From: a virus | Lineage: Duplodnaviria > Caudoviricetes | Direction: 5' to 3' (one strand) | DNA length: 64,000 bases | IMG/VR virus record: IMGVR_UViG_3300032070_000007 | Span: 2,892-66,891 of that record | Shown here: positions 1 through 64,000 of the stretch, one piece after another | Layout of the letters: each line of letters starts with the position of its first letter | Numbering within the stretch: position 1 is the first letter of the stretch | The notes under the pieces: model-generated | Seen by the model: the letters and a program-made list of their open reading frames with translations, nothing else | What the model was told of the DNA's origin: nothing | The model's database searches: none | Made by a program: the position numbers and the translations under genes

Positions 1-1
1 A

Positions 2-412
2 GTACTGTATTCTTCAGATAAACACACAGATACTTTCCGGCACGTTATTTACGCCTGTGCATGCGGTTCAAGAGAGTTCCAGCTGATGATGCATGGTGGT
101 GAAATAACTGCAAGTTGCGCGAAATGTGGAAACAGTGATATTGTTGCATGGTACAAGGATGGTCATGTTCGCAATCTACTAACACAAGATTGGAGTGAAC
201 CGGATCTTATGACCCTACTAAGCGACCGTAATTGGCTTGCGAGGGAAATTGAGAAGCTAGCAAAACGTACTGAACTACAGAAGCGCATCGATAATCAAGC
301 AGTTGCACACCGGATTGCACAACACTTACTCGACAGCCACGACATCATGAAAGAAGAATTCACCGATGTTCGAAAGTCAATCGAAGAGTTCCTACCGGAG
401 GTGATAGAGTGA
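2..412 (+). CDS. Zn-ribbon-containing hypothetical protein, probably 5'-truncated by the window edge
   Basis: Frame is open from position 2 (VLYSSDKH...ACACGS...SCAKCG), giving CxC and CxxC pairs upstream of the track's ATG at 86. Confidence 0.55.
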   Translation, partial: VLYSSDKHTDTFRHVIYACACGSREFQLMMHGGEITASCAKCGNSDIVAWYKDGHVRNLLTQDWSEPDLMTLLSDRNWLAREIEKLAKRTELQKRIDNQAVAHRIAQHLLDSHDIMKEEFTDVRKSIEEFLPEVIE

Positions 413-660
413 GACGTCTAACAGTTTGCATCCTTGAAGGAACGCCAAAGTTACCGGAATCAGTAAAGGTAGTTGCTGGCCTCTCAGGCGAATGGAATGA
501 ACTTGTATTAGCCGAAAATCTTGCAATGGCTTTCAACTTCCTAAGACACAAGCTAGAGCAGGAATACAAGCGGAAGATACCGATCGTGATCATACAGGGA
601 GGTCAATCGGTCACGATAACACCTAAAGTGTGGGAACTACTAAAGCGTGTAAGGAGGTGA
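409..660 (+). CDS. hypothetical protein
   Basis: GTG start overlaps the upstream stop; GGAGGTGA at about 397. Confidence 0.6.
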   Translation: MRRLTVCILEGTPKLPESVKVVAGLSGEWNELVLAENLAMAFNFLRHKLEQEYKRKIPIVIIQGGQSVTITPKVWELLKRVRR

Positions 661-666
661 CAACAT

Positions 667-1047
667 ATGGAAGAACAAGAGATACTAACTCAACAACAAC
701 TTACACTAGCAAAGTTCAACGAGTTACGCAATAAAGGATATCATGTGAGTGCGACGTTTAGCTCAATTGCTGATAGGGGCACGATAAGAATCTTCGATGA
801 GGATGACTTGATGAAAATAAAGAAAGACATTAATGCTAACGAAATCAACAAGTCAACATACACCGATAAATCGGGCATGTATGCAAAGGCAGAGGTTGAC
901 GGGCAGGAATTTGTTATATTTCCGAAAGTGCTTGCATTTCCTAGCTGCAGAATTGAAGAACGGACTGTAACTATTCCGGCATCGCCAGAGCACACCGAAG
1001 TACGTAAGTTTGTTGTTTGTGGAAAAGATGAGAAAGAAACGGTTTGA
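667..1047 (+). CDS. hypothetical protein
   Basis: GGAGGTGA RBS at 653-660; 126 aa ORF. Confidence 0.7.
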   Translation: MEEQEILTQQQLTLAKFNELRNKGYHVSATFSSIADRGTIRIFDEDDLMKIKKDINANEINKSTYTDKSGMYAKAEVDGQEFVIFPKVLAFPSCRIEERTVTIPASPEHTEVRKFVVCGKDEKETV

Positions 1048-1114
1048 TGGAAACGGTTAACCGTTTAAACTACCTATGTAAAATATATGAGTAGTTAAAC
1101 CGTTTTTCCGTTTT
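1038..1114. promoter_or_regulatory. AACGGTT/AACCGTT repeat element around a TATA-like core
   Basis: AAACGGTT twice, AACCGTTT twice, flanking AAATATATGA; a similar copy lies at 58062-58128. Confidence 0.5.
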
Positions 1115-1146
1115 CAAGGGCTGTTTACTCGAGGAGGTGAAATCGT

Positions 1147-1518
1147 TTGGTAACTGCGAAAAATAAAAGGGAATTCATAACTACATGGAATGAACATATC
1201 AACCAGCTAGGCGAATTAGCGTACTCATTACCAGCTGCAAGGGCTAAAGTGTTCTTTGATACACATAAGGAATTACTTCAATTCGTGAAAGAGGCTGCAG
1301 ATTTTACGTTTGTTGATTGCGAATTCTATAGACTCACTCCTAAGGAGCATCAGTGTATTGAAGGGGATTGCTACAACGGATGCACTATAGCGACTAAGCT
1401 TTTTGGGAATTGCTGTATGAAGTGCCCGAAGGCGATGAAGTGTGACGCTGGTTGCATGAAGACTGAGGAGCTGAAGTGTAGTATTGTGAAGAGGGGGGTG
1501 AAAGGTAAATGCCGATAG
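1147..1518 (+). CDS. hypothetical protein with Cys-rich C-terminus
   Basis: GGAGGTGA RBS and TTG start; many Cys in the C-terminal half. Confidence 0.65.
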   Translation: MVTAKNKREFITTWNEHINQLGELAYSLPAARAKVFFDTHKELLQFVKEAADFTFVDCEFYRLTPKEHQCIEGDCYNGCTIATKLFGNCCMKCPKAMKCDAGCMKTEELKCSIVKRGVKGKCR

Positions 1519-1673
1519 ATTGGGAATCAGGGAAAGATACTCGTATAAAGGGGCATCCTGCAAAGTGCAAGTTGTACCCAAGCCATAGTACGGATAAGAA
1601 GGGTCGCTGTAAGACCTTTTATAAGTGTGAGAGTGCAGGTAAGGCACAGTGTATCGCTAAGGGGGGTACTTAG
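1509..1673 (+). CDS. small Cys-containing protein (54 aa, not in ORF track)
   Basis: Read by hand: MPIDWESGKDTRIKGHPAKCKLYPSH...CKTFYKC...QCIAKGGT*; GGGGTGA RBS; abuts the helicase start. Confidence 0.55.
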   Translation: MPIDWESGKDTRIKGHPAKCKLYPSHSTDKKGRCKTFYKCESAGKAQCIAKGGT

Positions 1674-3125
1674 TTGGAGACGAAGAAAATATACGGGGCA
1701 CCGGGAACTGGCAAGACATCACAACTAATGCAAGTTGTGGTTAATGAACTAAAGTCTGGGCTAAGCATCGAGGATATTTCGTACATGGGGTTCACTAGGG
1801 CTGCTTGTACAGAAGCGTTAACTAGGGCAGCGAAGGTTGCTACTTTTCCAGATAAAACACGGTATTGGTTCAAGACTATTCACGCGACTTGTTTACACTT
1901 GCTGATGAAAGCTGGATTAGGGAATGAACGAACAATTGCAAAGTGGTCGGATCTAAAGACATTCTGTGAAGTCAATGGACTAGAACCGCCGAATATGAAC
2001 GATGAGGATACTATAATAGGAGGTCAAGTTTCTACAGGCACTGCATTCTTTTCCACCTACAGTTATCTTTTGAACACTTTTAGGAAACCTAATCAATATG
2101 AAGAGTGTCCACACGCTGAAGTGTTTGATGGATTGAAGTACGAAGAGCTTCACAAAGCATGGGACGAGTATAAGGTTAAGCATAAGTTGATGGATTTTTC
2201 GGACATGCTTGTTGAGACAGTTGAGCATGGTCTGACGGTTCCTACGACTGTCTTAATAGTGGACGAGTTCCAAGATATCAGTCCACTACAACTAGCACTG
2301 ATAAAACAGTTTTCGGTTGGCAAAGAGAGTGTGTATGTTGCTGGAGATGACGACCAGGCATTGTATGGGTTCCAGGGTGCCGATCCTAGGCTAATGCTCG
2401 AATATGATGCAAACACAATTGAGGTATTAGGTAACTCGTATCGATGTCCTGAAGAGGTATGGGAGCCATCAATGCAATTGATTAACTTGAACAAGAATAG
2501 ACAGTTCAAGGATGTTCAATCAAGAGGCTCAGGTGGTTCGTTTAGGGAGATGAGTTTGGGCAGGTATTTCAATCAACTTTTGTATCACATCAGGGGTCCT
2601 ACTTTCCTACTTGCGAGAACGAATCAATTGGTAGGAAAGATAGCGTGGCAACTCGCCTTTAATGGAGTCCTTTTTAAGTATCTGGACGGAGAGAAAGATA
2701 GGGTTTGGGGTTGGAATAAGAAGAGGACTTTGGCGATGAATTGGATTCTTAAGACTGGATACAACAGGTATCGGGCGTTTGATAAGATTGCAGATAAAGA
2801 GAACTGGGCACAGGGAACTCGGACGTTCATGAAGTGCTACCTAAAGCACATACAAATAGTAGATCCTGCTAATATCAATGTGAAGATAGGAACTATTCAT
2901 TCAGCGAAAGGAAGAGAAGCAGATACGGTAATCGTCTTCAATGATTTGACTAAAAGGGTGTCTGTGGCTATGGAAACTGAGGAAGGCCTTGAAGCAGAAC
3001 GTAGAGTTTGGTATGTTGCGATGACTAGAGCAAAGCAGCAGTTGTTTTGGGTTGATGGGTTTTTCAAGACAGGAAATGGGTTCATGTTGGGAGGCCCAGA
3101 GGTTGTTGAAGATGAGAAAAAGTGA
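1674..3125 (+). CDS. UvrD/PcrA-like superfamily 1 DNA helicase
   Basis: GAPGTGKT, VDEFQD, GDDDQALYGFQGA, SYRC, TIHSAKGREAD and ERRVWYVAMTRAK motifs. Confidence 0.93.
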   Translation: METKKIYGAPGTGKTSQLMQVVVNELKSGLSIEDISYMGFTRAACTEALTRAAKVATFPDKTRYWFKTIHATCLHLLMKAGLGNERTIAKWSDLKTFCEVNGLEPPNMNDEDTIIGGQVSTGTAFFSTYSYLLNTFRKPNQYEECPHAEVFDGLKYEELHKAWDEYKVKHKLMDFSDMLVETVEHGLTVPTTVLIVDEFQDISPLQLALIKQFSVGKESVYVAGDDDQALYGFQGADPRLMLEYDANTIEVLGNSYRCPEEVWEPSMQLINLNKNRQFKDVQSRGSGGSFREMSLGRYFNQLLYHIRGPTFLLARTNQLVGKIAWQLAFNGVLFKYLDGEKDRVWGWNKKRTLAMNWILKTGYNRYRAFDKIADKENWAQGTRTFMKCYLKHIQIVDPANINVKIGTIHSAKGREADTVIVFNDLTKRVSVAMETEEGLEAERRVWYVAMTRAKQQLFWVDGFFKTGNGFMLGGPEVVEDEKK

Positions 3126-3348
3126 ACTGATGCCAATTGAAATGGTCACAATGCTCAACAGAACATATGCGTATACGTTGGAGGAGATTTCGAAGATCAT
3201 AAAGGTACCTATACATAAAACGAAAGTGTTGGTTGAGGAAGCATTATCTCAGGAGTTGTTGGAGTTTCGAGATTTTGAACTAACAAGACCGTTGACGGAG
3301 GATCTAGTACAAGTGAAAAATGTCAGGTATTATAGGAGGATATTCTAA
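3112..3348 (+). CDS. small HTH-like protein
   Basis: YTLEEISKIIKVPIHKTKVLVEEAL resembles an HTH; start overlaps the helicase end. Confidence 0.5.
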   Translation: MRKSELMPIEMVTMLNRTYAYTLEEISKIIKVPIHKTKVLVEEALSQELLEFRDFELTRPLTEDLVQVKNVRYYRRIF

Positions 3349-3788
3349 TGCCTTTTGATTGGCCGAAAGGTCCTGTACCAGTTTCAAAACCACTACCTCC
3401 ACAATTTAACAAAGAGTCTACTCATCAATGTGCTGGCTGTTTCTACAACTACCGACATCCACACTTTAGAGTTGGCACTGATTGGAATAGCACGACAACT
3501 ATTGTTTGGGAATGCAACCTCCGAATCATGCGAACAACTATGCTCAAAAAGTACGATCATAGAACAAGAATAGTGCTCGAGTACCGTAACTTTTACGAGG
3601 AGAGATTCGGAAAAACTCCTTGCCCCGAAAAGAGTATCTTAAAGAAATCGAAGTGGACTGTTGACTTCAAGTCAACCTCATCTCTTAATAGAGCGTCAAG
3701 AGAATTCGAGCATTGGTTACATAGAAATAAACTTGAGGAGTATCAGAAGAAAAGAAACTTCAACATAACACCAGAACCGAAAGAATAA
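3348..3788 (+). CDS. hypothetical protein
   Basis: GGAGG RBS; CxxC motif. Confidence 0.6.
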   Translation: MPFDWPKGPVPVSKPLPPQFNKESTHQCAGCFYNYRHPHFRVGTDWNSTTTIVWECNLRIMRTTMLKKYDHRTRIVLEYRNFYEERFGKTPCPEKSILKKSKWTVDFKSTSSLNRASREFEHWLHRNKLEEYQKKRNFNITPEPKE

Positions 3789-3801
3789 AAGGAGGAATAA
3801 A

Positions 3802-4161
3802 ATGCCTATAAGTAAGGATAAATTCAAGCAGGGAGAACTCTACACCATCATGCGTTTAGAAGATGTGATGGAACCCGACCAAGCATACCAAATAAAGGAG
3901 ATAGCAGTACTAGTTCGCCGTACACCTATGAGAATAGGGTATAAACTCCGTGAACTCGAAAAAGACGGTAAGGCTGAGTGTAGGCGAGTGGACGGTAAAA
4001 TAGTTTGGGCGTTGACGGAGACTGCTTATCTAGAAGGGACTGTTAAGGCAGATAAACAGAAGTTGAGAATTAGAGGAAGGCCAGTTAAGGAAGCTAGAAT
4101 GAGGGGCAAGAAGGGACAGAAACCCACCTACGTTGGTAACAAAAAAACTAAACCTACTTGA
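3802..4161 (+). CDS. winged-helix DNA-binding protein
   Basis: AYQIKEIAVLVRRTPMRIGYKLRELEKDGKAECRRVDGKIVW wHTH pattern; GGAGG RBS. Confidence 0.7.
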   Translation: MPISKDKFKQGELYTIMRLEDVMEPDQAYQIKEIAVLVRRTPMRIGYKLRELEKDGKAECRRVDGKIVWALTETAYLEGTVKADKQKLRIRGRPVKEARMRGKKGQKPTYVGNKKTKPT

Positions 4162-4165
4162 CAAC

Positions 4166-4183
4166 TAAATTTTTATATATTTA
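4166..4183 (+). promoter_or_regulatory. archaeal TATA box
   Basis: TAAATTTTATATATTT upstream of the 4228 gene; a similar box lies at about 4549-4561. Confidence 0.55.
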
Positions 4184-4227
4184 CTCATGGTCATTTGAAT
4201 GATGACTAAGCTCTAGGGGAGGTGAAA

Positions 4228-4461
4228 ATGGAAATGTGTCCAATAAGTGCCGACGAGTTTGAAAAGGGCAAGAGTGCAACCAAGAAGGACCTCACGGAGG
4301 TTCTAGAAGAGGGCAAAGGGTATACCACGAAGGAGGTAGCAGACCTCATCGGACGATCGTGGGGCATAGCAAAGAACATCCTGAAGGCTGCAGTCGAAGA
4401 AGGCACAATAGAGGTAAAGAAAGTTGGAAGAAGTATCTACTGGCGCCTGAAGCCTCAGTAG
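4228..4461 (+). CDS. small winged-helix DNA-binding protein (paralog family)
   Basis: GYTTKEVADLIGRSW...LKAAVEEGTIEVKKVGRSIYW; GGAGGTGA RBS. Confidence 0.75.
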   Translation: MEMCPISADEFEKGKSATKKDLTEVLEEGKGYTTKEVADLIGRSWGIAKNILKAAVEEGTIEVKKVGRSIYWRLKPQ

Positions 4462-4615
4462 ACTTCCAGGTTTCTTTCCCCTCCTTCTTTCCTCTATTTT
4501 TGTTATAAAGTGGAATATGTGGTCAACAGGGAAACTGCTTGCCACATGTTTTATATATTTATGTACCCATAATTGACCATAAAGCCTTTTGGCCATAAAA
4601 TCTAGAGGGGTGTTT

Positions 4616-4828
4616 ATGGGAGTATCGGAAACGATTTCAAGCGAAGAGCTGGATAACGAGATAGTTTTTTTTGCACAGATACGAGTTAACAATCAAATCA
4701 CAATACCAAAAGAGTGTATGGAGGCAAAGAAACTGAAACCAGGAGACGTGATAGCTATTGCTGTTCTGAAGATAGTTGACGGCACAGTGACTTGGAGTAA
4801 CATGAAGTCACGACTACAGGGGAGGTGA
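4616..4828 (+). CDS. AbrB/MazE/SpoVT-family DNA-binding protein
   Basis: IRVNNQITIPKECMEAKKLKPGDVI is the AbrB-type signature. Confidence 0.8.
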   Translation: MGVSETISSEELDNEIVFFAQIRVNNQITIPKECMEAKKLKPGDVIAIAVLKIVDGTVTWSNMKSRLQGR

Positions 4829-4833
4829 AAAGA

Positions 4834-5946
4834 ATGAGTAAAATGTCAGAATTTACTACCAAGGTTCTTAGTGAGTGGGCAACTCAACTTGGTAGAGAAC
4901 CAGCCGAGCTTACGAAGATGTATAATGATGCGTATGAGATTCTAGCAAAGATGGGCAAGCCAGCGGATCAATTAGAAGAGATGGCAAAAACCAGAGTTAG
5001 GTCACAGTTGAGAAACGAATTCGCATCACCTGCAGTTTCATTCCGGGGCCGTATATTAGCGAAGAGCGACGCATTTAACGTAAATGCGAATGCTTGGGAA
5101 GAAGCTGCGGAAATGAATAAGAGTCCAGAAAGGCAACAGTGGATCGATCAGAGGGCAATCAACGAAGCAGGCCAACCACTCGATATGAGAGAGATTTTCT
5201 CGAAATCCAAGAAGAAGAATCCGAACTTCGGAAAGATCCTACCCAAAGAGAATTTCCTCGCGAACGTTTTTGGAGTCTTTTTGTCAGCTAAAGGAGACCC
5301 GCTTCCAGGCAAAGTAACGTTGAGTGGCAAGAAGGCGAAGATTGTGGTTCCAGTAGATGTGCCAGTGCAGGTTAGGCTAAATGATAAGTCAGAGAAAGGT
5401 GCAACCTATCGAACACTTTCATCAGGTACTCCGACAGAATTCAAGCCGATACAGGATCCAGACATTCCTGACGCAGAAACGCTGATAACGATGTATTGTG
5501 AGCAGTTCTTTACAACCCTAAAGCACTTAGAGTCAGTACATCAGGCGTTCATTCCAGCAAATGCAACTAAGCCAGATCCTACTAGGATTACAGTTGTAGA
5601 AGCGGAATTGATTAGCTTGGATAGTGAGGTTAATCCAAAATCTCACAACTACAGAATGGTCATAGGCGACGAGAGTTTAGGGTTTACGGAAAAGGAAAGA
5701 CGTGGTACAACTGTATGGGTTTCAGAGGCATTGTATCCTGCTGTCAAAGATGCAGGGCGAGGTACAAGGATGTACGTGATAGGTCAGACAACACAGCCAC
5801 AGACTAGCAGAGACTTTACAACAGGCGAGACAGTGAACAAGCCGGGAGACGTAGGTCTCAATGCAATGGGCATATTCGTCAAGAAAGGTTGGTTGATGCC
5901 AAAGGATGAGCAGCCGTTTGAGGAAACTGCGGAGGTTGAAGCGTAA
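4834..5946 (+). CDS. putative OB-fold ssDNA-binding protein
   Basis: Beta-rich segments, acidic C-terminal tail (DEQPFEETAEVEA), near an AAA ATPase; function inferred, not recognised with certainty. Confidence 0.4.
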   Translation: MSKMSEFTTKVLSEWATQLGREPAELTKMYNDAYEILAKMGKPADQLEEMAKTRVRSQLRNEFASPAVSFRGRILAKSDAFNVNANAWEEAAEMNKSPERQQWIDQRAINEAGQPLDMREIFSKSKKKNPNFGKILPKENFLANVFGVFLSAKGDPLPGKVTLSGKKAKIVVPVDVPVQVRLNDKSEKGATYRTLSSGTPTEFKPIQDPDIPDAETLITMYCEQFFTTLKHLESVHQAFIPANATKPDPTRITVVEAELISLDSEVNPKSHNYRMVIGDESLGFTEKERRGTTVWVSEALYPAVKDAGRGTRMYVIGQTTQPQTSRDFTTGETVNKPGDVGLNAMGIFVKKGWLMPKDEQPFEETAEVEA

Positions 5947-6302
5947 TGTCAACTCATTTGGAACAAATAAAATCCCTTCTTTCTTTAACGGGTCAAGTTC
6001 ATAGTGAGGAGTTCCCGTATGAACGAATATATGTGTATTCTATAGTTACTCCTACAGGCGAGCTAGTTATAGGAGCACTTGGTAAGAAAGGAACTCGTGT
6101 TGTCGATGTAGCAGTACTTCCTGAATTTAGAAAGGAAGGAGTGGCTTCTGCATTAATCAAAATTGCGGAAGTTGACACTGCCTATGTGGTAAGTGAGGAA
6201 GCTGAAAACTTCTGGAGTCACATAGGTTGGTATTTTGTCTGTCCCATTATGGACAAGGAAGTTGAAGTGAAAGTATACTGTAAAAAGGGGAAGATCGTTT
6301 GA
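5946..6302 (+). CDS. GNAT-family N-acetyltransferase
   Basis: Acetyl-CoA motif A (VDVAVLPEFRKEGVASALI) and motif B (AENFWSHIGW). Confidence 0.8.
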   Translation: MSTHLEQIKSLLSLTGQVHSEEFPYERIYVYSIVTPTGELVIGALGKKGTRVVDVAVLPEFRKEGVASALIKIAEVDTAYVVSEEAENFWSHIGWYFVCPIMDKEVEVKVYCKKGKIV

Positions 6303-6715
6303 GCAATACTGAGGGAATAAAAGCTGCTGTTGGAGTAAGCTATAGGAAACATATTAGTGAGTACAGTAAGGAGCTTGTAGCGATACCGTTTGGTTTTCCG
6401 GGCAAACGCGAATTAGTGGAGCATGAAACTGATGAGCTAACATCTGTATGTCCGGTGACTGGATTGCCAGATTTCTATCATATGGTTATCAGTTACTTGC
6501 CGAAGGATTTGCTGGTAGAGCTGAAGTCATTAAAGTTCTACCTCATGCAATTCAGAGACGTTGGCATTTTGCACGAGGATTTGGCGCAGAAGATATTACA
6601 AGACTTTATTGCAGTAGTACATCCGGAAGTTTGTACAGTCGACTTGACAGCAGCTTCAAGAGGAGGAATAAGTACGCACGTAGTTGCGAGATATCCAGAG
6701 CCAGGAGGTGAGTAA
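6299..6715 (+). CDS. queF: preQ0 nitrile reductase QueF (preQ1 synthase)
   Basis: TSVCPVTGLPDF catalytic Cys/Asp, QueF motif VELKSLKFYL, HE, RGGI. Confidence 0.9.
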   Translation: MSNTEGIKAAVGVSYRKHISEYSKELVAIPFGFPGKRELVEHETDELTSVCPVTGLPDFYHMVISYLPKDLLVELKSLKFYLMQFRDVGILHEDLAQKILQDFIAVVHPEVCTVDLTAASRGGISTHVVARYPEPGGE

Positions 6716-6716
6716 T

Positions 6717-7502
6717 ATGCCTTGGGAAAAGGGACTGAATAAAGACAAACCCCCAGCTAAGACTAAGGAACAGTTGTTTACTGATATTCATGAGCTTGCA
6801 AAGAAGGCAGGTATAAAAATTGGAGTTCACGGAGTTGCTGAATCTGGTAAAACTCACTTCTGTTGCTCCTCACCACCGCCAGTCTATATACTAGAGACTG
6901 ATGATGGAGCTGCACAACTTGCGAACAATTTCCCATCCAAGAACATTAAGGTACTTAACTGCTATGTAACGACAGGAGACCCGCAGACGGAATGTAAGGC
7001 CTCATTAGACATGCTGAAAGAAGCGTTGGTTGCATTGAGTGACTTGAATGAGGGAACTATTTGCATTGATAGCGGTACAGATCTTTGGGAGTGGATTGGA
7101 GGAACTCTACGTTTGGAGATTTTGAAAGTTGACTTGGCAGCTAGAGTGGCCCCTGCTGACTATAAGTGGGCGAATGCGGAGTATCGGTCGATAATCATGA
7201 AGTGTCGGGCGATTAATGCTAACTTCGTCATTACGGCAATGGATGGGGAAGTATTCAGGGATGCTAAGTTGACGCCCACGAATGTGTATAAGGCAGAGTG
7301 GCAGAAGTGGACGCCAAGGTGGTTGGATTGCCAAATACGGTTGATGAAGGAAGAAACAAAGACTGGATATACGTTTAGGGCGTTCATTGAGAAGTTCAGG
7401 CATCACAGGTTGACAAATAGGGACTTTCTGAACTTAGACTTTGATGCATTATATGCAGTGCTTAAACCGTATCTAGTGAAACCGCCGGAGAGTGCAACGT
7501 AA
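6717..7502 (+). CDS. AAA ATPase (AAA_24/Sak4-like recombination protein)
   Basis: Walker A GVAESGKT, Walker B TICIDS; GGAGGTGA RBS before ATG 6717. Confidence 0.75.
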   Translation: MPWEKGLNKDKPPAKTKEQLFTDIHELAKKAGIKIGVHGVAESGKTHFCCSSPPPVYILETDDGAAQLANNFPSKNIKVLNCYVTTGDPQTECKASLDMLKEALVALSDLNEGTICIDSGTDLWEWIGGTLRLEILKVDLAARVAPADYKWANAEYRSIIMKCRAINANFVITAMDGEVFRDAKLTPTNVYKAEWQKWTPRWLDCQIRLMKEETKTGYTFRAFIEKFRHHRLTNRDFLNLDFDALYAVLKPYLVKPPESAT

Positions 7503-7754
7503 TGTTGAACAACGTACCTAGAAATCTTTGGTCGGTTGTAACATTCGGTCTCTTTCATTTTCAAGAAATTGAACGATTAGCAACAGTAATTTACAGGATC
7601 AAAATAGACGACAGAACTATGGGGACTACGAAATGAGAGCTAGAGCTGCGTGTGGACATATAGTGGAGATTCCATGCAACTGGAATATTAACGGAAGATG
7701 TGGAGCTGATACTTCACCATGCATAATAATCTCGTTAGTAAGGAGTGATCAAAA

Positions 7755-8120
7755 GTGACAGATGATGAGTTTGATGAGAAGTTGGGAATTACTGCAGATG
7801 CTATGATGAACTCGTTAGCTGCAAAGGCAGTACAAAAGGCTTGTAAAGAGGTACTTATGAAGGTACTTCGAAAGCATAATCTGCGTAAGGATAGTTGGCA
7901 TAGGACAACAAGTGTATTCTCAATGGGAGAGTTAGTACATAACAAGATGCACCGATTAAAAGAACTGTACCCTAAGATAGCGTTAGGAGGTTCAGAGGTA
8001 TTGAAAGAAGTCAATGATGAACTGGATGATATCATTGCATACAGTGCATTTCAGAAGTATGTCCTGAATGTCGATAAGTTGAGTAACCCTTACACAACAC
8101 CGGAGAGTGACACTGTTTAA
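7755..8120 (+). CDS. nucleotide-modification-associated all-alpha NTP pyrophosphatase-like protein (DUF1599/Nmad1-like)
   Basis: K..N...DSW...NKMHRL...ELDDIIAY pattern. Confidence 0.55.
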   Translation: MTDDEFDEKLGITADAMMNSLAAKAVQKACKEVLMKVLRKHNLRKDSWHRTTSVFSMGELVHNKMHRLKELYPKIALGGSEVLKEVNDELDDIIAYSAFQKYVLNVDKLSNPYTTPESDTV

Positions 8121-8198
8121 CTCCCGTAGAACGGTTAACTGCTTGATACCGGAGGCAGCATTAAGCAGGTTCGGATTCACCTCCTTTCCTGGCTCCTA

Positions 8199-8408
8199 TT
8201 GGTATCCTTTGACCCTACAGAGGGATTAGCAGTGGGTACAGGTTTAGTAGGAAGATTCGAGTACACTCCGGATAAAAAGGGCAAGTGTGAGAAGGGGCAT
8301 GATATGATGAAAATCGAGAGTGTGAAGTTGTTCTCGATAGGAAGGGATTGGACTGTGGAAGGATATTTTTACTGTCCAACCTGTAAACTTATTTACCAAA
8401 AGATGTAA
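8199..8408 (+). CDS. small Zn-ribbon protein
   Basis: CEKGH...CPTC; true start may be the GTG at 8232. Confidence 0.5.
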   Translation: MVSFDPTEGLAVGTGLVGRFEYTPDKKGKCEKGHDMMKIESVKLFSIGRDWTVEGYFYCPTCKLIYQKM

Positions 8409-8428
8409 TAGAGGTGAGAAGAGTGCAA

Positions 8429-8830
8429 ATGAAGAATATAACAAAAGTCCTTCACTTTGATGCGGCACACTATCTTGACAAAACATTTGGTAAATGTCAA
8501 AATCTACACGGTCATCGCTACTTCGTAGAGAACATAGTTGTAGGATTCGATGGTATTGTTGATTTCGGACTGATAAAGAAAGCTGTTGATAGTTTTGATC
8601 ACTGTTTGCTGATACCAGGAAACCACGAGGCATTTTGGAAGAATGTAGATACTTTAGCTAAACAATCCGACCTTCCTTTCATCATTAAGACAGTTGTTCT
8701 TAGTAGCATGTCTCTTGTTGAAAACATTGCCCAGGATTTAGCAATGCAGATATCAGCGATTCCGGGAGTACGTTCTGTTAGCTTTGACCTATATGAAGGA
8801 CATAACCAAGGTGTTCATGTTGATACTTAA
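8429..8830 (+). CDS. queD: 6-carboxy-5,6,7,8-tetrahydropterin synthase QueD
   Basis: FDAAH, CQNLHGHRY, VDFG, FDH, ENIA, LYE motifs. Confidence 0.92.
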   Translation: MKNITKVLHFDAAHYLDKTFGKCQNLHGHRYFVENIVVGFDGIVDFGLIKKAVDSFDHCLLIPGNHEAFWKNVDTLAKQSDLPFIIKTVVLSSMSLVENIAQDLAMQISAIPGVRSVSFDLYEGHNQGVHVDT

Positions 8831-8899
8831 TCTGTTGAGACGAAAGTCTCACTCTTTCCCCATATATTCCAGATAATAGTTAACATAGAGGAATTGAGA

Positions 8900-9031
8900 A
8901 TGTCGAGTAAGTCTAAGAGTAAGTGCTGTCCTCATTGTGGCACGGATCTTAGTGACTATACTCTTCCTTCAGATGAATATTGGAAAACTCGTTGTCCATA
9001 TTGTGGAGGTAAGTTGGATGCTAGTAAATGA
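8900..9031 (+). CDS. Zn-ribbon microprotein (43 aa, not in ORF track)
   Basis: MSSKSKSKCCPHCG...RCPYCGGKLDASK*, overlapping the queE start. Confidence 0.6.
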   Translation: MSSKSKSKCCPHCGTDLSDYTLPSDEYWKTRCPYCGGKLDASK

Positions 9032-9641
9032 AATCTTTGAAAGTGTTCAGGGAGAAGGTACTTTTCTAGGATACCCTGCACTCTTTATACGCCTACAGGG
9101 ATGCAATTTGAGTTGTCGGTTCTGTGACACAAAGTACGCGTTAGGGGAAGGTGGAATGGATGTTAAACTTGATAGCTTGGTTGCGTTAATCAGAAACTCC
9201 CCTTCCTATCATGTAGTGTTTACAGGAGGAGAACCCTTACTTCAACAGAAGGAAATTAGTGAGGTAATAAGAGAGGTTAATAGAGGTAAGTTTTATGAAG
9301 TAGAAACTAACGGAACAATCAAGCCTAATATTGAGTTTTTAGTTCACCTTTTCACAGTATCACCGAAAGATGATTTCCAAATTTCACCTAGCTTTTTCGA
9401 GATGCCGGGAGTGGTTTTTAAGTTCGTGGTCGATAAAGAGGAGGATTTGGAGAAAATCGAGAACTTCGTAGACTTACATGATATTACAAGACCGATATAC
9501 TTGATGCCACAAGCTACTACATTGTTGGAGCATAAGAAGAAGTTGCCGATGCTTTTTGAGTTCGTGAAAGTGCATCAAGGGCATTATAGAATTACGCCCA
9601 GGTTGCAGATCTTAGCCTACGGTAAGAGGAAGGGAGTTTAA
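9018..9641 (+). CDS. queE: 7-carboxy-7-deazaguanine synthase QueE (radical SAM)
   Basis: EIFESVQGEG, CNLSCRFCDT (CxxxCxxC), TGGEP, ETNG, TVSPK, LMPQ, PRLQ. Confidence 0.95.
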   Translation: MLVNEIFESVQGEGTFLGYPALFIRLQGCNLSCRFCDTKYALGEGGMDVKLDSLVALIRNSPSYHVVFTGGEPLLQQKEISEVIREVNRGKFYEVETNGTIKPNIEFLVHLFTVSPKDDFQISPSFFEMPGVVFKFVVDKEEDLEKIENFVDLHDITRPIYLMPQATTLLEHKKKLPMLFEFVKVHQGHYRITPRLQILAYGKRKGV

Positions 9642-9868
9642 TGCTAACACCTAAAGTTTACGTCATAAGCTCCACCAACCTTGTTACGCCGGAAGGCAAA
9701 GTGATTCGTAAAGACATTATGCAGGAAGTTGTTGACACTAATGGTGACTACTACTGTGTGGTATATAAGCAGTTGTCAAAGTGGGCACAAGAGTTTATGG
9801 GTACGTTGCAGAGCGAGTTTGTAGAGTATTTAGTAGAACCGGAGGCAAAAGCTTGTACGAGATGTTGA
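9641..9868 (+). CDS. hypothetical protein
   Basis: Start overlaps the queE stop. Confidence 0.55.
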   Translation: MLTPKVYVISSTNLVTPEGKVIRKDIMQEVVDTNGDYYCVVYKQLSKWAQEFMGTLQSEFVEYLVEPEAKACTRC

Positions 9869-10007
9869 GCAATCTAGGTGCAAACCTTTGCGCAAGGGAA
9901 ATAAGCAAACAAGTATGGACTGTGTATAAAGAGCAATCCTTCAGTGAGACGGAAGGAGACCCAGAGTGCGGTCGTCTTGTACAAGTTGCCATATCCGGTA
10001 TTAGGAG

Positions 10008-10283
10008 GTGTTAAAGTTGGTTAAAAAAGAAGCCAGAAAGCAACTTTTTCTAGAGGCAAACGATACTTTAATAATAAGGAACACAACCGCAAATGTAATG
10101 CGGTTAGAAACGGATAAGGACTATGTAGAAATTCCTCCAACCGAAGCGATAGTAGTAGTGCGCGAAACTATGTGGGTGAGTTACAGTGAGCACTCTAGAC
10201 AGTTATACAAACTCCTTCGCATGACTTTCTGGCAAAGGTTAAGGTGGGCACTTTCAAGAAAGGCAGTTGAGGTGATGGAATGA
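10008..10283 (+). CDS. hypothetical protein
   Basis: ORF within the co-directional gene run. Confidence 0.5.
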   Translation: MLKLVKKEARKQLFLEANDTLIIRNTTANVMRLETDKDYVEIPPTEAIVVVRETMWVSYSEHSRQLYKLLRMTFWQRLRWALSRKAVEVME

Positions 10284-10714
10284 ATCTCCTAAAGAAACTA
10301 CGTACCCTCATTCGTCGTCCTGTAGTAACCGTTAGGGAGCTACAAGACACCGGAGCAGTGCAGGTACAGCAGAAAGAGCAGAGTAGTGGAACAAAACTGA
10401 CTAAATCAGTACCCGCGGCTGAGCGTGTAGCGCTCAATAGAGTCCACGAAATGCGCCCTGTAAATGTTAAGCCTGCACATAAAATCTCTCCTAATATTAG
10501 CAAGGGAACGGAAAGTGGAAGTCCCTACAGTTTGGCTATGATTCCAAGGCAACGCGGTAATCAGCGGACGAATGCTGTAGCTACTCTCACCCGGAGGCCC
10601 TTGTCTAATATCCGTGCTGTACGGAAAATGAAGCACGGTCATCAATCACCATATTATCGGAAGAGCGTGAGAGCTAATGTCAAACCGGATGAAGAAGAGA
10701 CGGAGACCATTTAG
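10280..10714 (+). CDS. basic hypothetical protein
   Basis: GAGGTGA RBS; ATGA overlap with the upstream stop. Confidence 0.6.
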   Translation: MNLLKKLRTLIRRPVVTVRELQDTGAVQVQQKEQSSGTKLTKSVPAAERVALNRVHEMRPVNVKPAHKISPNISKGTESGSPYSLAMIPRQRGNQRTNAVATLTRRPLSNIRAVRKMKHGHQSPYYRKSVRANVKPDEEETETI

Positions 10715-11015
10715 TCCGTTCGTTTGCGAAGACTGCAAAGACGAGCGTGGTAAGCATAACGAGTGTATAGGGTGTTACTGCGATGTGTGAAAAACCGATA
10801 GAGGATAAAACTCTCTGTGGCTGCGAAGATTGCTGGGAGTGTAACCATCATAGTCACTCGCCTCCTCCAATGGAGGATAATAAGTCACAACGCGGGAGGC
10901 AAGAAGGGAAGGTTATGAGCTCAAACCTTTCTCTGATTGCTCTGCTAAGCCCCCATGTAGTGCGGGATTCCCTCCGTGGCTGGCGGGTGACATCTAAAGT
11001 TGGGAAGGAAGAGTC

Positions 11016-11198
11016 ATGAGTGAAAGTTACATTAAACGAAAGAAATTACAGGATATTGAAAAAATAGCTGAAGAACATGCTGCATGGTTTGTTGAAGTTG
11101 TTATACCAATGTTTAAGCCTATTGTCAAAGAAACCGCTAAGACATTTTTCCTTCACGGTTATAAACATAGAATTGATGAGGAAAAGGTGAAGAAGTAA
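11016..11198 (+). CDS. hypothetical protein
   Basis: Stop overlaps the thyX start. Confidence 0.55.
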   Translation: MSESYIKRKKLQDIEKIAEEHAAWFVEVVIPMFKPIVKETAKTFFLHGYKHRIDEEKVKK

Positions 11199-11797
11199 TG
11201 GAAGTCATTCTACTACGCTTTAGTCTCGATCCAGAACTACTTTGCACGCAAGCAATGTTAGGATGCCAAAGTACAAAAGCGGCGTTTGAAATTGAACCTG
11301 ATGCGGAACGTATCAATAGGATGATGACAATGGCAGTTACTACAGATGATGCTTCAGTCTTGGAACATGCTTCGTTTACCTTTAGTGTCAAAGGAATCAG
11401 TCGAGCATGCAGCCATCAGCTAGTGAGACATAGGATAGCAAGTTATAGTCAGCAGTCACAAAGACATGTGAATCCAACGAAGGTTCCTAATTGGTACTGT
11501 ACTGCTGAAACTATTGAGAAGTCAGGTCACGGTCCGGAGTTTCAGCAACTCATGAACTTATGTGCCAAAGAATACCAATCTTTGATTGATTCTGGTGTTC
11601 CGGAAGAAGACGCACGCTTCGTTCTACCAAATGCTTGCAAAACAAACATCGTTATAACCATGAACTGCCGTGAACTACGTCATTTCTTCAAGCTACGGTG
11701 CGCTAAGAAGGCACAGTGGGAGATCCGCGAAATGGCGAATAGAATGCTCGATCTGTGTATACAAAAAGCACCAACAATCTTTGGAGGCCTAAGATGA
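11198..11797 (+). CDS. thyX: flavin-dependent thymidylate synthase ThyX
   Basis: SVLEHASFTF, SRACSHQLVRHRIASYSQQSQR, EDARFVLP, AQWEIR. Confidence 0.96.
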   Translation: MEVILLRFSLDPELLCTQAMLGCQSTKAAFEIEPDAERINRMMTMAVTTDDASVLEHASFTFSVKGISRACSHQLVRHRIASYSQQSQRHVNPTKVPNWYCTAETIEKSGHGPEFQQLMNLCAKEYQSLIDSGVPEEDARFVLPNACKTNIVITMNCRELRHFFKLRCAKKAQWEIREMANRMLDLCIQKAPTIFGGLR

Positions 11798-12477
11798 AGG
11801 ACGTTCAAGAAGAGCAAGCTGAGGATCTAGGAATAATGGCTGGTATCACTAGTTACAGCATAGTGATAAAGTCCTCTAAGTGGACACTCTTCATTGAGTT
11901 GGAAGTGAAGGTTCCGATACTCAATAAACGGGGAGCACATATGAGCAGGTTGATATTCCCAGAGACGGTGAAGTGTGAGAGTGTTGAGCAGTTTATTAAC
12001 GATGCAAAGAAGTTGATAAAGGAAAAAACTGGCGTTTACCCCTACATCAAAATGGTGTTTAAGTTTCCGTGGAAGGATCAGTTTCCAACTATTATCGTCG
12101 AGAACTATATTGCCATAGGAAACGAATACACGTATATTATGAAAGGAATAACTGCGTGTCCTTGTTCAAAGGAAAGCATTGGTATAGGACATATGCAGAA
12201 GTGTGAGTTGAAGATAAAGATAAATGCTAAACTTCCACACCCTAAGTTTGAGGACATATTTAGGTTAATGGAAGGTTGCTTTTCTGCTTCGTTGACGGAG
12301 AAGCTAAAGAGAGATGAGGAAGCTGCTAAGATTAAGGAAGCTCAGGATAATGCAAAGTTTGTCGAAGATGTCGTAAGAAATGCTGTTAAGAGTATTCCTA
12401 ACATTAGGTACGTGAGAGCAGAGTCAGATGAAAGTATTCACAGTCATAAGGCAGTAGCGGAGTGGTGGAAGAGTTGA
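11794..12477 (+). CDS. folE2: GTP cyclohydrolase type IB (FolE2/MptA family)
   Basis: MKDVQ, RGAHMSRL, TACPCS, HMQ, KFVEDVVR, ESIHSH. Confidence 0.88.
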   Translation: MKDVQEEQAEDLGIMAGITSYSIVIKSSKWTLFIELEVKVPILNKRGAHMSRLIFPETVKCESVEQFINDAKKLIKEKTGVYPYIKMVFKFPWKDQFPTIIVENYIAIGNEYTYIMKGITACPCSKESIGIGHMQKCELKIKINAKLPHPKFEDIFRLMEGCFSASLTEKLKRDEEAAKIKEAQDNAKFVEDVVRNAVKSIPNIRYVRAESDESIHSHKAVAEWWKS

Positions 12478-12632
12478 CAGAGAATTGTGGAACCGGTTGT
12501 AGGGATCCACAGCATATGGTTAAGTGCGTGAAGTGTGGAGCTGAGTATCACGTAGGTCTTCAGCATAACTGTCCTACTTATATAAAGAGTAGTTATGAAA
12601 AGCAACGAAGTTTCGAGAAGGAAGTGATATAA
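12465..12632 (+). CDS. Cys/His-rich microprotein (not in ORF track)
   Basis: GTG-started ORF ...NCGTGC..H..KCVKCG..H...HNC... filling the gap after folE2. Confidence 0.45.
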   Translation: MEELTENCGTGCRDPQHMVKCVKCGAEYHVGLQHNCPTYIKSSYEKQRSFEKEVI

Positions 12633-12633
12633 T

Positions 12634-12834
12634 ATGAAAAGTGAAGAACTTTGTAAAAAGCTCCGAGAGATAACCGATGCTGTAAGGAAGGTTCCAGGCA
12701 TTCAAATTACAAGTGTTGATACTGGTATAGATATAGACAGAGTCTATCTCGTTGGAGAAATGGTACCGAAAATCCTTACAATGGAACTGATCGTAAAGAT
12801 CGGACTGAAACTTGAAGCAGAGGAGGTGACTTAG
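12634..12834 (+). CDS. hypothetical protein
   Basis: GGAAGTGA RBS; abuts queC. Confidence 0.6.
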   Translation: MKSEELCKKLREITDAVRKVPGIQITSVDTGIDIDRVYLVGEMVPKILTMELIVKIGLKLEAEEVT

Positions 12835-13557
12835 ATGGAAGTTGTAGTCACAAAATCTCAACGTTCAACGGTTGTAACACCAACATTTAGTAAACCTTCA
12901 ACAAAAGTTGTAATGTTATTGAGTGGGGGAGTTGACTCTGCAACTCTAGCATACTACTTGATGAAACAGCATCAAGAGTTGCATGCATTGACAGTTGATT
13001 ATGGGCAAAAGCACTATAAGGAAATTCAGGCAGCACAAGATATTGCTGATGCAGTAGGAATCAGTCAGAGGATATTAGATTTGAGTACGTTACAACCTCT
13101 GCTTAAAAGTGCATTGACTACTAATGATCCAATACCAGAAGGTCATTATACAGCTGAGAACCAGAAGTTAACAGTCGTACCAAATAGGAATGCAATACTT
13201 TTGAACATCGCTGCTGGCTATGCAATAAGCATAGGTGCTAATACAGTTGCGTACGCAGCACATAAGAATGATAGGGCAATTTATCCTGACTGCAGGCCGG
13301 AATTTGTAAGTGCATTACAAGCAGCATTGGATGTCGGGACGGATGCAGATTTACTGGTATACGCTCCATTCATCAATATGACAAAGGCACAAATTGTGGA
13401 ACTAGGTATAACATTGAACGTTCCCTATGAATTAACCTGGTCGTGCTATAAGGGTGAAGAGAGGGCGTGTGGCAGGTGTGGAACGTGTGTGGAAAGGCTG
13501 GAGGCATTTAAGTTGAATGGCGTGAAGGATCTGATAGAGTATGAGGGAGTAATATGA
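12835..13557 (+). CDS. queC: 7-cyano-7-deazaguanine synthase QueC
   Basis: LLSGGVDS, DYGQKH, VPNRN, YPDCRPEF, TWSCY...CGRCGTC. Confidence 0.97.
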   Translation: MEVVVTKSQRSTVVTPTFSKPSTKVVMLLSGGVDSATLAYYLMKQHQELHALTVDYGQKHYKEIQAAQDIADAVGISQRILDLSTLQPLLKSALTTNDPIPEGHYTAENQKLTVVPNRNAILLNIAAGYAISIGANTVAYAAHKNDRAIYPDCRPEFVSALQAALDVGTDADLLVYAPFINMTKAQIVELGITLNVPYELTWSCYKGEERACGRCGTCVERLEAFKLNGVKDLIEYEGVI

Positions 13558-13615
13558 TGCCCACAATATTAATTCATTCGACTGGCCAGTTACTCTATTC
13601 CAGGAGGAAGAGGAA

Positions 13616-14374
13616 GTGAAGTTAGCGATAATTTCGCCAATCACGCATCTGAATGAACTTAGTAACCTAGGGGACATTCAGTTTGCTCTTGGTCATGTTA
13701 AGGATCTTAAGTACATTGAGTACTATCGTGAGCAAGCAAAGCAAACGTATACTATTATGGATAACGGAAGTTATGAACTTGGCAAGAGCGTCAGTTTTGA
13801 CGACATATTCGAAGCAGCGGAAGAGATAAAGCCTGACGAAATCGTCGCACCGGATGTGCAGTGGAATCCAGTCGAGTCTCTAAATCTAACCCGACACTTC
13901 ATGAAATATGCGCATGGGCGCGGGTTACGAGATAAGTACAAGATTATGGTTGTTGTCTGGGCGTTTGACCCAGGAGACTTTCCGATGTGGTACAAGGAGT
14001 ACCTCAAGTTGAACCCCGATGTAATTGGTATCGGAAAATGGCTGTCAACGAAATTCCTAGCAAGGCCTAGTGTTGTTCAATTGTTGAAATATGAGCATAT
14101 GTGGAAGAGTGATATTGAGCACCATTTTCTGGGATGTGGTTTTCCTGGCGAAGCACTCCAACTGCATGATGAGGGGCGCTCAATGGACACTAGCGGACCA
14201 ATCGCCGATGCTATGAATGGGTTGAGATATGTGGAAGGTGAGGAATACTTAAACCTTCACACGAGTTCGTTGAAGAGGAGTTTGGACTTTAATGCCCGGT
14301 TAACACCTGAGCAACTCGAAATAGCAAAAGCAAACTGTCGGATAATGTTGGACTACGCGCATGGAGGAAAATAA
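13616..14374 (+). CDS. dpdA: DpdA/TGT-like 7-deazaguanine transglycosylase (subfamily undetermined)
   Basis: IMDNGSYE, VAPDV, HFLG and SMDTS match TGT-fold motifs; directly after queC. Confidence 0.72.
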   Translation: MKLAIISPITHLNELSNLGDIQFALGHVKDLKYIEYYREQAKQTYTIMDNGSYELGKSVSFDDIFEAAEEIKPDEIVAPDVQWNPVESLNLTRHFMKYAHGRGLRDKYKIMVVVWAFDPGDFPMWYKEYLKLNPDVIGIGKWLSTKFLARPSVVQLLKYEHMWKSDIEHHFLGCGFPGEALQLHDEGRSMDTSGPIADAMNGLRYVEGEEYLNLHTSSLKRSLDFNARLTPEQLEIAKANCRIMLDYAHGGK

Positions 14375-14423
14375 ACGAACCAACTATAGCTTTATATATT
14401 AATGAAGGGCATATAAGACAGGA

Positions 14424-15023
14424 GTGACCCACTTGACCAAGTACGATTTAGTAACAGAGGCAGTATGGTTAGCTTGTGCTATAGATGGGGAAGGTTCAGT
14501 TACTATATACTCTACTGAAAATGGCCACTCACAACAAATAACAGTAGCTAATACTAAATCAGAATTCTTGGACCGTGCTTACAGTATACTCTCCAAATTA
14601 GGTGCACAACATATTATAAGATATGAAACATGCGTCGTAATTAACTATCGTGAAGATTTATTGGTAGTTTTACCACAAATACTTCCTCATCTGGTTATTG
14701 AAAGTAAAATACAGGCTGCAAAGGCTATCATGGCACATTGTAAAGATTCCTTGCAAAAAGAGAGTCAAAAAATAAACGAATATAAGGAACTTTTTGACGC
14801 AATAACGAAACATCCTAATATAACAATTCCTGAACTTAAACAAGAACTTATTTGGTTAACAAGGAATCGTCTTTATAAATTATCTAACCTTGAACAAAAA
14901 GGTTATGTAAGGGGAGTAGTAAATCTTGAGAGTCTGAGACACACTCAATGGATCATTACTGGTAAAGAGTTTGATGAAATTGACTTCCTAAACCGAAAAA
15001 GGGTGAGGAAAGTTGAAATATGA
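14424..15023 (+). CDS. free-standing LAGLIDADG homing endonuclease with C-terminal wHTH-like region
   Basis: WLACAIDGEGSV and ITVANTKSEFLD; TTTATATATT at about 14391. Confidence 0.75.
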   Translation: MTHLTKYDLVTEAVWLACAIDGEGSVTIYSTENGHSQQITVANTKSEFLDRAYSILSKLGAQHIIRYETCVVINYREDLLVVLPQILPHLVIESKIQAAKAIMAHCKDSLQKESQKINEYKELFDAITKHPNITIPELKQELIWLTRNRLYKLSNLEQKGYVRGVVNLESLRHTQWIITGKEFDEIDFLNRKRVRKVEI

Positions 15024-17487
15024 TTTAGTGACATTGGAAGCCGTGGACAGTAATGGGAAAACTAACATGGTATTGTGGGGCCGTGATGAGCAAGGAAACC
15101 GCAAACGTTTTGTCGATAGAACATGGAGTCCGTATTTTTACATTCCCAAAGGAGCTACACTTCTAACTGACTTACTTCACCGTACAGGTGAAATCGTTCC
15201 TGATTTATTCGGTGAATGGACAGAAAAAATTACAACCCCCTTATCCGGTAATGTTGGACAACTACGTAAACTCTTCACTAAGCACTGGCAAGCTGACATA
15301 CTTCCCGAAATTGCGTATCTGGTTGAAAAGGGCATTTACGCATCTTTTGAGGCAATTGAACAGGAAGGAAAGTTAAAGATTCAACCTTGTGGTCCCGTAT
15401 ACGCTCAGTTAAGGATTTGTTTCATGGACATGGAGGTTGACGCTACTGCAGAAAGGTTTCCAGAAGCAAAGGATGCATTAGAAGCAATCGTGTCAGTTGC
15501 AGCATTTGATACAAAGTTGGAGTTATGGGTACTGTTCTGTTGGCGACAAGATCAGGAACCTTGTGACGTTTTAGTATCCGATGATACTGTAGTCAGGATT
15601 TTTAACAACGAGAAAGACATGATAAAGGCAATTGTCAACTATTATGCATCGAGAGGATTCGACTGCTTCATAGGATGGAATACTAATACTTGGGACTGGC
15701 CGTATTTGATTAATCGGTGCAGGATTTTGAACGTCGAGTATAAAATCATATCGCCAGTATGGTCATTCTTTTACAGAGAGAAATTTGATCTAGAATCGAA
15801 ACAAATAAAGATTCAGGTAGTTTGCAAAGGTCGAGTAATGTTTGATGGACTTGAGACTTACAAAAAGATGACGTCGTTTGAAGCAAAGTTGGAGTCATAT
15901 TCATTAGAATATGTAGTTTGGCATGAGTTGAAGGAAATAAGAGTCAAGCAAGTGATTCATGACTTATGGCAAACAGATGATATTTTACAAGTTGCATACT
16001 ACCCTAAAAAAGATGCGGATTGGGTAGTTAGGATTTTCAAGAAACGACAAATCATCGAATACTATTCAATGATTCGTAGGTACACAGGATGTCGATTAGA
16101 GGATTCGCATGTTAACTCGAAGATATTGGATTCGTTAATTTTGCACCGTGCAAAGGTTGAAGGATTCGTTTTACCTTCAAAACGTCCTTATGATCCTAAC
16201 CGTAAACCAAAGAAAGAATCTTCATATAAAGGAGCAATGGTTAGAGAACCTAAAGTCGGTCTGCACTGGTGTGTAGGTGTTCTAGACTTTAGAAGTCATT
16301 ACCCGTACATCATTATAGCGTGTAACATGAGTCCAGAAACTCTAGACCCCAATGGTGATATTGAGGTTGGCAATGGAGTTAGATTTGCCAGTACACCTGA
16401 AGGTTTCGTACCACGAGTAATTCGTGGATTAGTCAATGAACGTGGCATTATTACGAAAAAGATGGAAGCGTTAGTGATTGATTCTCCGGAATGGAATCTC
16501 TTATACCAGCATCAGTTTGCATTGAAGTTCCTAATCACGTCGTTTTATGGAGTTTTCGCATACGCTGGATTTAGGTTGTATAGATTGGAAATTGCGTATT
16601 CGATTACATATCTCGGAAGAGATTTGATGCAACATGCAATTAATGTAGTTGAGAGTGATAAGTGGATTAAGAGATCAGTTATCTACGGTGACACCGATTC
16701 ATTATTCAACACAATGAAGGAAGTAAGTTGGGATGAGTTGGTCAGAGTTAGTGAGATGGTGAACATTGAACTCAAACAACTTTGCATTGAAAGAGGATAC
16801 TTAACATACGTTTCAATGAAAGCAGAAAGAGTTTACGATGGGATCATATTCACGTACCTTAGAGGGGCAGCTAAAGTAAAGTTGAGGAGAAGGAAGAAAA
16901 AGAAGAAGCAAGAGGGAGCAAAGAAGAAGTATTACGGGAGAATCAAGTGGCAAGATAGTAAGTTCTTATCAGTAGATAAGTGGGATAATAAGAACATGGC
17001 TGCTAAGAGGTCGGATTCATCTCGGTTTACACATGAGGTTCAGACTAAAGTGCTACAAGATCCTATTAATAAAGTCCCTGTTTCAACCGTAGAAGCATAC
17101 CTTAAAGAGATGAAGGTAGAATTTCGGAAGCGACCGCTAGTCGAGATAGGTATTCCGCGAGGAGTTAAAACCTTTTATGATAACTCACCTTGGAGTAGAG
17201 GTGCATTGTGGACTCGTGATCACTTTGACCCTCTAGTATTACAGCACTTGAAACCAAAGTTGTTGTATGTGAAACCGTCCGAGATCGGTAAACTGAAGAA
17301 GAGGGATGGTAAGTTTTGTACGCCAACCGATGCTGTATGCTTTGATGATCCCGCCACACTTCCCGAAGAAATACGAGGGTGTATTGATTGGGATAAGATG
17401 ATCGAGAAAACGATTACTGCTAAGACGGAGGAAATTATAGCTGTAATATCAGTAAAGAAACAAAAACTACTGGGGGCATTTATGTGA
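15013..17487 (+). CDS. polB: family B DNA polymerase
   Basis: Exonuclease DMEV and GWN...WDWPY; polymerase LDFRSHYP, K...SFYG, YGDTDS, KKKY. Confidence 0.96.
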   Translation: MKYDLVTLEAVDSNGKTNMVLWGRDEQGNRKRFVDRTWSPYFYIPKGATLLTDLLHRTGEIVPDLFGEWTEKITTPLSGNVGQLRKLFTKHWQADILPEIAYLVEKGIYASFEAIEQEGKLKIQPCGPVYAQLRICFMDMEVDATAERFPEAKDALEAIVSVAAFDTKLELWVLFCWRQDQEPCDVLVSDDTVVRIFNNEKDMIKAIVNYYASRGFDCFIGWNTNTWDWPYLINRCRILNVEYKIISPVWSFFYREKFDLESKQIKIQVVCKGRVMFDGLETYKKMTSFEAKLESYSLEYVVWHELKEIRVKQVIHDLWQTDDILQVAYYPKKDADWVVRIFKKRQIIEYYSMIRRYTGCRLEDSHVNSKILDSLILHRAKVEGFVLPSKRPYDPNRKPKKESSYKGAMVREPKVGLHWCVGVLDFRSHYPYIIIACNMSPETLDPNGDIEVGNGVRFASTPEGFVPRVIRGLVNERGIITKKMEALVIDSPEWNLLYQHQFALKFLITSFYGVFAYAGFRLYRLEIAYSITYLGRDLMQHAINVVESDKWIKRSVIYGDTDSLFNTMKEVSWDELVRVSEMVNIELKQLCIERGYLTYVSMKAERVYDGIIFTYLRGAAKVKLRRRKKKKKQEGAKKKYYGRIKWQDSKFLSVDKWDNKNMAAKRSDSSRFTHEVQTKVLQDPINKVPVSTVEAYLKEMKVEFRKRPLVEIGIPRGVKTFYDNSPWSRGALWTRDHFDPLVLQHLKPKLLYVKPSEIGKLKKRDGKFCTPTDAVCFDDPATLPEEIRGCIDWDKMIEKTITAKTEEIIAVISVKKQKLLGAFM

Positions 17488-18254
17488 GTGAAGGACCCAA
17501 CGAGTTTCGTATTCCGACTGAACCCAAAGACTGGATCACCAAGAGTCGAATTCAATCATACAAGACTTGCAAACGACAGTATTATTACTTTGCAATCAAG
17601 CAACTTACGTACACAGCTACAGGTCCCATGCTGGAAGGTAGAAAATTCCACTACTCCTCATCCAAATTTTATAGGGTTGTGGACATAAGGGAAAAGCCGA
17701 CTTTTGAATACTACCGTTCCCTACTACCACTGGACAAAGACGTTAATGGATTGTATGATAACTTTGCACACTTCGAAGTCGATAGGATGTTAGAGATTAT
17801 CAAGTCTCACCTAGATCCCGCAATATACTTCCTCCCTATACTTAACGAGGCAACTATACGACTGCCCGAACAAAAGATGAGCGGTCATATCGATAGATGC
17901 TGGCTGATGAGAGAAGGACAAGGCTTTAATGCAGTAGTAATGGAGATTAAGAAGGGCAAGATTACTTCAAAGACGTCGTTGAGACGTGAAACGAGTTTTT
18001 ACGTGTACCTAATAAGTCAAACGGAACTCAAAGACTATATAGGTATTGTTCCGGGATACCTTGGCGCGTATTCACCGTTAAACAATGAGTATTGGTTTGA
18101 AAAGTTAGCAACCAAAACGTGGAACACTCTATTTACTACCCTAGATGAAATGACATTCGACTTGTTAACGTTTGGAGAAGATGAGGAAAAATGGCCGAAG
18201 AATCAGTTCGTGGATTGCACCTACTGTCCGTACGAGAGGTTGTGTTGGCTTTAG
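17484..18254 (+). CDS. Cas4-like PD-(D/E)XK exonuclease
   Basis: YKTCKRQYY, G..FH, GHIDR, MEIK and C-terminal CTYCPYERLC. Confidence 0.85.
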   Translation: MSEGPNEFRIPTEPKDWITKSRIQSYKTCKRQYYYFAIKQLTYTATGPMLEGRKFHYSSSKFYRVVDIREKPTFEYYRSLLPLDKDVNGLYDNFAHFEVDRMLEIIKSHLDPAIYFLPILNEATIRLPEQKMSGHIDRCWLMREGQGFNAVVMEIKKGKITSKTSLRRETSFYVYLISQTELKDYIGIVPGYLGAYSPLNNEYWFEKLATKTWNTLFTTLDEMTFDLLTFGEDEEKWPKNQFVDCTYCPYERLCWL

Positions 18255-18264
18255 GGGTGGTGGA

Positions 18265-18561
18265 ATGAGCAAATCAGAGAGCTTTAAACGAGTATTAGGC
18301 ACGTTGAAGAATGCCAAATCAGCAACTATCAGAGTTGCGTGCACTTCAGAGCAGAGAACACTAGTGGAAAAATACCTAGTCAAGGTTACGGGGTTTCCGT
18401 TTGTAGATAAGAGAAAGTATGCTACTACATACTTTTTGCCTAGTGGTTCGAAGATAATATTATTGCACGAGAAACTCCTTGGTCCACTGTTTAAGAGTAA
18501 AGTGGAGTTCGATATAAGACAGTGGCCTGTAAAGAGGATAGAAGAGTTCTTCAAGCTTTAG
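18265..18561 (+). CDS. hypothetical protein
   Basis: GGGGTGG RBS before ATG 18265. Confidence 0.55.
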   Translation: MSKSESFKRVLGTLKNAKSATIRVACTSEQRTLVEKYLVKVTGFPFVDKRKYATTYFLPSGSKIILLHEKLLGPLFKSKVEFDIRQWPVKRIEEFFKL

Positions 18562-18572
18562 GTGAAACTAAG

Positions 18573-19280
18573 ATGCCGATAGAGTGGGAACGTAAAGATA
18601 CTACTATTCAGGTTTGTGGTAGTGGCGAGCTAAAACCTAATGTACTCTACGTTGACGTGCATGAACCTGCTACTGTACACAAAGTGTTACAAGATAAAGG
18701 GATTCCATTCCAAGTCAAAAGTCTACAACCACTAGGAGACTTTGTGTACAATAACGCGAGTTGTGAAAGGAAGACTATCTTCGACCTTGCTGCTTCAACC
18801 TTAAGTGACCGTATATCAAAACAGTTCGAAAAGGTACCCGAGGGTTACTATAAGATGTTGATGATAATTCATCCTCTCAGCATGTTGAAGGAAGATTTTC
18901 ATACTAAAAACATAAACGAAGACTTTGTGTACGGGAGTATTGCGTCGTTGGCAGTGAGGTATAATGCAAGGATTTTGTGGGGGTACACCGAGAGAGAAAC
19001 GATACCAGTTATGGTGAAGATGTTGAAGAAGTTTTCAGAGAACAAGGCGGATGTACCAAGACAACATACAATTGGTAAAGGTGCAGGATCGAGGGTTGGT
19101 AATATCATTAGGAATTTCTTACGGGTAGAACCGGGTATCGCGAGTGCATTGGTTGCTAACTCCACTAGATGTAATAAGGGAGTATTAAAGTATATCATGG
19201 AGGCAAAGGACAGTGAGTTAATGTTGATTAGTGGGATGGGTCCAGTAACTATCAAGAGGATTAGGGAGTTAGTGGGTTAA
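18573..19280 (+). CDS. ERCC4/XPF-family structure-specific nuclease
   Basis: VDVHEP, GDF....CERKT..DL..S; C-terminal HhH ISGMGPVT. Confidence 0.88.
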   Translation: MPIEWERKDTTIQVCGSGELKPNVLYVDVHEPATVHKVLQDKGIPFQVKSLQPLGDFVYNNASCERKTIFDLAASTLSDRISKQFEKVPEGYYKMLMIIHPLSMLKEDFHTKNINEDFVYGSIASLAVRYNARILWGYTERETIPVMVKMLKKFSENKADVPRQHTIGKGAGSRVGNIIRNFLRVEPGIASALVANSTRCNKGVLKYIMEAKDSELMLISGMGPVTIKRIRELVG

Positions 19281-19390
19281 TGTTAGGGCAATATGTTATC
19301 TTAAGATTTCAGATTTGGGACGCGACGCGTCTAAGTTTTTTTCGAAGTCTTAAGACATCAGATAGTTTATCTCAGGCAGTGTGAACTTCC

Positions 19391-20590
19391 ATGAACTCCC
19401 CTTACAACCTCTGCATGCGTTCACTCTATGACCGCAAGCTCGCGTTCGTAGATAAATTCTTTCCCACTTACCTCTGCTCTATCGGTGCACACTTGATAAA
19501 CGTAGAAAACAAAGCAAGGTTCATCTACTTCGAGCACAAGATACCTGCCGATCTAAGAGTTCACATGTTTATAGTTGCACCTCCGGGATTCATGAAGTCG
19601 TATATTCTATTTCAACTCCTGGATCCAAACTTTGGTGTCCTTGCTGATTGCCAGGAGCCGGGGTTTGGTACTGAAGCTGATAAATGTGGAGTCGGTATCG
19701 GGTTTGAAGGGGCAATGACAGAGGCAGCGTGGACGGGTACTATTATTTCAAACGAAGGATCATCAGAAACACAATACGGTGCTGCTTATGAGCATCGAAA
19801 TAATATAGTTGGTATTGAGGAGTTTTCAGTTATTACCGATGCACTGAAACAGTCACATTCATCAACACTGGGTAACCAGTTACTAACGTCACTAGATAAG
19901 GGGTTCCTTAAAAAGAGATTAGGGAGAGGAAAAGTATTTTATCAGACCCAAGTAACGTTATGGACTGGTAGCCAACCAGCTCGTTTCGACCTTAGCGCGG
20001 GACTTCCACGCCGATTCTATTTCATAGAATTCATTCCAACAAAAGAAGAGAAAGCGATAATCAGAAATATGAGACGTTCAGGACAAAATGTGAATCCAGA
20101 TACGAGAGAGAAAATGGAAATTCGTGACTCCTTTATTGTACTTTGCAAGAAATTAAAGAAAGTAAAACGAATACGCTTTGATGAATCAATTCATATATTC
20201 TTTGACCAGTTCAAAATGTTACACTTTGAAGAACCCCTCTATGAACGCATTGCATTAGGTTATACGATTATGACGAATAATTTTGAGGATGAAATTACTG
20301 TTCATATGACACCAGAATTAAAGACTGTTATGTTACAAGGAATGCAATGGCGACGTTCAATTAAGCTAGACTCAGAGATTAATCAAATAATAACGTTGTT
20401 AAAAGATGAGGGCGGAAAGATGACAATGCAAGATAGTTTGTTAGCGTTGGCAGATTTTGGGGTTGATTATATTCGAGGGGTTGACATAATCGACAGAGCG
20501 GTTAGGAGTAGAAGAATACTACGAACAGGAGATATGTTGGCGTTGAAATGGTTTGTGGGGGTGAAGAAGGATGCCAAAAAATTGGAATGA
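19391..20590 (+). CDS. MCM-like AAA+ helicase/ATPase
   Basis: HMFIVAPPGFMKS (Walker A), GIEEF (Walker B), LPRRF arginine-finger region. Confidence 0.7.
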   Translation: MNSPYNLCMRSLYDRKLAFVDKFFPTYLCSIGAHLINVENKARFIYFEHKIPADLRVHMFIVAPPGFMKSYILFQLLDPNFGVLADCQEPGFGTEADKCGVGIGFEGAMTEAAWTGTIISNEGSSETQYGAAYEHRNNIVGIEEFSVITDALKQSHSSTLGNQLLTSLDKGFLKKRLGRGKVFYQTQVTLWTGSQPARFDLSAGLPRRFYFIEFIPTKEEKAIIRNMRRSGQNVNPDTREKMEIRDSFIVLCKKLKKVKRIRFDESIHIFFDQFKMLHFEEPLYERIALGYTIMTNNFEDEITVHMTPELKTVMLQGMQWRRSIKLDSEINQIITLLKDEGGKMTMQDSLLALADFGVDYIRGVDIIDRAVRSRRILRTGDMLALKWFVGVKKDAKKLE

Positions 20591-20909
20591 ACTAGAAGAG
20601 AGGGTCAGTAGACCGCGTACCAGTAAACTGCGGCCACCTATGCCGACTGAGATACAAATAAACAATATAATCAACAAATTGTGCATACAGCAGTGCGGTA
20701 AAATACCAACTCACATCTCTGAGTGCAAGGGATGCACTATTGAGTATAGTAGTGCTGGCGTACACTCAATATATACTTGTAAGATACGATTACTATCCGA
20801 TAACATCAACTTTGCTCTAGAGATGAGGTGGAGGGATCTTACTACCCACTACTATAAGGAATTAAAAGAGGTGATAATAGATGCCGAAAACACTACAAAT
20901 AATACTTGA
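20571..20909 (+). CDS. hypothetical protein
   Basis: GGGGTGA RBS; Cys cluster. Confidence 0.55.
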   Translation: MPKNWNELEERVSRPRTSKLRPPMPTEIQINNIINKLCIQQCGKIPTHISECKGCTIEYSSAGVHSIYTCKIRLLSDNINFALEMRWRDLTTHYYKELKEVIIDAENTTNNT

Positions 20910-21261
20910 AGAGGAGGTTCATAGGAAATTCAAACTCTGGTGCATCTCAAAAAATAAAGCGATGTCAGAGTTTGTAAAAGAACTCATACTCAAATGCATT
21001 GAGGGTTTCGATCCTAACGAAGTGATAAAACTGACATCAATGATAGATGCATGCAGACATGTGGAACTAACGACAGCAAGTGGAGCAGTGATACGGTTAC
21101 CTATTCCAAATCTAGTTGAAAAAGTTGGAAATCAAACAATCATAACCGTGCCTAATGACACAGCCGAGGAGGATATAGAGTTGATTGGAACAGTTCCTAA
21201 TTCTGTCGTAAAGACGAATAAGGAATGGAGAACTGATGTACCTTTATCGACATTGGGGTGA
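20881..21261 (+). CDS. ribbon-helix-helix domain protein
   Basis: KTLQIILEEEVHRKFKLWC....MSEFVKELI is ParG/RHH-like; GAGGTGA RBS. Confidence 0.7.
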   Translation: MPKTLQIILEEEVHRKFKLWCISKNKAMSEFVKELILKCIEGFDPNEVIKLTSMIDACRHVELTTASGAVIRLPIPNLVEKVGNQTIITVPNDTAEEDIELIGTVPNSVVKTNKEWRTDVPLSTLG

Positions 21262-21265
21262 AAAT

Positions 21266-21589
21266 GTGGAGCTAAGTATGTTGATAAAAATCTACGCAGT
21301 TGCGAATCTACGACATTCCAAATGCACAAACCCTAATCACGACGAGTTTGGACACTTATGTGAAGAAATGATTGAGTTGAAGGCTGCATGTAACTCTGAT
21401 AATAGAGTTAAGATTGCAGAGGAGTTAGCGGACGTTGTGATAGTTGCAGTGATGTTCGCGAATAAGCTTAATATTGACTTGACAATAGCGTTGGAAGAGA
21501 AGACAGCAAAGAATTTCAAGAATGGTAGATTGGGCACCTTAGACGTCATAGGTACAAGGCAGGGACAGATGCCTCAGTACACAGCTTGA
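21266..21589 (+). CDS. MazG-like NTP pyrophosphohydrolase
   Basis: HLCEEMIEL...IAEELADV...K..KN. Confidence 0.85.
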   Translation: MELSMLIKIYAVANLRHSKCTNPNHDEFGHLCEEMIELKAACNSDNRVKIAEELADVVIVAVMFANKLNIDLTIALEEKTAKNFKNGRLGTLDVIGTRQGQMPQYTA

Positions 21590-21611
21590 TATGGGAGGTG
21601 ATAAACAAACC

Positions 21612-21860
21612 ATGTCAGGAAAAGCTACGGGAACTAAGCATATGGGAACTAAATTCCTAGGATTCTTCTTCGGTCTAGTGCTTGCTGTAATCTACACAGT
21701 GAAGGAGTTTTTCGCTCCAACCTTTGTAATTATCACTGCAATGCCGAACATACTCTTTGCTTGGGCGATGTTCTTGATCGTGATACCACTGATAGTCTTC
21801 TTTGCAGAACTACTTTGGCGCTTTGTACACGCATACAGCGAAAAGTTCCCAGTTGAGTAG
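21612..21860 (+). CDS. small membrane protein
   Basis: Two long hydrophobic stretches; GGAGGTGA RBS. Confidence 0.65.
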   Translation: MSGKATGTKHMGTKFLGFFFGLVLAVIYTVKEFFAPTFVIITAMPNILFAWAMFLIVIPLIVFFAELLWRFVHAYSEKFPVE

Positions 21861-21871
21861 GAGGTGAAAAC

Positions 21872-22264
21872 GTGACAGAAAAAGAAATAATACCACAATG
21901 GAAGCAAGTACTAAAGGCAGGAGTCATCATTGCAACAGTGATTTTCACTGCCCTTGAACTAATGATTGTTAGTGGTCTAGTGACACTTCAAAACAGTCCA
22001 TTGCTACCACCGAATCTGCAAACTCAAACGAACTGGTATGATAATCCAATCGTTTGGGCAATCGGTGCAGTGATCATTGTCAACTTTGCTGGATACATTG
22101 AGAACACCGTAATCAATAACCAAACCTATGATATTACAAAGTTCGGAGAAACACTATACAAATACATGCCAATGATGATTATAATCTCGCAGTTCCTGCC
22201 AAACAACGAAGCAGCTGTGTTGTCATTTGTACTCGACTACTTAAAGCGAACATTCCAGAAATAG
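21872..22264 (+). CDS. membrane protein (possibly holin-like)
   Basis: 2-3 hydrophobic segments; GGAGGTGA RBS. Confidence 0.65.
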   Translation: MTEKEIIPQWKQVLKAGVIIATVIFTALELMIVSGLVTLQNSPLLPPNLQTQTNWYDNPIVWAIGAVIIVNFAGYIENTVINNQTYDITKFGETLYKYMPMMIIISQFLPNNEAAVLSFVLDYLKRTFQK

Positions 22265-22278
22265 TTCGCTCCCCTCTC

Positions 22279-22295
22279 TTTTTTTTTAAAAAAAA
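22279..22295. terminator. bidirectional oligo-T terminator
   Basis: T9 followed by A8 exactly where the + and - strand gene blocks converge. Confidence 0.75.
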
Positions 22296-22298
22296 GGA

Positions 22299-22451
22299 TT
22301 ACCGGTGAGCTTTTGCCCATTCTTCCGGTGTTCCCAACGGGTACGGTTTTTGACACCTAAAGCACTGCTTTGGAACATTCTCGGGTTTATGTTTTGAAAT
22401 CGCAAACGTTGAGTGATAATGACCGCATTGCGGGCAGTTAAATTCACCCAC
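22299..22451 (-). CDS. Zn-ribbon microprotein (50 aa, not in ORF track)
   Basis: GGAGGTGA, GTG start: MGEFNCPQCG...KQCFRCQKPYP...*. Confidence 0.65.
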   Translation of the reverse strand: MGEFNCPQCGHYHSTFAISKHKPENVPKQCFRCQKPYPLGTPEEWAKAHR

Positions 22452-22744
22452 TATTTCACCTCCGGTTGAAAGTACACTTCTCTACCATTACGTTCTTTTT
22501 TAGCGAGTCCTTGTACAGCTAGCTGGTTTAGATAAGCCGATTCTACTGCTCTTGCACGCTTCGTGATGTTCGCAATGTCTGTTGCAGTTGCTCGTCCTAA
22601 CTGTGCTAACACAAGAACCGTCTTACGCAAATGATCCGGCAGGCTTAGCACGGTATTCCAATCGTATCCTGATGGAGACTGCCTTTCTTTGCGTTGCAAA
22701 CGTAGCTCGTCCAGAATCTGTTGTAAGAGTGCTTCAACTGTCAT
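22451..22744 (-). CDS. winged-helix transcriptional regulator
   Basis: LPDHLRKT...GRATATDIA..TKRARAVESAYLNQL...KERNGREVYF. Confidence 0.85.
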   Translation of the reverse strand: MTVEALLQQILDELRLQRKERQSPSGYDWNTVLSLPDHLRKTVLVLAQLGRATATDIANITKRARAVESAYLNQLAVQGLAKKERNGREVYFQPEVK

Positions 22745-23187
22745 GGTAACACCTCTGTAGCTTTAACGTTCATTGTGTAGCTGAAGTTGCTACCAGTAGC
22801 ATTTGTTGCAATAGTTAGAGTTGTAGTAATAGGCACAACACCCAATGGTTGCAGTATTTGTCCTGTGTAGTTCCATGCAACAGCTATGTACGTTGAAGCA
22901 TTTACCGGATTCCAACTAGTAGTGTTGTAGCTTAGTGTTGCATTCACATTTCCTGTATTCTTAGCAAAGAAAGTTACTGCAGCCATTTCGCCTGGTGACA
23001 ATGTACCCCAATCAATATGCGTCAGCGGTATTGTGCAAGCACTGTCGGCAAAAACATCGAGTCCGATTCCTCTTATCTTGCCGACGTTAGATATAGGGCG
23101 TGTAGTCGTTAAGGCAATCACTATTGCAGCAACGATTATGGTTGCAACCAAAACTCCAGCTAAGATTTTTTCATTCTGAGTTGCCAT
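22741..23187 (-). CDS. membrane-anchored beta-sandwich surface protein
   Basis: Start MATQNEK after GGAGGTGA; N-terminal TM; IDWGTLSPG...KNTGNV...WNP...WNY; several N-x-S/T sequons. Confidence 0.7.
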   Translation of the reverse strand: MATQNEKILAGVLVATIIVAAIVIALTTTRPISNVGKIRGIGLDVFADSACTIPLTHIDWGTLSPGEMAAVTFFAKNTGNVNATLSYNTTSWNPVNASTYIAVAWNYTGQILQPLGVVPITTTLTIATNATGSNFSYTMNVKATEVLP

Positions 23188-23224
23188 ACAATCACCTCCA
23201 TTTCTCCTTATCGTAATATTGCCA

Positions 23225-23683
23225 CTAGAACACCCACTTCTTGATGAACTCAGCCTGGCCAATTGCGTAGTTGAAGTTGATGATGACATTGGTAGCCCAG
23301 TTATCGTATATAACTGAGTTAGTCGCAAGAATATAGAATGCTATGAAAACTGCCAGAACAAAGCTAGCACCGTTGATGAGGTATAGCCATTTGTTGAATT
23401 CCAAGCCATGTTTGAAGTATTCTTCTGCATTTGGCGGAGCTTCACCCTTTTCTGCTGCAGCTGTAGAAAGCTGCTTGTAATCCCGTAGCTTCTTGATCCA
23501 TGGTTGATACATTGCATATAGAGATCCTGCAAGCAATATCAAGAAGGTCATTACATAGTTAACATCAATTCCTGCTGCTCTTGGTAACAGGTACTTAAGT
23601 GACAGTGGAATAATCACTGCAATAGCAACAACGACCGCAATTAGCATATACTGCATTCGTCTAAGGTTCTTTTCTATTGACAT
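23225..23683 (-). CDS. multi-pass membrane protein
   Basis: At least three hydrophobic helices; GGAGGTGA RBS. Confidence 0.65.
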   Translation of the reverse strand: MSIEKNLRRMQYMLIAVVVAIAVIIPLSLKYLLPRAAGIDVNYVMTFLILLAGSLYAMYQPWIKKLRDYKQLSTAAAEKGEAPPNAEEYFKHGLEFNKWLYLINGASFVLAVFIAFYILATNSVIYDNWATNVIINFNYAIGQAEFIKKWVF

Positions 23684-23694
23684 ATAATCACCTC

Positions 23695-26600
23695 CTATCT
23701 ATGAGTGTGAGGACTGTGACCCCATAGTTCAAACCTGCCCTGAAAATTGGCAGTTTCGTCTAGGGACTTGAGATACAGATTTAAAGTCTTACCGTTAGCA
23801 TTGAACGGTAACGTGATAGTTGCAAATCCGGTTGGGAACATAGAAGTCCCTAATGCTGGAATATATGGAACACCAGTGATATATAACCCATCCGCACTTG
23901 GGTAGTCTACGCTATCGACTGTAACCTTTACCATTGCGAAGAGGGCTTTATCATATGCAGAACGTCTAGCGGTAACTCGAACAAACAATACGTCATGATC
24001 AACATTTGGAACAGCCAATGACCTAATTAAGGTAAACCCGGCTGTTCCACATGAGACGTTAGACCCGAAGTCTAATTGTGTTGCAGTTGCAACCACTCCT
24101 GCTGTTGGCACTGCAGAACGCATTTCACTGAAAACAACATTATCAAAGTAAAGGTCCACCCAAACATTGGGATTATAGTTGTATAATTTAATTAATGCCC
24201 ATCTAGCGGTTGAAGGTGTTGTACCTTCGGCTGTTGGATGATTCCAACCCGCAACTACACTTGCAGGAAAGCCAATAGCACCAACAACAGCTGATTTGGC
24301 AGCATTCCAGAATTCTACAACGCCAATGCCATAGCCGAATGTTGCGGCAACATTCGCATAAATATCTACGCCAAAGAAATATTTCTTATTGGGTAATATT
24401 GGAATCCAGACGCAATCAAACACTAAGTAGTCGCCGGGGTCGCAAGACATTCGCAAACTATGTTGTCCTTTCCAACTATATGCTATACTCCACTCATAAA
24501 AAGGACTTCCTGCAGAATAGGTCTTTGTCCAATAGTCTGGAACACCATCGCCATCTCTGTCAATCTCAAACGCTTGGTTTGGAACCATGTTCTCCGGCGG
24601 TGCCTGAATGTCAAACAACGGATACCGCGGAATATATCCTACAACACCAGCATTGCCCTTAAAGCATAGGTAATCCTTCGCTCCCCAGTACCAAAGTTTC
24701 CTGACACCACTAGGTTCGCTACTTAAATCGTCAAGTTCAATCTTTGCAGTTTTTACAGCATTTGCATTTAACTGAAGAGTATCAACAGTGCCTGTCGAAA
24801 TATACCCACCGTCAATCTTTGTAAGATCACTACCCTTCCGCCAGCTTGAAAGATACACAACCCCATCAATGAGCACCTTATCAGCATTAAGGTTGAGGAT
24901 TTTGGCAGTCTTAACAGAACCGTCAACCAATATCCGGTCAGCTTCAGTTCCCGTAATTGTGCCAGCTGCAATTCTATCAGCAGTTAGGCAAGCTGTTTGT
25001 ATATCTTGTGCTGTAATCGTTCCAGTTATCAAAGTGCCACCATGAATATAAGTGGCATTCCACAGCAGTATTGCAGTTCCAGTACTATTATAGACAATCA
25101 TATATCTGTCTGCAGCCCAAGCTGGCTTCGTACCACTTGCTATAAAAGTTGTACCCGGCTTTGTCCAATGAATATACGGATAGTTACTGTTTCCTGCAGC
25201 TATAGCGTACGCGACTCCCTCATAAACTAATGTACATGCAGACCATGCTACATAACCAGCTGAAGGAGAGTTATTTGTCAGCACAAGGCCTGTTAAGTAG
25301 ATAGACGCTACTGTCAACTTTTCTGCCGTTACAGCACCAGCTGCAATTTTGTCAGCTATTACTGCATTTGATTTTATCAGTGTTGAAGTTATTACTGGAA
25401 TGTTTGTTTGGACACCTCCTAGTCTATAGATCGTTTTTACCTCTTCGGCAGATAAGGCTCGATTGTAGACACGAGCCTCATCAACGTCTATGTCAAGCAA
25501 AACATCTTCTTGGATTCGTAACGGTATTCCAGCTGAACTTTGAATGTTACCTGTGCGAGCTGTAGGTGTTCCTCTTAAAACACCGTCTATATAAAGTGAC
25601 AAGTATGCTCCGTCATAGACACCAACAATATGATGCCAAGTCTCATATTGGTTCATTATAAATCGTGGGGAGTAGTATTCAATTCCAGCAATCGTCACAC
25701 CAAACATGTAAGTATCTAAGAGACTAGGATCCCATGCTGGTGCATCATAACCAAATATTTTGTACTTACCCTTGCCAAGAATAGTGCCCATCACTCCACC
25801 TTTATTAGTCATTTTCACCCAAAGTGAAACCGTGAGTTTATCCCCTGTAATGTTCAAACTTGTTGAGTCAAGCGCCTCCACATAGTCGTTTATACCATCA
25901 AAACTGAGGGCTTTGCCATATTTTCCGTCAACCCATGATGCCCCATAGATTGTGCCGTTGTTTTCATATTCACTTAAATCTCTTGTGGTTATTCCTGTTC
26001 CTTCGTCAAATGGAAAGTCAAGCACTTCTCCAACTCTACTTGTAACAAATCGAATAGCAGCCGTTTGAATTTTTGAGTCTGCTACGGCATCTGCAGCAAT
26101 TTTCGCTTCCGTTACTGCCCCCGCAAGAATTGCAGCTGCCTCTACAGCATTTGGCGCAATATCCAAAGCAACAATCTGCGTTGGCGTAGCAGATACTGCC
26201 GTACATTTGGCACTCTCATTTCCAGCGTTATCAACAGCTGTAATGGCAAAGTAATACAGCTGATAAGTTTCAACAGTATCTTTAGTCCATAAAAAGTACG
26301 GACGAGATGTTTGTCCAGCAACATTCAACGGCGGGTTCGTTGTTCCGTAATAAACCCTGTAGTACGAGAAGTCAGTCGCCGTAACAGGATTCCACTCTAA
26401 CATCACCCCATCAACTACTGCAGTGGGCACTAGTCCAGTAGGTACTGGAGGAGCTGTAGTATTAGCGGTCGTTACTATCACTTGTGTAGTACTCCAAGCC
26501 GAAGCTTGACCTTTTGGACTTACTGAACAAGCATGTATATCATAGGATGTATTAGCATCAAGACTTGGCGTAACAGCAATAGGATCTCCTGATGAAGGTT

Positions 26601-28440
26601 GTTCTACGTAATAATGTGTCCATTGTGCATCAACAGTCTTTTTGTAACTAACTACATAGCCACCAGCATTAGTTACCCTTGTAATGGTAACTTGAATCCA
26701 TGTTCTGAACTCGCCCGAAGTATCAACCTCTTGAGCTAAGCATGCGATGACGGGAACTGCAGGGATAACATCAGTTACATCCGTAATGACTTCCTTTTGC
26801 CCAGTTACAGGACATCCGGTCGCTAAGGTAGATTTCGCACTCTCGTTGCCTATGAAGTCGTAAGATGATACCCAGAAATAGTAGGGTGTTACTAAGTCAG
26901 TATCTATGATAATGACAGTAGCACCTGTTCGAGCAATCTCAATAGCACTGCCTGGCGTATTAGATGTGTACCGGTACACTTTGTACCCTTTCAGGTCAGC
27001 ACTTGTGACTGCTGTCCAGCTAACTTTGATAGCCCTTATTAGTCCGCTAGTTGTAGCAGCTACACCTGCCGGTACAGCTGGTGCAGAAGTATCCGTAGTT
27101 GCGACTTTTGCTACCGAAGCAGTATACGCTGACACCTTCTCATCCATGTTGAAGGATGCTACTTGCAGATAATACGTAGTTCCCATTGCAACAGGAGCAG
27201 TATAAAGTACGGCATCACCCGATGCTGGCTGTTCTATATCGGCATAGTTCCATATAGTTCCTTCTCCATTCACTTTCTTCTGCCAGCGTACTTTATATCC
27301 TGACATACCGGTAACGCGATGCACTGTCACTGCAAACAGGGTTACGAACGTACCATCGGTGTTCTGAATTGATGCTGGAACTACATCATCAGTTCCGAAT
27401 CCTGAAGGTGTAACTGGATCGATATCTGGTGCTGTAACTGGTGCAAAGATTCCTAACGATTCCCATTGCTCGATTTCCTCTAAATAGTCATCCAACAGTA
27501 GTTCTGCTTTTTCAACTTCAACCTCCGCATCAGTTAGTCTCTTCGTAACCTTTATAACTCGCACGACGGATGAAGCGTAATCTAGTTCTGCACAGTTCAG
27601 TATTACATAATCGCCAGCGTGAACATCATATCCCTGTACATAAGCTGGTGCCACTATAGGTGACTCTAAGGTAGTCGGAACTATACAGCCCGATGCTTCT
27701 ACATTAAGGTCAGCTAGTTTCTTTGCTGCCAGTGCATTAATCGTAGCCTGATCCGTTGCTGTTCGATCGGTGAATACAGCCACTTCTGTTCCGGTACCAG
27801 CTTCGCCAACTAAAGGTAACCCGGAAGCATCCAAGCCACGGATATAGACTTTGTCCCGCTTCTTTGCTCGATCTTTTCCTCGTTTCGGAACTGTAGTATA
27901 CTGTAATAGCCCTCTACCGGATGGGTAGCCAGTTCCAGCAGTACCAATGTTAATTCGCGGACTAGCTCCAGAGAAGTCTGGATAAAGGTCCTTACCGAGT
28001 ACCCATGCAATGAATCGGGCTGCATCATAGCAATAAGCTTTGTCATACCGAACTGAAAGCGTCGGTGTAGTCGGACAAGCACCTACAAGGACACCAGCGC
28101 TACTTGCAATAGCTGCTAAAATAACATCTGGCGTGATAGCGTCGTAATTACCTGTATGAACTTTTCGTTGCATTTGCTCATAACATGTCTGATAGCACTT
28201 ACATAGTAGTCCGCTCTGTTGAAACTCCGGTGCTCTCAATATACCAGTGAACTCTGATGTTGTGGCAGCTCCATCATTATACAGGATTTCAACAGTATGA
28301 TCAGCATTAACTAACGTTCTGTTGACATCATTATTCGGTAACGTAAATGCTGCTTCAATATGTCCGTTTAAGTTCTCTTCGATGTGATCGAATACAGCGT
28401 CGGTATATTCGACTGTATCGATCTTAATGAGCCAGCCCAT
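23695..28440 (-). CDS. tail tip / receptor-binding protein with FN3, LamG and CBM-like domains
   Basis: FN3 repeats (DTSAPAVP..W..V...Y.VY), LamG (GKYGKALSFDG, WHHIVGVYDG, DEARVYNRALS), C-terminal NQAFE...YFDNV; downstream of the tape measure gene. Confidence 0.8.
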   Translation of the reverse strand: MGWLIKIDTVEYTDAVFDHIEENLNGHIEAAFTLPNNDVNRTLVNADHTVEILYNDGAATTSEFTGILRAPEFQQSGLLCKCYQTCYEQMQRKVHTGNYDAITPDVILAAIASSAGVLVGACPTTPTLSVRYDKAYCYDAARFIAWVLGKDLYPDFSGASPRINIGTAGTGYPSGRGLLQYTTVPKRGKDRAKKRDKVYIRGLDASGLPLVGEAGTGTEVAVFTDRTATDQATINALAAKKLADLNVEASGCIVPTTLESPIVAPAYVQGYDVHAGDYVILNCAELDYASSVVRVIKVTKRLTDAEVEVEKAELLLDDYLEEIEQWESLGIFAPVTAPDIDPVTPSGFGTDDVVPASIQNTDGTFVTLFAVTVHRVTGMSGYKVRWQKKVNGEGTIWNYADIEQPASGDAVLYTAPVAMGTTYYLQVASFNMDEKVSAYTASVAKVATTDTSAPAVPAGVAATTSGLIRAIKVSWTAVTSADLKGYKVYRYTSNTPGSAIEIARTGATVIIIDTDLVTPYYFWVSSYDFIGNESAKSTLATGCPVTGQKEVITDVTDVIPAVPVIACLAQEVDTSGEFRTWIQVTITRVTNAGGYVVSYKKTVDAQWTHYYVEQPSSGDPIAVTPSLDANTSYDIHACSVSPKGQASAWSTTQVIVTTANTTAPPVPTGLVPTAVVDGVMLEWNPVTATDFSYYRVYYGTTNPPLNVAGQTSRPYFLWTKDTVETYQLYYFAITAVDNAGNESAKCTAVSATPTQIVALDIAPNAVEAAAILAGAVTEAKIAADAVADSKIQTAAIRFVTSRVGEVLDFPFDEGTGITTRDLSEYENNGTIYGASWVDGKYGKALSFDGINDYVEALDSTSLNITGDKLTVSLWVKMTNKGGVMGTILGKGKYKIFGYDAPAWDPSLLDTYMFGVTIAGIEYYSPRFIMNQYETWHHIVGVYDGAYLSLYIDGVLRGTPTARTGNIQSSAGIPLRIQEDVLLDIDVDEARVYNRALSAEEVKTIYRLGGVQTNIPVITSTLIKSNAVIADKIAAGAVTAEKLTVASIYLTGLVLTNNSPSAGYVAWSACTLVYEGVAYAIAAGNSNYPYIHWTKPGTTFIASGTKPAWAADRYMIVYNSTGTAILLWNATYIHGGTLITGTITAQDIQTACLTADRIAAGTITGTEADRILVDGSVKTAKILNLNADKVLIDGVVYLSSWRKGSDLTKIDGGYISTGTVDTLQLNANAVKTAKIELDDLSSEPSGVRKLWYWGAKDYLCFKGNAGVVGYIPRYPLFDIQAPPENMVPNQAFEIDRDGDGVPDYWTKTYSAGSPFYEWSIAYSWKGQHSLRMSCDPGDYLVFDCVWIPILPNKKYFFGVDIYANVAATFGYGIGVVEFWNAAKSAVVGAIGFPASVVAGWNHPTAEGTTPSTARWALIKLYNYNPNVWVDLYFDNVVFSEMRSAVPTAGVVATATQLDFGSNVSCGTAGFTLIRSLAVPNVDHDVLFVRVTARRSAYDKALFAMVKVTVDSVDYPSADGLYITGVPYIPALGTSMFPTGFATITLPFNANGKTLNLYLKSLDETANFQGRFELWGHSPHTHR

Positions 28441-28441
28441 T

Positions 28442-29047
28442 CTAATACACCTGCATTTGTGACCCTTGACTAAGCTTAATGGTTATCTTGACTACACCTG
28501 GTGTTTGTGGTTCGGGGTCAAACGAATCCATTAGATAGCTACCGTCATAGAAAGCGTCTACGGAAGTAACTACCACAACAGTATGTGCCATTTCCCTAAG
28601 TGGAACAATATATGTAGACAGTAATACTGCATTTGTAACTCCTGGCGAAAACAGATAGGCTTCTAGTTCAACTGTCCTTAACCCTTTACCTGGTGAAATC
28701 ACCAATGGCAACACATTAGAGGGCAACGCACGTGCCTTCGTTTCAGACGGATTCTTTTCCTTGAACTTATGCGGATACTGTGGAAGCGTAACTGTTAGGA
28801 ATACATAAGTCACGCCTGATACTATTTGTGCTGTAAATGCAGGCGAGACAGTAAATGTTCCTGTTGATTGCTTCCAGCTTACTACTATACGTTTTTGACC
28901 ATTGCAGGTACCACTAGTGATCTTCAAGACCATACCGGTGAAGTATCTGTCAGCTTCTGACCTTCCTGTCTGAATTAATGTCGTACCACCTGCATTTCCA
29001 TTAGCATTGGTCGTTCCAGTAGCAGTTGAACCTATTACAAAACTCAT
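28442..29047 (-). CDS. distal tail protein-like
   Basis: Position between tape measure and tail tip genes. Confidence 0.5.
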   Translation of the reverse strand: MSFVIGSTATGTTNANGNAGGTTLIQTGRSEADRYFTGMVLKITSGTCNGQKRIVVSWKQSTGTFTVSPAFTAQIVSGVTYVFLTVTLPQYPHKFKEKNPSETKARALPSNVLPLVISPGKGLRTVELEAYLFSPGVTNAVLLSTYIVPLREMAHTVVVVTSVDAFYDGSYLMDSFDPEPQTPGVVKITIKLSQGSQMQVY

Positions 29048-32000
29048 GGACGTTTCCTCCTTATTCCTTCGGCAATTTTCTTATTCACAATGTCGCCTAA
29101 CCTCTCAGCATCCAGCTCGGTACTGAGTGTCCCGATTTCGAAGTTATTGGTAATAGAGATGATTTGTGGCGTAGTGGTAACTACATTCGCAACAGTACCT
29201 TCTTCAGGTGGACCATAGTCTCGAGTGGATTCAACTCTTTCTCCCTTCTCTAGCTGATAACGACCTGCTCTCGGTACCCTCGGAATACCAAACTGTCCGG
29301 AAGGTATCTTCTCAAGAGACTTCAGACTCTTTTCAATCATAGAAGTCTTCAGGTTCTTTTCAATCGTTTCGACTCTGCTTGCAACTTCTTTCTCGAACTT
29401 GGATACCTGAGTGAAAACGTTTTCTGAAGTTTTCGTATCCTTTTCAAGTTCGTGCGTTTTAGATTCCGAGACTCTCTGGATACCAAATTGCCCTTGTGTC
29501 GGTTCTTCCCAGATTTTCTCCCAGCCCTGTCTTAGCTTCACTATCCGTTCAGCTATTACTTCAACTGGCCCTTCTAGAGGTTGCTTAGCTGCTACTTCAG
29601 TATACTCTCGAGTTGCCTTGACTTTTTCACCCTTCTCAGATTTGTAATAGCTAGCTTTCGGAACACGTTGTACACCAAACTGTCCTTTTAATATGTGCGT
29701 CTGGAGCCAATGCTCTTTGATTACCTGTACTTGCCTGTCAATTTCTTTAAACTTGCTAACTAGCTCCTTTTGTTTTGATACTTTCGTAAGGACTGAGCCG
29801 ACATTAGCTAGTGCTAGCGAAATCAACATTTCAGGTTCTTCGACTATACCTTTAGCTGGTTCAGCTCCTTTCTCTGGCTTATAAGGCTCAGCTTTTCTTA
29901 CTCTCTGAACACCGAACTGCCCTTTCTGCATAGTTTGCAGCCACTCTTTCTCGAACGTCTGTATTTGTTTATCTATGACGCTCACACGCTCACGTAGTTT
30001 TTCCGGAACAATCTTTGCAGACCGTTTTGCAAGACCTACCGCTAAGCTAGCTGGACCGGATGTTTCTCTCCTTTTTTCTGGAACTATCGGAACTCCAAAC
30101 TGACCTTCCAGAACTTGTTCCTCTTTAAGCAGTTCCGTTCGTTTACTGCTCAGTTGCTTAGAGATGGCTTCTTCCAACCTAACTGTTTCTGCTTCTCTTG
30201 ACTTAAAGACTTCTTTAAGGACTTCTTTTGATTTAAGAGCTTCTTCAAAGACTTTCCGTCTAGAGATATCTTCAGTAGTTTTGGTTGCTTCATCTGTAGT
30301 AATTCTATGAACTCCAAACTGTCCTTCAGGTAACGTTACTGCTTTTAATGTCTTTGCAAAATCCTTGCCTGTCTTGCTTAAACGTTGCGTGAGCTTTTTC
30401 TTTTCCGGAGATTCCCGAACTTCCCTATAACGCTTTGTAAGCGTCGTTATAGATTCTTCTTCGGTTGGTCCGTAAGTTCCTACTGATTTAATCAGTTCAC
30501 CTTTCTCAAGCTGATATACGTTAGCTTTTGATGCCTTTTGTACACCAAACTGACCCTTTGGAGCTTCAATCCTCTCTCTTTTGATTGTTTCCATCTGCTT
30601 TGTTACAGTGTTGAAGTTTTGAACGAACTTCTCATTTTCCAATGACTTCTCCACATATTGCTTTACCAGAGTTATGACGGGTGCTTCCTTGACTGATCTG
30701 TATACTTCTTTTGCAGTGACGCTCTTTTCCAATTGACCAAGCTCTAGCACTCTTTGAATTCCGAACTGACCACTAGGAGTTGCTATTGTCGCTAATTGTA
30801 TTGCTAAATCCTTACCGATTTCACCTATACGCTGTACAAGTGGAGACTCTATGGGTTCTTCTTCAACTGGCCCATATGTTCTTGTCGCGATTACTTTCTC
30901 GCCTTTCTCAAGCTGATACTTACCCGTCTTTGGTACACGCTTGATTCCAAACTGCCCGCCATGCTCTGCTGCTTTCGGTTCAAGATAACCCGATTCTGTA
31001 GCAGGTGGAGTAGCAAGGCCGAGCCATCTCAAGAAACCTTCGATGGTACCTTTGATTTCGTTTAATCTCTCCAGGAATGAATCGAAGAAGGAGATTGTGT
31101 ATTTTTTGCCTGTTATATCTTCTAGGAACTGGAAGAATAGGCTTGTCTGCGTTCCTAATGCTGTCCACGCAATACCTGCAGTTATAAAGAAACCGCCGAA
31201 TACAGTTGCTAAGCTAGGGATAGTTGAGTAAATTATTGTTTCGCATGCTGTTAGTATGCCATCAATGATTCCATTAACGGTAGTTGCAGGTAACGCTATC
31301 TGTGCTATTGATGCTATTAATTCTGCAAAAGAAACTGCAGCTACTGCACCCATTACCCAGTTCAGTGCATTCATAGTTGAGTTTACATTACCTAATGATG
31401 TATCCAGTCCACCAATTGAATCTGTCAGATTACTAAGATTTAAGTTCGCCAGATCTGATATACTCTTATTCACATCACTCACTGAGCCGTCCATACCGTG
31501 GAACTTACCAGTAACATCATTAATGGAACCAATCAATTGATCATTTGTAGTAAAGAGTGAACCGGACATTGAGTCATAGTATCCGATGATATTACCTGTG
31601 CTATCTTTTACATCATTAGTAAGGGTATTAATAGTGTATATGATATTGCCATTTGCATCAGTAATTGTCCACTCCATCTTTGTAGCAGACGAACCTAGCT
31701 TATCGAAGCCCTTCGAAATATCCGTTGCCGATGCCGTTGCAGTTTGCGAAAGTCCCCACAATATGACTCCAAGTATCGCGAGAGTTGAAATTGTAGTCAC
31801 AATAGCCAGTTTCAGGTGATGCATTGCAACTGTATTTTTCACAGTCTGTACTAACCACCACTTCTTGGCTTCTGTAACAAAGTGAATCGTTGACCCAAGT
31901 ACTGTAAAGATTGGGCCTAAAACTGAACAGACCATTCCTAGCATTAGCATTACAGATACTAGTGGAATGATGATAGGTAAGAGCGGTCCCAGAGCAGATA

Positions 32001-32796
32001 ATAGTTGTGCAAGAACCGTTACAACCTGAATTATCATTGGTGCCATTCCAGCCAATGCGATAAACAGCTGGCCAACTGCTGTTGCCAAATTAGCCAATGC
32101 TACTTGTGCTCCTCTGGTAACAAGGAATTCACTAAGTACAGCTAATACTTTAGTTAAGGTAGGTATTAATGCAACTGCAAGTGATGTCTGTATGCTAGTC
32201 CAAACTGCCTGTAATCCTAACCACAAAGCCTCAACTGCTGGTCCTCGTGAAACTAATGTATCCATAGTATTAGACAAAAGCTTCTGAGTGTCTGATGTTG
32301 CAAGTCCCTGAGTCTCAAGCAACGCTAGCGCATACGCAACGTCCATTAATTTATCAGGCCAGTTAGCGGTAGCCTTTACGGCATCAGTGAAGTACTTAAC
32401 GAACTGTGATAGGGTACGAATTATCCTCTGTAAACTGAATGTAACGATGAAACCAGTGAAACCAACTTTTCTACCGAAACCCGATATTGCCTTACCTAGA
32501 CCTTCCCACTTTTTAACTCCAGCCATTTCTTGCTCTTGTTGCTTTTCCAACATATCAGTAAACATACTATAAGCTGGAGCTGTTCGTCTTACTGCATTAA
32601 GTTTTTCTGCCCAGACTGCACTGGACGCTCTAAAACCCTTTGTCTCATCGCCTAACGAAGCATTGTATTTACGTAATGCCGTGTCAGCAACCAAATACTG
32701 CTTGTAAAGTTTGGCTACTTTCTTTTCCACACCCGCTACTACTTCTGGATTATCCTCTACCCACTCCAGAATAATCTGCATTTTGTCTTCAGCCAT
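29044..32796 (-). CDS. tail tape measure protein
   Basis: 1250 aa, helical/hydrophobic Ala-Leu-rich N-half, follows tail tube and chaperone genes. Confidence 0.8.
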   Translation of the reverse strand: MAEDKMQIILEWVEDNPEVVAGVEKKVAKLYKQYLVADTALRKYNASLGDETKGFRASSAVWAEKLNAVRRTAPAYSMFTDMLEKQQEQEMAGVKKWEGLGKAISGFGRKVGFTGFIVTFSLQRIIRTLSQFVKYFTDAVKATANWPDKLMDVAYALALLETQGLATSDTQKLLSNTMDTLVSRGPAVEALWLGLQAVWTSIQTSLAVALIPTLTKVLAVLSEFLVTRGAQVALANLATAVGQLFIALAGMAPMIIQVVTVLAQLLSALGPLLPIIIPLVSVMLMLGMVCSVLGPIFTVLGSTIHFVTEAKKWWLVQTVKNTVAMHHLKLAIVTTISTLAILGVILWGLSQTATASATDISKGFDKLGSSATKMEWTITDANGNIIYTINTLTNDVKDSTGNIIGYYDSMSGSLFTTNDQLIGSINDVTGKFHGMDGSVSDVNKSISDLANLNLSNLTDSIGGLDTSLGNVNSTMNALNWVMGAVAAVSFAELIASIAQIALPATTVNGIIDGILTACETIIYSTIPSLATVFGGFFITAGIAWTALGTQTSLFFQFLEDITGKKYTISFFDSFLERLNEIKGTIEGFLRWLGLATPPATESGYLEPKAAEHGGQFGIKRVPKTGKYQLEKGEKVIATRTYGPVEEEPIESPLVQRIGEIGKDLAIQLATIATPSGQFGIQRVLELGQLEKSVTAKEVYRSVKEAPVITLVKQYVEKSLENEKFVQNFNTVTKQMETIKRERIEAPKGQFGVQKASKANVYQLEKGELIKSVGTYGPTEEESITTLTKRYREVRESPEKKKLTQRLSKTGKDFAKTLKAVTLPEGQFGVHRITTDEATKTTEDISRRKVFEEALKSKEVLKEVFKSREAETVRLEEAISKQLSSKRTELLKEEQVLEGQFGVPIVPEKRRETSGPASLAVGLAKRSAKIVPEKLRERVSVIDKQIQTFEKEWLQTMQKGQFGVQRVRKAEPYKPEKGAEPAKGIVEEPEMLISLALANVGSVLTKVSKQKELVSKFKEIDRQVQVIKEHWLQTHILKGQFGVQRVPKASYYKSEKGEKVKATREYTEVAAKQPLEGPVEVIAERIVKLRQGWEKIWEEPTQGQFGIQRVSESKTHELEKDTKTSENVFTQVSKFEKEVASRVETIEKNLKTSMIEKSLKSLEKIPSGQFGIPRVPRAGRYQLEKGERVESTRDYGPPEEGTVANVVTTTPQIISITNNFEIGTLSTELDAERLGDIVNKKIAEGIRRKRP
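29220..30965 (-). repeat. nine GQFG(I/V)xR-type repeats in the tape measure C-terminal half
   Basis: Counted in the translation, e.g. GQFGIKRVPKTGKYQLEKGE and GQFGIPRVPRAGRYQLEKGE. Confidence 0.85.
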
Positions 32797-32980
32797 ATTC
32801 TTCTTCCTCGATCTTATCCCTTACAGATTTAGATTTCTTCTTCACGGTAGCCCCTAAAACAGCTGCATCAAAGAAAAGTCTCTCTGCAGCCGACCCGTGA
32901 ACTTCTGCAATATCACAGGGTCGTTGCCCGAGAGTAACAGCAATTGCCCCAACCTGCCTACCTATCAGGCTATTCGCGAA
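32789..32980 (-). CDS. frameshift extension of the tail assembly chaperone (gpGT-like)
   Basis: +1 frame ORF with no convincing start of its own, running into the tape measure start. Confidence 0.6.
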   Translation of the reverse strand, partial: FANSLIGRQVGAIAVTLGQRPCDIAEVHGSAAERLFFDAAVLGATVKKKSKSVRDKIEEEEYG

Positions 32981-33383
32981 AGGTTTCGTTGTCTTTGAGA
33001 GCTTCAGTAGAGAAGCCTGAGAAGTCGGTGATGATTCCGAACAGTTCAAATTGGTCCTCTATTGGAATGTCGTCAACGTTGATTACAGTATCTGATGACG
33101 GGTCAGTAGACGATACCTTCGGGTCGATTATACAATTCGGCAGCGCATCCCGCATTGCGAGAATCAGCTTTTCGGTTTTTATCGGGTCTGAAAGTTGTCC
33201 TTTCAGATCCGATTGCATTACATCCATTTCTTTCGATATCTTCATGTCGATAGCGTTGAAGAACTTCGCCATAGCAGGCAGTGGCATTTTTCGAATCTTG
33301 TATATGTTTCCGGATTTACATGTTACGACTTTTGTGGATTTCTTTACCAGCTCACCGGCCGTTGTTGGTTTGTTTTCACTCAC
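32970..33383 (-). CDS. tail assembly chaperone (gpG-like)
   Basis: Between tail tube and tape measure genes; ends ACC TTT CGC GAA TAG. Confidence 0.7.
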   Translation of the reverse strand: MSENKPTTAGELVKKSTKVVTCKSGNIYKIRKMPLPAMAKFFNAIDMKISKEMDVMQSDLKGQLSDPIKTEKLILAMRDALPNCIIDPKVSSTDPSSDTVINVDDIPIEDQFELFGIITDFSGFSTEALKDNETFRE

Positions 33384-33395
33384 GTTTTCACCTCC

Positions 33396-34391
33396 TCATG
33401 CAGTTGCTATTTTGTTGATTAGTGTAGCAGCGAACAGATTTGACGAGCCTTCGACAGTTCCTTTGTAACCTTTGAAACTCACTGTCTGCATAATCTTGTC
33501 GCGCAGTTCTATGGGAGCGTCAACTGCTGTCAGTACAACTTTTGGTGCCTGTATCTTTAGTCGATAGTATGTATATTCTCCAGCTCCTCCAGTTACGTCA
33601 CCCGCGAAGTTCAAACTTAACGCAACTGCTGCAGGTGCTTGTATTGGTGCTGCATCGGCCTTGACTCCTGTCCAGAACATTCCTTGTGCATTCCAATCAG
33701 AGAACAACAGATCCATTTCACCTTCAAGTGTCCCTTCGCCAGGTGTAAAGCACTTCAGTAGGTAGTCCGTCATAGCATACATGTCGTCCGGAACCTTCCT
33801 CGCATAAGTCAAGCTTATGGCGTCAACACTTGCGATTTCGTCTGACTCTGCCAGATCCCAGTAAATCTTCCCATCTATAGCGAAGAAGGGTCTTACTGTG
33901 CTTACCGTACCTAATGCAGTGGCAGTAACCTTAGCGTCTTTCTGTGCTAGCATACTAAACGTTGCACTCAGTGGATCACCTGTACGTGCTTCAAATCTTC
34001 CACTAATTGGTATGCAACTCGTGAACTGATGTGCAGAAGCTACTACTGCGCATACGTCTGGTACTTTGTAGAATGTTCCAAACTTCAGCGTATCACTTGG
34101 CAAGAACACGTGCTTGTATCTGCCGCCTGCATCAGTGGATGTTGTTGGTGCACCCATAAGGTACTTAAGCATCTTGATTAGGTTGTCTGCGGAAGCGTAC
34201 ATCGCAATGTCTCCTACGCACTTATACTGACCCGGAGCCATATACTGTGGACCAGAGTATATCATGCTTGGCGCTGCGATGAACTCACGTTCTGGGTGCA
34301 GGCCTATGGAGCGAACGTCAAGAAAAGTGGTGGGTGGTGATACTGCCGTACCGAAGACTGTTTCATCAACTATAGCTAGATGTCTTGGCAT
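33396..34391 (-). CDS. tail tube protein, copy 2
   Basis: MPRHLAI.DETVFGT...; paralog of 34405-35409; typical synteny. Confidence 0.75.
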   Translation of the reverse strand: MPRHLAIVDETVFGTAVSPPTTFLDVRSIGLHPEREFIAAPSMIYSGPQYMAPGQYKCVGDIAMYASADNLIKMLKYLMGAPTTSTDAGGRYKHVFLPSDTLKFGTFYKVPDVCAVVASAHQFTSCIPISGRFEARTGDPLSATFSMLAQKDAKVTATALGTVSTVRPFFAIDGKIYWDLAESDEIASVDAISLTYARKVPDDMYAMTDYLLKCFTPGEGTLEGEMDLLFSDWNAQGMFWTGVKADAAPIQAPAAVALSLNFAGDVTGGAGEYTYYRLKIQAPKVVLTAVDAPIELRDKIMQTVSFKGYKGTVEGSSNLFAATLINKIATA

Positions 34392-34404
34392 TTAATCACC
34401 TCCC

Positions 34405-35409
34405 TTATGGTGCTGTGATCCTGTTTTGTAGTGTTGCAGACAGCAGGTTGGTACTACCCGAAACAGTTCCACGATATCCCTTGAAGCTTACAGTTTGCAT
34501 GATCTTATCGCGTAGTTCAATTGGTGCATCGACAGCGGTTAGAACTATGTTCGGACATAGTATGCGACAGCGGTATTTTAGAAGTACGGCTGGTGCCGGC
34601 AAAGCATCACCGTTGAGGTCGAGATCCAATGCAACTGGTACTGGCGCTTGTATTGGTCCTGCACCACTTGAAACTCCTGTCCAGAAGTATCCTTGCGCGT
34701 CCCAATCTGAGAACAGTAGATCCATTTCACCTTCCAAAGTTCCCTCGCCTGGCACAAAGCATTTGAGTAGATAGTCGGTCATTGCGTACATATCATCAGG
34801 TATCTTTCTCGTGTAGGTCAGACTTATAGCGTCAACGTTCGTTATTTCCGGAGTTTGACCTGGTTGAGCCCAATAGAGCTTTCCATCGATTGCGAAGAAT
34901 GGTCTTACGGTACTGACTGTTCCTAATGCTGTTGCTGTAACCTTTGCATCTTTTTGTCCGAGCATACTGAAAGTAGCACTAACTGGATCGCCTGTACGAG
35001 CTTCAATACGCATGCTGATTGGAATGCAGCTGATGAACTGATGTGCACTAACGACAGCAGCACACACATCTGGTACTTTGTAGTATGTTCCGAACTTTAG
35101 AGTATCAGAGGGTAAGAAAATGTGCGAATAGTTTCCTGTAGCTCCATCCTGCGCTGAAGTTGGCGTTCCACCAAATAGATGCTTGAACAGTTTCATTAAG
35201 TTGTCAGCAGATGCCCACATTGCGATATCGCCTACGCATTTGTACTGTCCAGGAGCCATGTATTGCGGACCGGAATAGATCATACTAGGTGCAGCAATGA
35301 ATTCTCTTTCTGGATGTAGGCCTATGGAGCGAACGTCAAGAAACGTTGTCGGCGGCGTCACTGGGGTTCCAAATACGGTCTCGTCTGCTATTGCTAGATG
35401 TCTTGGCAA
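34405..35409 (-). CDS. tail tube protein, copy 1 (TTG start)
   Basis: As above; GGAGGTGA RBS. Confidence 0.75.
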   Translation of the reverse strand: MPRHLAIADETVFGTPVTPPTTFLDVRSIGLHPEREFIAAPSMIYSGPQYMAPGQYKCVGDIAMWASADNLMKLFKHLFGGTPTSAQDGATGNYSHIFLPSDTLKFGTYYKVPDVCAAVVSAHQFISCIPISMRIEARTGDPVSATFSMLGQKDAKVTATALGTVSTVRPFFAIDGKLYWAQPGQTPEITNVDAISLTYTRKIPDDMYAMTDYLLKCFVPGEGTLEGEMDLLFSDWDAQGYFWTGVSSGAGPIQAPVPVALDLDLNGDALPAPAVLLKYRCRILCPNIVLTAVDAPIELRDKIMQTVSFKGYRGTVSGSTNLLSATLQNRITAP

Positions 35410-35569
35410 TTTCTTTCACCTCCTCTACAATTTCAAACTGGCCAGATTCGATCAATATTTCAGCTTTTTCTAGGGGTACTTCTTTAACTTCGCCTGGCAC
35501 GAAGTTAATGCCTTGTGCTTCACCAGCATAGGCCCCGTTGTATTTCACGAACACTTTGTCTTTCACCAT
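35336..35569 (-). CDS. small structural-module protein
   Basis: F.PGEVKEVP.E.AE.LI..G.FE pattern common in small virion proteins. Confidence 0.5.
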   Translation of the reverse strand: MVKDKVFVKYNGAYAGEAQGINFVPGEVKEVPLEKAEILIESGQFEIVEEVKEIAKTSSNSRRDRIWNPSDAADNVS

Positions 35570-35573
35570 TTTC

Positions 35574-36014
35574 TCATGTCCTTATTTTATGGACGATGAT
35601 ACGCAGTCCTATCCAGTGTCCCTCAACACCTTCACCAAGACCCCTCCAGTTGGGTATTATTTGTTGCGCTTCGAGACCACATGCTGTACTACTGAGGGTT
35701 CTATCTGCAATCAACGCGTCGTAGATTTTACCGACCAACTCGAGGAGTGTCATATAGCCTTGTTTGGGGTCAGGATCGTTGACCACTATTCCGAAATCAA
35801 AAACAAAGTCATTGATATCGGAAAGGAATGTTAGAGGCTTAACGTTTATTGGTAACGGGCAAACGTAGCAACTGGGGTAGTTATCGGGTGGGTATTTTTC
35901 GCCGTAAAAGACGTGACTGTTGAAGACTTTGTTTCCATCAGTGTCTTTTAGTCCATCAGCTAAGGTGACTAGTGCATCCCAGACTGCAACGTAATCAGCA
36001 TACCATGTGGTCAT
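35574..36014 (-). CDS. tail terminator / tail completion protein
   Basis: Size, synteny, YPSCYV and DRTL segments. Confidence 0.6.
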   Translation of the reverse strand: MTTWYADYVAVWDALVTLADGLKDTDGNKVFNSHVFYGEKYPPDNYPSCYVCPLPINVKPLTFLSDINDFVFDFGIVVNDPDPKQGYMTLLELVGKIYDALIADRTLSSTACGLEAQQIIPNWRGLGEGVEGHWIGLRIIVHKIRT

Positions 36015-36775
36015 GTGTGAAAACCTCGTTTAATTTCATCGAGAGTGAATTGGAGTGCTAGTGGTTTCAAAGCATTAATCATTTTTTGGCGGAAGTGGTG
36101 GGCTTTGATTCCGGGATGAGTACCAATATCTTTACGCTGTTGTGCTGCAACCTTTGCTAGATACTCTGCCCTACTCTCTATACTTTTACCAAAAACCGCA
36201 CTCTCCTGCTCCCTAGCTTTATGCTGAACAGCATGAGCCAATTCATGTCGTAGAGTAGCTTCTTTATGTGGTCCACCCATAGCAATCTCAATTGATCGAG
36301 TTTTAGTATCATACACCCCATAGGCTTCTATGTTGGGATATCCTGGAGTACGACTTTTGGCAAGGAGTATAGATTTACCAGGCAACTCTTTAATAGGCGT
36401 AGTTAGTGCAGCCCTTGCCTCTATAGCAGTGTATCCTCGATATTGGGCAGCTCTAAAAACCTGACGTCTCGGTGACATTTCTTTATTAACTAAACGTTTG
36501 CCAATTGCTGGTACATACCTACCCGTACTCTCCCCAGTACCTTCATCAACAAACATCGCATACGGAGCATCCCAATAAAACCTTACTGACCTCTCCGTCT
36601 GCTCACTCCTAAACGATGATTGGAGTTCTCCAGTTTTGCCCTTAGGAACTATCTCAACATTCAATCGGTTAGCTTCTTCAACTACCCTAGTAATCGCATT
36701 ATTAATGAGTGCACCCGGCTTTACATTAATCCACCGTACCTTTCCGCTCACGTTTAGGGTAAGTCGAGCACTCAT
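36011..36775 (-). CDS. HK97 gp10-like neck protein with inserted HExxH domain
   Basis: VP..KTGELQSS, APYAMFVDEGT and HPGIKA..F flank an insert containing LRHELAHAVQH. Confidence 0.7.
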   Translation of the reverse strand: MSARLTLNVSGKVRWINVKPGALINNAITRVVEEANRLNVEIVPKGKTGELQSSFRSEQTERSVRFYWDAPYAMFVDEGTGESTGRYVPAIGKRLVNKEMSPRRQVFRAAQYRGYTAIEARAALTTPIKELPGKSILLAKSRTPGYPNIEAYGVYDTKTRSIEIAMGGPHKEATLRHELAHAVQHKAREQESAVFGKSIESRAEYLAKVAAQQRKDIGTHPGIKAHHFRQKMINALKPLALQFTLDEIKRGFHT

Positions 36776-36810
36776 GTTGTCGCCTCTTTCTATTATGCGT
36801 TGATTGCTTA

Positions 36811-37299
36811 TTATATTTTGTTGTTTATCTGTTTAGCTTGTACTTCCTGTAGGGTATTATTAGTTATTATCCAGAACCGTATTTTAGGTAAAATTGTTTT
36901 CATCCAAGCCATTTCTTCATAAAACCTCTCTGTATCAATAATAAACCACACTTCCTCATATTGACGTAGATATCTAATACATTGTCCAATTCCGGTAGCG
37001 AAACAACTGTAACCATAGACGCCTCTACGTGTGTACTTGACCTCAACAGCTATTTTACTATCAATTATAATATCAGGTCTAGGACCTTTAATACTAACAT
37101 CACTATCATACGAGTACCATTCTGGCACTGCATCGTAACCTTGACTGATTAATTGAATAGTTACTTTACAAACAAGAACATCTTCATCAACAGCCTCGCA
37201 GAGACATTTCGAAAGCTTCCTCGTTTTCACCTGTATCCTGTCAAGTGCACTATTTAAAATAGTATTACATCTTTCTACCTTATTAACAGGTACTGGCAT
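36811..37299 (-). CDS. PD-(D/E)XK nuclease-like protein
   Basis: RPDIII...IAVEVK...GIGQC..Y. Confidence 0.7.
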   Translation of the reverse strand: MPVPVNKVERCNTILNSALDRIQVKTRKLSKCLCEAVDEDVLVCKVTIQLISQGYDAVPEWYSYDSDVSIKGPRPDIIIDSKIAVEVKYTRRGVYGYSCFATGIGQCIRYLRQYEEVWFIIDTERFYEEMAWMKTILPKIRFWIITNNTLQEVQAKQINNKI

Positions 37300-37318
37300 T
37301 TTAGTTACACCTTATAGT

Positions 37319-37699
37319 TTAGACTTCGTAATTCCCGTTCTGAACTTCAGTTATCAATGATATTGCGCTTCCGATTATGGGTCTATTTGCGACAGTTCCC
37401 CTCATTGCTAAGCCTAGAAAGTACCCTGCAAACCTCTCGTAAATCTGTAGGTTCATCATTACTGGAGCAGGTAACCTTCCTGCAGTTCTCTCATACATAG
37501 CTGCATACGCAAGATAGACTTGGTGACCAGCAATTGCAAGTACAGCATTATCAACAGATGCTACAGTCGCAACCTCTGATTTCTCAGCATCTACTTGCGC
37601 AGTCGCTAAGTCAATCCACCTCTGGATAACTTCCGGCTTAACCCTATCCTCAGATAGATTGTCTAAGTACTCTCTAACTGCCTTGATCTCAACAGTCAC
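37319..37699 (-). CDS. head-tail connector/adaptor
   Basis: Small helical protein; synteny. Confidence 0.5.
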   Translation of the reverse strand: MTVEIKAVREYLDNLSEDRVKPEVIQRWIDLATAQVDAEKSEVATVASVDNAVLAIAGHQVYLAYAAMYERTAGRLPAPVMMNLQIYERFAGYFLGLAMRGTVANRPIIGSAISLITEVQNGNYEV

Positions 37700-37709
37700 A
37701 TTATCCCTC

Positions 37710-38021
37710 CTATGCAGTTGGTTCCTTATCTACCACTTGCCAAACAAACTCTAGAGTATGTTCGACAACTCCAGCTTTTTCGAACACGAACATTCCATAG
37801 TAGGTACCGGGAGTAACGTTAAAGTCAGCAGCGATGGGTACGAAAGTGATTCTAGTGTCTGGATTAATGAAGGCGATTGTACAGCTTTTACCGTCAATAA
37901 TTTTGGTTGTTCTCGCTTTATTCCAGACGTATATTTTTCCAGTGCAGTCACTGTAGTTCACATTTTCAACTACCCCGGTGTATCCTCGACCGCAGTCTCC
38001 TTTTACTATTTCGAAACTCAT
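37710..38021 (-). CDS. BppU-like Ig-fold protein
   Basis: IVKGD...F.P..ADF..PGTY. Confidence 0.55.
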   Translation of the reverse strand: MSFEIVKGDCGRGYTGVVENVNYSDCTGKIYVWNKARTTKIIDGKSCTIAFINPDTRITFVPIAADFNVTPGTYYGMFVFEKAGVVEHTLEFVWQVVDKEPTA

Positions 38022-38023
38022 TT

Positions 38024-41000
38024 TTAATACTTCCTTGCGAATTTGAGTATTTTCTTAACTACCTTTGACTCAAGTATCTTATCAGCTAGTTCGATAGTTA
38101 GTGTTCGGTTAGCTAGTTTAAGGATCTCAATCATTGCAACAATTACTTTCGTAGCAGTACCAACTGTTGCTATGGTCATTGTTGCTGACGCGTAGACAAA
38201 GAACTCTAGGAAGAACTTTCTTCCTTTAGCTATAGCTGTAGTGGTAATTTGGGCAGTCACTTTTCTGATGCTCTGGAAAGTTCGCTTCGTGCTTCCGATT
38301 AACGTTACATTAGAGCTTATGATTCTTTGTATCACGAGTCTTCTGATTGTTGTGCCAGCTTGTACTAAAGTTGCAACACCAATTCGAACAACTGTTCGAA
38401 GTCGTCCGGCATTACTTACCAAACTCAGAGTTGCCGCTCTAGCTCGCTTAAACACCGTAATCTTTGTGATAGTCGCTGCCATTAACAGTGTTACAGATCT
38501 GAAGCGTATTACAACAGCTGACCTTTTGATTACTGCAGCTAAGTTCAATGTTGCTGAGACCAATCTGAAGAAGGCTCTTGCACCTAAGGCAGAAGCTGAC
38601 ATCGCCATAGAAGCAGTCGTATGCTTAATAAGTGTGCTGACTCTATGGGCAGTTGCTGCAACTGTTACAGTGATAGAAGCGAATCGAGTTACTATTATGC
38701 CACGAGCTGTATTTCCTACCATCGTTAAAGTTGCTGATGCTACTGCAACAAGTCCAGATAGTATTTCAGCAGTTCCGTGAAGGACAACTCCTGCAGAAGC
38801 GAATCGTGTAATGATGATTGCTCGGAAAGTACTTCCGGCAGTAACTATTGTTGCTACTGCGCGCCTTATGACTAGACGCGTTGTCTCTGTAAGGGCAACT
38901 AATGATACTCCTGCAACTGCTTTGCGTACCGTAGCGTACAATCTTGTTGGTACACCCAATATGCTAACAGCTGCCGTAACTCCTCGTGTAAGTATCAGCT
39001 GTTTTGCAGTTGTAGCACTGAGTGCTATTGAACTTGCGATGTTTCTAGCTAATGCCGTCAATCTTCGTGGAGTTCCGACTAGACTGATTGAAGCAGCATT
39101 TAACTTGGTTATTATGACTGATCGCATTGCTGCAGCACTAGAGGTAATACTGGCACTCGCAATTGCATACAGTCCGCTCAGTGCTGCAGTGATACCAGTT
39201 ATGATAACACTTACTGATGCGAATCTTGTCACTATAATGCTTCTTAAGCTTGTGCCAACCATGGTTAGCGAAGAGATTGCAGATCGAACTTTGTTCGCAA
39301 CACGTACAGTTGTACTGGCGGTAGCTATTGCCGCAATTGTTGACCTAATGGATATTGAAATTCGCGTAGCGGTACCAACAAGCGTTGTTGTAGCTGAAAC
39401 TACCCGAATGAATATGCTACTTTTCATAGTAGTAGCTGCTATGCTAATTGCGCTTGTTGTGAACCGAAGAGCTCCTTTCAGTCTACTTGCAACTCCTACT
39501 ACGCTAAGGGTAACTACGCCGAATCTGGTTACCACAATTGTCCTTACTGCTGTGGCTGCAGTATTGATACCTGCACTGGCAACAGCAAATATTCCGCTTA
39601 GCAAGTTAACGATGCCAACTATGCTAACACTTGCGGATGCAAATCTTGCTACTATGATACTTCTTAGACTTGTGGCTGTCGCAACTATTGAAGAGGTTGC
39701 GAATCGAACTTTAGCCGCGAAATATGCAGCTGTTCCGGCAGTAGTTATAGATGCAACCACGGATCTAATCTTGATTAGAGTCCGTATAGCTGTACCAGAG
39801 AGAGTTGTTGCAGCTGTAGCCATTCTTGTAAATATACCGTTACTGCGAACGGCAGTAGCAACTACACTGAGTGTGCTTGTGGCGGATCGGAAAGCTCCTG
39901 CAAACCTACTTGCGACTCCAATGAGGCTAACTGAAACGGCATTGAATCTGGTTACTATAATCGACCTGACTGCAACTGCTGTAGTAGTGATGCTAGCACT
40001 AGCAGTGGCTATCAATCCGGCTAGTACCTCAATTGCTGCTGTTATGCTTGTAGCAGCTGCTGAGAACCTTATCATAACTATCTGACGAACTGCTTGCCCA
40101 ACTGTTATAACACTTCCTGCTACAGCTCTTGTTGCACTTACTATCCTACCCGTTACAGCGTTAGTAGCAATTCCAGCAGTCACTCCTCTAATCTTAGTCA
40201 AAAGTCGTACAGTTGTACCTGCTATAGTCATAGTACTGGATACTTTCTTAATGAGTGCCGCCATCCGTGATGTTGTTCCTAATATTGTGACTGCAGCAGT
40301 TGTGAGTCTTGTTGCTACTACTAACCGAATGGTGGATCCGATGGCAGTAATTGATGCGACGTTAGCTCGTGAGAATAGGACATTACGAACCACAGATGCA
40401 GTAGTTTGTATTCCAGCAGCTACATCTCTGAAGAACGCCCTTGCTCCTAGTACACTTCCTACTAAACTGACTCCGGCGGCTTTGGTTCTGATCGCAATGA
40501 TACTTCTGATAGTCACTCCAGCTGTAGCGATTGACGCTGTTACACTCCGTATCTTGGCTTGAAGTGCTTTAGTAGCAGCCGTTAAGGAAAGTGAACTGGC
40601 AATCAAACGAACTATTGTCAGCGCTTTGCTAGTAGCTCCTGTAACTGTAACAGCTGCCGTTGTTATCCTCAACATGAGAAGTCTTCGCAAAGTTGTAGCA
40701 GCAATAGTGGCTGTAGCCGTTACTGTTCTAAAGCTAGCTTGTACCCTGTTAGCTGTGCCAACCATTGTTAGGGTGATTGTAGCAAATCTTACCCGAAGAA
40801 CTGACCATGCTGCATTTCCAACAGCTGATAGGGTAGCTGTATTAAAGCGAGTTTTGAGAGCATTCCGAATAGTACTTCCAGTTGCAGTTATCGAGCTACT
40901 TATAAGTCGAGTGAAGTAAACAATCCTTTTAGCTGTTCCGGTAACCGATACTGTTGCACTTAGAAGTCTATAGATAACTATGGAACGTATTGTTGATCCT

Positions 41001-42613
41001 AAAGGTCTGATAACAGCTGTCGCGTACCGGAAGAACTCTTTTGGTACTCTACGACACCATGCAGTACCTGCTAGAACGAAAGAACTAGCTGCTTGTCTAA
41101 AGCGATGTCGTATTCTAGAAGCCGATCCAGCTATCGTAAAGCCGCTTGCTAAAAGTCTAGATAATATAGTAGTTCGCATTGTGCTACCAATCATAGAGAT
41201 AGCTTCAGCTGCTTTTCGTGTAGCACTTTTTATACCTGCAACTATGCCAGTAAAATTGAGGGCACTAGAAATAAGTCTGGTAGATACAACTTGTCGAGCA
41301 GCATTACCGATAGTCGTAACGGTGCTGGCTACTGAACGTAGTAAGCTAGTCAGTCGCTGTGTAACTGCAGAAATGCCGATTGATGCCGAACTATATCGTG
41401 GAGAGTTTCGAAGACGCCATGTGGTACCAGCTAATCCAATTGCTGTAGTTGTTGTTCTTACCACATTAATTAATCTAGCAGACTGCCCGATAAGATTAGT
41501 TGAGACGGCCTTTGCGCGAACTAGATTCAACAATCTTGCTGTATTAACAGTTCCAGAAATTGCTGCACTAGCCTTTCTAACGAAAGCAGTTATCTTAGTT
41601 GTTGTAGCAGCCAACCCTATTGTGGCAGTTCTTATCCTAATAGCCAACATTATTCTGAGAGCAGAACCAGCTAGTGCTATAGCTGCGGTCTTTATGCGAA
41701 TTAGAAGTAAAGTCCTCGCTGCACTCGCGACAATTCCTAATCCGACGCTTGAGAACCTTGTTAAAACTGCCGTTCTAGCTACAGTTCCAACTTGAGAAAG
41801 TGTACCAGTAGTAGATCGTGATGCCATTAGAATCTTACCGGTTAAACCAGCAACTGAGGTAACTGCAGTAGATACCCTTATTGCTAGCAAACTCTTCAGG
41901 GTTGTTGCTGTTGTTGAAATTGTAGCAGTAACCGCTCTCAGATTTACTCCTAGTCGCTTTGTTGTTCCAACAATTGCCAATGTTCCGGCAGTTGCCCTTG
42001 TTGATACTCCTAGTCGCTTTGTTGTTGCAGAAAAAGTGGAAATGCCTGAGGACTTTCGAAATCCGATAAGTGACTTACCGCTAATACCTACTAAACCAAC
42101 AGCTGCAGCCTTTACGCGAACCAGCAGTAGAGTCCTTGCTGCACTTGCGACAAAGGCAACGGATGAACTCGCTATTCGAAACCCACCTAAAGCTCTACCG
42201 CTGTTTCCTGCTAAGCCGACAGATGTAGGTAGTTTCCGAGTGAGAGTAGTCGATCGGATTGCATTTCCTGCCGTAATCATTGCTACAGTTGCTAGTCTTT
42301 CGTACAAGCTGATATCGACGTTTTTATAGCCGGTCGGAACTGGTAAACCAGTACCAGTGACAGCTGTTTGTTTCGTAACTCCTTGAGCTGTAACTTTCAC
42401 TACATCGTTTTCGGCGTAGTCCGATGTGAATTTGGTTTTGTCACCTAAATCTACATAATATTTTCCACTGCTATCTGACGTTGCTGCGTATTGCTCGCCT
42501 TTCGTATCGTTTCTTATTGTGACTGAAACACCTACCTGTATGACACCATTAAGTTTTAGTATTCCTCTAATGACATACGGGTTTTGTGTTGTCACGGGTA
42601 CGTATGCCTCCAA
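38024..42613 (-). CDS. giant 20-residue-repeat fibre-like protein
   Basis: 1529 aa; N-terminal Ig-like domain, then regular R-x19 repeats rich in A/T/S/I/V/R. Confidence 0.75.
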   Translation of the reverse strand: MEAYVPVTTQNPYVIRGILKLNGVIQVGVSVTIRNDTKGEQYAATSDSSGKYYVDLGDKTKFTSDYAENDVVKVTAQGVTKQTAVTGTGLPVPTGYKNVDISLYERLATVAMITAGNAIRSTTLTRKLPTSVGLAGNSGRALGGFRIASSSVAFVASAARTLLLVRVKAAAVGLVGISGKSLIGFRKSSGISTFSATTKRLGVSTRATAGTLAIVGTTKRLGVNLRAVTATISTTATTLKSLLAIRVSTAVTSVAGLTGKILMASRSTTGTLSQVGTVARTAVLTRFSSVGLGIVASAARTLLLIRIKTAAIALAGSALRIMLAIRIRTATIGLAATTTKITAFVRKASAAISGTVNTARLLNLVRAKAVSTNLIGQSARLINVVRTTTTAIGLAGTTWRLRNSPRYSSASIGISAVTQRLTSLLRSVASTVTTIGNAARQVVSTRLISSALNFTGIVAGIKSATRKAAEAISMIGSTMRTTILSRLLASGFTIAGSASRIRHRFRQAASSFVLAGTAWCRRVPKEFFRYATAVIRPLGSTIRSIVIYRLLSATVSVTGTAKRIVYFTRLISSSITATGSTIRNALKTRFNTATLSAVGNAAWSVLRVRFATITLTMVGTANRVQASFRTVTATATIAATTLRRLLMLRITTAAVTVTGATSKALTIVRLIASSLSLTAATKALQAKIRSVTASIATAGVTIRSIIAIRTKAAGVSLVGSVLGARAFFRDVAAGIQTTASVVRNVLFSRANVASITAIGSTIRLVVATRLTTAAVTILGTTSRMAALIKKVSSTMTIAGTTVRLLTKIRGVTAGIATNAVTGRIVSATRAVAGSVITVGQAVRQIVMIRFSAAATSITAAIEVLAGLIATASASITTTAVAVRSIIVTRFNAVSVSLIGVASRFAGAFRSATSTLSVVATAVRSNGIFTRMATAATTLSGTAIRTLIKIRSVVASITTAGTAAYFAAKVRFATSSIVATATSLRSIIVARFASASVSIVGIVNLLSGIFAVASAGINTAATAVRTIVVTRFGVVTLSVVGVASRLKGALRFTTSAISIAATTMKSSIFIRVVSATTTLVGTATRISISIRSTIAAIATASTTVRVANKVRSAISSLTMVGTSLRSIIVTRFASVSVIITGITAALSGLYAIASASITSSAAAMRSVIITKLNAASISLVGTPRRLTALARNIASSIALSATTAKQLILTRGVTAAVSILGVPTRLYATVRKAVAGVSLVALTETTRLVIRRAVATIVTAGSTFRAIIITRFASAGVVLHGTAEILSGLVAVASATLTMVGNTARGIIVTRFASITVTVAATAHRVSTLIKHTTASMAMSASALGARAFFRLVSATLNLAAVIKRSAVVIRFRSVTLLMAATITKITVFKRARAATLSLVSNAGRLRTVVRIGVATLVQAGTTIRRLVIQRIISSNVTLIGSTKRTFQSIRKVTAQITTTAIAKGRKFFLEFFVYASATMTIATVGTATKVIVAMIEILKLANRTLTIELADKILESKVVKKILKFARKY

Positions 42614-45600
42614 TAGCCAGCCACGTTACAGAGAATATAGAATTTTCCGTCTGAAGTAACTGGAACTGTTGCGTCTCCACCCCAATCTGGAAAGAATACG
42701 TAGCGTGTGCCGTTCGCGTACTCGAAAACAAATTCAACGTAGTTGATTGAATCAGTGTAGAGACTTGTATTTACCTGACTCAACGTATGTCCGACGTCAG
42801 CCGTGCATGTAGTGAAGCTGTTCCATCCAACTGTTAAAGGAGTACGCGCCAACACATGAATGTATTGAGTTGTTGTGTTTGCCCAGTTATTGTTGGTATC
42901 ATTTGCGACTATATACCATGCGATATAACATTCTGTTGCTGGTAATGTCCGCGTGAAGTTGCTCCACGTTGCAGAACCACTCAGATTTAAAGTTCCGTTT
43001 TGCTGCATTGTTCCGCTGCTGTTCCAATAGAAGAGTGAACAGTTCATGCCAGTGAATGACTGCCAATAAGTTCTGAAAGTTACGTTTAGATTGATGTATG
43101 TGTCGCCGTCCACTCCGACATTCGAAACCACTATCGGATAGAAATATTTTCTTCCAGTGGGTAAATCTCCCAATCTAGTAACATCTGTTATTCCTGTCCA
43201 TGAACTGTTGAATGCGACACTGTAAACGCCCGAACTTGCAAATTTGTAATCAACTGGAACGCCACCATAGATAAAACGCAAAGCACCTTCAGCGCAGATG
43301 CTTGTCTTGACAGTTCTCGCCGTCATGTTTATTCCGAACAGTTCTGGGTCAACATCGTATGCGTCAACATAAGTCATTTCTTGGAGCGGAAAGGCGATGG
43401 TAGTGTTTATCGGTATCATTCCCGTAATTAAGTGTTGCATTAAAGCTCGGATTGTTGCAGTATCACTTGTTGTAGCATCATTGCTAGTCCATTTGAATTG
43501 TTCGGTTGCGGGCACAAAGCACCATCCGTTAGGCTGATATAAGCTATACCACACTTCTTTCAGCATGTCCTTCATGTTGTCTTGTGCGGTAGAGTTCAAA
43601 ACCGAATAAACGCCGAGAAACGTAGCCCATGCCGAAGGAGTATCCAATAAACGTCTTTGTGGATTGCCCGTATTGAAGTGAATCACATAATAGGTCGATT
43701 CTGTTGGAGTCAATGAAGTCGTCCATTGTGGAGAGAGCCATTCGTTTTCGAAAAAGCGTTGATATGTATCTTCGGTGAGTCTATCTGCGTATGGAATGTC
43801 TGATTTAAACCATCTTAACATAGCGATGATTCGCAAAAAGTACGCGCCCGAACATTCGTAACCTAAAGTGAACGGTTGATATTTGAAATATCTATCCGTA
43901 TCATTCCAATAGTTATCATTGAGGTAACCCCAAACGTCAACCGCATCGTCTAACGCGCCCGTTACGCCGAGTTCATGGAATACAAGATAGGACGAGAGCG
44001 TTGATGCTGCCTCATCGTAGAATCTATTCATAAAGGTAGTAGCGTTGCCGTCTGCGAACACCACCCAAGTTATGTGTTGGTTCGTGGTGTTTACGTGGAT
44101 GGCGTCTCTGAAAAAGTTCCACGCCTTCGTCTTGTTCCATTTATCGGTCAAGTAGCCAAATTTTTCGGCGTAATAGTAACAAGAATATAGAACGTCTCTG
44201 TTAGCGACGCGATAGCAACCTTTGCCGTCATACGTGTAAGTAAACGGGAGTTCGCCTTCTTTCGTCAAGTTCCCTAGCGCATACTTTATCGATTCTTCCC
44301 TTTCGATCCCAAGCTTCGCCAGTCTTGTCGACCATTCCAAGACACCAACCCAGTCGGTTTGCGCGGCTAGAGAATCTATCATGGATTCAAGGTCGGTCAC
44401 GTTTGTCTTTCCGAAAAACAAGCCATAGTACGAGCTTCCTGTTTCCGTCCAATTCAATGCTTGCGCGTCCAGATAGAAACGGAGTCTATTCACTAAAGTC
44501 CAACTGTGAACGTATAGGCGCGCATAGTCTATCTGGAAAAGCGTGGCTGAATCATTTGACAAGAACCGTACTTTTAAACCGCTAAGTAGCGCTGGACTCC
44601 AAGAAGACGGCGTAAGCGTTCCGTTCATTACCGTCCATGTTGTCGCCGTAGTCGCATAGGTGACGTTGTACCAAGAAGTTGTGTTCCAAAATTCAGCGAT
44701 GATGGTGCTTGCGGTGACATTTTTGGAGAAGTTAAGTTCCAATTTCAGTTCAATGACCCATTGGTACTCGAAAGTGGAAAGCGTTGGAAAAGTGAAGTTG
44801 CCAGTGCGGTTTCCGCTGTATTCGGTTTTCAAGTAGTTGGTGGGATAATCGGCAGCGCCAAGCCACGGTGCTGCCCCTACCGCCGTCCAGTTGCCATTGT
44901 CCGAACCGTTTATCGCGACCGTGTTCCAGTCCGTATAGCCGTCATACGTTACGGTGAGACTCTGCAACCCCGTCGTGTTCCAATTGTCACTCGTATCGTT
45001 AAACCATTCTTGCCATTGAACCGTCGTGCCCACCGTGGCGTTTAGCGTCTTAGTTTTGTTGCCCCAGTCTGGAGTTGTTGTGAACGCTGTCCAAGTTTCG
45101 TTTTGCCACGCACCCGTGTTGTTAGTTCCGTATATGAAGCCGCCAGTAGTTGCTAGTCCCGTTTCATCCGTGCATTTCGCATAGAAATTGGTTGGTTGCC
45201 CAGTAAAGGTTGAATTTGTAGCGACATCCGAATAAGTAGGCGGTCTAATGTCGAGAAAGCGAGTGTAAGAGCAATAGATGCTGAAGTTATACTCAGGAGA
45301 ACTGCTAGGAACGTATGGATTGGGAAAGCCGTCGCTTTCTTCATAGGCTTTGTTTTGAAGTTTGCCTCTAGACACGTTCAGCGTAAGATCATAGGCCGCA
45401 TACACGTTGTTGTTTGCGCCCCAGTATTCAGCCCATACCACAAGAAGATAGTCCTTGTATGCGAACATGCTTGGTTTCGGAGTTGAGAAATTGAAAGTGT
45501 ACCAGACGAAACTTGTGGTCAGTGCAATGTAGACTTGTTGTGTTTTACCGACAAAAACCAAATCCGCATAGTTGTAGATCGCACATTTGGCATAGGTCGA

Positions 45601-46350
45601 TGCGGCAGCCGCCCCTTTCAACGCGACTGTCATGTTTTCTGCTCTGCCGTCTTCGGTGATGTTAAAGACAGTGCCAGCAATGTATTCAGAAGTGTTAAAC
45701 GATATGAGAGTGGAAGAAGCACCCAATGTTGTTTTTCCAAGGTTGGCAGTGTTCGACACCGTGTAGGTGCAATAGATGCTGAGTTTTTCGTCATAATGCG
45801 ATGGAACAAACGGGTCTGGAAAACCGTCGTAAGTTGATGAGCTTTTATAATGTTCTTGATTCGTATCGCCCATGTTGTACGCGACACAGCAAGTTCCCGC
45901 TAGACTTTGCGCCCACGCTTCCAAAAGATATTCCGTGCCACCCACAATGGCGGGAGAACCACTGAAGTTGAATTGATACCATGTCGCCACGTTTGTCAGC
46001 GCGATGGTGCGTTCAGTCGTTGCGGCAAGCAGACTCAGGTTGCCGTGGAAGTAAATTGCGGTCTTTATCTTTCCCGTCCACGCCGAACTTGTCCATCGTA
46101 TCGCGACATACATGCAAGTGGCGATGCCGCTTTCGGTGGCGGTGAACAAACTGCCGTCAATCTGATTTTCAATGGTTTGAGTGCTTGCGCCTATCGTTTC
46201 ATAACCAAAGTTTCTCGTTGTTCCAGTCGACGGCGTCGGCGGAAACAAGATTGGAATCGCAAAGAACGAAGCTAAGAAAACGATTATGATTGTGACGGCC
46301 GCTATGAGCCAACGTTTGAACTTTACAAGTTTCGCTTTCACTTTTTCCAT
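42592..46350 (-). CDS. large membrane-anchored surface glycoprotein
   Basis: MEKVKAKLVKFKR plus a TM helix; duplicated ~170-aa domain; many N-x-S/T sequons; aromatic-rich helical region. Confidence 0.7.
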   Translation of the reverse strand: MEKVKAKLVKFKRWLIAAVTIIIVFLASFFAIPILFPPTPSTGTTRNFGYETIGASTQTIENQIDGSLFTATESGIATCMYVAIRWTSSAWTGKIKTAIYFHGNLSLLAATTERTIALTNVATWYQFNFSGSPAIVGGTEYLLEAWAQSLAGTCCVAYNMGDTNQEHYKSSSTYDGFPDPFVPSHYDEKLSIYCTYTVSNTANLGKTTLGASSTLISFNTSEYIAGTVFNITEDGRAENMTVALKGAAAASTYAKCAIYNYADLVFVGKTQQVYIALTTSFVWYTFNFSTPKPSMFAYKDYLLVVWAEYWGANNNVYAAYDLTLNVSRGKLQNKAYEESDGFPNPYVPSSSPEYNFSIYCSYTRFLDIRPPTYSDVATNSTFTGQPTNFYAKCTDETGLATTGGFIYGTNNTGAWQNETWTAFTTTPDWGNKTKTLNATVGTTVQWQEWFNDTSDNWNTTGLQSLTVTYDGYTDWNTVAINGSDNGNWTAVGAAPWLGAADYPTNYLKTEYSGNRTGNFTFPTLSTFEYQWVIELKLELNFSKNVTASTIIAEFWNTTSWYNVTYATTATTWTVMNGTLTPSSWSPALLSGLKVRFLSNDSATLFQIDYARLYVHSWTLVNRLRFYLDAQALNWTETGSSYYGLFFGKTNVTDLESMIDSLAAQTDWVGVLEWSTRLAKLGIEREESIKYALGNLTKEGELPFTYTYDGKGCYRVANRDVLYSCYYYAEKFGYLTDKWNKTKAWNFFRDAIHVNTTNQHITWVVFADGNATTFMNRFYDEAASTLSSYLVFHELGVTGALDDAVDVWGYLNDNYWNDTDRYFKYQPFTLGYECSGAYFLRIIAMLRWFKSDIPYADRLTEDTYQRFFENEWLSPQWTTSLTPTESTYYVIHFNTGNPQRRLLDTPSAWATFLGVYSVLNSTAQDNMKDMLKEVWYSLYQPNGWCFVPATEQFKWTSNDATTSDTATIRALMQHLITGMIPINTTIAFPLQEMTYVDAYDVDPELFGINMTARTVKTSICAEGALRFIYGGVPVDYKFASSGVYSVAFNSSWTGITDVTRLGDLPTGRKYFYPIVVSNVGVDGDTYINLNVTFRTYWQSFTGMNCSLFYWNSSGTMQQNGTLNLSGSATWSNFTRTLPATECYIAWYIVANDTNNNWANTTTQYIHVLARTPLTVGWNSFTTCTADVGHTLSQVNTSLYTDSINYVEFVFEYANGTRYVFFPDWGGDATVPVTSDGKFYILCNVAGYWRHTYP

Positions 46351-46850
46351 TTCGCCACATTCTCCTTCGTCGTATAGGCGTGCTTCCGATTGAAGCAGTA
46401 CCACAGTTTCCAGTTAGGTGGAATAGTTTTTAGTGAAGGATTTGTCCAGTCTAGCACTGTATTATATAATGTAACGAAAACGTGGTAACTAGTGCCGGTA
46501 TCATAGACGTTTACTAAAACGTCGTAATACGGTATGGTCTTTTGCGCCAAAATCATGTTCGCTAGAAGAATCGCACCATCTTCACAGTCGCCGAACTTAT
46601 CCGCTAGAGTTTCATTCGGGAAGTTCCAGTAATCTTTATTCCTGTCATCTTTATTCCAGTCTGGCTTATACTGGATGTTTGCAGCAACCCATTCTAACAA
46701 CGTCTGGTTCGGTTGTAACTCAACAGACACACTTTTGTTTAGAAAGTCCACTACATTGATCGGTTCACGTCGTTTAGTGCGTTCGATCATTTGGACTCGT
46801 GTAAGTCCAAGCTTACGCATCTTCAACCATTCGTTGAACCAATCGCACAT
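46338..46850 (-). CDS. transglutaminase-like cysteine protease (BTLCP-like)
   Basis: DYW.FP.ETL...GDCEDGAI...HVFV...LD (Cys-His-Asp triad). Confidence 0.82.
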   Translation of the reverse strand: MCDWFNEWLKMRKLGLTRVQMIERTKRREPINVVDFLNKSVSVELQPNQTLLEWVAANIQYKPDWNKDDRNKDYWNFPNETLADKFGDCEDGAILLANMILAQKTIPYYDVLVNVYDTGTSYHVFVTLYNTVLDWTNPSLKTIPPNWKLWYCFNRKHAYTTKENVAKWKK

Positions 46851-48119
46851 TTACGTCACCATCCATGCGTATCGATTGTACGCATCTTTTGTGTCATCCT
46901 GTAAATCAAAGATATTGCGACCTTTGAAGAACTCGGCTGCTTGTGCCCTGTATTCTGCAAAGTGCATATCGTCCAATATGATTACTTTACTATTAAGTGA
47001 TGGAAACAGTGGTGCACGATCCTTTTCAGCAAGTCCGAGGTCAAGGAGCGTTAAATCGTACTGCATGTTTCCAACTGCCACTTCATCGAGTAGAAACATT
47101 CTATCAGTAGATAGCTTATGCTGAGTTAGAAACTGCCTAGTTTTCTCTAACCATGCAGGATCAGTATCTACTGTTGTAACTTCAGCCCCTGATTGTCTGA
47201 AAAGAAAGGACGAGAATCCGGAACCGAGATCCAGAATCTTCTTCGGCTTCAGTGACCTTAACAACTTATCCAGATATACGCATAGTTCCCACGAAATAGT
47301 CCATACTGGATCTGAGACCCCTTTAATATACTCCAGGTACGCTTCTTTCAACCCTTCCGGAGGTTTGTAACCTATAGTGTCCCTAGCCATCCTGAGTTGA
47401 TATTCAGGAATACCGGCTAGTTGCAACTCTTCAGGTGTCAAGTTCATCTCTTTCATCAGTAGCTCTCTGAAATGGTCTAATCTACCTTCACTACGGAACC
47501 TCTTAACTACGTTCCAGAGTACATTCATCTCATAGGTTTCGTTGGTGACTACATATGGGGTCGCAATATGTCCAAGGTTGAGACCGGTATCAACGTATAC
47601 TTGGAAATCGAACTTCTTAGCCTTTAAGCAAAAGTAGATATCTTCCTGTGCATTACCTTTTTCATAGCACTGAAACCACGGTCGAGGTACTTTCTCGAAT
47701 ACTTCTCGCTTGATGAGCATGAAGCCGGTTCCAACCATATCAACCGGCATGATTTGATTATAGGGGAACGGTAATGGTGTCCTGTAAATACGTCGTTCGG
47801 GTACCCAAAAACCAAAACAGGGGACGTGATCTCCACCTTTCTTGTAGACAGTCGCGCCTATGATGGGCTTGTCAGCTTTCAGCAACTTCTCTATTGCACC
47901 AGGAACACCAATGGTATCAGAGTCCCAAAAGAGTAAATGTGTACAGTCGGTTGCCAGGAACTTCTCTACACACTTGTTTCGTTTCTCATCAATCGGTATA
48001 GTGTATCCTGATTCTACATGTATGTTGGTAATATGTTCCCCAGAGGTTTGGAGTATGGACTCTAACACTAACGGATGCATTTCCCTAAGAATAGGGATGG
48101 CCAGGAAGACAGAAGGCAT
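46851..48119 (-). CDS. GT-A glycosyltransferase fused to class I SAM methyltransferase
   Basis: THLLFWDSD, GTGFMLIKREVF, EDIYFC; C-terminal ILDLGSGFSS, TVD, ILDD. Confidence 0.88.
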   Translation of the reverse strand: MPSVFLAIPILREMHPLVLESILQTSGEHITNIHVESGYTIPIDEKRNKCVEKFLATDCTHLLFWDSDTIGVPGAIEKLLKADKPIIGATVYKKGGDHVPCFGFWVPERRIYRTPLPFPYNQIMPVDMVGTGFMLIKREVFEKVPRPWFQCYEKGNAQEDIYFCLKAKKFDFQVYVDTGLNLGHIATPYVVTNETYEMNVLWNVVKRFRSEGRLDHFRELLMKEMNLTPEELQLAGIPEYQLRMARDTIGYKPPEGLKEAYLEYIKGVSDPVWTISWELCVYLDKLLRSLKPKKILDLGSGFSSFLFRQSGAEVTTVDTDPAWLEKTRQFLTQHKLSTDRMFLLDEVAVGNMQYDLTLLDLGLAEKDRAPLFPSLNSKVIILDDMHFAEYRAQAAEFFKGRNIFDLQDDTKDAYNRYAWMVT

Positions 48120-48134
48120 AAAAAAACCTTCCGT

Positions 48135-48710
48135 CTAGCTCAGCGAAATCTTGTCCCACTTTGCTGTCAGCTGGTCGTCAGATTCGAGGGCCACAGGCGT
48201 AAATGTTGCTTCGAAGTACATGTCACCTGCTGATGCGGAGTCAAACAATCCCATTAGTTGGGCGGCAGCGACAGTTGCAGTTGCTGTGAAAGTCTTCGAT
48301 AGTATACACTGCCCAGTGCTACAGTCTACAACACTATAGGTTCCTTCTGCTCGTGCAAGACCTGAAAGTGTGATTTCTGCAGCTAATAGGGTGTGTGTTG
48401 CATTTGGTGCCCCAGCACTTTCAGACAGGGCAATATACTTCGCTACGGTCTGCGTAGTTGCAGTATTGAACAGACGATCTTTCGCAGCTTCCAAACCTGT
48501 ATTATTGGTAACGTTGTGATTCTCATAGACTTCAACTTCTTCGTTGTAGATTACTTTTCCGTCCTCATCTCTCAATGCAATACGTGTCTTCGGATCTCGT
48601 TTTGCTCTGCGAACTTCAAGGACAACTCTGTTTGGACCGATGTGCATTTGTGGTTGCTGAGATTTCCTAGCTCCTCCTAATAGACCAAATATGTTTCTCA
48701 TTCTTTCCAC
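48135..48710 (-). CDS. virion structural protein (fibre-associated)
   Basis: N.T..G...YIAL...L..E...GLAR...GLFD..SAG pattern. Confidence 0.55.
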   Translation of the reverse strand: MERMRNIFGLLGGARKSQQPQMHIGPNRVVLEVRRAKRDPKTRIALRDEDGKVIYNEEVEVYENHNVTNNTGLEAAKDRLFNTATTQTVAKYIALSESAGAPNATHTLLAAEITLSGLARAEGTYSVVDCSTGQCILSKTFTATATVAAAQLMGLFDSASAGDMYFEATFTPVALESDDQLTAKWDKISLS

Positions 48711-48769
48711 TCCTTTTATGTTCTTACGGCTTCTCGGACTGCCAGTTTGAGCTGTGCTGTCTCGAGCCG

Positions 48770-49021
48770 TTAGATTCTCTCTATACCGGATTTAATGATT
48801 AAACCTAGACAGGTGAATGCGAAACTGATTGTAAGGAACTTCCACCTGTCCAACTTTACTTCTTTTTTCACTCGTGTATTTTCCGCCAAGTTGTTTGCTT
48901 GTACTATATCGTTGAACTTAGCGTCAAGGTCTGCGATCTTCTTTACTATCCCACTAGTGAGATCAGGGCCGATAATAGCATTTTCTATCCTACTCAGTGA
49001 AGTTTGTATGGGCGTCATCAC
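48770..49021 (-). CDS. coiled-coil protein with C-terminal TM (holin/XhlA-like)
   Basis: Coiled coil followed by WKFLTISFAFTCLGLII. Confidence 0.5.
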   Translation of the reverse strand: MMTPIQTSLSRIENAIIGPDLTSGIVKKIADLDAKFNDIVQANNLAENTRVKKEVKLDRWKFLTISFAFTCLGLIIKSGIERI

Positions 49022-49082
49022 TGCCGAGCATTCTGTATGGGTTACGCATCCGCCATCCTTTTTGCTCGTGTACTCAATCCCC

Positions 49083-49487
49083 CTAAATTAGCCTTGCGTA
49101 TTTCACCCTTGCACTTAGATTTGAAACTGTACCACCTGTGATTTCAGCTTCGACCTTGATGCTTCTGCCTTCAAGCAGGAAAGCTCGGTACGCATCTAGT
49201 AGGGGAGTAGCCAAGATGAATCCTGCGTCAGTCGCAACATTTTGCACGGAATAGGGAGTGGTAGAAACGGGGCTTGTAAAATTGCATGTCAAGGCTATAC
49301 CGTCAATTGTTATGTGAATCTCTAATGGTGCAGGTTGAACTGTCCAAGTGACCCAAACGGCAATTGAGATGATCCTAGCGTTCTTCACTGTGTCTAAAAC
49401 CGTGTATTTAGTACCGCTCACAGGATTCGCTTGCGATATGGCTGCATCCGGTTGATGAGTCATTACCCTTTTTTCATCTAAGCTCAA
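49083..49487 (-). CDS. putative virion protein
   Basis: Beta-rich; downstream of the capsid gene. Confidence 0.5.
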   Translation of the reverse strand: MSLDEKRVMTHQPDAAISQANPVSGTKYTVLDTVKNARIISIAVWVTWTVQPAPLEIHITIDGIALTCNFTSPVSTTPYSVQNVATDAGFILATPLLDAYRAFLLEGRSIKVEAEITGGTVSNLSARVKYARLI

Positions 49488-49840
49488 AGTGTACCACCCA
49501 CAATGTTGACGGTGATGGTTCCATGCACACCCGCTGCTGCTGGCTTAACTTGAACTCTCATGTAGTTCCAAATCTCCGTTAAGGTTTCTGCTACAGGAGT
49601 CGCAACAGCAAGTGCTTGATCAGTTACTTTGTTTACCCAGATGATGTTGTCGTTGGAGACATCAATTGAATAGATAAGTGCTTGGGTTGCTGCGGACAGT
49701 TGTATTACTTTGGATTTGAGTCCTCTCATGTAAAAGTAAAGGGTACCGACAACTATCTCAGGGACCACTACATACGTGTCAACAGTAGTAAGTTTAGAAC
49801 CAATCCAGGCTCTTAGCTTCGGTTTAACAAAATGTTCCAT
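49484..49840 (-). CDS. putative virion protein
   Basis: Beta-rich; GGAGTGA RBS. Confidence 0.5.
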   Translation of the reverse strand: MEHFVKPKLRAWIGSKLTTVDTYVVVPEIVVGTLYFYMRGLKSKVIQLSAATQALIYSIDVSNDNIIWVNKVTDQALAVATPVAETLTEIWNYMRVQVKPAAAGVHGTITVNIVGGTL

Positions 49841-49937
49841 GTTTTTTCACTCCTTATTGGGGAATATCAGTGGAATATAATGCCTCCACTACGGCCGAGT
49901 GAACTTAAAAATGGCGTCACTCAAACCTAAAGGATTA

Positions 49938-50402
49938 TTAGAGGGCTGCGTTTACTCCTGCAGCGACGACTTTTCCGTCAGACGAGATTGGGAACCATAG
50001 ACAGTAGAATTTGATAGTTCCAGTATCGATTGCAGCTGTCTTGACTTCGTAGCCAATATCGACGTCCTGGATAATGGCATAAAGCAACGTTGTGAGCAAT
50101 TTTGCTGTTGCGGGAGTTGCATCTGAGAGAAGCTCACCGACATCGATGGTAGTGGCTGTAGTTGTCAGGATGAATAGATCAGTGTCATCAGAGACACCAC
50201 ATTCGATAGTTGCAGTAGCGCCTGTTAGATCGACGGAGCAAACTCCAAAGATTGCAGCAATAACTGTTCCGGTAACAGTGAATAGCTCTTTTTTGGCAAC
50301 AGCACCAGTAGTTGTAGTAAGGAATATTACTTCCTTTTCAACTATACGGAACTGTTGTTTCTTGAACACCTTTGCAATATCCATATATGTTGGTGTTGGC
50401 AT
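49938..50402 (-). CDS. putative virion protein
   Basis: Thr-rich beta protein directly after the capsid gene. Confidence 0.5.
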   Translation of the reverse strand: MPTPTYMDIAKVFKKQQFRIVEKEVIFLTTTTGAVAKKELFTVTGTVIAAIFGVCSVDLTGATATIECGVSDDTDLFILTTTATTIDVGELLSDATPATAKLLTTLLYAIIQDVDIGYEVKTAAIDTGTIKFYCLWFPISSDGKVVAAGVNAAL

Positions 50403-50416
50403 TGCTATTCCTCCAC

Positions 50417-51349
50417 TTAACAGACGTTCGCGATCTTGGCTATCAATCTACTAGTTGCATCAGTTGAACTGTATGGCTGTATCTTTGCTTTGAAGTATCT
50501 CGTGAAGAGAAACTCGTCGCCTACACCGAACTGTCTACGCTCTTCAGTTAGAGGAATGTTCATTCCGCCTTGTGGTTCAAAGCTGCCTATGATACCAGCA
50601 TCGTCAGTATTTACGACTATGTAAGCATCGTCGCTTATGCCTGCTGCCTTGCCTGTAATAGCATCAGTGTATCTGGTTGGATATATGCCTAGTCCATAAA
50701 CAGACTTGAAGTAGTCGAGAAGTTTCTGTTGAACGTTGCCTATGAGTCGTAGTTTCTTCAACTCACCATATACTGGTGCAGGAACAACCATGTTTATGTT
50801 TGCAATGTCTTCGAGGTTGACGTTACTGTTGGATAGAATGTTATTAATAGCGTTACCGACGTTCGAGTCTATGTCAACGTCTGCACCACCAGAATTCCAC
50901 TCATCTCCGGCAGCAACAGTTACAGTATTGGTAGCATATGTACCAGCGATTATCATGTCGAGAATGTGGGAATCCATCTGAACTGCCATTGCCTCTGAAG
51001 CTCTCTTTAGACCCATCTGACGTTGGTAGTTCTCCAACTGCCTGGCCTTTGCTTCGTCCGTTATCAAGTAATGCACGTGGCATTTCTCAAGTGACACATT
51101 GAACGGTGTCCAAACGATCTTCTCTAGCTTACCCATTGCTCCTTCTGGTACTGGATACTCGCCTGTGAATTCTGACGGGAACTCAAATTTCACGTCAAGA
51201 ACACCGAAGTTTCTAGTAGGTAGAAGCTTTGTTCCAACTGACAAGAGATCTGCTTTACGGTATATGACCTCACGCAGGATGTCACGCTGAATGACTATAT
51301 CAGAAGTCATTCCACCCATCGCAATATCTTTCCAATCAACAAGTACCAT
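50417..51349 (-). CDS. major capsid protein (HK97 fold)
   Basis: 310 aa; VPEGA, ITDEA, A.A...D..IL; follows scaffold and decoration genes. Confidence 0.8.
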   Translation of the reverse strand: MVLVDWKDIAMGGMTSDIVIQRDILREVIYRKADLLSVGTKLLPTRNFGVLDVKFEFPSEFTGEYPVPEGAMGKLEKIVWTPFNVSLEKCHVHYLITDEAKARQLENYQRQMGLKRASEAMAVQMDSHILDMIIAGTYATNTVTVAAGDEWNSGGADVDIDSNVGNAINNILSNSNVNLEDIANINMVVPAPVYGELKKLRLIGNVQQKLLDYFKSVYGLGIYPTRYTDAITGKAAGISDDAYIVVNTDDAGIIGSFEPQGGMNIPLTEERRQFGVGDEFLFTRYFKAKIQPYSSTDATSRLIAKIANVC

Positions 51350-51356
51350 AGTTTTT

Positions 51357-51782
51357 CTACTCCGGTAGTTTTAGATCGACAAGAACATATCCGGCTGTGT
51401 CCACGGCTAATGCAGATAGTGCAGTGCCTACGCGAATCAAGTTCTCAGACCAAACTATGTCGTTTGTTACTGTTTGCACTTGTCCTAATCCGCCGGTTTG
51501 AGCACATATAGTGCTACCAACGGCAACAACTACGTGCGTAGTTCCAAACTTCACCCATGCTTGGCCGTGTCGGACTATTCCAACTTCCTTATTCGCAGCA
51601 GCAACTAAGGTTACGGGATCCTTTGTGGACTTGTATGCAATACCTAGCACCTTAACAGCACCTAGGTGTTTCTTCACCCGGCCTGCAGTAGCGCCGATTT
51701 CTAGAATGTACCCATAGTCATCTAATGCGTCTTCACAAATCGCATACCACAGCTCGTCTGCCAATCTAGCTTGTGCTGACAT
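51357..51782 (-). CDS. capsid decoration/cement protein, copy 2
   Basis: MSAQARLADELWY...; paralog of 51788-52213. Confidence 0.65.
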   Translation of the reverse strand: MSAQARLADELWYAICEDALDDYGYILEIGATAGRVKKHLGAVKVLGIAYKSTKDPVTLVAAANKEVGIVRHGQAWVKFGTTHVVVAVGSTICAQTGGLGQVQTVTNDIVWSENLIRVGTALSALAVDTAGYVLVDLKLPE

Positions 51783-51787
51783 ACCTA

Positions 51788-52213
51788 TTACTCCGCGAGG
51801 CTTAGGTCTACTAACGCGTAGCCAGCAGTGTTCAGTGCCAGTGCACTTAGTGCGGTACCGATTCGTAAGCAACGCTCGGCCCAGGTCATGTTATCAGTTA
51901 CTGTCTGCAGCTGTCCTAATCCACCAGCCTTAGCGCATACCGAATCACCAACTGCTATTGCACCATGGGTAGCATCGAATTTGACCCAAGCTTGACCATG
52001 TCGGACAACAGCAACTTTTTTAGCTGCAGCTGCAACTAAAGTGATAGGGTCTTTGGTTGACTTATATGCTATACCCATAGCTTTGCCGGTACCGTCATGT
52101 AACTTGAGTTTGCCAGCTGTAGCACTCATTTCGAAGATATATCCGTAGTCGTCAAGAGCGTCGTCAACTTCGGCATACCAAAGTTCATCTGTCAATCTAG
52201 CTTGTGCGGACAT
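51788..52213 (-). CDS. capsid decoration/cement protein, copy 1
   Basis: GIA...V.VVRHG...I.VGD.V...G...IGTAL pattern. Confidence 0.65.
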   Translation of the reverse strand: MSAQARLTDELWYAEVDDALDDYGYIFEMSATAGKLKLHDGTGKAMGIAYKSTKDPITLVAAAAKKVAVVRHGQAWVKFDATHGAIAVGDSVCAKAGGLGQLQTVTDNMTWAERCLRIGTALSALALNTAGYALVDLSLAE

Positions 52214-52217
52214 CTTC

Positions 52218-52877
52218 TTAGATCTCCTTTACGATTGTAGCGATGTCGTCTTTGCCGAACATGCCTTTGGTTAGTTCTTTGCGATGAGCTAGAGCGGTGT
52301 CGGATGTTCCAAGATGCATTTTGGATTCGATTTCAGGTAGTGTTTCCTTGAAGTGCTTTACGGTTTCCATGTATGTATCGATGGCAGTAATTGCAGCTAA
52401 GGTATTATCCGCGAATGGGGCTAAGAATTTCTTCTCATCGAAAGTGGGGTCAACTTTCTTGACCTCAACGATGTGAGCAGCAAGAGTGACCTTGATCTCT
52501 TCTTTCTTGGCGTTCTCTAGAGCTTCTAGTCTGGACATAATGGGCTTCAGTTCACCGGGTATTTCAGGTGTCTCTCCTGGTTTCTCTGGCTCCTTCTCAG
52601 CATGCATCTTTGTCCATTCCTCAACGCCTTGCTTGAGAGTCTTGCCAGCCTTCATGCTCTGTTGAATGAACGCAACGTACTCTTTCATATCAGCAGACAT
52701 CTCGGTATCTTTGTGCTTAGAGTCCCACTCACCTTTGCATGCGGCAGCGGATTTACCACCGGTCATACATGACTTCATGAAACCTGCGTAATCGTTAGCA
52801 AGATCCAGTTTCAGTGTCTTTGCGGCTTCCTCTAGTATTTGAAAAGTTTCGAGTTCGGTTGGTTTGTCATCTGTCAT
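52218..52877 (-). CDS. scaffolding protein
   Basis: Charged helical protein between protease and capsid genes. Confidence 0.6.
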   Translation of the reverse strand: MTDDKPTELETFQILEEAAKTLKLDLANDYAGFMKSCMTGGKSAAACKGEWDSKHKDTEMSADMKEYVAFIQQSMKAGKTLKQGVEEWTKMHAEKEPEKPGETPEIPGELKPIMSRLEALENAKKEEIKVTLAAHIVEVKKVDPTFDEKKFLAPFADNTLAAITAIDTYMETVKHFKETLPEIESKMHLGTSDTALAHRKELTKGMFGKDDIATIVKEI

Positions 52878-53036
52878 TTTTCTTTATTCTCCATTTACTG
52901 TTCTAAACTGTTGAGGTTTTTGACCTTAACAGTCTGTTCGAATATTACACACTTGTACTTTAAATATTTAGTGGTTGATGTGGTTATATGTTTAGCTGTT
53001 TATATTAGAGTTACTTTACCTCTTGTAAAATACCTT

Positions 53037-54422
53037 CTAACTATTTAGACTATCAGGATTCAACTTTCTGAACGTATGTACCCAACTCGTTTTGCAAGCA
53101 GGCGAGTCTACGAACGAGAACCCTCTAGCTTTGATAGAATGTGCAATATAGGTACCGTCACTATCCAATGAAGTCATAGAGCGGAGTTCAGGCGAAATGC
53201 CTACTGGTCTTCCTGATGCAATGTCTGCTTCGATTTCCTTGATTTCTTCCTGGTCGAACACATAACCGTCAATCCATGCTTGATCATTGATGATTGAGTA
53301 GCCGGTGGAAAATCCTACCACATCAACGTCGCGGTCTTTATGTCGAGACTTTATTCGTTGGAAGGGGAACGACGAAGCTCCTTCCAGAACCACAGCTCTA
53401 TCGTATTTCATAGTATGACCATCAATGCCAGTCCATACTCCAGGCGCTAACGCTAATGCTTTGAAGTAGAGTAGATCGCCATTCCGTTTAAATGTAAAAC
53501 TGTTTGGATCTGCAGCCATACATATCTGTACTTCTACTGCACTAGCTCCTTTTTCTAACTTTTGCTCCGTAAGTGTCCAGTTACCTTGAAGTTTGTTGCC
53601 AAGGAATTCAAACTTACGCGTGTCTTGCATCAATATAGTACCAGCATCTAGTTCTTTGCTCGTTAGCCTTGAGTATGGAGGTAATGTTATTGCTTCAATG
53701 ATTGATGCTGTTTCTGAAATGAGAGGGTTATTATCAAATAGCTGTACTATATCGTGATCTTCACCCTTTATTGTTAGTTGGAAGTACGTCTTTTCGGGAC
53801 CCCACTTAAATGGATTAGGCTGTATAGTTTGAAGTGTTAGTTGTTCTAACTTGAACTTAGCCTCAAGTTTTGGACCTTCACTCCATTTGATGCTAGCAAC
53901 TCCGTTGATTGCACGTTGAGAGACTATATCGTCTCCATATTTTATGGTTTCGCCAGCGAGTACAAAAGTCTTGCTCTTCCACTTGTCAAAATCCTTGCCA
54001 CAGAACCATGCATGACCCATCCCTTCCGCCCACATAACTTCTACAGTTGGAGGAGCATCACACATCATGCAATGATCGACTGAATACCGCTGTTCCAATA
54101 TAGTGAGCAGCGCTTGGTCTAGCTTCAGGTTTTCGGGGTCTGTCAATCCTTCGACTCTAAGACCAGGAGCTTCTAACGAGTGGGCAAAGCTCATTAGAAG
54201 CTCCTCGGCGGCACATGTGGAAATTGTCAGTGTTTCCAGTTTCACCCATTGGTCTCCAGCTTTCTTATACTTTCTCTTGATCTGCGCCCACGCAGCCATA
54301 CGGGCTTGGTTATCATCGTGGTTCTTTGCGTAGACCGCGTTAAAGACTCTTATGCCCAAAGATTGTGCTCCTTTAGGCAGATTTTTGAGCCAGTTTGGCG
54401 GACTGTCTTTCGTATAGGGCAT
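53037..54422 (-). CDS. ChaB-domain / prohead protease fusion
   Basis: N-terminal ChaB (LP..AQ....VFN......AR.AAW..IK.KY.K....W); C-terminal G.W...H....VVG...GISPE...FVDSPAC. Confidence 0.7.
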   Translation of the reverse strand: MPYTKDSPPNWLKNLPKGAQSLGIRVFNAVYAKNHDDNQARMAAWAQIKRKYKKAGDQWVKLETLTISTCAAEELLMSFAHSLEAPGLRVEGLTDPENLKLDQALLTILEQRYSVDHCMMCDAPPTVEVMWAEGMGHAWFCGKDFDKWKSKTFVLAGETIKYGDDIVSQRAINGVASIKWSEGPKLEAKFKLEQLTLQTIQPNPFKWGPEKTYFQLTIKGEDHDIVQLFDNNPLISETASIIEAITLPPYSRLTSKELDAGTILMQDTRKFEFLGNKLQGNWTLTEQKLEKGASAVEVQICMAADPNSFTFKRNGDLLYFKALALAPGVWTGIDGHTMKYDRAVVLEGASSFPFQRIKSRHKDRDVDVVGFSTGYSIINDQAWIDGYVFDQEEIKEIEADIASGRPVGISPELRSMTSLDSDGTYIAHSIKARGFSFVDSPACKTSWVHTFRKLNPDSLNS

Positions 54423-54427
54423 TTAAA

Positions 54428-55867
54428 TCACCTTTGAGTTGTTCTCTTTTTTTCAGAAGGATAATCGGGCCATACTGTATTACGCGTCTTTTCAGTAGCA
54501 ATAATAGTGTCCTCGATACTACTGGTGCCAGGAGCAGTGTTATCTACTGGCTCCATTTCATCAATTTCAGCTTTCTGGTCCTCACTTAATGAAGGCAATC
54601 CCCACTCTGCTCTTATTTCCGTCCGAGTGAAACACCGAGACTGCCTCATTATTGCAACTTGACGCATAATCTCTGTTTTGTCCTTCTCCAATATCAACCT
54701 GAGCCTGATATTCAAGTTATTCAAAACTTCATCGTACCGTCTACCAAACTTCACCTGTATACTCTTTCTAAGTACCCCTTCTAGTTGTGTTTTGATGATA
54801 TCTGCAACTGATAATGCCTGCAAGATAGCAAACGAACCACTCATTAACGCACTCGCATACGAAGTGTTACGTGAGACCGGTGGTAATCCCATAGCATTGG
54901 AAATGGCGTCGTTGATTTGTGCGATTTTCTGATTTGGTTGTTGGTAATTGGTAGACCTCGGTTCCACATATTCAATTTCAGTATTCCTATCCGTCACCAT
55001 ACCAACGTCTACTTGCCTACCTTGAATTCCCTGAGCATAAGTATCAGCCGCTGTTTGTGCAGCTGCTAACGCCTGTCTTTCACGTTCCTCTCTAGTGCCT
55101 TGATATTTCTCAGGCGAAAACTGCGACAAATCAATCTTATGCCACTCCCTAGGTACATTTCTATGTGACCATAAGATGTCGTTAATCATGGTATTGACTT
55201 TCCACTCTAACGAAGAAAGTAGAGTTCGAGTTGGAGGCTTTGACCATACGCCATAAGTCTTTCTGCCCATAATGTCTACTAAGTACGTTGATTTAGCGTT
55301 TAGTGAACACTTGACACATGCAGTAGCATCATATATTTGTTGTTGTGAGGAGTCTTGTTCATTGGAAACGTAGAAGTTAGGATTGAATATCTCGGCACTA
55401 TAGTTTCCTATTTGGTCTTTTGTTTCAACAGCAGTTAACTGGAATCGAGGCAGAGTTTCGATTTTCGTCACTCCGTTAGCCACATCCCAAACCATGTGCT
55501 TAACGACATCACCATATTTCATGAGGTCGAATGCAGTGGAAAAGAATTCACCTTTGAAGTCTAGCTTGTACGCCATTCTCTTAGCTTCGTCCAGAAGTTC
55601 CACTTCATTATCATCCAACTGCCTACCAGCCTCAATAGAGATGTCCGAAAACGCCTGTCTACTCATGTGTGCAATTCTGGATAGGTAACCGTATAAATCA
55701 GCATCAATGTCTATCATTGCATCGTATATTCGGTAGAAGTTCCCTTGCTTTGCTTCGGAAAAGAAAGAATATGGCCAGTTCAACGTCTGCACTATAGGTG
55801 GTTGCGATTGGGGAGTAGAGTCGCGAATTGCGCTTAGTTTGGCAGTTATCTTTTTCAGGAAACTCAT
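54428..55867 (-). CDS. portal protein
   Basis: 479 aa after terL; KYGD, GLP, EIRAEWGLP. Confidence 0.8.
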   Translation of the reverse strand: MSFLKKITAKLSAIRDSTPQSQPPIVQTLNWPYSFFSEAKQGNFYRIYDAMIDIDADLYGYLSRIAHMSRQAFSDISIEAGRQLDDNEVELLDEAKRMAYKLDFKGEFFSTAFDLMKYGDVVKHMVWDVANGVTKIETLPRFQLTAVETKDQIGNYSAEIFNPNFYVSNEQDSSQQQIYDATACVKCSLNAKSTYLVDIMGRKTYGVWSKPPTRTLLSSLEWKVNTMINDILWSHRNVPREWHKIDLSQFSPEKYQGTREERERQALAAAQTAADTYAQGIQGRQVDVGMVTDRNTEIEYVEPRSTNYQQPNQKIAQINDAISNAMGLPPVSRNTSYASALMSGSFAILQALSVADIIKTQLEGVLRKSIQVKFGRRYDEVLNNLNIRLRLILEKDKTEIMRQVAIMRQSRCFTRTEIRAEWGLPSLSEDQKAEIDEMEPVDNTAPGTSSIEDTIIATEKTRNTVWPDYPSEKKRTTQR

Positions 55868-55868
55868 T

Positions 55869-57425
55869 TTACATTCCTCTTATTGTTGGTGCTAAAATTT
55901 TCCGATAATACATAGGATGAAAAGGAATAGGCTCAACTGGTTTGCCTTTAAGTTCCCATACCAACTGTGCTAGTGCATCAGCGAGATCTTTAGCTCCTTT
56001 CCTAGGATGATCCACCTTTTGGCCCCTGTAAATTTCTAAATTCGTCAACTCATCCTTTAGTGCTTCGTGCTCATAACAGTCAACTTCATGGAGCCGCCAG
56101 GCCTCCTTAAGACGTTCGTGTTGCTGGAGTTTTACTACGTTGAATTCCACTTGAACTCCTGATTCTCGTATTTCAGCAATCGTTTCAGGGTAGTCCCAAC
56201 GGTCTACAATGAACTTGCTGATGTCGAAGCGTTTCTTTAAGGTTCCGATGAAGTACTTAACTTCTGTGGGGTCAACTTCAAGTTTTGGAGCGATCTTATG
56301 TAGCAGGTCTATGAATATGCGGCCGTCTTCAGTCAAATGACCTAACGCCAGACCAAAAGACTCAAATTTGGATGCCGGATCGCCTGTTAACACATAATCA
56401 AAACTCCTACTGCCCATCAACCAGTCCGCTATCTCGCCGTTTACTAGTACTGGATTCATTCTTTTCTTATTGAACTCGATTATCGAAACATCTGTATAAT
56501 ACTTTTCGATAGCACGGGAAGGTTGAGCCCCGTAATCTCGCCAAGCTGCGTCAGGATCCTGTGCAAAGTCGTCCTGCAGCATTGCTTCAGTGATGTTAGG
56601 ATTCATGTCCCAAGTCGCGTATTTGTATCCAAGCATAGTTTCGATACGTTTGGATTGTTCGTAAAGTTGATCTATGATGTCGCCTGAGTAGAGTGTTGAG
56701 GAAATAGCGACTCGTCTAGCTTTCAGCGCGGGTACCTTCTTGGTGCCACGACCAAGACCATGAAACACCGCCCAACCACTACGTCCACCTTTAGTATCCT
56801 GAAATCTACCTAACTCATCAAATAAAGCAGCTTTAACTGCCCTTCCAACCAATGAGGCACTATTTGACCCACCACACTTTATCGTTACGTGCTTTTGTGG
56901 GAAACTGAACTCATTATATCTTTCATCTGGATGTAACCATTGGAAGTATGGCGAGTTCTCTATCTTCCCTTTCTCTTGCGCGTATATGGTGTCGTGAGCT
57001 TGGTCATCGGAAGTAGCTACGTTAAGGACGAAAAATTCCGTACCCGAACCCGCACCGTAAAAGTGTACAGGGTCGTCAAGTGACAAGAGTTCGAATGCCT
57101 GCTGGAGTCCGATGCAGGAAGTGAGGAATGTTTTGCCTGAATTCATTCCAGCCTCTATTATCAAATCGTTATACTGTTGGACGTGAGCTTTAGTGAACTC
57201 TTCCATCTTATCGGTACGCAAAGCATCCTCACGTAACCCTATCCATTCATCAATTGACATGGCTTTTGGGACTCCCCAGATAAATCGTCTGATGACGTCT
57301 TTTTCGAGAGGCCACATCTCCTGTCCCAAGAAGTACTTGTCCTCACAGAAAAATATAGGATCAAACCTAGCCTGCAGCATCTTATGCATTTGCTCTTCGG
57401 GAGCTAGGTCTTCCCAGTTTTTCAT
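55869..57425 (-). CDS. terL: terminase large subunit
   Basis: GMNSGKT, LFDE, GDPA, KDLADA. Confidence 0.9.
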   Translation of the reverse strand: MKNWEDLAPEEQMHKMLQARFDPIFFCEDKYFLGQEMWPLEKDVIRRFIWGVPKAMSIDEWIGLREDALRTDKMEEFTKAHVQQYNDLIIEAGMNSGKTFLTSCIGLQQAFELLSLDDPVHFYGAGSGTEFFVLNVATSDDQAHDTIYAQEKGKIENSPYFQWLHPDERYNEFSFPQKHVTIKCGGSNSASLVGRAVKAALFDELGRFQDTKGGRSGWAVFHGLGRGTKKVPALKARRVAISSTLYSGDIIDQLYEQSKRIETMLGYKYATWDMNPNITEAMLQDDFAQDPDAAWRDYGAQPSRAIEKYYTDVSIIEFNKKRMNPVLVNGEIADWLMGSRSFDYVLTGDPASKFESFGLALGHLTEDGRIFIDLLHKIAPKLEVDPTEVKYFIGTLKKRFDISKFIVDRWDYPETIAEIRESGVQVEFNVVKLQQHERLKEAWRLHEVDCYEHEALKDELTNLEIYRGQKVDHPRKGAKDLADALAQLVWELKGKPVEPIPFHPMYYRKILAPTIRGM

Positions 57426-57982
57426 GCAGCAACTATCTCCTGCATTTCAATAATTCTAGTATCCTGCAACTCCTTCAGCTTTGCCATTAATCGAGATTGG
57501 CAGTGTGGGCATAGGACTCCGTTAACTAACTCAACTAACTTTGTGTATCTTATGTTGAGTTGATTTATTTGAATTGTAGGTGAATTCGTAAGTGAACCCT
57601 CGAGCCTACAGAGGAATTCGGCAGTTTGTCGGGCCTCCGACGCGATTGCCCTAATTCTTCCTTCAACAGCCTCTTCTATTGGGAACTCCAGAAGGGCCTC
57701 ACAGCGAGTTAATAACTTACCAAAAATATCCTTCATGCGCCCAACTTGCGTAGAGACGTCTACTACTACTTTCTCAACAGCCGGCGAAACCCTTTCTGCA
57801 AGTGGTCGCTGGACATCACGTGTAAAATGAATGGAATAGTACGCACTTGAACACCCCAATCGTTTAGCGGCTTCCTCTTGGTTTATCTTTTTCGCAAAGA
57901 ACAAGAGGTCCACCTCTCTGACGTCAGCGTGTGCACAACATTTACAGGAACGTCTGTTAAGGCGATAGTTGAGGGTTTCCAT
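57422..57982 (-). CDS. terminase small subunit (putative)
   Basis: CKCC plus HTH N-terminus and helical C-terminus; directly upstream of terL. Confidence 0.6.
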   Translation of the reverse strand: METLNYRLNRRSCKCCAHADVREVDLLFFAKKINQEEAAKRLGCSSAYYSIHFTRDVQRPLAERVSPAVEKVVVDVSTQVGRMKDIFGKLLTRCEALLEFPIEEAVEGRIRAIASEARQTAEFLCRLEGSLTNSPTIQINQLNIRYTKLVELVNGVLCPHCQSRLMAKLKELQDTRIIEMQEIVAA

Positions 57983-58061
57983 ATTTCATTAATGTGAGTG
58001 GTAAACTATTTAAAATGTGTGGTTTAGGTGTTTATTCGGGGAGTATTAGGGGTACTTGTAG

Positions 58062-58128
58062 GAAACGGTTCCACGGTTAAACGGTTAATGAAATTTATAT
58101 ATGTAGTACAACCGTTTATCCGTTTTTT
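58062..58128. promoter_or_regulatory. second ACGGTT/AACCGTT repeat element with TATA core
   Basis: ACGGTT three times, then TTTATATATGTAGT, then AACCGTTTATCCGTTTT. Confidence 0.5.
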
Positions 58129-58283
58129 CTGAAATTTTTTGCCCAAAAATTCTATAGTACCCCAGCACTGCAACATAGGTCAACGCAAGTCCGTAACCAA
58201 TACTTCCTAACTTTACTCTGGGAATTCCGCAGAGTAAATTCTCGTAGAGATGACATATTCCGTCATTTTTATATATTAAATAT

Positions 58284-58430
58284 TAAGATTCCTTACTTAA
58301 GTATTACGACTTAAGATTACGGAGTTTATATTAAATATTACGACTTATGACGTAAGACTTGAGTATTAAGATAAAGGACTGTATATTAAATATTAAGACT
58401 TAAGTATTGTTAATTAAGTCTTAAGATTAC
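58284..58430. repeat. TAAGAC/TACGAC/CTTAAG short-repeat array (left)
   Basis: Multiple direct and inverted copies. Confidence 0.6.
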
Positions 58431-58585
58431 GGAAGTAATATTGTATAGTAAGTAATAGGAGTTAGGAAAGTATATAAATAAATTAATATTGAATAGTAAG
58501 TATTAAGATATAAAAGTTTAAATGGAAATGTAAATTTTAATATTATAAAAAGTTTAAAATTAAGGAAAGTTTAAATGTAAATGTA

Positions 58586-58604
58586 GAAAAGATTTATATA
58601 TAAG
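58586..58604 (+). promoter_or_regulatory. BRE-TATA promoter of the C-free operon
   Basis: GAAAAGATTTATATATAAG about 45 nt upstream of ATG 58640. Confidence 0.7.
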
Positions 58605-58639
58605 TTTGTATATTATATAATTAAGGAAAGTGAAAAAAA

Positions 58640-58876
58640 ATGAAAATAAGTGAAAAAGTTTGGGAAAGTGGAAAAAGTTTGAATGGAAATGAGAAAAAGG
58701 AAAAAATATTGGAGGTTTTGGTAAAGGAAGGAATATGTGATATTGAGGAGATAAGGAAAGTAGGAAAAGAAAAGTGGATATGGGGAAGTTTGAAAAGTTT
58801 GGAAGAAGAAGGATTAGTGGAAAGTAGAAAAGTAGGAAAGAAGAAGTTTTATAGGATAAAGGGGGTGGAAAATTGA
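58640..58876 (+). CDS. small winged-helix protein encoded without C
   Basis: Aligns by eye with the 59805 and 61894 paralogs (WESG...KILE...KW..G.LK.L.E.G.VE..K.GKK..YR). Confidence 0.8.
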   Translation: MKISEKVWESGKSLNGNEKKEKILEVLVKEGICDIEEIRKVGKEKWIWGSLKSLEEEGLVESRKVGKKKFYRIKGVEN

Positions 58877-59196
58877 AATTTGAGAATTGGAGTGATAAGA
58901 GAATAAAAGAGGAAAATAGGAAAAGAGAAGGAATAAAGGAGGGTATGAAAATGAAAAGTTGGAAAGAAGTAAAAGAAGAATGTAAGGAAAATGGAGTAGA
59001 TATGAATAGGTTGAATTGGGTAGATAAAAGAAAAGGAGGAAGAAGAAGGAAAGTTGTAGGAATAGGAGGAAGTGAGAAAGAAAAAGAGATAATGGAAAGA
59101 AATGGATTTAGGAAATATAAAAGTGTGGAAGTAGGAATGAGTAGAGGATATGGATATTGGTGTTGGGTAAGGTTTGAAAAGGAGGTGGAAAAATGA
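58873..59196 (+). CDS. basic hypothetical protein encoded without C
   Basis: GGGGGTGG RBS, TTG start, coupled to both neighbours. Confidence 0.7.
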   Translation: MKFENWSDKRIKEENRKREGIKEGMKMKSWKEVKEECKENGVDMNRLNWVDKRKGGRRRKVVGIGGSEKEKEIMERNGFRKYKSVEVGMSRGYGYWCWVRFEKEVEK

Positions 59197-59396
59197 GTTA
59201 TAAAAGTTGGGGAGGAAGAAAAATAGTTAGGAGAAAAGATGTGAAAGGAAAATGTGGAGTTTGTGGAAAAGAGGAAGTGGAAATGATAGAATTGGAAAGG
59301 AAAGAAGGAGAAAGTGAGGAAATAGGATTAGTGATGGAAGTTTGTAAGAGTTGTAAGTATGTAATAGATTGGGGATTAGGAAAAGAGGATTGGTAG
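59193..59396 (+). CDS. Zn-ribbon protein encoded without C
   Basis: GGAGGTGG RBS; CGVCG...CKSC. Confidence 0.75.
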   Translation: MSYKSWGGRKIVRRKDVKGKCGVCGKEEVEMIELERKEGESEEIGLVMEVCKSCKYVIDWGLGKEDW

Positions 59397-59416
59397 AAGG
59401 ATATTAAGTAAGAAAG

Positions 59417-59426
59417 TTTTTTTTTT
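59417..59426 (+). terminator. oligo-T terminator
   Basis: T10 run 20 nt after the last stop of the operon. Confidence 0.7.
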
Positions 59427-59454
59427 GTAAGTTTGGATTTTGGAAATTTAGTAT

Positions 59455-59670
59455 CGTAAATCGTACGACTTAAGTCTTACTTCTTAATACTTCATACAAC
59501 TCACCTCACCCTCCCCAAATCTTAAGACTTAAGACTTCAGAAAGTGTCGTAAGTCTTAAGACTCAAGTCTTAATATACATCTTTCCAAAGTTCCTCTCTG
59601 TTTCCATTATAACGGAAAGTTCCAATAATATATAAATACTTTCCCTTGGTATCGTAAGTCTTACGACACG
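59455..59670. repeat. TAAGAC/GTCTTA palindromic array (right)
   Basis: AGTCTTAAGACT, TAAGACTCAAGTCTTA, TCGTAAGTCTTACGA; further copies at 60196-60260. Confidence 0.65.
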
Positions 59671-59745
59671 GAAGTTTACACTTTTATATAAACTTTTAAA
59701 TGTTTAGGAGTAAGGAAAGTTAAAAAGTTTACACTTTTATGTTGA

Positions 59746-59762
59746 CAAAATTTATATACTAG
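59746..59762 (+). promoter_or_regulatory. BRE-TATA promoter
   Basis: CAAAATTTATATACT upstream of 59805; similar CAAAGTTTATATATT at about 60714. Confidence 0.65.
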
Positions 59763-59804
59763 AAAGTATATATTATAAGTGGAAATAAAAGGAGGTGAAA
59801 AGGA

Positions 59805-60050
59805 ATGCAAATAAATGCGGAAGAATGGGAAGCGGGAACTGCAGTTTCGGCAAGCGAAAATAAGGAAGCAATTCTGAAAGCGTTTGCAAAAGTGAAGGGC
59901 AAAGGAATGGATATGAAGGAAATTGGAAAGCTAAGCGGACTAAAGTGGCCATATGGAGCAGTAAAGGCTTTAGTGGAAGATGGAAAGCTGGAACGCAAGC
60001 AGTTCGGAAAGAAGTTTGGGTATAGGATGGTAGAAGTTAAGGAGGAATAA
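59805..60050 (+). CDS. small winged-helix protein (paralog)
   Basis: GGAGGTGA RBS; GMDMKEIGKLSGLKW...VKALVEDGKLERKQFGKKFGY. Confidence 0.8.
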   Translation: MQINAEEWEAGTAVSASENKEAILKAFAKVKGKGMDMKEIGKLSGLKWPYGAVKALVEDGKLERKQFGKKFGYRMVEVKEE

Positions 60051-60765
60051 ACCTCCTAACTTTCCATCCTCCAAACTCCAACCTTTGTTTGAAATCCAAC
60101 CGTGCAAAGTCGGAATTGTAGAACTTTGGCGGCGATGGGGTGAGCCCAACCATATGGCTGCCGGTAGTGTGGGAACCCGGGGCATGTCGTAAATCCTAAG
60201 ACTCAAGTCTTACTACTTAAGTCTTAAGGTACTCATCTGAACTCCTAAGACTCAAGTAACATACCTTACGATTACAATTTGCGTACGACCTAGATCCTGT
60301 ATGACGGGCTTCCAAAAACGTTTCCAACATAAAAACGGTGATACTACTATATGTTTTTTTATGAGCCGTTTAAACGGTTAACCGTTGCATCTGAACACCT
60401 AAGACTCAATACACTATCCTTCCGTTCTTCCCGTATAGTAGAGGACTTAGTACTTTCCCATATTTCCACTCTTTCCCATATATAAATAAAGTTTACTTGA
60501 GAATGTAAACGTCTTGTGGTGAGATAGGCATATATTTCTAGGCTCGTAAACATATGGGGTTTACATAAAGATGTAAACTTCCTTATGTGGCTGAGGCGCA
60601 TCTTCTTACTTTTAATATGGAGGTTTAATTGAATATGTAAATTTACATTTTTATGTAAACTTTTAATATGGTCATGTTTTAGGCTTCATCGTAGGTTTAC
60701 AGCATCGTGTAGACAAAGTTTATATATTTGAAAATTAATTTTACTTTGTACTTAAGGGACTCAAA

Positions 60766-61512
60766 ATGGAAATAAAAAATAAGCTTCCAGAAATGGAAAA
60801 GCAACTTCCAGAACACCTTCAAATTCTAGAACTAAAGGATTGCGTATTCACGTACGATGAAGTAACAAAGAGAGGTTTGCAAAATGCATTCCAACTTTAT
60901 TGTAGACAGAGGTTGATAGTGGAGTACAGCAAGGTGATTAGACAAAGGGTTAAGGTTAGGGGCGTCGGAATTGCTAAGTTCAAGCAGAAGTATAATGTTC
61001 CAAAAGGTACTGCACTTTATACTTTTGTTCGGGACCACGAGACAAAGGAGTATAAGGAATTGGAAAGGCTTTGGGTGAAGAGAATAGCGTGGATACAAAT
61101 GGTTGATAGGGTGAATTGTGATAGGGTTGATAGGGTTGTGGAGGATTCACAAAGGGCAACCGAGAGGCACAAAACGAAGAGTATCGATAAGCAGATTGTG
61201 GAGGAGGTTGAGTGGTTGAAAGGTGCTAAAGTGCAACCAAGAACAAAAGGACCATTCATATGTAAAGAATGCGGAGGTACAACTTATCGGGTTAATAAAG
61301 GACAGCAAGCGTGCACTAGTTGTGGAGTCGGCTTTAATACACAAAGTGCAGGTCCTGGTCCGAGGGTAATAAAGAGACCAAAAAGGAAATTCAAAAGAGT
61401 GGAGTACATTAACGGAGATGTGAAAGTGTTGAGTAAGGAGGGGCAACTAACGAATGGTGTAATGGAAGTTTATGGTCACGAAGGGTGGATGAGTGGCAAG
61501 GGGGTGATGTAA
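60766..61512 (+). CDS. hypothetical protein with Zn ribbon
   Basis: CKECGG...CTSCG; own TATA box. Confidence 0.7.
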   Translation: MEIKNKLPEMEKQLPEHLQILELKDCVFTYDEVTKRGLQNAFQLYCRQRLIVEYSKVIRQRVKVRGVGIAKFKQKYNVPKGTALYTFVRDHETKEYKELERLWVKRIAWIQMVDRVNCDRVDRVVEDSQRATERHKTKSIDKQIVEEVEWLKGAKVQPRTKGPFICKECGGTTYRVNKGQQACTSCGVGFNTQSAGPGPRVIKRPKRKFKRVEYINGDVKVLSKEGQLTNGVMEVYGHEGWMSGKGVM

Positions 61513-61845
61513 ATGGTAACTGAGGAAGAAATGATAGACCAGATAGTCATTGCGGAAAGCAAAGAGGAGTTTGATGAGTCAGTTCATATACTTGAAAAGA
61601 TAGCAAAGGTATATGGATACACATGTGAGATGACGGATGATGGGAACTGGATACTTTCAAATCTAGGAACAGAAACCAAAATAGAAGTACTGTTCGATTC
61701 TAGTAGAGGAGGAGACGTTCCAATGTGGTTGACGGTTAACGATAAGACAACTACTGAGCTTGTGGATCCAGACGCTCCTAGAAAGATAGTTGAGAAGTGC
61801 ATAGCGTTCATGAAGGAACATAAGGACTCCCCTTCGAGTCGTTGA
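61513..61845 (+). CDS. acidic hypothetical protein
   Basis: GGGGTGA RBS. Confidence 0.65.
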   Translation: MVTEEEMIDQIVIAESKEEFDESVHILEKIAKVYGYTCEMTDDGNWILSNLGTETKIEVLFDSSRGGDVPMWLTVNDKTTTELVDPDAPRKIVEKCIAFMKEHKDSPSSR

Positions 61846-61893
61846 AAAGTACGACGAGACCTTTTTGGTAGGGAGCACTAGAATGGAGGTGAT

Positions 61894-62139
61894 ATGATGC
61901 CAATAATTGATGAAGAGGAATGGGAAAGTGGAACTGCTTCTACTTCTGGCGCCACTGAATCAATACTGGAAGCGTTCAAGAACTTAGGAGCAAACAAGGG
62001 CATGGACATGGCGGAAGTCAAGAAGATCACTGGACTCAAATGGATCTTTGGTCCCATGAAGCAGCTGGTTGAGGCCGGCAAGTTGGAGCGCAAGAAATTC
62101 GGCAAGCGGTTCGCGTATAGGCTTGTAGCCCAAGAGTAG
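61894..62139 (+). CDS. small winged-helix protein (paralog)
   Basis: Close paralog of 59805; followed by a T-run at about 62147. Confidence 0.8.
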   Translation: MMPIIDEEEWESGTASTSGATESILEAFKNLGANKGMDMAEVKKITGLKWIFGPMKQLVEAGKLERKKFGKRFAYRLVAQE

Positions 62140-62278
62140 GCTACAGTTTTTTTTTGTTCGATTAGTACAGAGTAGTAATTTGGTTAACAATTACATTATT
62201 TGGATAGATTTGAGTTTAAATCGGAATTTGTAAGAAGTTTTTTGTAAACTAATAAACTCGGGATGCGGAGGTGATAAA

Positions 62279-62545
62279 ATGCCGATAAGTGCAGAAAGGG
62301 AAGGAGTAGATGTTAAGAAAGCATTTCCGCCAGGGTACACAGAATACCGGAAGCTCCATAGCAAAGTAATGGTAGTCGCGAAGGTCGGGTACAACAATGA
62401 CTGGGCTGCTTATTGTGGTCCGGTTGCAGGAATCAAATCTGAAGACGAGTGGCAGGATGTAGCAGATAACGGCGATAAAATCCCTAAAGGGATAGCTGAA
62501 TTAATGTTTAGACACCTGGCCAAAATATACACATATAGGGAATAG
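62279..62545 (+). CDS. hypothetical protein
   Basis: GGAGGTGA RBS. Confidence 0.7.
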   Translation: MPISAEREGVDVKKAFPPGYTEYRKLHSKVMVVAKVGYNNDWAAYCGPVAGIKSEDEWQDVADNGDKIPKGIAELMFRHLAKIYTYRE

Positions 62546-62780
62546 GGATCATGCGAAATGTGCAAGAAAATACACAAAGGAGTATGTGCCAATTTAGGTT
62601 CAAAGTTACCTCTTTGTGAGCAGTGGAGGAGGTGAGAACGTGATAGAAGAAAAGAAAGTAGACGAAGAAGAAGACGAAGATTGGGATGATGAAGAAGAGT
62701 AAGCCCCTAGAGTCTTTGCAAATTAAGACGAAGCGAACTTTTTTCTCGTAGGGTGACATAAGTAACGGAGGTGGAAATGT

Positions 62781-62948
62781 ATGGATATACAGGTAAAGGA
62801 ATCAAAGAACGTAACGACTCTCATCTTCTATACCACTTCAGATCGACTGGCAAATGCCAAGGCCGCTATCGAAGAGATGAAGCCAATTCTTGAGAAGCAC
62901 GGGTTCATAGTTGAGAACGTTCGAGAGAGTCTAACGAAAAGACCTTAG
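62781..62948 (+). CDS. small hypothetical protein (55 aa, not in ORF track)
   Basis: GGAGGTGG RBS; MDIQVKESKNVTTL...*. Confidence 0.5.
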   Translation: MDIQVKESKNVTTLIFYTTSDRLANAKAAIEEMKPILEKHGFIVENVRESLTKRP

Positions 62949-62975
62949 TAGTGAGTTCCCTTACAATGTAAGGAG

Positions 62976-63203
62976 GTGAAAAGTATGGAACCTAAATGTA
63001 TACATGTTCTTGATGGAATAGTGGAATGGACTGGTTGTCTCACTGGTTACCAACACTGCAGCATTTGCAGTAAGCAAGTGCCATTTGTTGTACCAGAAGT
63101 ACGCTGTAAAAGAAAGGCCAAACACTGCGGATACCGGCTACCGGATGGAGTATGTGTTCCAATTTCCAGGTACGATTACTTGTTTGAGTGCTCGAAGAAG
63201 TGA
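62976..63203 (+). CDS. Cys-rich small protein
   Basis: GGAGGTGA; multiple Cys; start possibly ATG 62985. Confidence 0.55.
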   Translation: MKSMEPKCIHVLDGIVEWTGCLTGYQHCSICSKQVPFVVPEVRCKRKAKHCGYRLPDGVCVPISRYDYLFECSKK

Positions 63204-63219
63204 TGGGGAGGTGAAGTAG

Positions 63220-63408
63220 ATGGCAGTTAAACTGAAGTGTACGCAGTTCATTGAACAGCATTTGAAGGCTTATCTTAAGGATGGAGATTTGTTCAAACTG
63301 TTGAAGAATATGCTGGCAGATGCTAGGAACTACGGTACAGACACACATCATTATGCACTTATCAAGGAACTCGAGCGTATATGTATTGAACAGGGAGTGA
63401 GTCGGTGA
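63220..63408 (+). CDS. hypothetical protein
   Basis: GGAGGTGA RBS. Confidence 0.6.
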   Translation: MAVKLKCTQFIEQHLKAYLKDGDLFKLLKNMLADARNYGTDTHHYALIKELERICIEQGVSR

Positions 63409-63615
63409 ATGCTTTGGAACTGCGTTAAAGCAATGTTAGGCCTTAGAGTCAACGTTCATCTGGCCGACGGTTCGGTTGTTGTGAACGTAAGAGTAAACAA
63501 GTTGGACCGAGACTTCTACGGTAAGCCAATAGTGCAGGTAGATTCCAGGTTTATTCTTCTCAGTAGCATAGCTCATATGGACAAACTTTCAGAGGTGATG
63601 TTAGGTGAAGACTGA
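63409..63615 (+). CDS. small beta-barrel (Sm-like?) protein
   Basis: LGLRVNVHLADGSVV resembles an Sm1 motif. Confidence 0.45.
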   Translation: MLWNCVKAMLGLRVNVHLADGSVVVNVRVNKLDRDFYGKPIVQVDSRFILLSSIAHMDKLSEVMLGED

Positions 63616-63805
63616 AAAAGTTGTTACCATGGTTTGTCCTAGTTGCAAAGCTGAGTTTGAACCGGAGCCAATCATTATGATTCAGAAAGATGGCAGTACA
63701 CGCATGGAACTTCATTTGAAGAAAACCTGCAAATACTGTGGCAAAGGATTAGTTCGGAGAGTTGAAAAACATGCCGTGGATAAGGGACCGGGAGCTGCAC
63801 CCTGA
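63605..63805 (+). CDS. Zn-ribbon protein
   Basis: CPSC...CKYCG; GAGGTGA RBS. Confidence 0.6.
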   Translation: MKTEKVVTMVCPSCKAEFEPEPIIMIQKDGSTRMELHLKKTCKYCGKGLVRRVEKHAVDKGPGAAP

Positions 63806-64000
63806 GTGGGAACAGCGGTACCAGGAACCAGCTAGAGTGATGTTAATGCTCTGTGGACCAAAGATATTCATAAATGCCGAGAGAAAGGACACACAGATCG
63901 AGATTTGGTTGAGTTGGATAAAAATGGGGGTTGCAGGGTAAGGAGGTGATTACATTGCCGTTTAGTTGTAAGAAACCAGCATGTTTGGAACAAGTGCTAG

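Follow-up and report, generated by a model that had tools for sequence, protein, structure and literature searches.

Eight 7-deazaguanine derivatives have been reported in phage and viral DNA, according to PMC10516641. The same paper describes two enzymes, DpdM and DpdN, that act on the amine of preQ1 and give its methyl and formyl derivatives, respectively, and each of these decorations was discovered via an extra gene in the biosynthetic cluster. DpdM, the dPreQ1 methyltransferase (DUF3109/YkgJ), is built around a metal-binding Cys cluster. DpdN is a formyltransferase of the PurN type (PF00551) with a folate donor; it is proposed to turn the primary amine of preQ1 into an amide, and its product, fdPreQ1, replaces G fully (PMC10516641). 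In the immuto phage, DpdN lies between DpdA3 and QueF (order DpdA3-x-DpdN-Tmk-QueF), while DpdM adjoins QueF or DpdA in Pan1 and in loci L017, L095, L127, L136, L141 and L164, the last four being loci with DpdA3 and QueF in which DpdM sits next to DpdA3. Acetylation of a base amine is known from a different pathway: the 140-aa GNAT family protein gp48 of phage PaMx11 converts 5-aminomethyl-dU in DNA to an acetylated form when acetyl-CoA is present (PMC8989533).

We analysed a window of 64,000 nucleotides, a complete phage record, in which a single module encodes the whole route to preQ1 (FolE2, QueD, QueE, QueC and QueF) together with a DpdA3-like inserter (Table 1). The queF product has the features of a unimodular QueF. 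It scores 112.7 bits against NCBIfam TIGR03139 (QueF-II; cutoff 86.9), matches PF14489 in Pfam (E 1.2e-22), and contains the cysteine Cys51 within SVCPVTGLPD, which is invariant in 24/24 aligned phage QueF sequences. The ELKSLKFY motif, singled out by the earlier note, is indeed present at E74-Y81 and agrees with the NADPH motif E(S/L)K(S/A)hK(L/Y)(Y/F/W) given in PMC10516641. Its sequence predicts an NADPH-dependent preQ0 reductase, and the TTG start is supported because the N-termini of its relatives, which begin with ATG, align from the same residue. The putative inserter has no TGT match in Pfam, but tblastn aligns it with the DpdA of the immuto phage (E 5e-4, 24% identity, 82% of the query), and its placement in the DpdA3 subfamily comes solely from this weak sequence match. 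Its AF2 model (pLDDT 91.5) finds 7ui4 ('DNA preQ0 insertase DpdA', E 1.5e-7) as the top Foldseek PDB match, followed by TGTs, and the homology to DpdA3 together with a predicted TGT-like TIM-barrel fold argues for a DpdA. In the E. coli model of the NAR 2023 authors, DpdA3 is reported to have been non-functional.

Table 1. Features of the window discussed in the text.
Feature	Position	Strand	Remarks
373-aa protein, family unknown	4825..5946	+	upstream of GNAT
Candidate preQ1/dPreQ1 N-acyltransferase gene	5946..6302	+	118 aa, ATG start, minimal GNAT fold (predicted)
GNAT motif A codons (R62-K-E-G65-V-A67)	6129..6146	+	motif in protein
Unimodular QueF (predicted NADPH-dependent preQ0 reductase, giving preQ1)	6299..6715	+	138 aa, TTG start
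QueF Cys51 codon (thioimide-forming cysteine)	6449..6451	+	alignment
QueF NADPH-binding motif	6518..6541	+	sequence
QueD (PTPS family)	8414..8830	+	
QueE (radical SAM)	8937..9641	+	real start probably internal, near 9018
GTP cyclohydrolase, FolE2 type	11755..12477	+	PF02649
QueC (preQ0 synthase)	12835..13557	+	
DpdA3-like DNA guanine transglycosylase (putative)	13616..14374	+	252 aa

The gene immediately upstream of queF had been read in the earlier note as a GNAT acetyltransferase, and we keep this assignment because the fold supports it, despite scores below the Pfam gathering level (PF13508, 24.9 versus 27 bits; PF00583, 17.6 versus 20.7). Three close homologs carry precomputed matches to PF13508 and/or PF13673. 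With the AF2 model as query (pLDDT 85.4, pTM 0.77), the Foldseek PDB matches listed, to rank 48, are GNAT-type acetyltransferases throughout, 12 of them at E<=1e-3 (best 1.3e-4), with a TM by query of 0.4-0.6, and comparison with GNAT clusters in the ESM Atlas gives a structural TM by query of 0.67-0.77. The model is therefore best described as a GNAT alpha/beta fold in minimal form. It retains motif A, the acetyl-CoA pyrophosphate-binding loop of GNATs, which is defined as Q/R-x-x-G-x-G/A.

We consider there to be an even chance that this protein is a minimal GNAT acyltransferase which tailors the product of the neighbouring QueF. FolE2, QueD, QueE and QueC would take GTP to preQ0, and QueF would take preQ0 to preQ1 (7-aminomethyl-7-deazaguanine). 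The 7-aminomethyl group carries a primary amine, which the GNAT would acylate, most probably with acetyl donated by acetyl-CoA; this could take place before insertion, as the free base, or in the DNA itself. The DpdA3-like transglycosylase would install the deazaguanine in phage DNA in place of guanine. The resulting base, 7-(acetylamino)methyl-7-deazaguanine, would be an amide analogue of the DpdN formyl and DpdM methyl derivatives, with a presumed role in protection against restriction. The reading that we favour, N-acylation of the preQ1 aminomethyl group, probably acetylation, to give a DNA base not yet described, stands at roughly even likelihood. It is supported by the full pathway and inserter, by the recurrence of GNATs in the QueF clusters of other phages (see below), and by a phmmer search for DpdM and DpdN homologs that gave 0 matches (13 queries, E<=0.1, window ORFs of at least 50 aa). 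In these respects the acetylation proposed in the earlier note gained ground, but the genomic context of the window's own GNAT family is seen in one lineage only. The earlier note knew of no description of such a derivative, and a literature search likewise found no paper on an acetylated preQ1 base; the flanking genes of phage clusters listed in Supplementary Data S1 of PMC10516641 and of PMC6884629 may already include acetyltransferases.

Compared with the described systems, the proposed enzyme is like DpdN in being encoded beside FolE/QueD/QueE/QueC/QueF genes in a phage with DpdA3. It differs from DpdN in fold (GNAT rather than PurN-type) and in its expected product, an acetamide rather than a formamide, and phmmer finds no sequence relation between the two. 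Its proposed role resembles that of DpdM, which tailors the same amine (PMC10516641) and is likewise variably present among close relatives, although the fold of DpdM is unrelated and its chemistry is methylation. PaMx11 gp48 is a further parallel, as a small GNAT in a phage DNA-hypermodification cluster whose target is the aminomethyl group of a base, but this is a C5 substituent of a pyrimidine in the thymidine pathway (PMC8989533). Gp48 resembles the window family only weakly (hhalign 44%, E 2.4e-4, 55 columns); it is closer to the GNATs of other que clusters (96%, E 3.5e-9), still at the general level of the GNAT core.

The principal alternative, which we regard as unlikely though of some weight, is that preQ1 is not involved: the GNAT would act on something else, for instance a protein of host or phage, a polyamine or a different small amine, and would adjoin queF only because the early and replication modules of phages are crowded with genes. 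The overlap from which the earlier note had argued for a functional link is real: in cgTTTGAgc, the queF start TTG (6299-6301) and the GNAT stop TGA (6300-6302) give a 4-nt overlap at 6299-6302. As a reason for such a link it is nonetheless weak and here uninformative, because an overlap of exactly 4 nt is shared by 12/66 of the window's adjacent same-strand ORF pairs. The GNAT gene is joined just as tightly to the gene for the 373-aa protein, whose stop shares 1 nt with the GNAT start (TAATG), and this counts against tailoring; Pfam and PHROG searches with the 373-aa protein returned no match. Moreover, the que genes of the window are spread over a replication module that also holds Sak4-like, ThyX, PolB and nuclease genes, so that every gene of the module lies near a que gene. 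Complex prediction for QueF with the GNAT reached a best score of 0.21 against a mark of 0.32, which speaks neither for nor against a link between the two. A promoter/terminator scan of 3500-9000 gave signal no higher than shuffles, and an Rfam scan of the window returned zero families, and hence no preQ1 riboswitch.

In favour of tailoring, the order 373aa-GNAT-QueF-Sak4-like is kept in 3/4 related metagenome loci, namely the three that cover the region, the fourth (L003) beginning at the GNAT. GNAT identity across these loci is 61-64%, GNAT and QueF overlap or are spaced by 3 nt, and the 373-aa gene is syntenic with GNAT-QueF in every relative covering its position. Since the whole region is syntenic in this one lineage, the window's own, conservation of the GNAT-QueF pair within it does not count as independent support. 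The family has few members, with 8 close homologs and 17 representative clusters (E<1e-10); its distant members include P0009 and P0012 on contigs of 35.9 kb and 60.8 kb. Among 50,697 phage records there was no match to the window region (megablast), to the GNAT (tblastn) or, again by tblastn, to a distant family member, and profile scans of viral contigs with the GNAT family, with the window QueF alone and with the 373-aa protein alone produced zero confirmed relatives, records of the window's own genome or of near ones possibly being excluded. The genome-contig scan yielded just one GNAT, which was bacterial, unrelated and from a Planctomycetota MAG, and it was dropped. Longer proteins bearing the family profile, sought as fused forms, were not found, which is weak evidence. 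Against the GNATs of other que clusters the family aligns over the core (hhalign 95%, E 3.8e-8), a similarity at only the level to be expected between any two GNAT families, which favours the alternative, and against the N-acetyltransferase of phage R5C it shows no significant relation (hhalign E 0.25).

An unrelated substrate is opposed by the lack of DpdM and DpdN matches in a window with a DpdA3-like protein and QueF and, as the main new evidence, by the distribution of GNATs in other phages. Our survey set comprised 160 IMG/VR loci, in which we counted GNATs that were Pfam-supported and inside the 7-deazaguanine cluster. These are present in 12/82 loci containing QueF and in 0/71 QueC loci without it (Fisher p=4.3e-4), where QueF-less status was judged within 6-kb flanks, so that QueF could lie farther out, and where detection in the QueF-less set used two family-specific HMMs and Pfam tallies of the first 25 families (25/54, 25/34). 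Counted by 70%-identity lineages, the figures are 6/33 with QueF and 0/48 without (p=0.0034). Seven loci of the QueF set lacking a called QueF ORF, none with a GNAT match, were left out, and their inclusion gives 12/89. Also outside the counts are a 105-aa GNAT-HMM match without Pfam match, 4.6 kb from QueF (L032), and a single-sequence hhalign GNAT screen too insensitive to be used, since it gave the true GNAT of L157 only E 0.008. In the Pfam tally of cluster-proximal ORFs from the QueF set, Acetyltransf_1 was the second most frequent family (6/133 representatives), whereas among the families listed for the control set of 195 representatives the sole GNAT family matched one member, the QueF-adjacent protein of L157.

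The Pfam-supported que-cluster GNATs (144-178 aa) belong to subfamilies other than that of the window and come from several independent phage lineages. They recur in tight que operons beside QueF, in the orders DpdA-QueF-GNAT-QueC (L064/65, L085/86), GNAT-QueF-QueC (L035, L045/46, L055), QueF-GNAT-QueC (L047), GNAT-DpdA-x-QueF (L040) and DpdA-GNAT-GNAT-x-QueF (L082). In L157, the QueF start is overlapped by the gene of a 233-aa protein that matches the GNAT model PF00583 (23.0 bits; cutoff 20.7), and GNAT/queF overlaps of 4 nt occur in L064, L085, L047 and L157. In a reverse test on one GNAT subgroup, relatives of which occur in 17 IMG/VR loci, the GNAT lies directly beside QueF in 15 loci and elsewhere in the QueF cluster in one (the R5C contig). 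The co-occurrence that the earlier note proposed to check is seen, with other GNAT subfamilies than the window's. On the other side, a GNAT relative with 35% identity in L109 has zero que genes within 6 kb, and in halovirus HVTV-1, the DNA of which is reported to carry dPreQ1 (PMC6884629), the GNAT lies ~5 kb from queF; both count against tailoring. Clusters that are otherwise nearly identical can differ in the gene: QueF is 97.8% identical between L085, which has a GNAT, and L083, which does not, and L040 (with) is 98% identical to L043/L049 (without). Such accessory behaviour is expected of a tailoring enzyme. Slightly short of an even chance, in our estimate, is the broader proposition that GNATs form a third tailoring class for 7-deazaguanine DNA, recruited repeatedly beside queF in unrelated phages and making acetyl-dPreQ1, a new natural base that may replace a large share of guanines in this phage.

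A second alternative, and an improbable one, is that preQ1 is indeed the substrate of the GNAT, but that the reaction controls the free-base pool instead of making the final DNA base; it could, for example, keep preQ1 from the host tRNA-guanine transglycosylase or from preQ1-sensing regulation. The association of GNATs with QueF fits this idea too, four of the GNAT-bearing loci (L035, L045, L055 and L047) have no DpdA within 5 kb, and the window protein is slightly acidic (pI 5.6, net charge -3.2), which fits a small molecule as substrate more readily than DNA. Many GNATs from other que clusters, however, have a strongly basic character (net charges reach +11.6), as expected of DNA-binding enzymes, the GNAT of the L064 lineage is lodged between DpdA-QueF and QueC, and the known neighbours DpdM and DpdN yield DNA bases (PMC10516641).

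The sequence of the window GNAT is itself unusual in some respects. As we read the AF2 model, the first strand and the second helix of the canonical GNAT fold are absent, and W90, invariant in its family, occupies the FY position at which the que-cluster GNATs, like most GNATs, have Tyr. These features and the sub-threshold Pfam scores count against tailoring. Together with a length of only 118 aa, they would suit a degenerate fold devoid of transferase activity (used for binding or as a scaffold, or with no role at present), but we think this very improbable given the confident fold prediction, the retention of motif A (R62, G65, A/G67) and 48 invariant columns in 8 homologs down to 58% identity, and the conservation of key positions in 20 family members at 33-81% identity, R62 and G65 being at least 90% conserved among the 20.

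Returning to acylation of preQ1 for insertion into DNA, a GNAT at a cluster position equivalent to those of DpdM and DpdN predicts a further natural DNA base. If this is true, the major groove would contain the neutral amide of this base, which would affect restriction evasion and how type IV and glycosylase defences recognise the DNA, and would also matter to work on modified DNA, in sequencing as in enzymology. The association yields a concrete list of clusters, including that of the isolated Dinoroseobacter phage vB_DshS-R5C. Within the genus Nanhaivirus, an N-acetyltransferase is annotated near DpdA in R5C, and two relatives are without that gene: Pan1 encodes a YkgJ/DpdM-type protein, and R26L has neither enzyme.

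The IMG/VR record containing the window (its positions 2892-66891) is 66,891 bases long and rated complete, and the left third of the window is a plus-strand module for replication and nucleotide metabolism, in which a GNAT-like gene directly precedes queF. No Pfam, PHROG or NCBIfam family matches the 373-aa protein encoded before them, nor is any of its Atlas neighbours convincing (best score 0.83). At 58000-60000, minus-strand structural genes switch to small plus-strand ORFs in an AT-rich stretch (GC 0.316, GC skew 0.54 in the 2-kb bin) with a 17-bp repeat and a 55-bp unit (2.8 copies at 58272-58427), perhaps an origin or a region with a regulatory role.

Features of the plus-strand module, in gene order
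Feature	Position	Strand	Remark
UvrD-like helicase		+	before the 373-aa protein
373-aa protein	4825-5946	+	joined to GNAT start, conserved
118-aa GNAT-like ORF	5946-6302	+	
QueF	6299-6715	+	NCBIfam QueF-II equivalog, above cutoff
Sak4-like ATPase		+	between QueF and QueD
121-aa ORF	7755-8120	+	weak match (E 0.0074) to DUF1599, 'Nucleotide modification associated domain 1'; kept in related loci L002-L005
QueD	8414-8830	+	
QueE	8937-9641	+	
ThyX		+	between QueE and FolE2
FolE2	11755-12477	+	
QueC	12835-13557	+	
252-aa DpdA3-like protein	13616-14374	+	fold match
LAGLIDADG-like endonuclease	14424-15023	+	free-standing
Family B DNA polymerase and nucleases		+	after the LAGLIDADG-like endonuclease

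The identification of the 118-aa protein as a GNAT, made in the earlier note, is supported despite scores slightly under the Pfam GNAT cutoffs. A confident AlphaFold2 model built with 8 homologs (pLDDT 85.4) has only GNAT-type acetyltransferases among its listed PDB matches, ESM Atlas comparisons with GNAT clusters give TM 0.67-0.77, and the CoA-binding motif R-x-x-G-x-A is conserved in the family. The protein is a minimal form of the fold which lacks the first strand and second helix, and the position that is Tyr in most GNATs is an invariant Trp in its family. This family is small and metagenome-only (8 close homologs, and 17 representative clusters when 1.84 billion proteins are searched at E<1e-10), and its members are 74-138 aa long, with the exception of a 3303-aa protein in which 9 stretches match.

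The catalytic Cys and the NADPH motif ELKSLKFY, the latter already pointed out from the sequence, are present in QueF, and an alignment of 24 phage QueF sequences shows the two sites conserved. The TTGA overlap between the GNAT stop and the queF start is likewise real; by itself it carries no meaning, because 12 of the 66 same-strand ORF pairs of the window have 4-nt overlaps and the stop of the upstream 373-aa gene also overlaps the GNAT start. The GNAT lies directly upstream of QueF in four related metagenome loci, with the 373-aa gene preceding it wherever the locus reaches that position. These loci are syntenic throughout, so the GNAT gene is real and maintained, and no functional tie to queF follows.

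The 252-aa protein has no Pfam match. The best PDB match of its AlphaFold2 model (pLDDT 91.5) is the DNA preQ0 insertase DpdA (7ui4), followed by tRNA-guanine transglycosylases. The phage is predicted to be equipped for preQ1 insertion into DNA. The DpdA of the immuto phage is classed as DpdA3 and linked to formyl-dPreQ1 that fully replaces G, according to PMC10516641 (NAR 2023). No DpdM or DpdN homolog was found in the window; DpdM adjoins DpdA3 in other DpdA3-QueF loci and the immuto phage carries DpdN.

GNATs recur in other que clusters. A QueF-alignment survey took 80 IMG/VR loci, the best of 383 relatives that the first 595 pattern matches listed contained, with ORFs called and que and dpdA genes assigned by phmmer against annotated references. 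It revealed a second GNAT group (144-178 aa, over the Pfam cutoffs) in the orders DpdA-QueF-GNAT-QueC-FolE-QueD-QueE (L064/65, L085/86), GNAT-QueF-QueC-QueD-QueE-FolE (L035, L045/46, L055), QueF-GNAT-QueC (L047), GNAT-DpdA-x-QueF (L040) and DpdA-GNAT-GNAT-x-QueF (L082); the 4-nt GNAT/queF overlap is found in L064, L085 and L047. In a Pfam tally of 133 cluster-proximal representatives (from 194 ORFs of 90-250 aa grouped at 60% identity, each at most two genes away from que or dpdA), Acetyltransf_1 ranked second with 6 members; first was Vut_1, a family of YhhQ-type transporters, with 10. Profile comparison of the window GNAT's family with these proteins matched the GNAT core (95% probability, E 3.8e-8), no higher than the level expected between any GNAT families, and we therefore take the window GNAT to be the same fold recruited separately. 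In net charge the window GNAT is slightly acidic and a good number of the other GNATs strongly basic; either the free base or DNA may be the substrate.

In these counts the association is confined to clusters with QueF. QueC-centred control loci (best 80 of 483 relatives; 71 without QueF within 6 kb, 9 with it) gave no match to two GNAT HMMs at E<=0.01. Their two Pfam tallies (195 representatives) have one GNAT-family member among the first 25 families listed in each, beyond which weak single matches could be hidden, and the stop of this one (L157:1901-2599) overlaps the QueF start by 4 nt. An in-cluster GNAT is present in 12/82 QueF-containing loci and 0/71 QueF-less ones (Fisher p=4.3e-4; 7 QueF-set loci without a retained QueF ORF, none with a GNAT match, were left out), or in 6/33 versus 0/48 lineages at 70% identity (p=0.0034). 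In the reverse direction, a scan for relatives of one GNAT subgroup gave 17 loci. The GNAT immediately neighbours QueF in 15 of them, 14 being of a single lineage; another is the contig of Dinoroseobacter phage vB_DshS-R5C, and the last, at 35% identity, lacks que genes in its vicinity.

The GNAT behaves as an accessory gene, with near-identical clusters having or lacking it (QueF 97.8% identical in L085 versus L083, and 98% in L040 versus L043/L049). Within the genus Nanhaivirus, the order in R26L is QueF-x-DpdA-exonuclease; Pan1 carries a YkgJ (DpdM-type) gene in addition, and R5C has two extra small genes after DpdA, one annotated N-acetyltransferase and only weakly matched by Pfam GNAT models. 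This 111-aa protein and the preceding hypothetical protein, together at L008:6977-7604, have similar N-terminal halves and look like tandem paralogs; the first lacks the glycine-rich loop.

The preQ1 amine is methylated by DpdM and predicted to be formylated by DpdN (PMC10516641), and the GNAT gp48 of PaMx11 acetylates 5-aminomethyl-dU in DNA with acetyl-CoA (PMC8989533). Neither an acetylated preQ1 base nor a GNAT belonging to such pathways was found in the literature searched; 'acetyl' and 'GNAT' are absent from the main text of PMC10516641 and PMC6884629, whose supplements may list flanking acetyltransferases. Action of the GNAT on preQ1 is a plausible inference, which gains strength from the repeated association of GNATs, in several lineages, with clusters that contain QueF and not with the others; the gene overlap by itself adds nothing to it. 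We give an even chance to N-acylation of the preQ1 amine, yielding a new DNA base, and the system would then be one of 7-deazaguanine DNA hypermodification. A substrate unrelated to preQ1, to be weighed against the QueF-specific counts and beside the single locus with que genes lacking nearby, is less probable. Control of the preQ1 pool, for which the free base would serve as substrate, seems improbable, and the little that remains falls to a non-catalytic role, set beside the reduced fold and the conserved CoA motif.

Other neighbours recur in the surveyed clusters. In a large group of big phage contigs, the genes immediately before QueF-QueC-QueD-QueE-FolE encode a Vut_1 transporter and a short-chain dehydrogenase (adh_short), and DpdA is absent from the surrounding 5 kb; the dehydrogenase may be a further enzyme of the pathway or of tailoring. 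This is the arrangement at L031:3386-4800 and about 20 similar IMG/VR loci (e.g. L034, L036, L038, L044, L050, L052-54, L058, L059, L067-69). In L028 the gene directly upstream of QueF (4301-4921) encodes 207 aa that partially match a C5 cytosine DNA methylase, and its slot is occupied by the GNAT in L035 (QueF 88.6% identical). ParB N-terminal domain proteins repeatedly adjoin DpdA or QueF (L064:576-1139, L082:4184-4852 and, in Mufasa8, L012:4145-4849); the three Pfam tallies count 4, 5 and 6 such representatives.

What the first reader, a model, noticed from the sequence alone, without database searches (positions are those of the whole stretch)
58431..59454. A complete three-gene operon written in three letters: 1024 nt with no C (G-free template) in a virus that encodes guanine hypermodification
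Seen: the + strand has no C between 58430 and 59455. Even at 10% C the chance is about 1e-47. The tract covers one transcription unit: BRE-TATA (58586), three coupled ORFs with RBSs (wHTH, basic protein, Zn ribbon) and a T10 terminator. All three proteins lack Ala, Pro, Thr, Gln and His, the residues whose codons need C; Ser uses AGT, Arg AGR and Leu TTR. It sits at the head of the early arm, divergent from terS, where the genome end may lie. Known: the genome encodes a Que/DpdA pathway that replaces DNA guanine with 7-deazaguanine derivatives. Inference: modified G in the template impedes the host transcription machinery, so a starter operon with a G-free template is read first and its products enable reading of the rest. 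Alternatives: a C-free strand contains no G/C-containing palindrome, so first-entering DNA escapes restriction; or the C-free mRNA evades CTP depletion or a C-specific RNase. I know of no described precedent.
Basis: partly seen in the sequence, partly recalled or inferred. Interest (0 to 1): 0.97.

Follow-up and report, generated by a model that had tools for sequence, protein, structure and literature searches.

The report
Cytosine-free early operon in virus
A tailed, archaeal-type virus and its relatives keep the first small genes next to their DNA-packaging genes completely free of the letter C, a selected and apparently unpublished way of writing genes whose cause is still open.

Summary
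The + strand has no C from 58431 to 59454 (1024 nt); the next-longest C-free run in the window is 60 nt. It is not an assembly artefact: contigs of a second sample and study cover both borders and most of the tract with at most one difference.

Selection maintains it. Relatives with terminase identity of 36-86% carry C-free blocks of 0.86-2.1 kb at the same place, divergent from the small-terminase gene. Against the closest relative, 0 of 140 differences involve C, while the genes evolve as proteins (pN/pS about 0.3).

The block is a slot, not a fixed gene set, because its gene content differs between relatives.

The virus encodes QueC/D/E/F, FolE2 and a full-length homologue of DpdA3, the transglycosylase type reported to replace every G. 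The link to guanine modification is suggestive but weak: 6 of 24 DpdA3-like carriers have a tract, against 0 of 15 other QueC carriers, and 13 of 15 complete carriers have none.

This scan has noted the same phenomenon on other DNA. I found no description of it in print.

The parts
58431..59454 (+). Cytosine-free block (template strand free of G)
   Evidence: a 1024-nt run, next-longest 60 nt; present in contigs of two further samples.
58394..58423 (.). Two TAAGWCTTA palindromes directly upstream of the block's sharp 5' border
   Evidence: all 7 matches in the window lie within 58394-60226 (about 1 expected by chance). Matches at 58394 and 58415.
58465..58482 (+). First BRE/TATA-like element, about 40 nt inside the block
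   Evidence: Read. The element is conserved in L001. Promoter function is inferred.
58587..58603 (+). BRE/TATA-like element about 40 nt before the ORF1 start codon
Evidence: Read. Function is inferred.
58640..58876 (+). ORF1, a 78-aa winged-helix DNA-binding protein written without C
   Evidence: Pfam TrmB at E 0.0015, below the cut-off. Model with pLDDT 77 and helix-helix-helix-strand-strand order. Foldseek gives ArsR/SmtB and AspA chains at TM 0.6-0.7 and E 2.5e-3. pN/pS 0.31. 7 of 7 orthologues lack A, P, T, Q and H.
58945..59196 (+). ORF2, a basic protein of about 83 aa with the invariant motif WVDKRKGGRRRK and no known fold (the listed ORF starts at the TTG at 58873)
   Evidence: Model with pLDDT 78. 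No structural match (best E 0.056). pN/pS 0.28.
59193..59396 (+). ORF3, a 67-aa protein with CxxC...CxxC (zinc-ribbon-like)
   Evidence: Only a weak Pfam DUF5679 match. Not conserved in L001, which has a different G-rich small ORF there.
59417..59426 (+). T10 run, an archaeal-type terminator candidate; the block ends 28 nt later
   Evidence: Read. No hairpin terminator was found in 57900-60900.
59471..59663 (.). Four TAAGWCTTA palindromes directly downstream of the block; a fifth lies at 60218
59805..60050 (+). wHTH paralogue 2, with C (10% C overall, 6% at third codon positions)
61894..62139 (+). wHTH paralogue 3, with ordinary C (19%)
57422..57982 (-). Small terminase-like gene, divergent from the block
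   Evidence: 76% identical to the L001 gene upstream of terL. terS-like hits lie next to the tracts of L002 and G002.
55869..57425 (-). Large terminase
   Evidence: precomputed PF27249.
13616..14374 (+). DpdA3-like DNA-guanine transglycosylase
   Evidence: The only tblastn hits in 'phages' are in Bacillus, Weizmannia, Campylobacter and Flavobacterium immuto phages. The family profile against the annotated DpdA of immuto gives 99.2% probability and E 6.8e-20 over 239 columns.
6299..13557 (+). preQ0/preQ1 synthesis genes: QueF 6299-6715, QueD-like 8414-8830, QueE 8937-9641, FolE2 11755-12477, QueC 12835-13557
   Evidence: Pfam and PHROG QueD-like.

Best explanation
The tract is the immediate-early transcription unit or units at the head of the virus's early arm, next to the packaging genes. 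It is a position-defined slot that runs from about the promoter to just past the terminator. Selection removes every C from the coding strand there, so the strand read by RNA polymerase has no G.

The most likely reason is as follows. By homology to DpdA3 plus a preQ0/preQ1 pathway, this virus probably replaces all or most G in its DNA with a 7-deazaguanine derivative. Each modified G in the template or promoter then carries a small risk of failed initiation, pausing or a stop for the unprepared host polymerase. Removing G from the template strand makes the first messages fast and safe.

The cost of a C is largest near the promoter, because a stop there loses everything downstream. That would explain the gradient of C after the block.

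The products are small nucleic-acid-binding proteins: a winged helix, a basic protein and a zinc-ribbon-like protein. They are probably the first regulators.

Shown: the tract, its conservation, selection against C, its position, and the presence of the modification genes. Inferred: the early timing, complete G replacement, and any effect of modified G on an archaeal polymerase.
For: 1. Selection against C. There are 0 C in 1024 nt. Against L001, 0 of 140 differences in 657 aligned tract positions involve C. In flanking genes the figures are 17 of 43, 91 of 180 and 162 of 388. All 13 strain variants in run X2 avoid C.

2. The ORFs are real genes. pN/pS is 0.31 and 0.28. 7 of 7 orthologues of ORF1 and 6 of 7 homologues of ORF2 lack A, P, T, Q and H. 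9 of 25 family representatives at 50% identity or less lack them entirely, and they lie together on one side of the family tree.

3. Position and strand. Of 160 terL-anchored loci, the four with a tract (L001, L002, L006, L085) have it upstream of terS/terL, on the strand opposite to them. In the whole record G002 the tract abuts a terS-like gene although terL lies 19 kb away. The terS-side border is sharp in all six genomes. Wherever ORFs are present, the coding strand is the C-free one.

4. Gradient. C at third codon positions goes 0, 0, 0, 6, 10, 13 and then about 20% along the arm.

5. Link to G modification. The Que genes and a DpdA3 homologue are present. DpdA3 is reported to modify CP220, phiST and immuto genomes completely (PMC10516641, passages read). 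Tracts occur in 6 of 24 DpdA3-like carriers examined whole or nearly whole (G000, G002, G055, G012, G052, G074). They occur in 0 of 15 QueC carriers without such a gene. This gives hypergeometric p = 0.04 by my arithmetic, and the cases are not phylogenetically independent.

6. Independent lineages. G012 (60% GC) has a 253-nt tract with 1 C, divergent from a terS-like gene. The cultured phage immuto has one nearly C-free gene, immuto26A_128.

7. Literature. Bulky 7-substituted 7-deazaguanines in templates almost abolished transcription by two bacterial polymerases (PMC4838386, passages read).
Against: - 13 of 15 complete genomes with a DpdA3-like gene have no tract. Bacillus phage BSP7 has none, and Campylobacter phage CJLB-12 has only a 140-nt run.
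- G004 has the same architecture and the same gene type, yet its first divergent genes have 11-12% C.
- Other genes that must be read from the incoming DNA, such as PolB, have 16% C, so modified G cannot be a strong block.
- In PMC4838386 the effect was on initiation. No shorter transcripts were seen, and unsubstituted and methyl 7-deazaG were tolerated.
- DpdA was not detected in G001, which has a tract but is only 69% complete.
- G052's 198-nt tract has no convincing ORF and lies on the terS strand.
- Neither complete replacement of G nor early expression has been measured for this virus.
- My DpdA3-like class rests on homology at 23-33% identity.
Confidence: 0.38

Rival explanations
1. The hazard acts on the RNA. 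The message is kept free of C so that something acting on C in RNA, or on CTP, cannot stop it. Candidates are a C-specific ribonuclease (for example a CRISPR-associated or toxin RNase), a chain-terminating CTP analogue such as a viperin product, or CTP depletion.
For: The block matches transcription units, and the coding strand is always the C-free one. A per-C hazard explains both the near-absolute purging and the promoter-proximal gradient. Rare single C's are tolerated inside coding sequence (G002, L006, G012), as expected for a strong but not absolute per-site cost.
Against: No C-directed enzyme was recognised among the ORFs I scanned in Pfam or PHROGs; many ORFs have no match. The host is unknown and was not searched. 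Genes just downstream have ordinary C and would be hit just the same. The block seems to include promoter DNA upstream of the likely start site and 28-40 nt beyond the T-run, which an RNA-only cause does not require; start sites were not measured. This cause does not explain the enrichment among DpdA3-like carriers.
Confidence: 0.2
2. The cause lies in the DNA at the leading end. The block is the last DNA packaged and the first to enter the cell, as in the T5 first-step-transfer region or the T7 leading end. The strand asymmetry would then serve entry, packaging or escape from a nuclease that reads one strand, and the genes merely live there.
For: The block always adjoins terS. It has a sharp border on the terS side. 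Palindrome arrays lie at both borders. Long ORF-free C-free stretches occur in G002 (about 1 kb), L001 (about 1 kb of short repeats) and G052. Gene content varies, as in a positional slot.
Against: The genome ends are not known. The contigs look circular, with a 156-nt overlap, and the contig data gave no terminal-repeat signal in X2. Avoiding restriction sites does not need every C removed. In G052 the C-free strand is inverted relative to terS. In immuto the C-poor gene sits among small genes at 68 kb of a 160-kb record, with no packaging gene annotated within the 66.5-71.5 kb stretch I looked at.
Confidence: 0.15
3. Selection is for an unstructured or factor-proof message. Without C the RNA cannot form G-C pairs, and it offers no C-rich loading site for a termination factor (Rho in bacteria; possibly the archaeal factor).
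For: Predicted folding energy of the tract RNA is -0.017 kcal/mol per nt, against -0.16 to -0.23 for eleven other genes. Long untranslated C-free leaders in G002 and L001 would otherwise be exposed.
Against: Low C would suffice for either effect. The purging of every C (0 of 140 differences) and the loss of five amino acids go beyond what this needs. The sequence preference of the archaeal termination factor was not checked here.
Confidence: 0.1
4. The cause is mutation, not selection. One strand is repeatedly single-stranded and loses C by deamination, as in the vertebrate mitochondrial gradient.
For: C at third positions recovers gradually over about 3 kb after the block. The block lies near a possible origin or packaging centre.
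Against: The borders are sharp, going from 17-25% to 0% within one 200-nt step. T is not enriched: the tract is 44-50% A and 17-25% T. Replacements relative to the paralogues are often C-to-A type, for example Ala/Thr/Gln to Glu/Lys. The state has persisted across family members less than 50% identical. Mitochondrial strands never reach zero (my knowledge).
Confidence: 0.04

Closest known systems
Synthetic C-less and G-less cassettes for in vitro transcription (also used with archaeal RNA polymerase)
   Same: A promoter followed by hundreds of bases whose non-template strand lacks one base, so the polymerase needs only three NTPs. 13 papers pair 'C-less cassette' with 'archaeal' (search listing).
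   Different: Those are man-made, non-coding and usually far shorter. This one is natural, encodes three proteins under purifying selection, and is conserved in relatives.
[quoted passage not shown]
   Same: The virus has a full-length DpdA3 homologue plus FolE2, QueD, QueE, QueC and QueF. immuto itself has one nearly C-free gene.
   Different: In the passages I read, the paper does not mention base-free genes or effects on transcription. The DNA of this virus has not been analysed. Most DpdA3-like carriers that I examined lack a tract.
First-step-transfer (pre-early) region of phage T5 and the leading end of T7 (my knowledge, not tested here)
   Same: A short block of small early genes at the genome end beside the packaging site, flanked by repeats and palindromes, transcribed inward.
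   Different: No base is excluded in T5 or T7. The ends and the entry order of this virus are unknown.
Motif-free genes that escape sequence-specific attack (ACA-less, MazF-resistant messages; restriction-site avoidance). Recalled, and named in earlier notes of this scan.
   Same: Selection removes a target from a gene while keeping it coding.
   Different: Those remove a 3-6-nt motif. Here a whole base and five amino acids are removed over 1-2 kb.
Earlier unpublished notes of this scan on other DNA (for example e1-6023379, which is the G001 record, and e1-5817284, e1-5744422, e1-5731922)
   Same: Small, swappable early genes written without C in T4-like and Flavobacterium-type phages and in archaeal viruses, often with DpdA3-type genes.
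   Different: Those are AI notes, not publications. Of their claims I re-derived only the G001 tract, the immuto gene and the DpdA3 homology.

Membership tests
DpdA3 DNA-guanine transglycosylase (window 13616-14374) | Full-length homology to a DpdA3 named in the literature | tested here: met
   hhalign of the family profile A3 against the annotated DpdA of immuto gives probability 99.2%, E 6.8e-20, 239 columns and 25% identity. The only tblastn hits in 'phages' are in Bacillus BSP7-like, Weizmannia, Campylobacter and immuto phages.
DpdA3 DNA-guanine transglycosylase (window 13616-14374) | Distinct from the TGT-Pfam-type DpdA1/2 and from DUF6610-type DpdA4 | tested here: met
   0 of 6 family members match PF01702 or PF20314 at E of 1 or less. 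The criteria for the other subfamilies are taken from PMC10516641.
DpdA3 DNA-guanine transglycosylase (window 13616-14374) | Complete replacement of G in virion DNA | not testable with these tools
   Needs LC-MS or raw nanopore signal; the virus is uncultured.
DpdA3 DNA-guanine transglycosylase (window 13616-14374) | Co-occurrence with 7-deazaguanine synthesis genes | tested here: met
   QueF, QueE, FolE2 and QueC; QueD-like.
Winged helix-turn-helix regulators of ArsR/TrmB/MarR type (ORF1) | Three helices followed by a beta-hairpin wing | tested here: met
   The model has H16-30, H35-42, H48-57, E60-65 and E68-73, with pLDDT 77.
Winged helix-turn-helix regulators of ArsR/TrmB/MarR type (ORF1) | Significant sequence or structure match to family members | tested here: inconclusive
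   Pfam TrmB scores 18.8 bits, below the 25.6 cut-off. The best Foldseek E-value is 2.5e-3 at TM 0.66-0.70, with none at 1e-3 or better.
C-less cassette (functional analogue) | No C in the non-template strand from the promoter to the end of the unit | tested here: met
C-less cassette (functional analogue) | Transcription proceeds without CTP and stops at the first C | not testable with these tools
   A biochemical assay is needed.
Leading-end / first-step-transfer early region (T5-like) | Lies at the physical genome end that enters first | not testable with these tools
   Only contigs were available. The assembly has a 156-nt end overlap far from the tract.
Leading-end / first-step-transfer early region (T5-like) | Flanked by repeat or palindrome arrays, next to the packaging genes | tested here: met
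Deamination (mitochondrial-type) strand gradient | Gradual borders, excess T on the depleted strand, never complete loss | tested here: not met
   Sharp borders, T at 17-25%, and 0 C in 1024-2108 nt.

The most novel reading that the evidence does not exclude
Viruses that hypermodify guanine pay a transcriptional price for it. They solve this with a position-defined 'three-letter' slot: the first genes read from the incoming modified genome are written so that the template strand holds none of the modified base. This forces a 15-amino-acid protein alphabet that has been kept for a long evolutionary time. If so, base-free tracts would mark immediate-early genes and would predict which base a virus modifies. 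They would also show that host RNA polymerases, archaeal ones included, are sensitive to 7-deazaguanine adducts.
Probability: 0.3. Interest if true: 0.92.

Novelty: categorically new. Interest (0 to 1): 0.86.

Why it matters
Natural genes written with three bases and 15 amino acids, kept so by selection across deeply diverged viruses, are not described in the papers I could search. They show that small functional, foldable proteins can do without Ala, Pro, Thr, Gln and His.

They also mark a strong, still unidentified, base-specific hazard at the very start of infection. If the hazard is the virus's own guanine modification, that would be the first evidence that DNA hypermodification constrains transcription. 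It would also give a sequence-only marker of immediate-early genes in uncultured viruses.

If the hazard is a host factor acting on C or CTP, it points to an unknown defence.

The cultured phage immuto carries one such gene, so the question can be tested at the bench.

Tried and rejected
**Artefact.** Rejected. Contigs of a different sample and study bridge both borders, and relatives carry the same feature.

**Chance or low complexity.** Rejected for the coding part. The tract has 28-36% G and encodes conserved proteins. The roughly 1-kb repeat array inside L001's tract is low-complexity, and I do not count it as independent evidence.

**Terminal repeat.** In run X1 the 1762-nt contig that starts at 58460 has twice the depth of the 59-kb contig. 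In X2 a 7.9-kb contig runs through at single depth. I therefore read the X1 doubling as a second strain sharing the cassette, not as a terminal repeat.

**RNA evidence.** No RNA holder was listed, so nothing can be said about expression.

**Close relatives among cultured viruses.** There was no DNA match and no capsid-protein match in 'phages'. The terminase matched only at 26% identity or less.

**Host.** The genome-contig scan gave only distant terminases (33% or less), mostly in bacterial MAGs, and no tract in those loci. The atlas puts Bathyarchaeota among the clusters nearest to QueC, which is a lead only. No tRNA genes were found.

**Fold of ORF2.** No structural match.

**A conserved 'enabler' protein across lineages.** Not found. 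The slot contents differ.

**Broad survey of IMG/VR for base-free tracts.** Not possible with the tools as allowed. The association test therefore rests on 39 whole or near-whole records. These were chosen through QueC or DpdA-like hits and by record length and completeness, and the counts are not corrected for shared ancestry. From I dropped two long multi-domain proteins (P0109, P0110) before counting 9 of 25. Supplementary tables of PMC10516641 list the DpdA subfamily members; they were not seen and may bear on the DpdA3 assignment.
Full report
**1. The observation**

The window has 20.2% C. Its + strand has no C from 58431 to 59454 (1024 nt). The next-longest C-free run is 60 nt, and no other base is missing for more than 51 nt.

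The window is bases 2892-66891 of a single 66,891-nt virus contig. Its ends overlap by about 156 nt with one mismatch, so the assembly is effectively circular. No other 300-nt window of the genome has 5% or less of any base.

Contigs of a second sample and study (X2) bridge the left border (58209-58488, 1 other letter) and the right border (58629-60100, 0 other letters). A third run holds parts of the tract without differences. The 13 strain variants listed inside the tract are all exchanges among A, G and T. The tract is real DNA.

**2. Anatomy**

The block contains the following:
- TATA-like boxes at 58470-58482 and 58592-58602;
- three tightly packed ORFs with purine-rich ribosome-binding sites;
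- a T10 run at 59417-59426, with no hairpin.

ORF1 (78 aa) is a winged-helix protein. The evidence is a weak TrmB match, a model with pLDDT 77 and the expected order of helices and strands, and ArsR/SmtB- and AspA-like structural matches at TM 0.6-0.7 with E-values only around 3e-3.

ORF2 most likely starts at 58945. Its family keeps the invariant motif WVDKRKGGRRRK. It folds confidently (pLDDT 78) but matches no solved structure.

ORF3 has two CxxC pairs.

Together the ORFs use 15 amino acids. Seven copies of the palindrome TAAGWCTTA occur in the window, against about one expected by chance. All lie between 58394 and 60226: two just before the block and four just after it.

Two further paralogues of ORF1 lie downstream, with 10% and 19% C.

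The rest of the genome is that of a tailed virus: terminase, tail tube, family-B polymerase, ERCC4 and PD-(D/E)XK nucleases, a UvrD helicase, ThyX and a MazG-like enzyme. An archaeal host is suggested by the promoter and terminator style and by weak leads. It is not shown.

**3. Relatives**

The large terminase has homologues from 87% identity downward. This gave 160 loci totalling 1.81 Mb.

Runs of 120 nt or more that lack one base occur in 4 of the 160 loci. These are L001 (2108 nt; terL 86% identical), L085 (1163 nt; 36%), L006 (868 + 909 nt split by one base; 36%) and L002 (859 + 257 + 155 nt; 38%). None occurs in the other 156. In all four the tract lies upstream of terS/terL, on the opposite strand, and holds small ORFs on the C-free strand.

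Whole records add the following:
- G002 (95 kb, complete): 1928 + 158 nt split by one C, starting right next to a terS-like gene although terL is 19 kb away.
- G001 (the record behind L085): 1163 nt.
- G004 and G003: no tract.

The border on the terS side is sharp in all six genomes, falling from 17-25% C to 0%. The far border is sharp in four and leaky in two.

The gene content differs. L001 shares ORF1 and ORF2 but has another third gene and about 1 kb of short repeats. L006, L085 and L002 hold other small Cys-rich proteins. L006 also has a 177-aa protein, and one of its C-free genes has a paralogue with ordinary C just outside the block. G002 has about 1 kb without ORFs and then a 268-codon C-free gene. 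The C-free property therefore belongs to a position, not to particular genes.

**4. Selection**

Window and L001 differ at 140 of 657 aligned tract positions, and none of the differences involves C. In the neighbouring wHTH2, terS and terL regions, 17 of 43, 91 of 180 and 162 of 388 differences involve C.

Within an A/G/T-only mutation model, pN/pS is 0.31 for ORF1 and 0.28 for ORF2.

All 7 orthologues of ORF1 in the large protein collection lack A, P, T, Q and H. So do 6 of 7 homologues of ORF2.

A profile search of 1.84 billion representatives found 27 proteins. After dropping two long unrelated-looking ones, 9 of 25 have none of the five residues, and the rest have 4-27%.

In a tree, the ten 15-letter members (including ORF1) sit on one side, together with two members that have a few such residues. 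The ordinary paralogues, including the window's two, sit on the other side. Support is 91/85, and shared composition may help to pull the 15-letter members together. The state is old.

C at third codon positions rises 0, 0, 0, 6, 10, 13 and then about 20% along the arm.

**5. The guanine-modification link**

Pfam confirms QueF, QueE, FolE2, QueC and ThyX, plus a GNAT next to QueF. PHROGs gives a QueD-like match.

The 252-aa protein at 13616-14374 has no Pfam match. Its only tblastn hits among 50,697 phage records are in Bacillus BSP7-like phages, a Weizmannia phage, Campylobacter phages and Flavobacterium phage immuto, where the hit is the annotated DpdA. A profile of it and five relatives aligns with that protein over its full length at 99.2% probability.

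According to PMC10516641 (passages read), this DpdA3 subfamily completely modifies the genomes of CP220, phiST and immuto. Other subfamilies modify 0.1-30% of G.

**6. My test of the link**

I examined two sets of IMG/VR records, chosen for length and completeness:
- Of 19 QueC-carrying records (990 kb), only G012 has a tract: 253 nt with one C, in a 60%-GC genome, divergent from a terS-like gene.
- Of 18 records with a DpdA3-like gene (15 of them at least 97% complete), G055 (the virus of L006), G052 (198 nt) and G074 (219 nt, AT-rich) have one. 13 of the 15 complete records have none.

Counting all whole or near-whole records, 6 of 24 DpdA3-like carriers have a tract, against 0 of 15 QueC carriers without such a gene. 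This gives p = 0.04 without correction for shared ancestry.

Among cultured phages, immuto has one nearly C-free gene (immuto26A_128; 381 nt with 2-3 C). Campylobacter phage CJLB-12 has only a 140-nt run, and Bacillus phage BSP7 has none.

The link is therefore real enough to keep, but it is neither necessary nor sufficient.

**7. Mechanism**

The facts to explain are:
- a strand-specific, nearly absolute exclusion of C;
- exclusion that starts at about the promoter and ends just after the terminator;
- a decaying after-effect;
- a fixed place beside terS;
- variable gene content;
- enrichment in viruses with DpdA3-like genes.

A per-site hazard during transcription fits best, whether at template G or at RNA C. 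I favour template G (confidence 0.38) because it is the only reading that uses the modification link. It also has some support in print: bulky 7-substituted 7-deazaguanines nearly abolished transcription by two bacterial polymerases, although at initiation and not at elongation (PMC4838386, passages read).

Against this reading, most carriers lack tracts, and other early genes have ordinary C. The hazard must therefore be small per site, and the benefit limited to the very first messages.

The rivals are an RNA-level hazard, a leading-end DNA function, an unstructured or termination-proof message (the tract RNA is predicted to be about ten times less structured than other genes), and mutation pressure. 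They are weighed in their own sections.

**8. Novelty**

Four literature searches found only synthetic C-less cassettes and unrelated uses of the words. One abstract states that natural nucleic acids generally lack long three-letter stretches (PMC6526412, search listing).

This scan has noted the same phenomenon before on other DNA, including the G001 record and several phages, with the cause left open. Those notes gave me the DpdA3 lead, which I then tested as described above.

Noticed in passing
window 58640-62139: The winged-helix family occurs three times in the early arm. Its C content rises from copy to copy (0, 10 and 19%). The family as a whole splits into a 15-letter branch and an ordinary branch.
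   Followed up: yes
L001 2240-3270 (minus strand): About 1 kb of short, imperfect 9-12-nt repeats built around TAATTGA lies inside the relative's C-free block, upstream of the conserved promoter. Its function is unknown; it may be binding sites or a long leader.
   Followed up: no
G002 75000-75990: About 1 kb of G/T-rich, ORF-free, C-free sequence precedes a 268-codon C-free gene. It starts right at a TATA-like box next to a terS-like gene.
   Followed up: partly
G012 48231-48483: A 60%-GC phage-like genome with a DpdA3-like gene has a 61-codon gene with a single C. The gene starts at a -35-like TTGAAA and ends at a hairpin terminator that does contain C. It is divergent from a terS-like gene.
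   Followed up: partly
MW353175.1 68298-68678: Cultured Flavobacterium phage immuto has one nearly C-free gene (immuto26A_128, hypothetical protein) among small genes. This offers a bench system.
   Followed up: partly
window 5946-6715: A GNAT acetyltransferase gene abuts queF.
   Followed up: no
window 14424-15023: A LAGLIDADG-like ORF (E 3e-4, below the cut-off) lies between the DpdA3-like gene and PolB. The terminase of G001 is 846 aa and carries intein/LAGLIDADG Pfam hits.
   Followed up: no
window 21236-21589: A MazG-like nucleotide pyrophosphohydrolase lies at the end of the + strand arm. immuto has a similar enzyme two genes before its DpdA. Its substrate is unknown.
   Followed up: no
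window 58460-60221: In run X1 a 1762-nt contig covering the block has twice the depth of the main 59-kb contig, and contigs break at 58460-58489 in both X1 and X2. I read this as strains sharing a cassette. A terminal repeat was not supported in X2.
   Followed up: partly
L007 / G004, genes 5827-3935 (minus strand of L007): A relative without a C-free block has at the same place a series of five paralogous genes of about 100 codons. The first two have 11-12% C and the later ones 16-19%.
   Followed up: no
window 53037-54422: A ChaB domain lies at the N-terminus of a 461-aa protein in the head module.
   Followed up: no

Follow-up and report, generated by a model that had tools for sequence, protein, structure and literature searches.

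The window analyzed here, 64,000 nt from the genome of a ~67-kb tailed virus, contains a stretch of 1,024 nt (58431–59454) in which C is absent from the top (+) strand and G from the bottom strand. The next-longest C-free run in the window measures 60 nt, and the 1,024-nt run is also the longest in the complete 66,891-nt record. At a C frequency of 0.20, the per-site probability of a run of this length is ~8e-100. Counts per 100 nt are zero all the way across 58501–59400, and the right border is step-like, with 0 C in 1,024 nt followed by 11 C within 46 nt. Within the run lie three small genes with the spacers between them, preceded by promoter-like repeats and followed by a T10 terminator-like site. 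It begins ~40 nt upstream of the first of the TATA-like boxes and continues for 28 nt past the T10 run, and its extent therefore matches that of a transcription unit. With promoter and terminator assigned by motif, the first unit transcribed rightward in this virus consists of A, G, and T only, and the absence of one base from the putative promoter to the putative terminator is both beyond chance and conserved. The unit, referred to below as the cassette, and its borders comprise the following features:

58272..58436, + strand: left flank, three 55-nt repeats with CTTAAG-type palindromes, C present (period 55, 2.8 copies; repeat family D3)
58431..59454, + strand: the whole C-free cassette, longest C-free run of window and record
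58461..58625, + strand: C-free, putatively promoter-like tandem repeats in units of 53–55 nt with BRE/TATA-like boxes (repeat families D1, D4, D6, D13, and D16)
58471 and 58593 (starts), + strand: TATA-like octamers in the C-free repeats
58640..58876, + strand: wHTH-C, 78-aa predicted winged-helix protein, the C-free paralog, lacking Ala, Pro, His, Gln, and Thr
58951..59196, + strand: ORF2, basic protein of 81 aa in which the motif WVDKRKGGR-RK is invariant, start set by homologues
59193..59396, + strand: ORF3, zinc-ribbon protein of 67 aa, its two CxxC pairs separated by 26 residues
59417..59426, + strand: T10 run, putative terminator, 21 nt past the ORF3 stop codon
59455..59700, no strand assigned: right flank, palindrome cluster with candidate operator sites (D2, D15, inverted pairs I1–I4)
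59475..59525, + strand: C-rich pyrimidine tract just beyond the cassette, the longest G-free run in the window

The cassette adjoins the terminase genes, where two gene blocks switch, and the cumulative GC skew turns at 57–58 kb. Its three genes are 78–81% purine, and G makes up 33–36% of its top strand. In the operator-like half-sites of the C-free repeats, A occupies the positions that hold C in the homologous promoters (59724 and 60695). Palindromic motifs are clustered in this control region, with 11 of the window's 21 CTTAAG sites lying within 58296–60751; the right flank has an 8-mer palindrome at 59461, a perfect 10-mer at 59553, and CTTAAG at 59469, 59521, 59528, and 59555. The core of the pyrimidine tract (59500–59516, 17 nt) contains 11 C. 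Equivalent G-free tracts of 45–51 nt are present in the related loci L004 and L007, a T12 run in L004 corresponds in relative position to the T10 run of the window, and relatives carry a ~1-kb C-free array of 12-nt repeats upstream of the promoters.

An AlphaFold2 model of wHTH-C, built from a 30-sequence alignment (pLDDT 73.8), predicts the winged-helix fold that a sequence-only reading of this DNA had proposed, with four helices and a β hairpin (H5-10, H16-30, H35-42, H48-57, E60-65, E68-73). The top Foldseek matches of the model in the PDB are all winged-helix DNA binders (TM 0.6–0.7; 0 at E ≤ 0.001), and the best Pfam match is TrmB (E 0.0015; 18.8 bits, under the cut-off of 25.6). For ORF2, the ORF listing gives a TTG start at 58873, while the homologues begin at the methionine of MKSWKEV. 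ORF2 has a dN/dS of 0.19 and a predicted α/β fold (pLDDT 71.3), and it has no match in the PDB at E ≤ 0.001 or in Pfam and PHROG; one homologue (P0064) contains one Gln and two Thr. ORF3 gives sub-threshold Pfam matches to DUF5679 (E 0.01) and Zn_ribbon_TFIIS (E 0.24) and weak PDB matches to Churchill (E 0.044) and RPA12 (E 0.52). These positions turn over among relatives: the ORF2 of L004 is unrelated to that of the window, yet is also C-free, and ORF3 is not the same in the window as in L005 and L007. In L005 and L006, the last seven codons of ORF3 contain C.

All five of the related metagenome loci have C-free runs, of 953–2,206 nt. Between the cassette of the window and those of L005, L007, and L004 there are 278, 278, and 246 mismatches, the first figure being counted over 930 aligned positions, and none of them involves C. 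By contrast, 17/43, 92/183, and 166/394 of the mismatches in flanking genes involve C (about 40–50%). If the share expected is taken as 0.4, finding 0 of 278 has P ~2e-62 by our own arithmetic. Synonymous sites of the cassette are near saturation (dS 0.77–1.3), again with none occupied by C. The ban on C is therefore absolute and actively maintained as the sequence diverges. The trait also reaches into the proteins: the orthologues of wHTH-C, at 74–87% identity, likewise lack Ala, Pro, His, Gln, and Thr, as do 16 of the 56 proteins of the wHTH family, among them nine further cluster representatives at <50% identity. A 78-aa protein would lack all five residues by chance with a probability of ~8e-11, calculated by us from their 25.8% share in the genome.

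Winged-helix paralogs and the fading of C and T avoidance

The genes downstream of the cassette include two further winged-helix paralogs, and a fourth lies at the other end of the window:

59805..60050, + strand: wHTH-A gene, 10.2% C (25/246), with a copy of the promoter/operator at 59724–59778
60695–60743, + strand: third copy of the promoter architecture, from repeat analysis
60766–61512, + strand: ORF, 12.4% C
61513–61845, + strand: ORF, 14.7% C
61894–62139, + strand: wHTH-B, 18.7% C (46/246)
62123–62155, + strand: hairpin and T9 run
4222..4461, + strand: fourth, distant wHTH paralog, 17.9% C, from phmmer and hhalign

The sequence-only reading had described a series of homologous ~80-aa proteins whose C content rises from copy to copy. 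Its hand counts are exact (0/237 at 58640–58876, 25/246 at 59805–60050, and 46/246 at 61894–62139), and the three proteins are homologous, with 38–39% identity, 23 invariant columns, and phmmer E values among the 448 ORFs of the genome of 1.7e-12 for 58640 against 59805 and 6.4e-11 against 61894. It had added two more distant copies. The one at 4222–4461 is also homologous (phmmer E 8.9e-5; hhalign probability 95.7%, E 1e-8), and the one at 3802–4161 finds no support (phmmer E 0.58; hhalign probability 0.9%, E 0.06). Contigs of relatives again carry orthologues of types A, B, and C together, and one promoter/operator architecture is common to the cassette, 59805, and 60766.

The proposal that the differences between copies are not simple C-to-T changes holds at the codon level, where Ala GCN is replaced by AGT, AAA, GTT, and others, Leu CTN by TTR, and Arg CGC by AGT/AGA context changes. 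With a dN/dS of 0.23–0.33 against relatives, the first paralog is a true protein-level recoding under purifying selection. That copy is indeed free of C, but the C-free object is larger, comprising the whole operon with its non-coding parts. Because coding and non-coding parts alike are C-free, a purely protein-level or codon-level cause is ruled out.

C does rise along the paralog series, but the rise is positional, and unrelated neighboring genes show the same. In gene order from the cassette, C amounts to 0, 0, 0, 10.2, 12.4, 14.7, 18.7, 16.9, and 20.2%. The avoidance of T at synonymous sites behaves alike: the cassette, whose genes are 21% T and have no C-ending codons, uses T-ending codons in 8/67 of its Ile, Gly, and Val choices (19/95 in the cassettes of relatives), compared with 38/116 in the next early genes and 988/2,174 in the rest. 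Both avoidances fade over the three genes after the cassette, and the paralog gradient is thus one of genome position. In these next genes, C is lost from every codon position and with no preference for a dinucleotide context (p 0.13 and 0.19), so that the loss operates at the level of the base rather than of a motif.

Possible transcription without CTP and alternative explanations

The virus comes from sediment, as do all 6 of the 6 metagenome runs listed with this DNA, and probably infects archaea. Its PolB has its best full-length matches in haloarchaeal tailed viruses (95% coverage, E 2e-36), its TerL is 25–26% identical to bacterial-phage terminases, and TATA-like octamers are found 33–54 nt upstream of six start codons. 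Neither sigma-70 promoters (39 versus 33.9 ± 6.2) nor hairpin terminators (15 versus 13.6 ± 3.6) are enriched, and a host search in genome contigs gave 0 matches. The record closes on itself with an overlap of ~170 nt.

We tentatively favor, as one possibility, that the cassette is an immediate-early operon whose transcription can proceed without CTP. We infer that it serves as a "bootstrap" operon and that selection acts on its transcription unit nucleotide by nucleotide. C alone can vanish from a translatable message, since A, T, and G are all required for start and stop codons. In this mechanism, the host RNA polymerase would have to complete the operon when incorporation of C is impossible or fatal, either with CTP scarce in energy-starved sediment hosts or with CTP turned against the virus, as could be done by viperin-type enzymes, which produce the chain terminator ddhCTP. 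Each C would then cost a large share of transcripts, and all C would be purged. The products, a first regulator and fast-changing small proteins resembling anti-defence or take-over factors, would alter the cell so that progressively C-richer downstream genes could be expressed.

Zero C over coding and non-coding parts, active maintenance, the depth of the trait, and the two-tier pyrimidine gradient all favor transcription without CTP, as do the extent of the transcription unit, the sediment origin, and the gene turnover at ORF2 and ORF3, which is typical of early accessory or anti-defence loci. On the other side, an RNA without C, a template without G, and a non-template strand without C are identical in sequence terms. 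Archaeal viruses are thought to rely on the host polymerase (PMC5569661), and for a chain terminator to act on viral but not on host transcription when one enzyme carries out both, additional assumptions are required. For this reading to hold, the ~1-kb array of the relatives would have to be part of a transcript or else owe its lack of C to descent; the C at the end of ORF3 in L005 and L006 and the Gln and Thr of P0064 also count against it.

The closest rival draws on a 7-deazaguanine gene set elsewhere in the window:

5946..14374, + strand: 7-deazaguanine gene set, as context
5946, + strand: GNAT
6299, + strand: QueF
8414, + strand: QueD
8937, + strand: QueE
11198, + strand: ThyX
11755, + strand: FolE2
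12835, + strand: QueC
13616..14374, + strand: DpdA-like ORF

Pfam matches above curated cut-offs are QueF, PTPS (53.8 bits), Radical_SAM (43.4 bits), Thy1, GCHY-1 (104.9 bits), and QueC (229.7 bits), so that by Pfam the preQ0 enzymes FolE, QueD, QueE, and QueC are all present. The GNAT match (E 2.6e-5) is below cut-off, and its gene overlaps the start of QueF. The ORF at 13616–14374 resembles, weakly (24% identity, E 5e-4), the "DNA guanine transglycosylase" of four Flavobacterium phage records; it has no Pfam or PDB match and belongs to a PHROG of unknown function. Because the full preQ0/preQ1 pathway is carried, guanine rather than cytosine is likely to be the base modified in the viral DNA. 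The sequence-only reading had imagined a cascade in which each paralog unlocks transcription or coats modified DNA, for which the promoter/operator architecture common to the cassette, 59805, and 60766 and the palindromes clustered in the control region would be indirect support. With a virus equipped for guanine and not for cytosine, the modification in this picture must be sought on the template strand.

In the repaired version of that unlocking idea, which we regard as somewhat doubtful, 7-deazaguanine (preQ1-type, perhaps derivatised) would replace G in the virion, modified G in the template would hinder the Pol II-like archaeal RNA polymerase, and the first operon would escape through a G-free template. 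Its G:C pairs put G on the non-template strand, where the top strand, rich in G, could still be protected, and early products, or replication into not-yet-modified DNA, would open the remaining genome. The complete preQ0/preQ1 set together with the weak DpdA-like ORF in the same genome, as well as the GNAT gene overlapping QueF, speak for it, and G is the only base that, as the modified one, can be missing from a coding template. The template-G-rich tract straight after the terminator would be a modification-dependent stop. Haloarcula vallismortis tailed virus 1 (HVTV-1), an archaeal virus, has the same gene module and ~30% of its G as dPreQ1 (PMC6884629). Among archaeal tailed viruses the pathway is named, in the portion of the source at hand, only for Druskaviridae (PMC8651126), and its occurrence beside a G-free template is to that extent a coincidence worth weight. 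However, HVTV-1, experimentally dPreQ1-modified, has no base-free run (over 100,000 of the 102,319 bases, at most 47 nt C-free and 31 nt G-free), and Campylobacter phages, described as "highly modified" by dADG (PMC6884629), are transcribed nonetheless. In the accessible parts of the literature on 7-deazaguanine-modified viruses, we found no link between modification and strand composition. The avoidance of T at synonymous sites, with its gradient, is also left unexplained by modification of G.

Selection on the message itself is an unlikely explanation. A C-free, U-poor RNA would escape ribonucleases with C in their site, as in the cut sites of many toxin, CRISPR-accessory, or CA-specific β-CASP nucleases, and would be unfolded, stable, and translatable early. 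The purine content of the three genes, the impossibility of G-C pairing, the match to the transcription unit, and the two-tier avoidance of pyrimidines agree with this, but motif nucleases or avoidance of structure would allow an isolated, harmless C, and its absence from 278 substitutions and 16 proteins is stricter than predicted.

Less likely again is protection of the DNA. As with the first-step-transfer DNA of T5 and the leading end of T7, the cassette would enter first, and a C-free strand cannot hold palindromic or two-orientation restriction sites with G:C. Non-coding DNA is C-free too, including the promoter repeats and the ~1-kb array of relatives, a packaging site is expected near the terminase genes at the gene-block switch, and dense repeats and palindromes follow the cassette. 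Against this, the cassette is directly bordered left and right by palindromes with C, such as CTTAAG, palindromes of A and T only are not avoided, and an absolute ban is not predicted, since a single C would in most cases give rise to no site.

We consider an R-loop origin very improbable. Transcripts prime replication at ColE1, T7, and T4 origins, and here a purine-rich early transcript would stay on its pyrimidine template and prime the viral family-B polymerase. The turn in GC skew, the iteron-like repeats flanking the cassette, the 12-nt arrays of relatives, and the failure to recognize a primase among the ORFs scanned are in line with this. By nearest-neighbor energies, however, rU and not rC is costly in RNA:DNA hybrids, whereas in the cassette U is only less frequent and it is C that is missing altogether; nor would an energetic cost that adds up over residues be expected to bring C to zero, and purifying selection acts on the protein products of all three ORFs. 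Least probable of all is a mutational cause, with the top strand single-stranded in each cycle, every C deaminated, and the proteins adapted, which would account for absoluteness and for C-free non-coding DNA without strong per-site selection but is contradicted by the depletion of T (T-ending share 0.12 versus 0.45), by replacements mostly to purines, and by the step-like borders.

Comparison with known systems

In the literature searched, we found no earlier description of a natural C-free cassette of this kind. The three paralogs resemble small winged-helix regulators (ArsR/SmtB, TrmB, AspA, and Sso10a types) in size and predicted fold and have candidate palindromic sites near their genes, but match no curated family above cut-off, and one member lacks five amino acids. 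With HVTV-1 the virus shares FolE, QueD, QueE, QueC, QueF(-like), MazG, and thymidylate synthase, as well as a Hef/ERCC4 nuclease, a RecB/Cas4-like nuclease, and a family-B polymerase; HVTV-1 has no counterpart of the 1,024-nt run. Purine loading of coding strands (Szybalski's rule) is seen in all gene blocks of this genome too, whereas in the cassette it is taken to its extreme, with C = 0 within a single unit whose borders are step-like. Eukaryotic viruses can be partially depleted of C or of deaminase- or viperin-related targets. There, as may be the case here, a base or motif is lost under a host factor acting through that base, but the depletion is partial and genome-wide rather than total and confined to the first operon. 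In T7 and T5, the immediate-early or pre-early region is the first unit heading the early block, next to packaging genes, with repeats after its small regulators and take-over proteins, and what the DNA encounters on entry shapes its sequence; the cassette is similar in its position at the head of the early block by the packaging genes, its small regulators, and the repeats after it, but no base is known to be missing from those regions in T7 or T5. Finally, laboratory C-less and G-less cassettes, used with archaeal and other polymerases, are likewise promoter-to-terminator units without one nucleotide, completed without that NTP. These are man-made and non-coding, whereas the cassette described here is natural, encodes three proteins built from 15 kinds of residue, and has been conserved within a lineage of viruses.

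A cytosine-free operon and its place in the genome

The window covers bases 2892-66891 of a 66,891-nt record whose ends overlap by ~170 nt; the genome is therefore complete and closes on itself. A leftward gene block spans 22.4-58.0 kb and has the large terminase gene and a small upstream ORF at its end, while a rightward block starts at 58.6 kb, crosses the record junction, and extends up to 22.3 kb. At the head of the rightward block lies a run of 1,024 nt without a single cytosine. Elsewhere in the genome such runs reach 60 nt at most, and a run of 1,024 nt has a per-site probability of ~8e-100.

Elements of the cytosine-free run and features of the two gene blocks
58431-59454, plus strand: C-free run, containing in order the next six entries
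~190 nt, first element: promoter-like repeats in 53-55-nt units
58640-58876, plus strand, second element: gene for wHTH-C, the C-free paralog
58951 onward, plus strand, third element: ORF2, 81-aa basic protein
59193-59396, plus strand, fourth element: ORF3, putative 67-aa zinc-ribbon protein
inside the run: spacers with Shine-Dalgarno-like sites
last element: T10 run
55869-57425, leftward block: large terminase (TerL), sharing 25-26% identity with phage terminases
23695-46404, minus strand: four very large ORFs (1,581, 1,250, 1,529, and 1,270 aa), no Pfam match except one Laminin_G_3
rightward block: UvrD-type helicase
rightward block: PD-(D/E)XK nuclease
rightward block: ERCC4 nuclease
rightward block: LAGLIDADG protein
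rightward block: family-B polymerase, best full-length matches to haloarchaeal tailed viruses (95% coverage, E 2e-36)
rightward block: ThyX and MazG-like protein
rightward block: FolE2, QueD, QueE, QueC, and QueF, each above the Pfam cut-off
rightward block: DpdA-like ORF, weak match

We infer that the cassette is an immediate-early operon, because it stands at the head of the rightward block with its own tandem promoters, a T-run, and small regulator or accessory genes. Its promoter architecture is repeated upstream of 59805 and 60766 (repeat families D4 and D6), and where the copies before those two genes carry C in operator-like half-sites, the cassette copy carries A; therefore the regulatory DNA is "recoded" as well. 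The opposite strand of the run has no ORF of at least 40 aa. The run is directly followed by the longest G-free stretch of the window (59475-59525), whose core is C-rich.

ORF2 gave no Pfam or PHROG match and no usable Atlas match, and its best PDB folds reach a TM score of ~0.4 with E of at least 0.03. ORF3 shows a sub-threshold zinc-ribbon likeness to TFIIS (Pfam E 0.24) and RPA12 (PDB E 0.52), and residues 164-188 of the ORF at 60766-61512 show a similarly sub-threshold likeness to the TFIIB zinc ribbon (Pfam E 0.036); below significance, these resemblances to the transcription machinery may serve as a lead only. When a viral RNA polymerase was sought in the four large virion-block proteins, the sole match was the Laminin_G_3 domain. 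Rfam at gathering thresholds gave no match within the window, and a tRNA scan of the window gave no genes.

Maintenance of the ban and turnover of genes

One metagenome scan recovered five loci (L004 to L008) that are mutually close relatives, and all five contain C-free runs, of 953, 2,108, 2,206, 1,672, and at least 1,733 nt. In the longer runs, ~1 kb is taken up by a degenerate 12-nt tandem array 5' of the promoters (83 copies, 73% matches); the unique part is again ~1 kb. The array, itself C-free, lies at 8749-9784 in L005, the locus to which the copy number and match percentage belong, and is also found in L006, L007, and L008; it differs in length among loci, has higher-order periods of 25, 37, and 49 in L005, and can be read in one frame as an (IDYV)n ORF, which in four loci begins MKMSNGNLI. 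In the window, this place is occupied instead by 55-nt repeats that carry CTTAAG motifs. The genes themselves are exchanged: ORF2 of L004 is unrelated to the window's and still C-free, and the window's ORF3 differs from the version in L005 and L007. Thus, the gene content of the cassettes turns over while the C-free state is retained.

Alignment of the window and L005 cassettes gave 930 positions at 70% identity, and C is involved in none of the 278 mismatches. In the flanks, C is involved in 17 of 43 mismatches in the wHTH-A gene (59805-60050), 92 of 183 in the terS-like gene, and 166 of 394 in the TerL region. The cassette genes have a high dS of 0.77-1.3 and a dN/dS of 0.19-0.33, a ratio that the NG86 method inflates because C-ending synonymous states are closed. 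Together with the absence of C mismatches, these values show that the cassette genes code for real, constrained proteins and that the ban was enforced throughout their divergence.

The trait extends deep into the protein family. A profile search gave 31 family proteins, with three orthologous types together on the same long contigs; the six wHTH-C orthologues (74-87% identity) likewise lack Ala, Pro, His, Gln, and Thr. An exhaustive profile search over 1.84 billion representatives gave 31 proteins, 26 of which were retrieved. We analyzed 56 family proteins from the first and the retrieved sets, leaving out P0019, an N-terminally extended near-duplicate, and the long multi-domain proteins P0054, P0057, P0059, and P0061. 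None of the five residues occurs in 16 of the 56, including nine further representatives at <50% identity on contigs of 617-6,153 nt. In a tree, all 16 share one side with two low-count proteins, requiring three label changes, a number matched or bettered by 0 of 500 shuffles, with the caveat that support for the basal split is weak and that these rows may be drawn together by their common composition. P0046 and P0050, with 6 and 4 such residues, fall within the C-free clade of the wHTH tree. An ORF2 homologue with 70% identity, P0064, has one Gln and two Thr and may come from a relative whose ORF2 escapes the ban; P0064 and the B-type wHTH protein P0011 are each on a 3,792-nt contig.

T is also avoided in the cassette's synonymous choices. 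Of the Ile, Gly, and Val codons that can do without C, those ending in T make up 8/67 (0.12) in the cassette, 19/95 (0.20) in the relatives' cassettes, 38/116 (0.33) in the next early genes, and 988/2,174 (0.45) in the rest of the genome. Where C is the sole alternative (Asp, Asn, Tyr, Phe, Cys, and Ser-AGY), T is always used.

The wHTH series, flanking elements, and host

The sequence-only reading had described a series of homologous ~80-aa wHTH proteins with rising C content, the first of them C-free. Its hand counts proved exact, at 0/237 for the gene at 58640, 25/246 for that at 59805, and 46/246 for that at 61894, and the homology of the three proteins is borne out by 38-39% identity (E 1.7e-12 and 6.4e-11). 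A winged-helix fold is predicted with moderate confidence; the proteins reached no curated family. The distant copy placed near 4228 corresponds to an ORF at 4222 that is a fourth family member, while membership of the copy placed at 3802 is unsupported. C does rise along the series, but C content recovers stepwise with gene position (0, 0, 0, 10.2, 12.4, 14.7, and 18.7%, where 31 long plus-strand ORFs average 16.5%, sd 3.8), and therefore the "paralog gradient" is a property of place in the early region and not of the paralogs. In the next early genes the loss of C has no dinucleotide-context bias and affects all codon positions.

Several elements surround the cassette. The wHTH-A gene is also trailed by a C-rich tract without G (60046-60086, 41 nt), and an AGGAGG...CCTCCT hairpin spans its stop codon (region 60035-60086). 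This tract shares 79% complementarity with 59704-59731, 5' of the wHTH-A promoter (inverted pair I16). A structured RNA at 60051-60200 was rejected (z-score 0.66). Inverted copies of the AAACGGTT-repeat element (30 nt, 77% complementary) at 58064-58093 and 60357-60386 flank the entire control region of cassette and wHTH-A; the left copy sits between the terS-like gene and the cassette, a site that might be the location of a packaging site. The 10-nt palindrome at 59553 has just one further perfect copy. It lies, with two CTTAAG sites, at 19299-19356, in the intergenic gap 5' of a 399-aa ORF at 19391, and the same regulators may act there too.

The host is probably archaeal, because of the polymerase affinities and the TATA-like octamers found 33-54 nt 5' of six start codons, and because sigma-70 promoters and hairpin terminators show no enrichment. 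Searches of viral contigs with wHTH-A, TerL, and alignments A2, A3, and A5 found no relative, and tblastn of wHTH-A against GenBank phages gave no match. Scans of genome contigs likewise found no related locus, and therefore neither a provirus nor a host was found. Six sequencing runs are listed for the DNA of the window, none of them an RNA run; four runs that were compared with the window yielded contigs only, in which no molecule ends are visible. In another sediment run (X3), a 964-nt contig seemingly joins 58478 to 59714 with 30 C-free letters between; it may come from a relative that has no cassette, or the repeated promoter units may have produced the join in the alignment.

Explanations for the constraint and comparison with known systems

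The constraint works at the nucleic-acid level, per base, and is nearly all-or-none, and C is the sole base that a translatable message can wholly do without. A ban on C in the RNA, on G in the template, and on C in the exposed non-template strand cannot be separated by sequence alone. Our favored cause, held tentatively, is that the operon can be completed without CTP: host CTP would be lacking, or converted to a chain terminator, when the operon is transcribed, and transcription of the C-free operon would still be completed. The host state in this proposal is hypothetical. We favor it because the ban is absolute, U is avoided in parallel but more weakly, the gradient fades, and the genes turn over as anti-defense genes do. 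The broader picture is more doubtful: a class of natural A/G/U cassettes in sediment viruses, probably archaeal, forming a 15-amino-acid bootstrap operon against nucleotide-level warfare on C (CTP depletion or ddhCTP-type termination) that the hosts would wage or themselves suffer at infection.

The closest rival, which we consider unlikely, draws on the virus's own biology: if a 7-deazaguanine takes the place of G in the virion DNA, a coding operon can have a modification-free template only where that template lacks G. Haloarcula vallismortis tailed virus 1 (HVTV-1) has the same gene module as the rightward block, and ~30% of the G in its DNA is reported to be exchanged for dPreQ1 (PMC6884629). 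However, despite this modification HVTV-1 shows no base-free run in 100,000 of its 102,319 bases, bacterial phages with heavy modification are transcribed all the same (PMC6884629), and this rival gives no account of T avoidance. Next to QueF, its start overlapped by 4 nt, an ORF within 5946-6715 resembles GNAT-type acetyltransferases below the cut-off (Pfam E 2.6e-5), and the DNA could contain an N-acylated preQ1 derivative. The other, less likely rivals are evasion of nucleases or structure, restriction-proofing of the first-entering DNA, an R-loop origin, and hypermutation. Avoidance of Rho-type termination was also considered and dropped, since it would not predict an absolute ban and the host seems to be archaeal.

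If the broader picture of A/G/U cassettes is true, the cassette would mark an archaeal antiviral mechanism not yet described, together with the virus's response, and would show that working DNA-binding and zinc-ribbon proteins can be made, and can evolve over the long term, without Ala, Pro, Thr, His, and Gln. If functional, the cassette is a natural experiment in reduced nucleotide and amino-acid alphabets, in which an entire expressed operon is kept at zero cytosine over deep divergence, and would offer protein-evolution work a ready source of folded proteins lacking five amino acids. It also provides a testable handle on the first minutes of infection in uncultured sediment archaea, including nucleotide supply, nucleotide-analogue defenses, and the reading of 7-deazaguanine DNA by a Pol II-like polymerase, and long one-base-free coding runs provide a search key for immediate-early or anti-defense genes in viral dark matter.

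We found no natural C-free viral gene cassette in the literature covered, which included few subscription journals and no supplements, so that absence is unproven. Long sequences without one nucleotide are described as rare in nature (PMC6526412), and the C-less cassettes found in this literature are laboratory ones. The C-free cassette is real, stronger than first stated, and conserved, and it is unlike any described kind of element that could be found.
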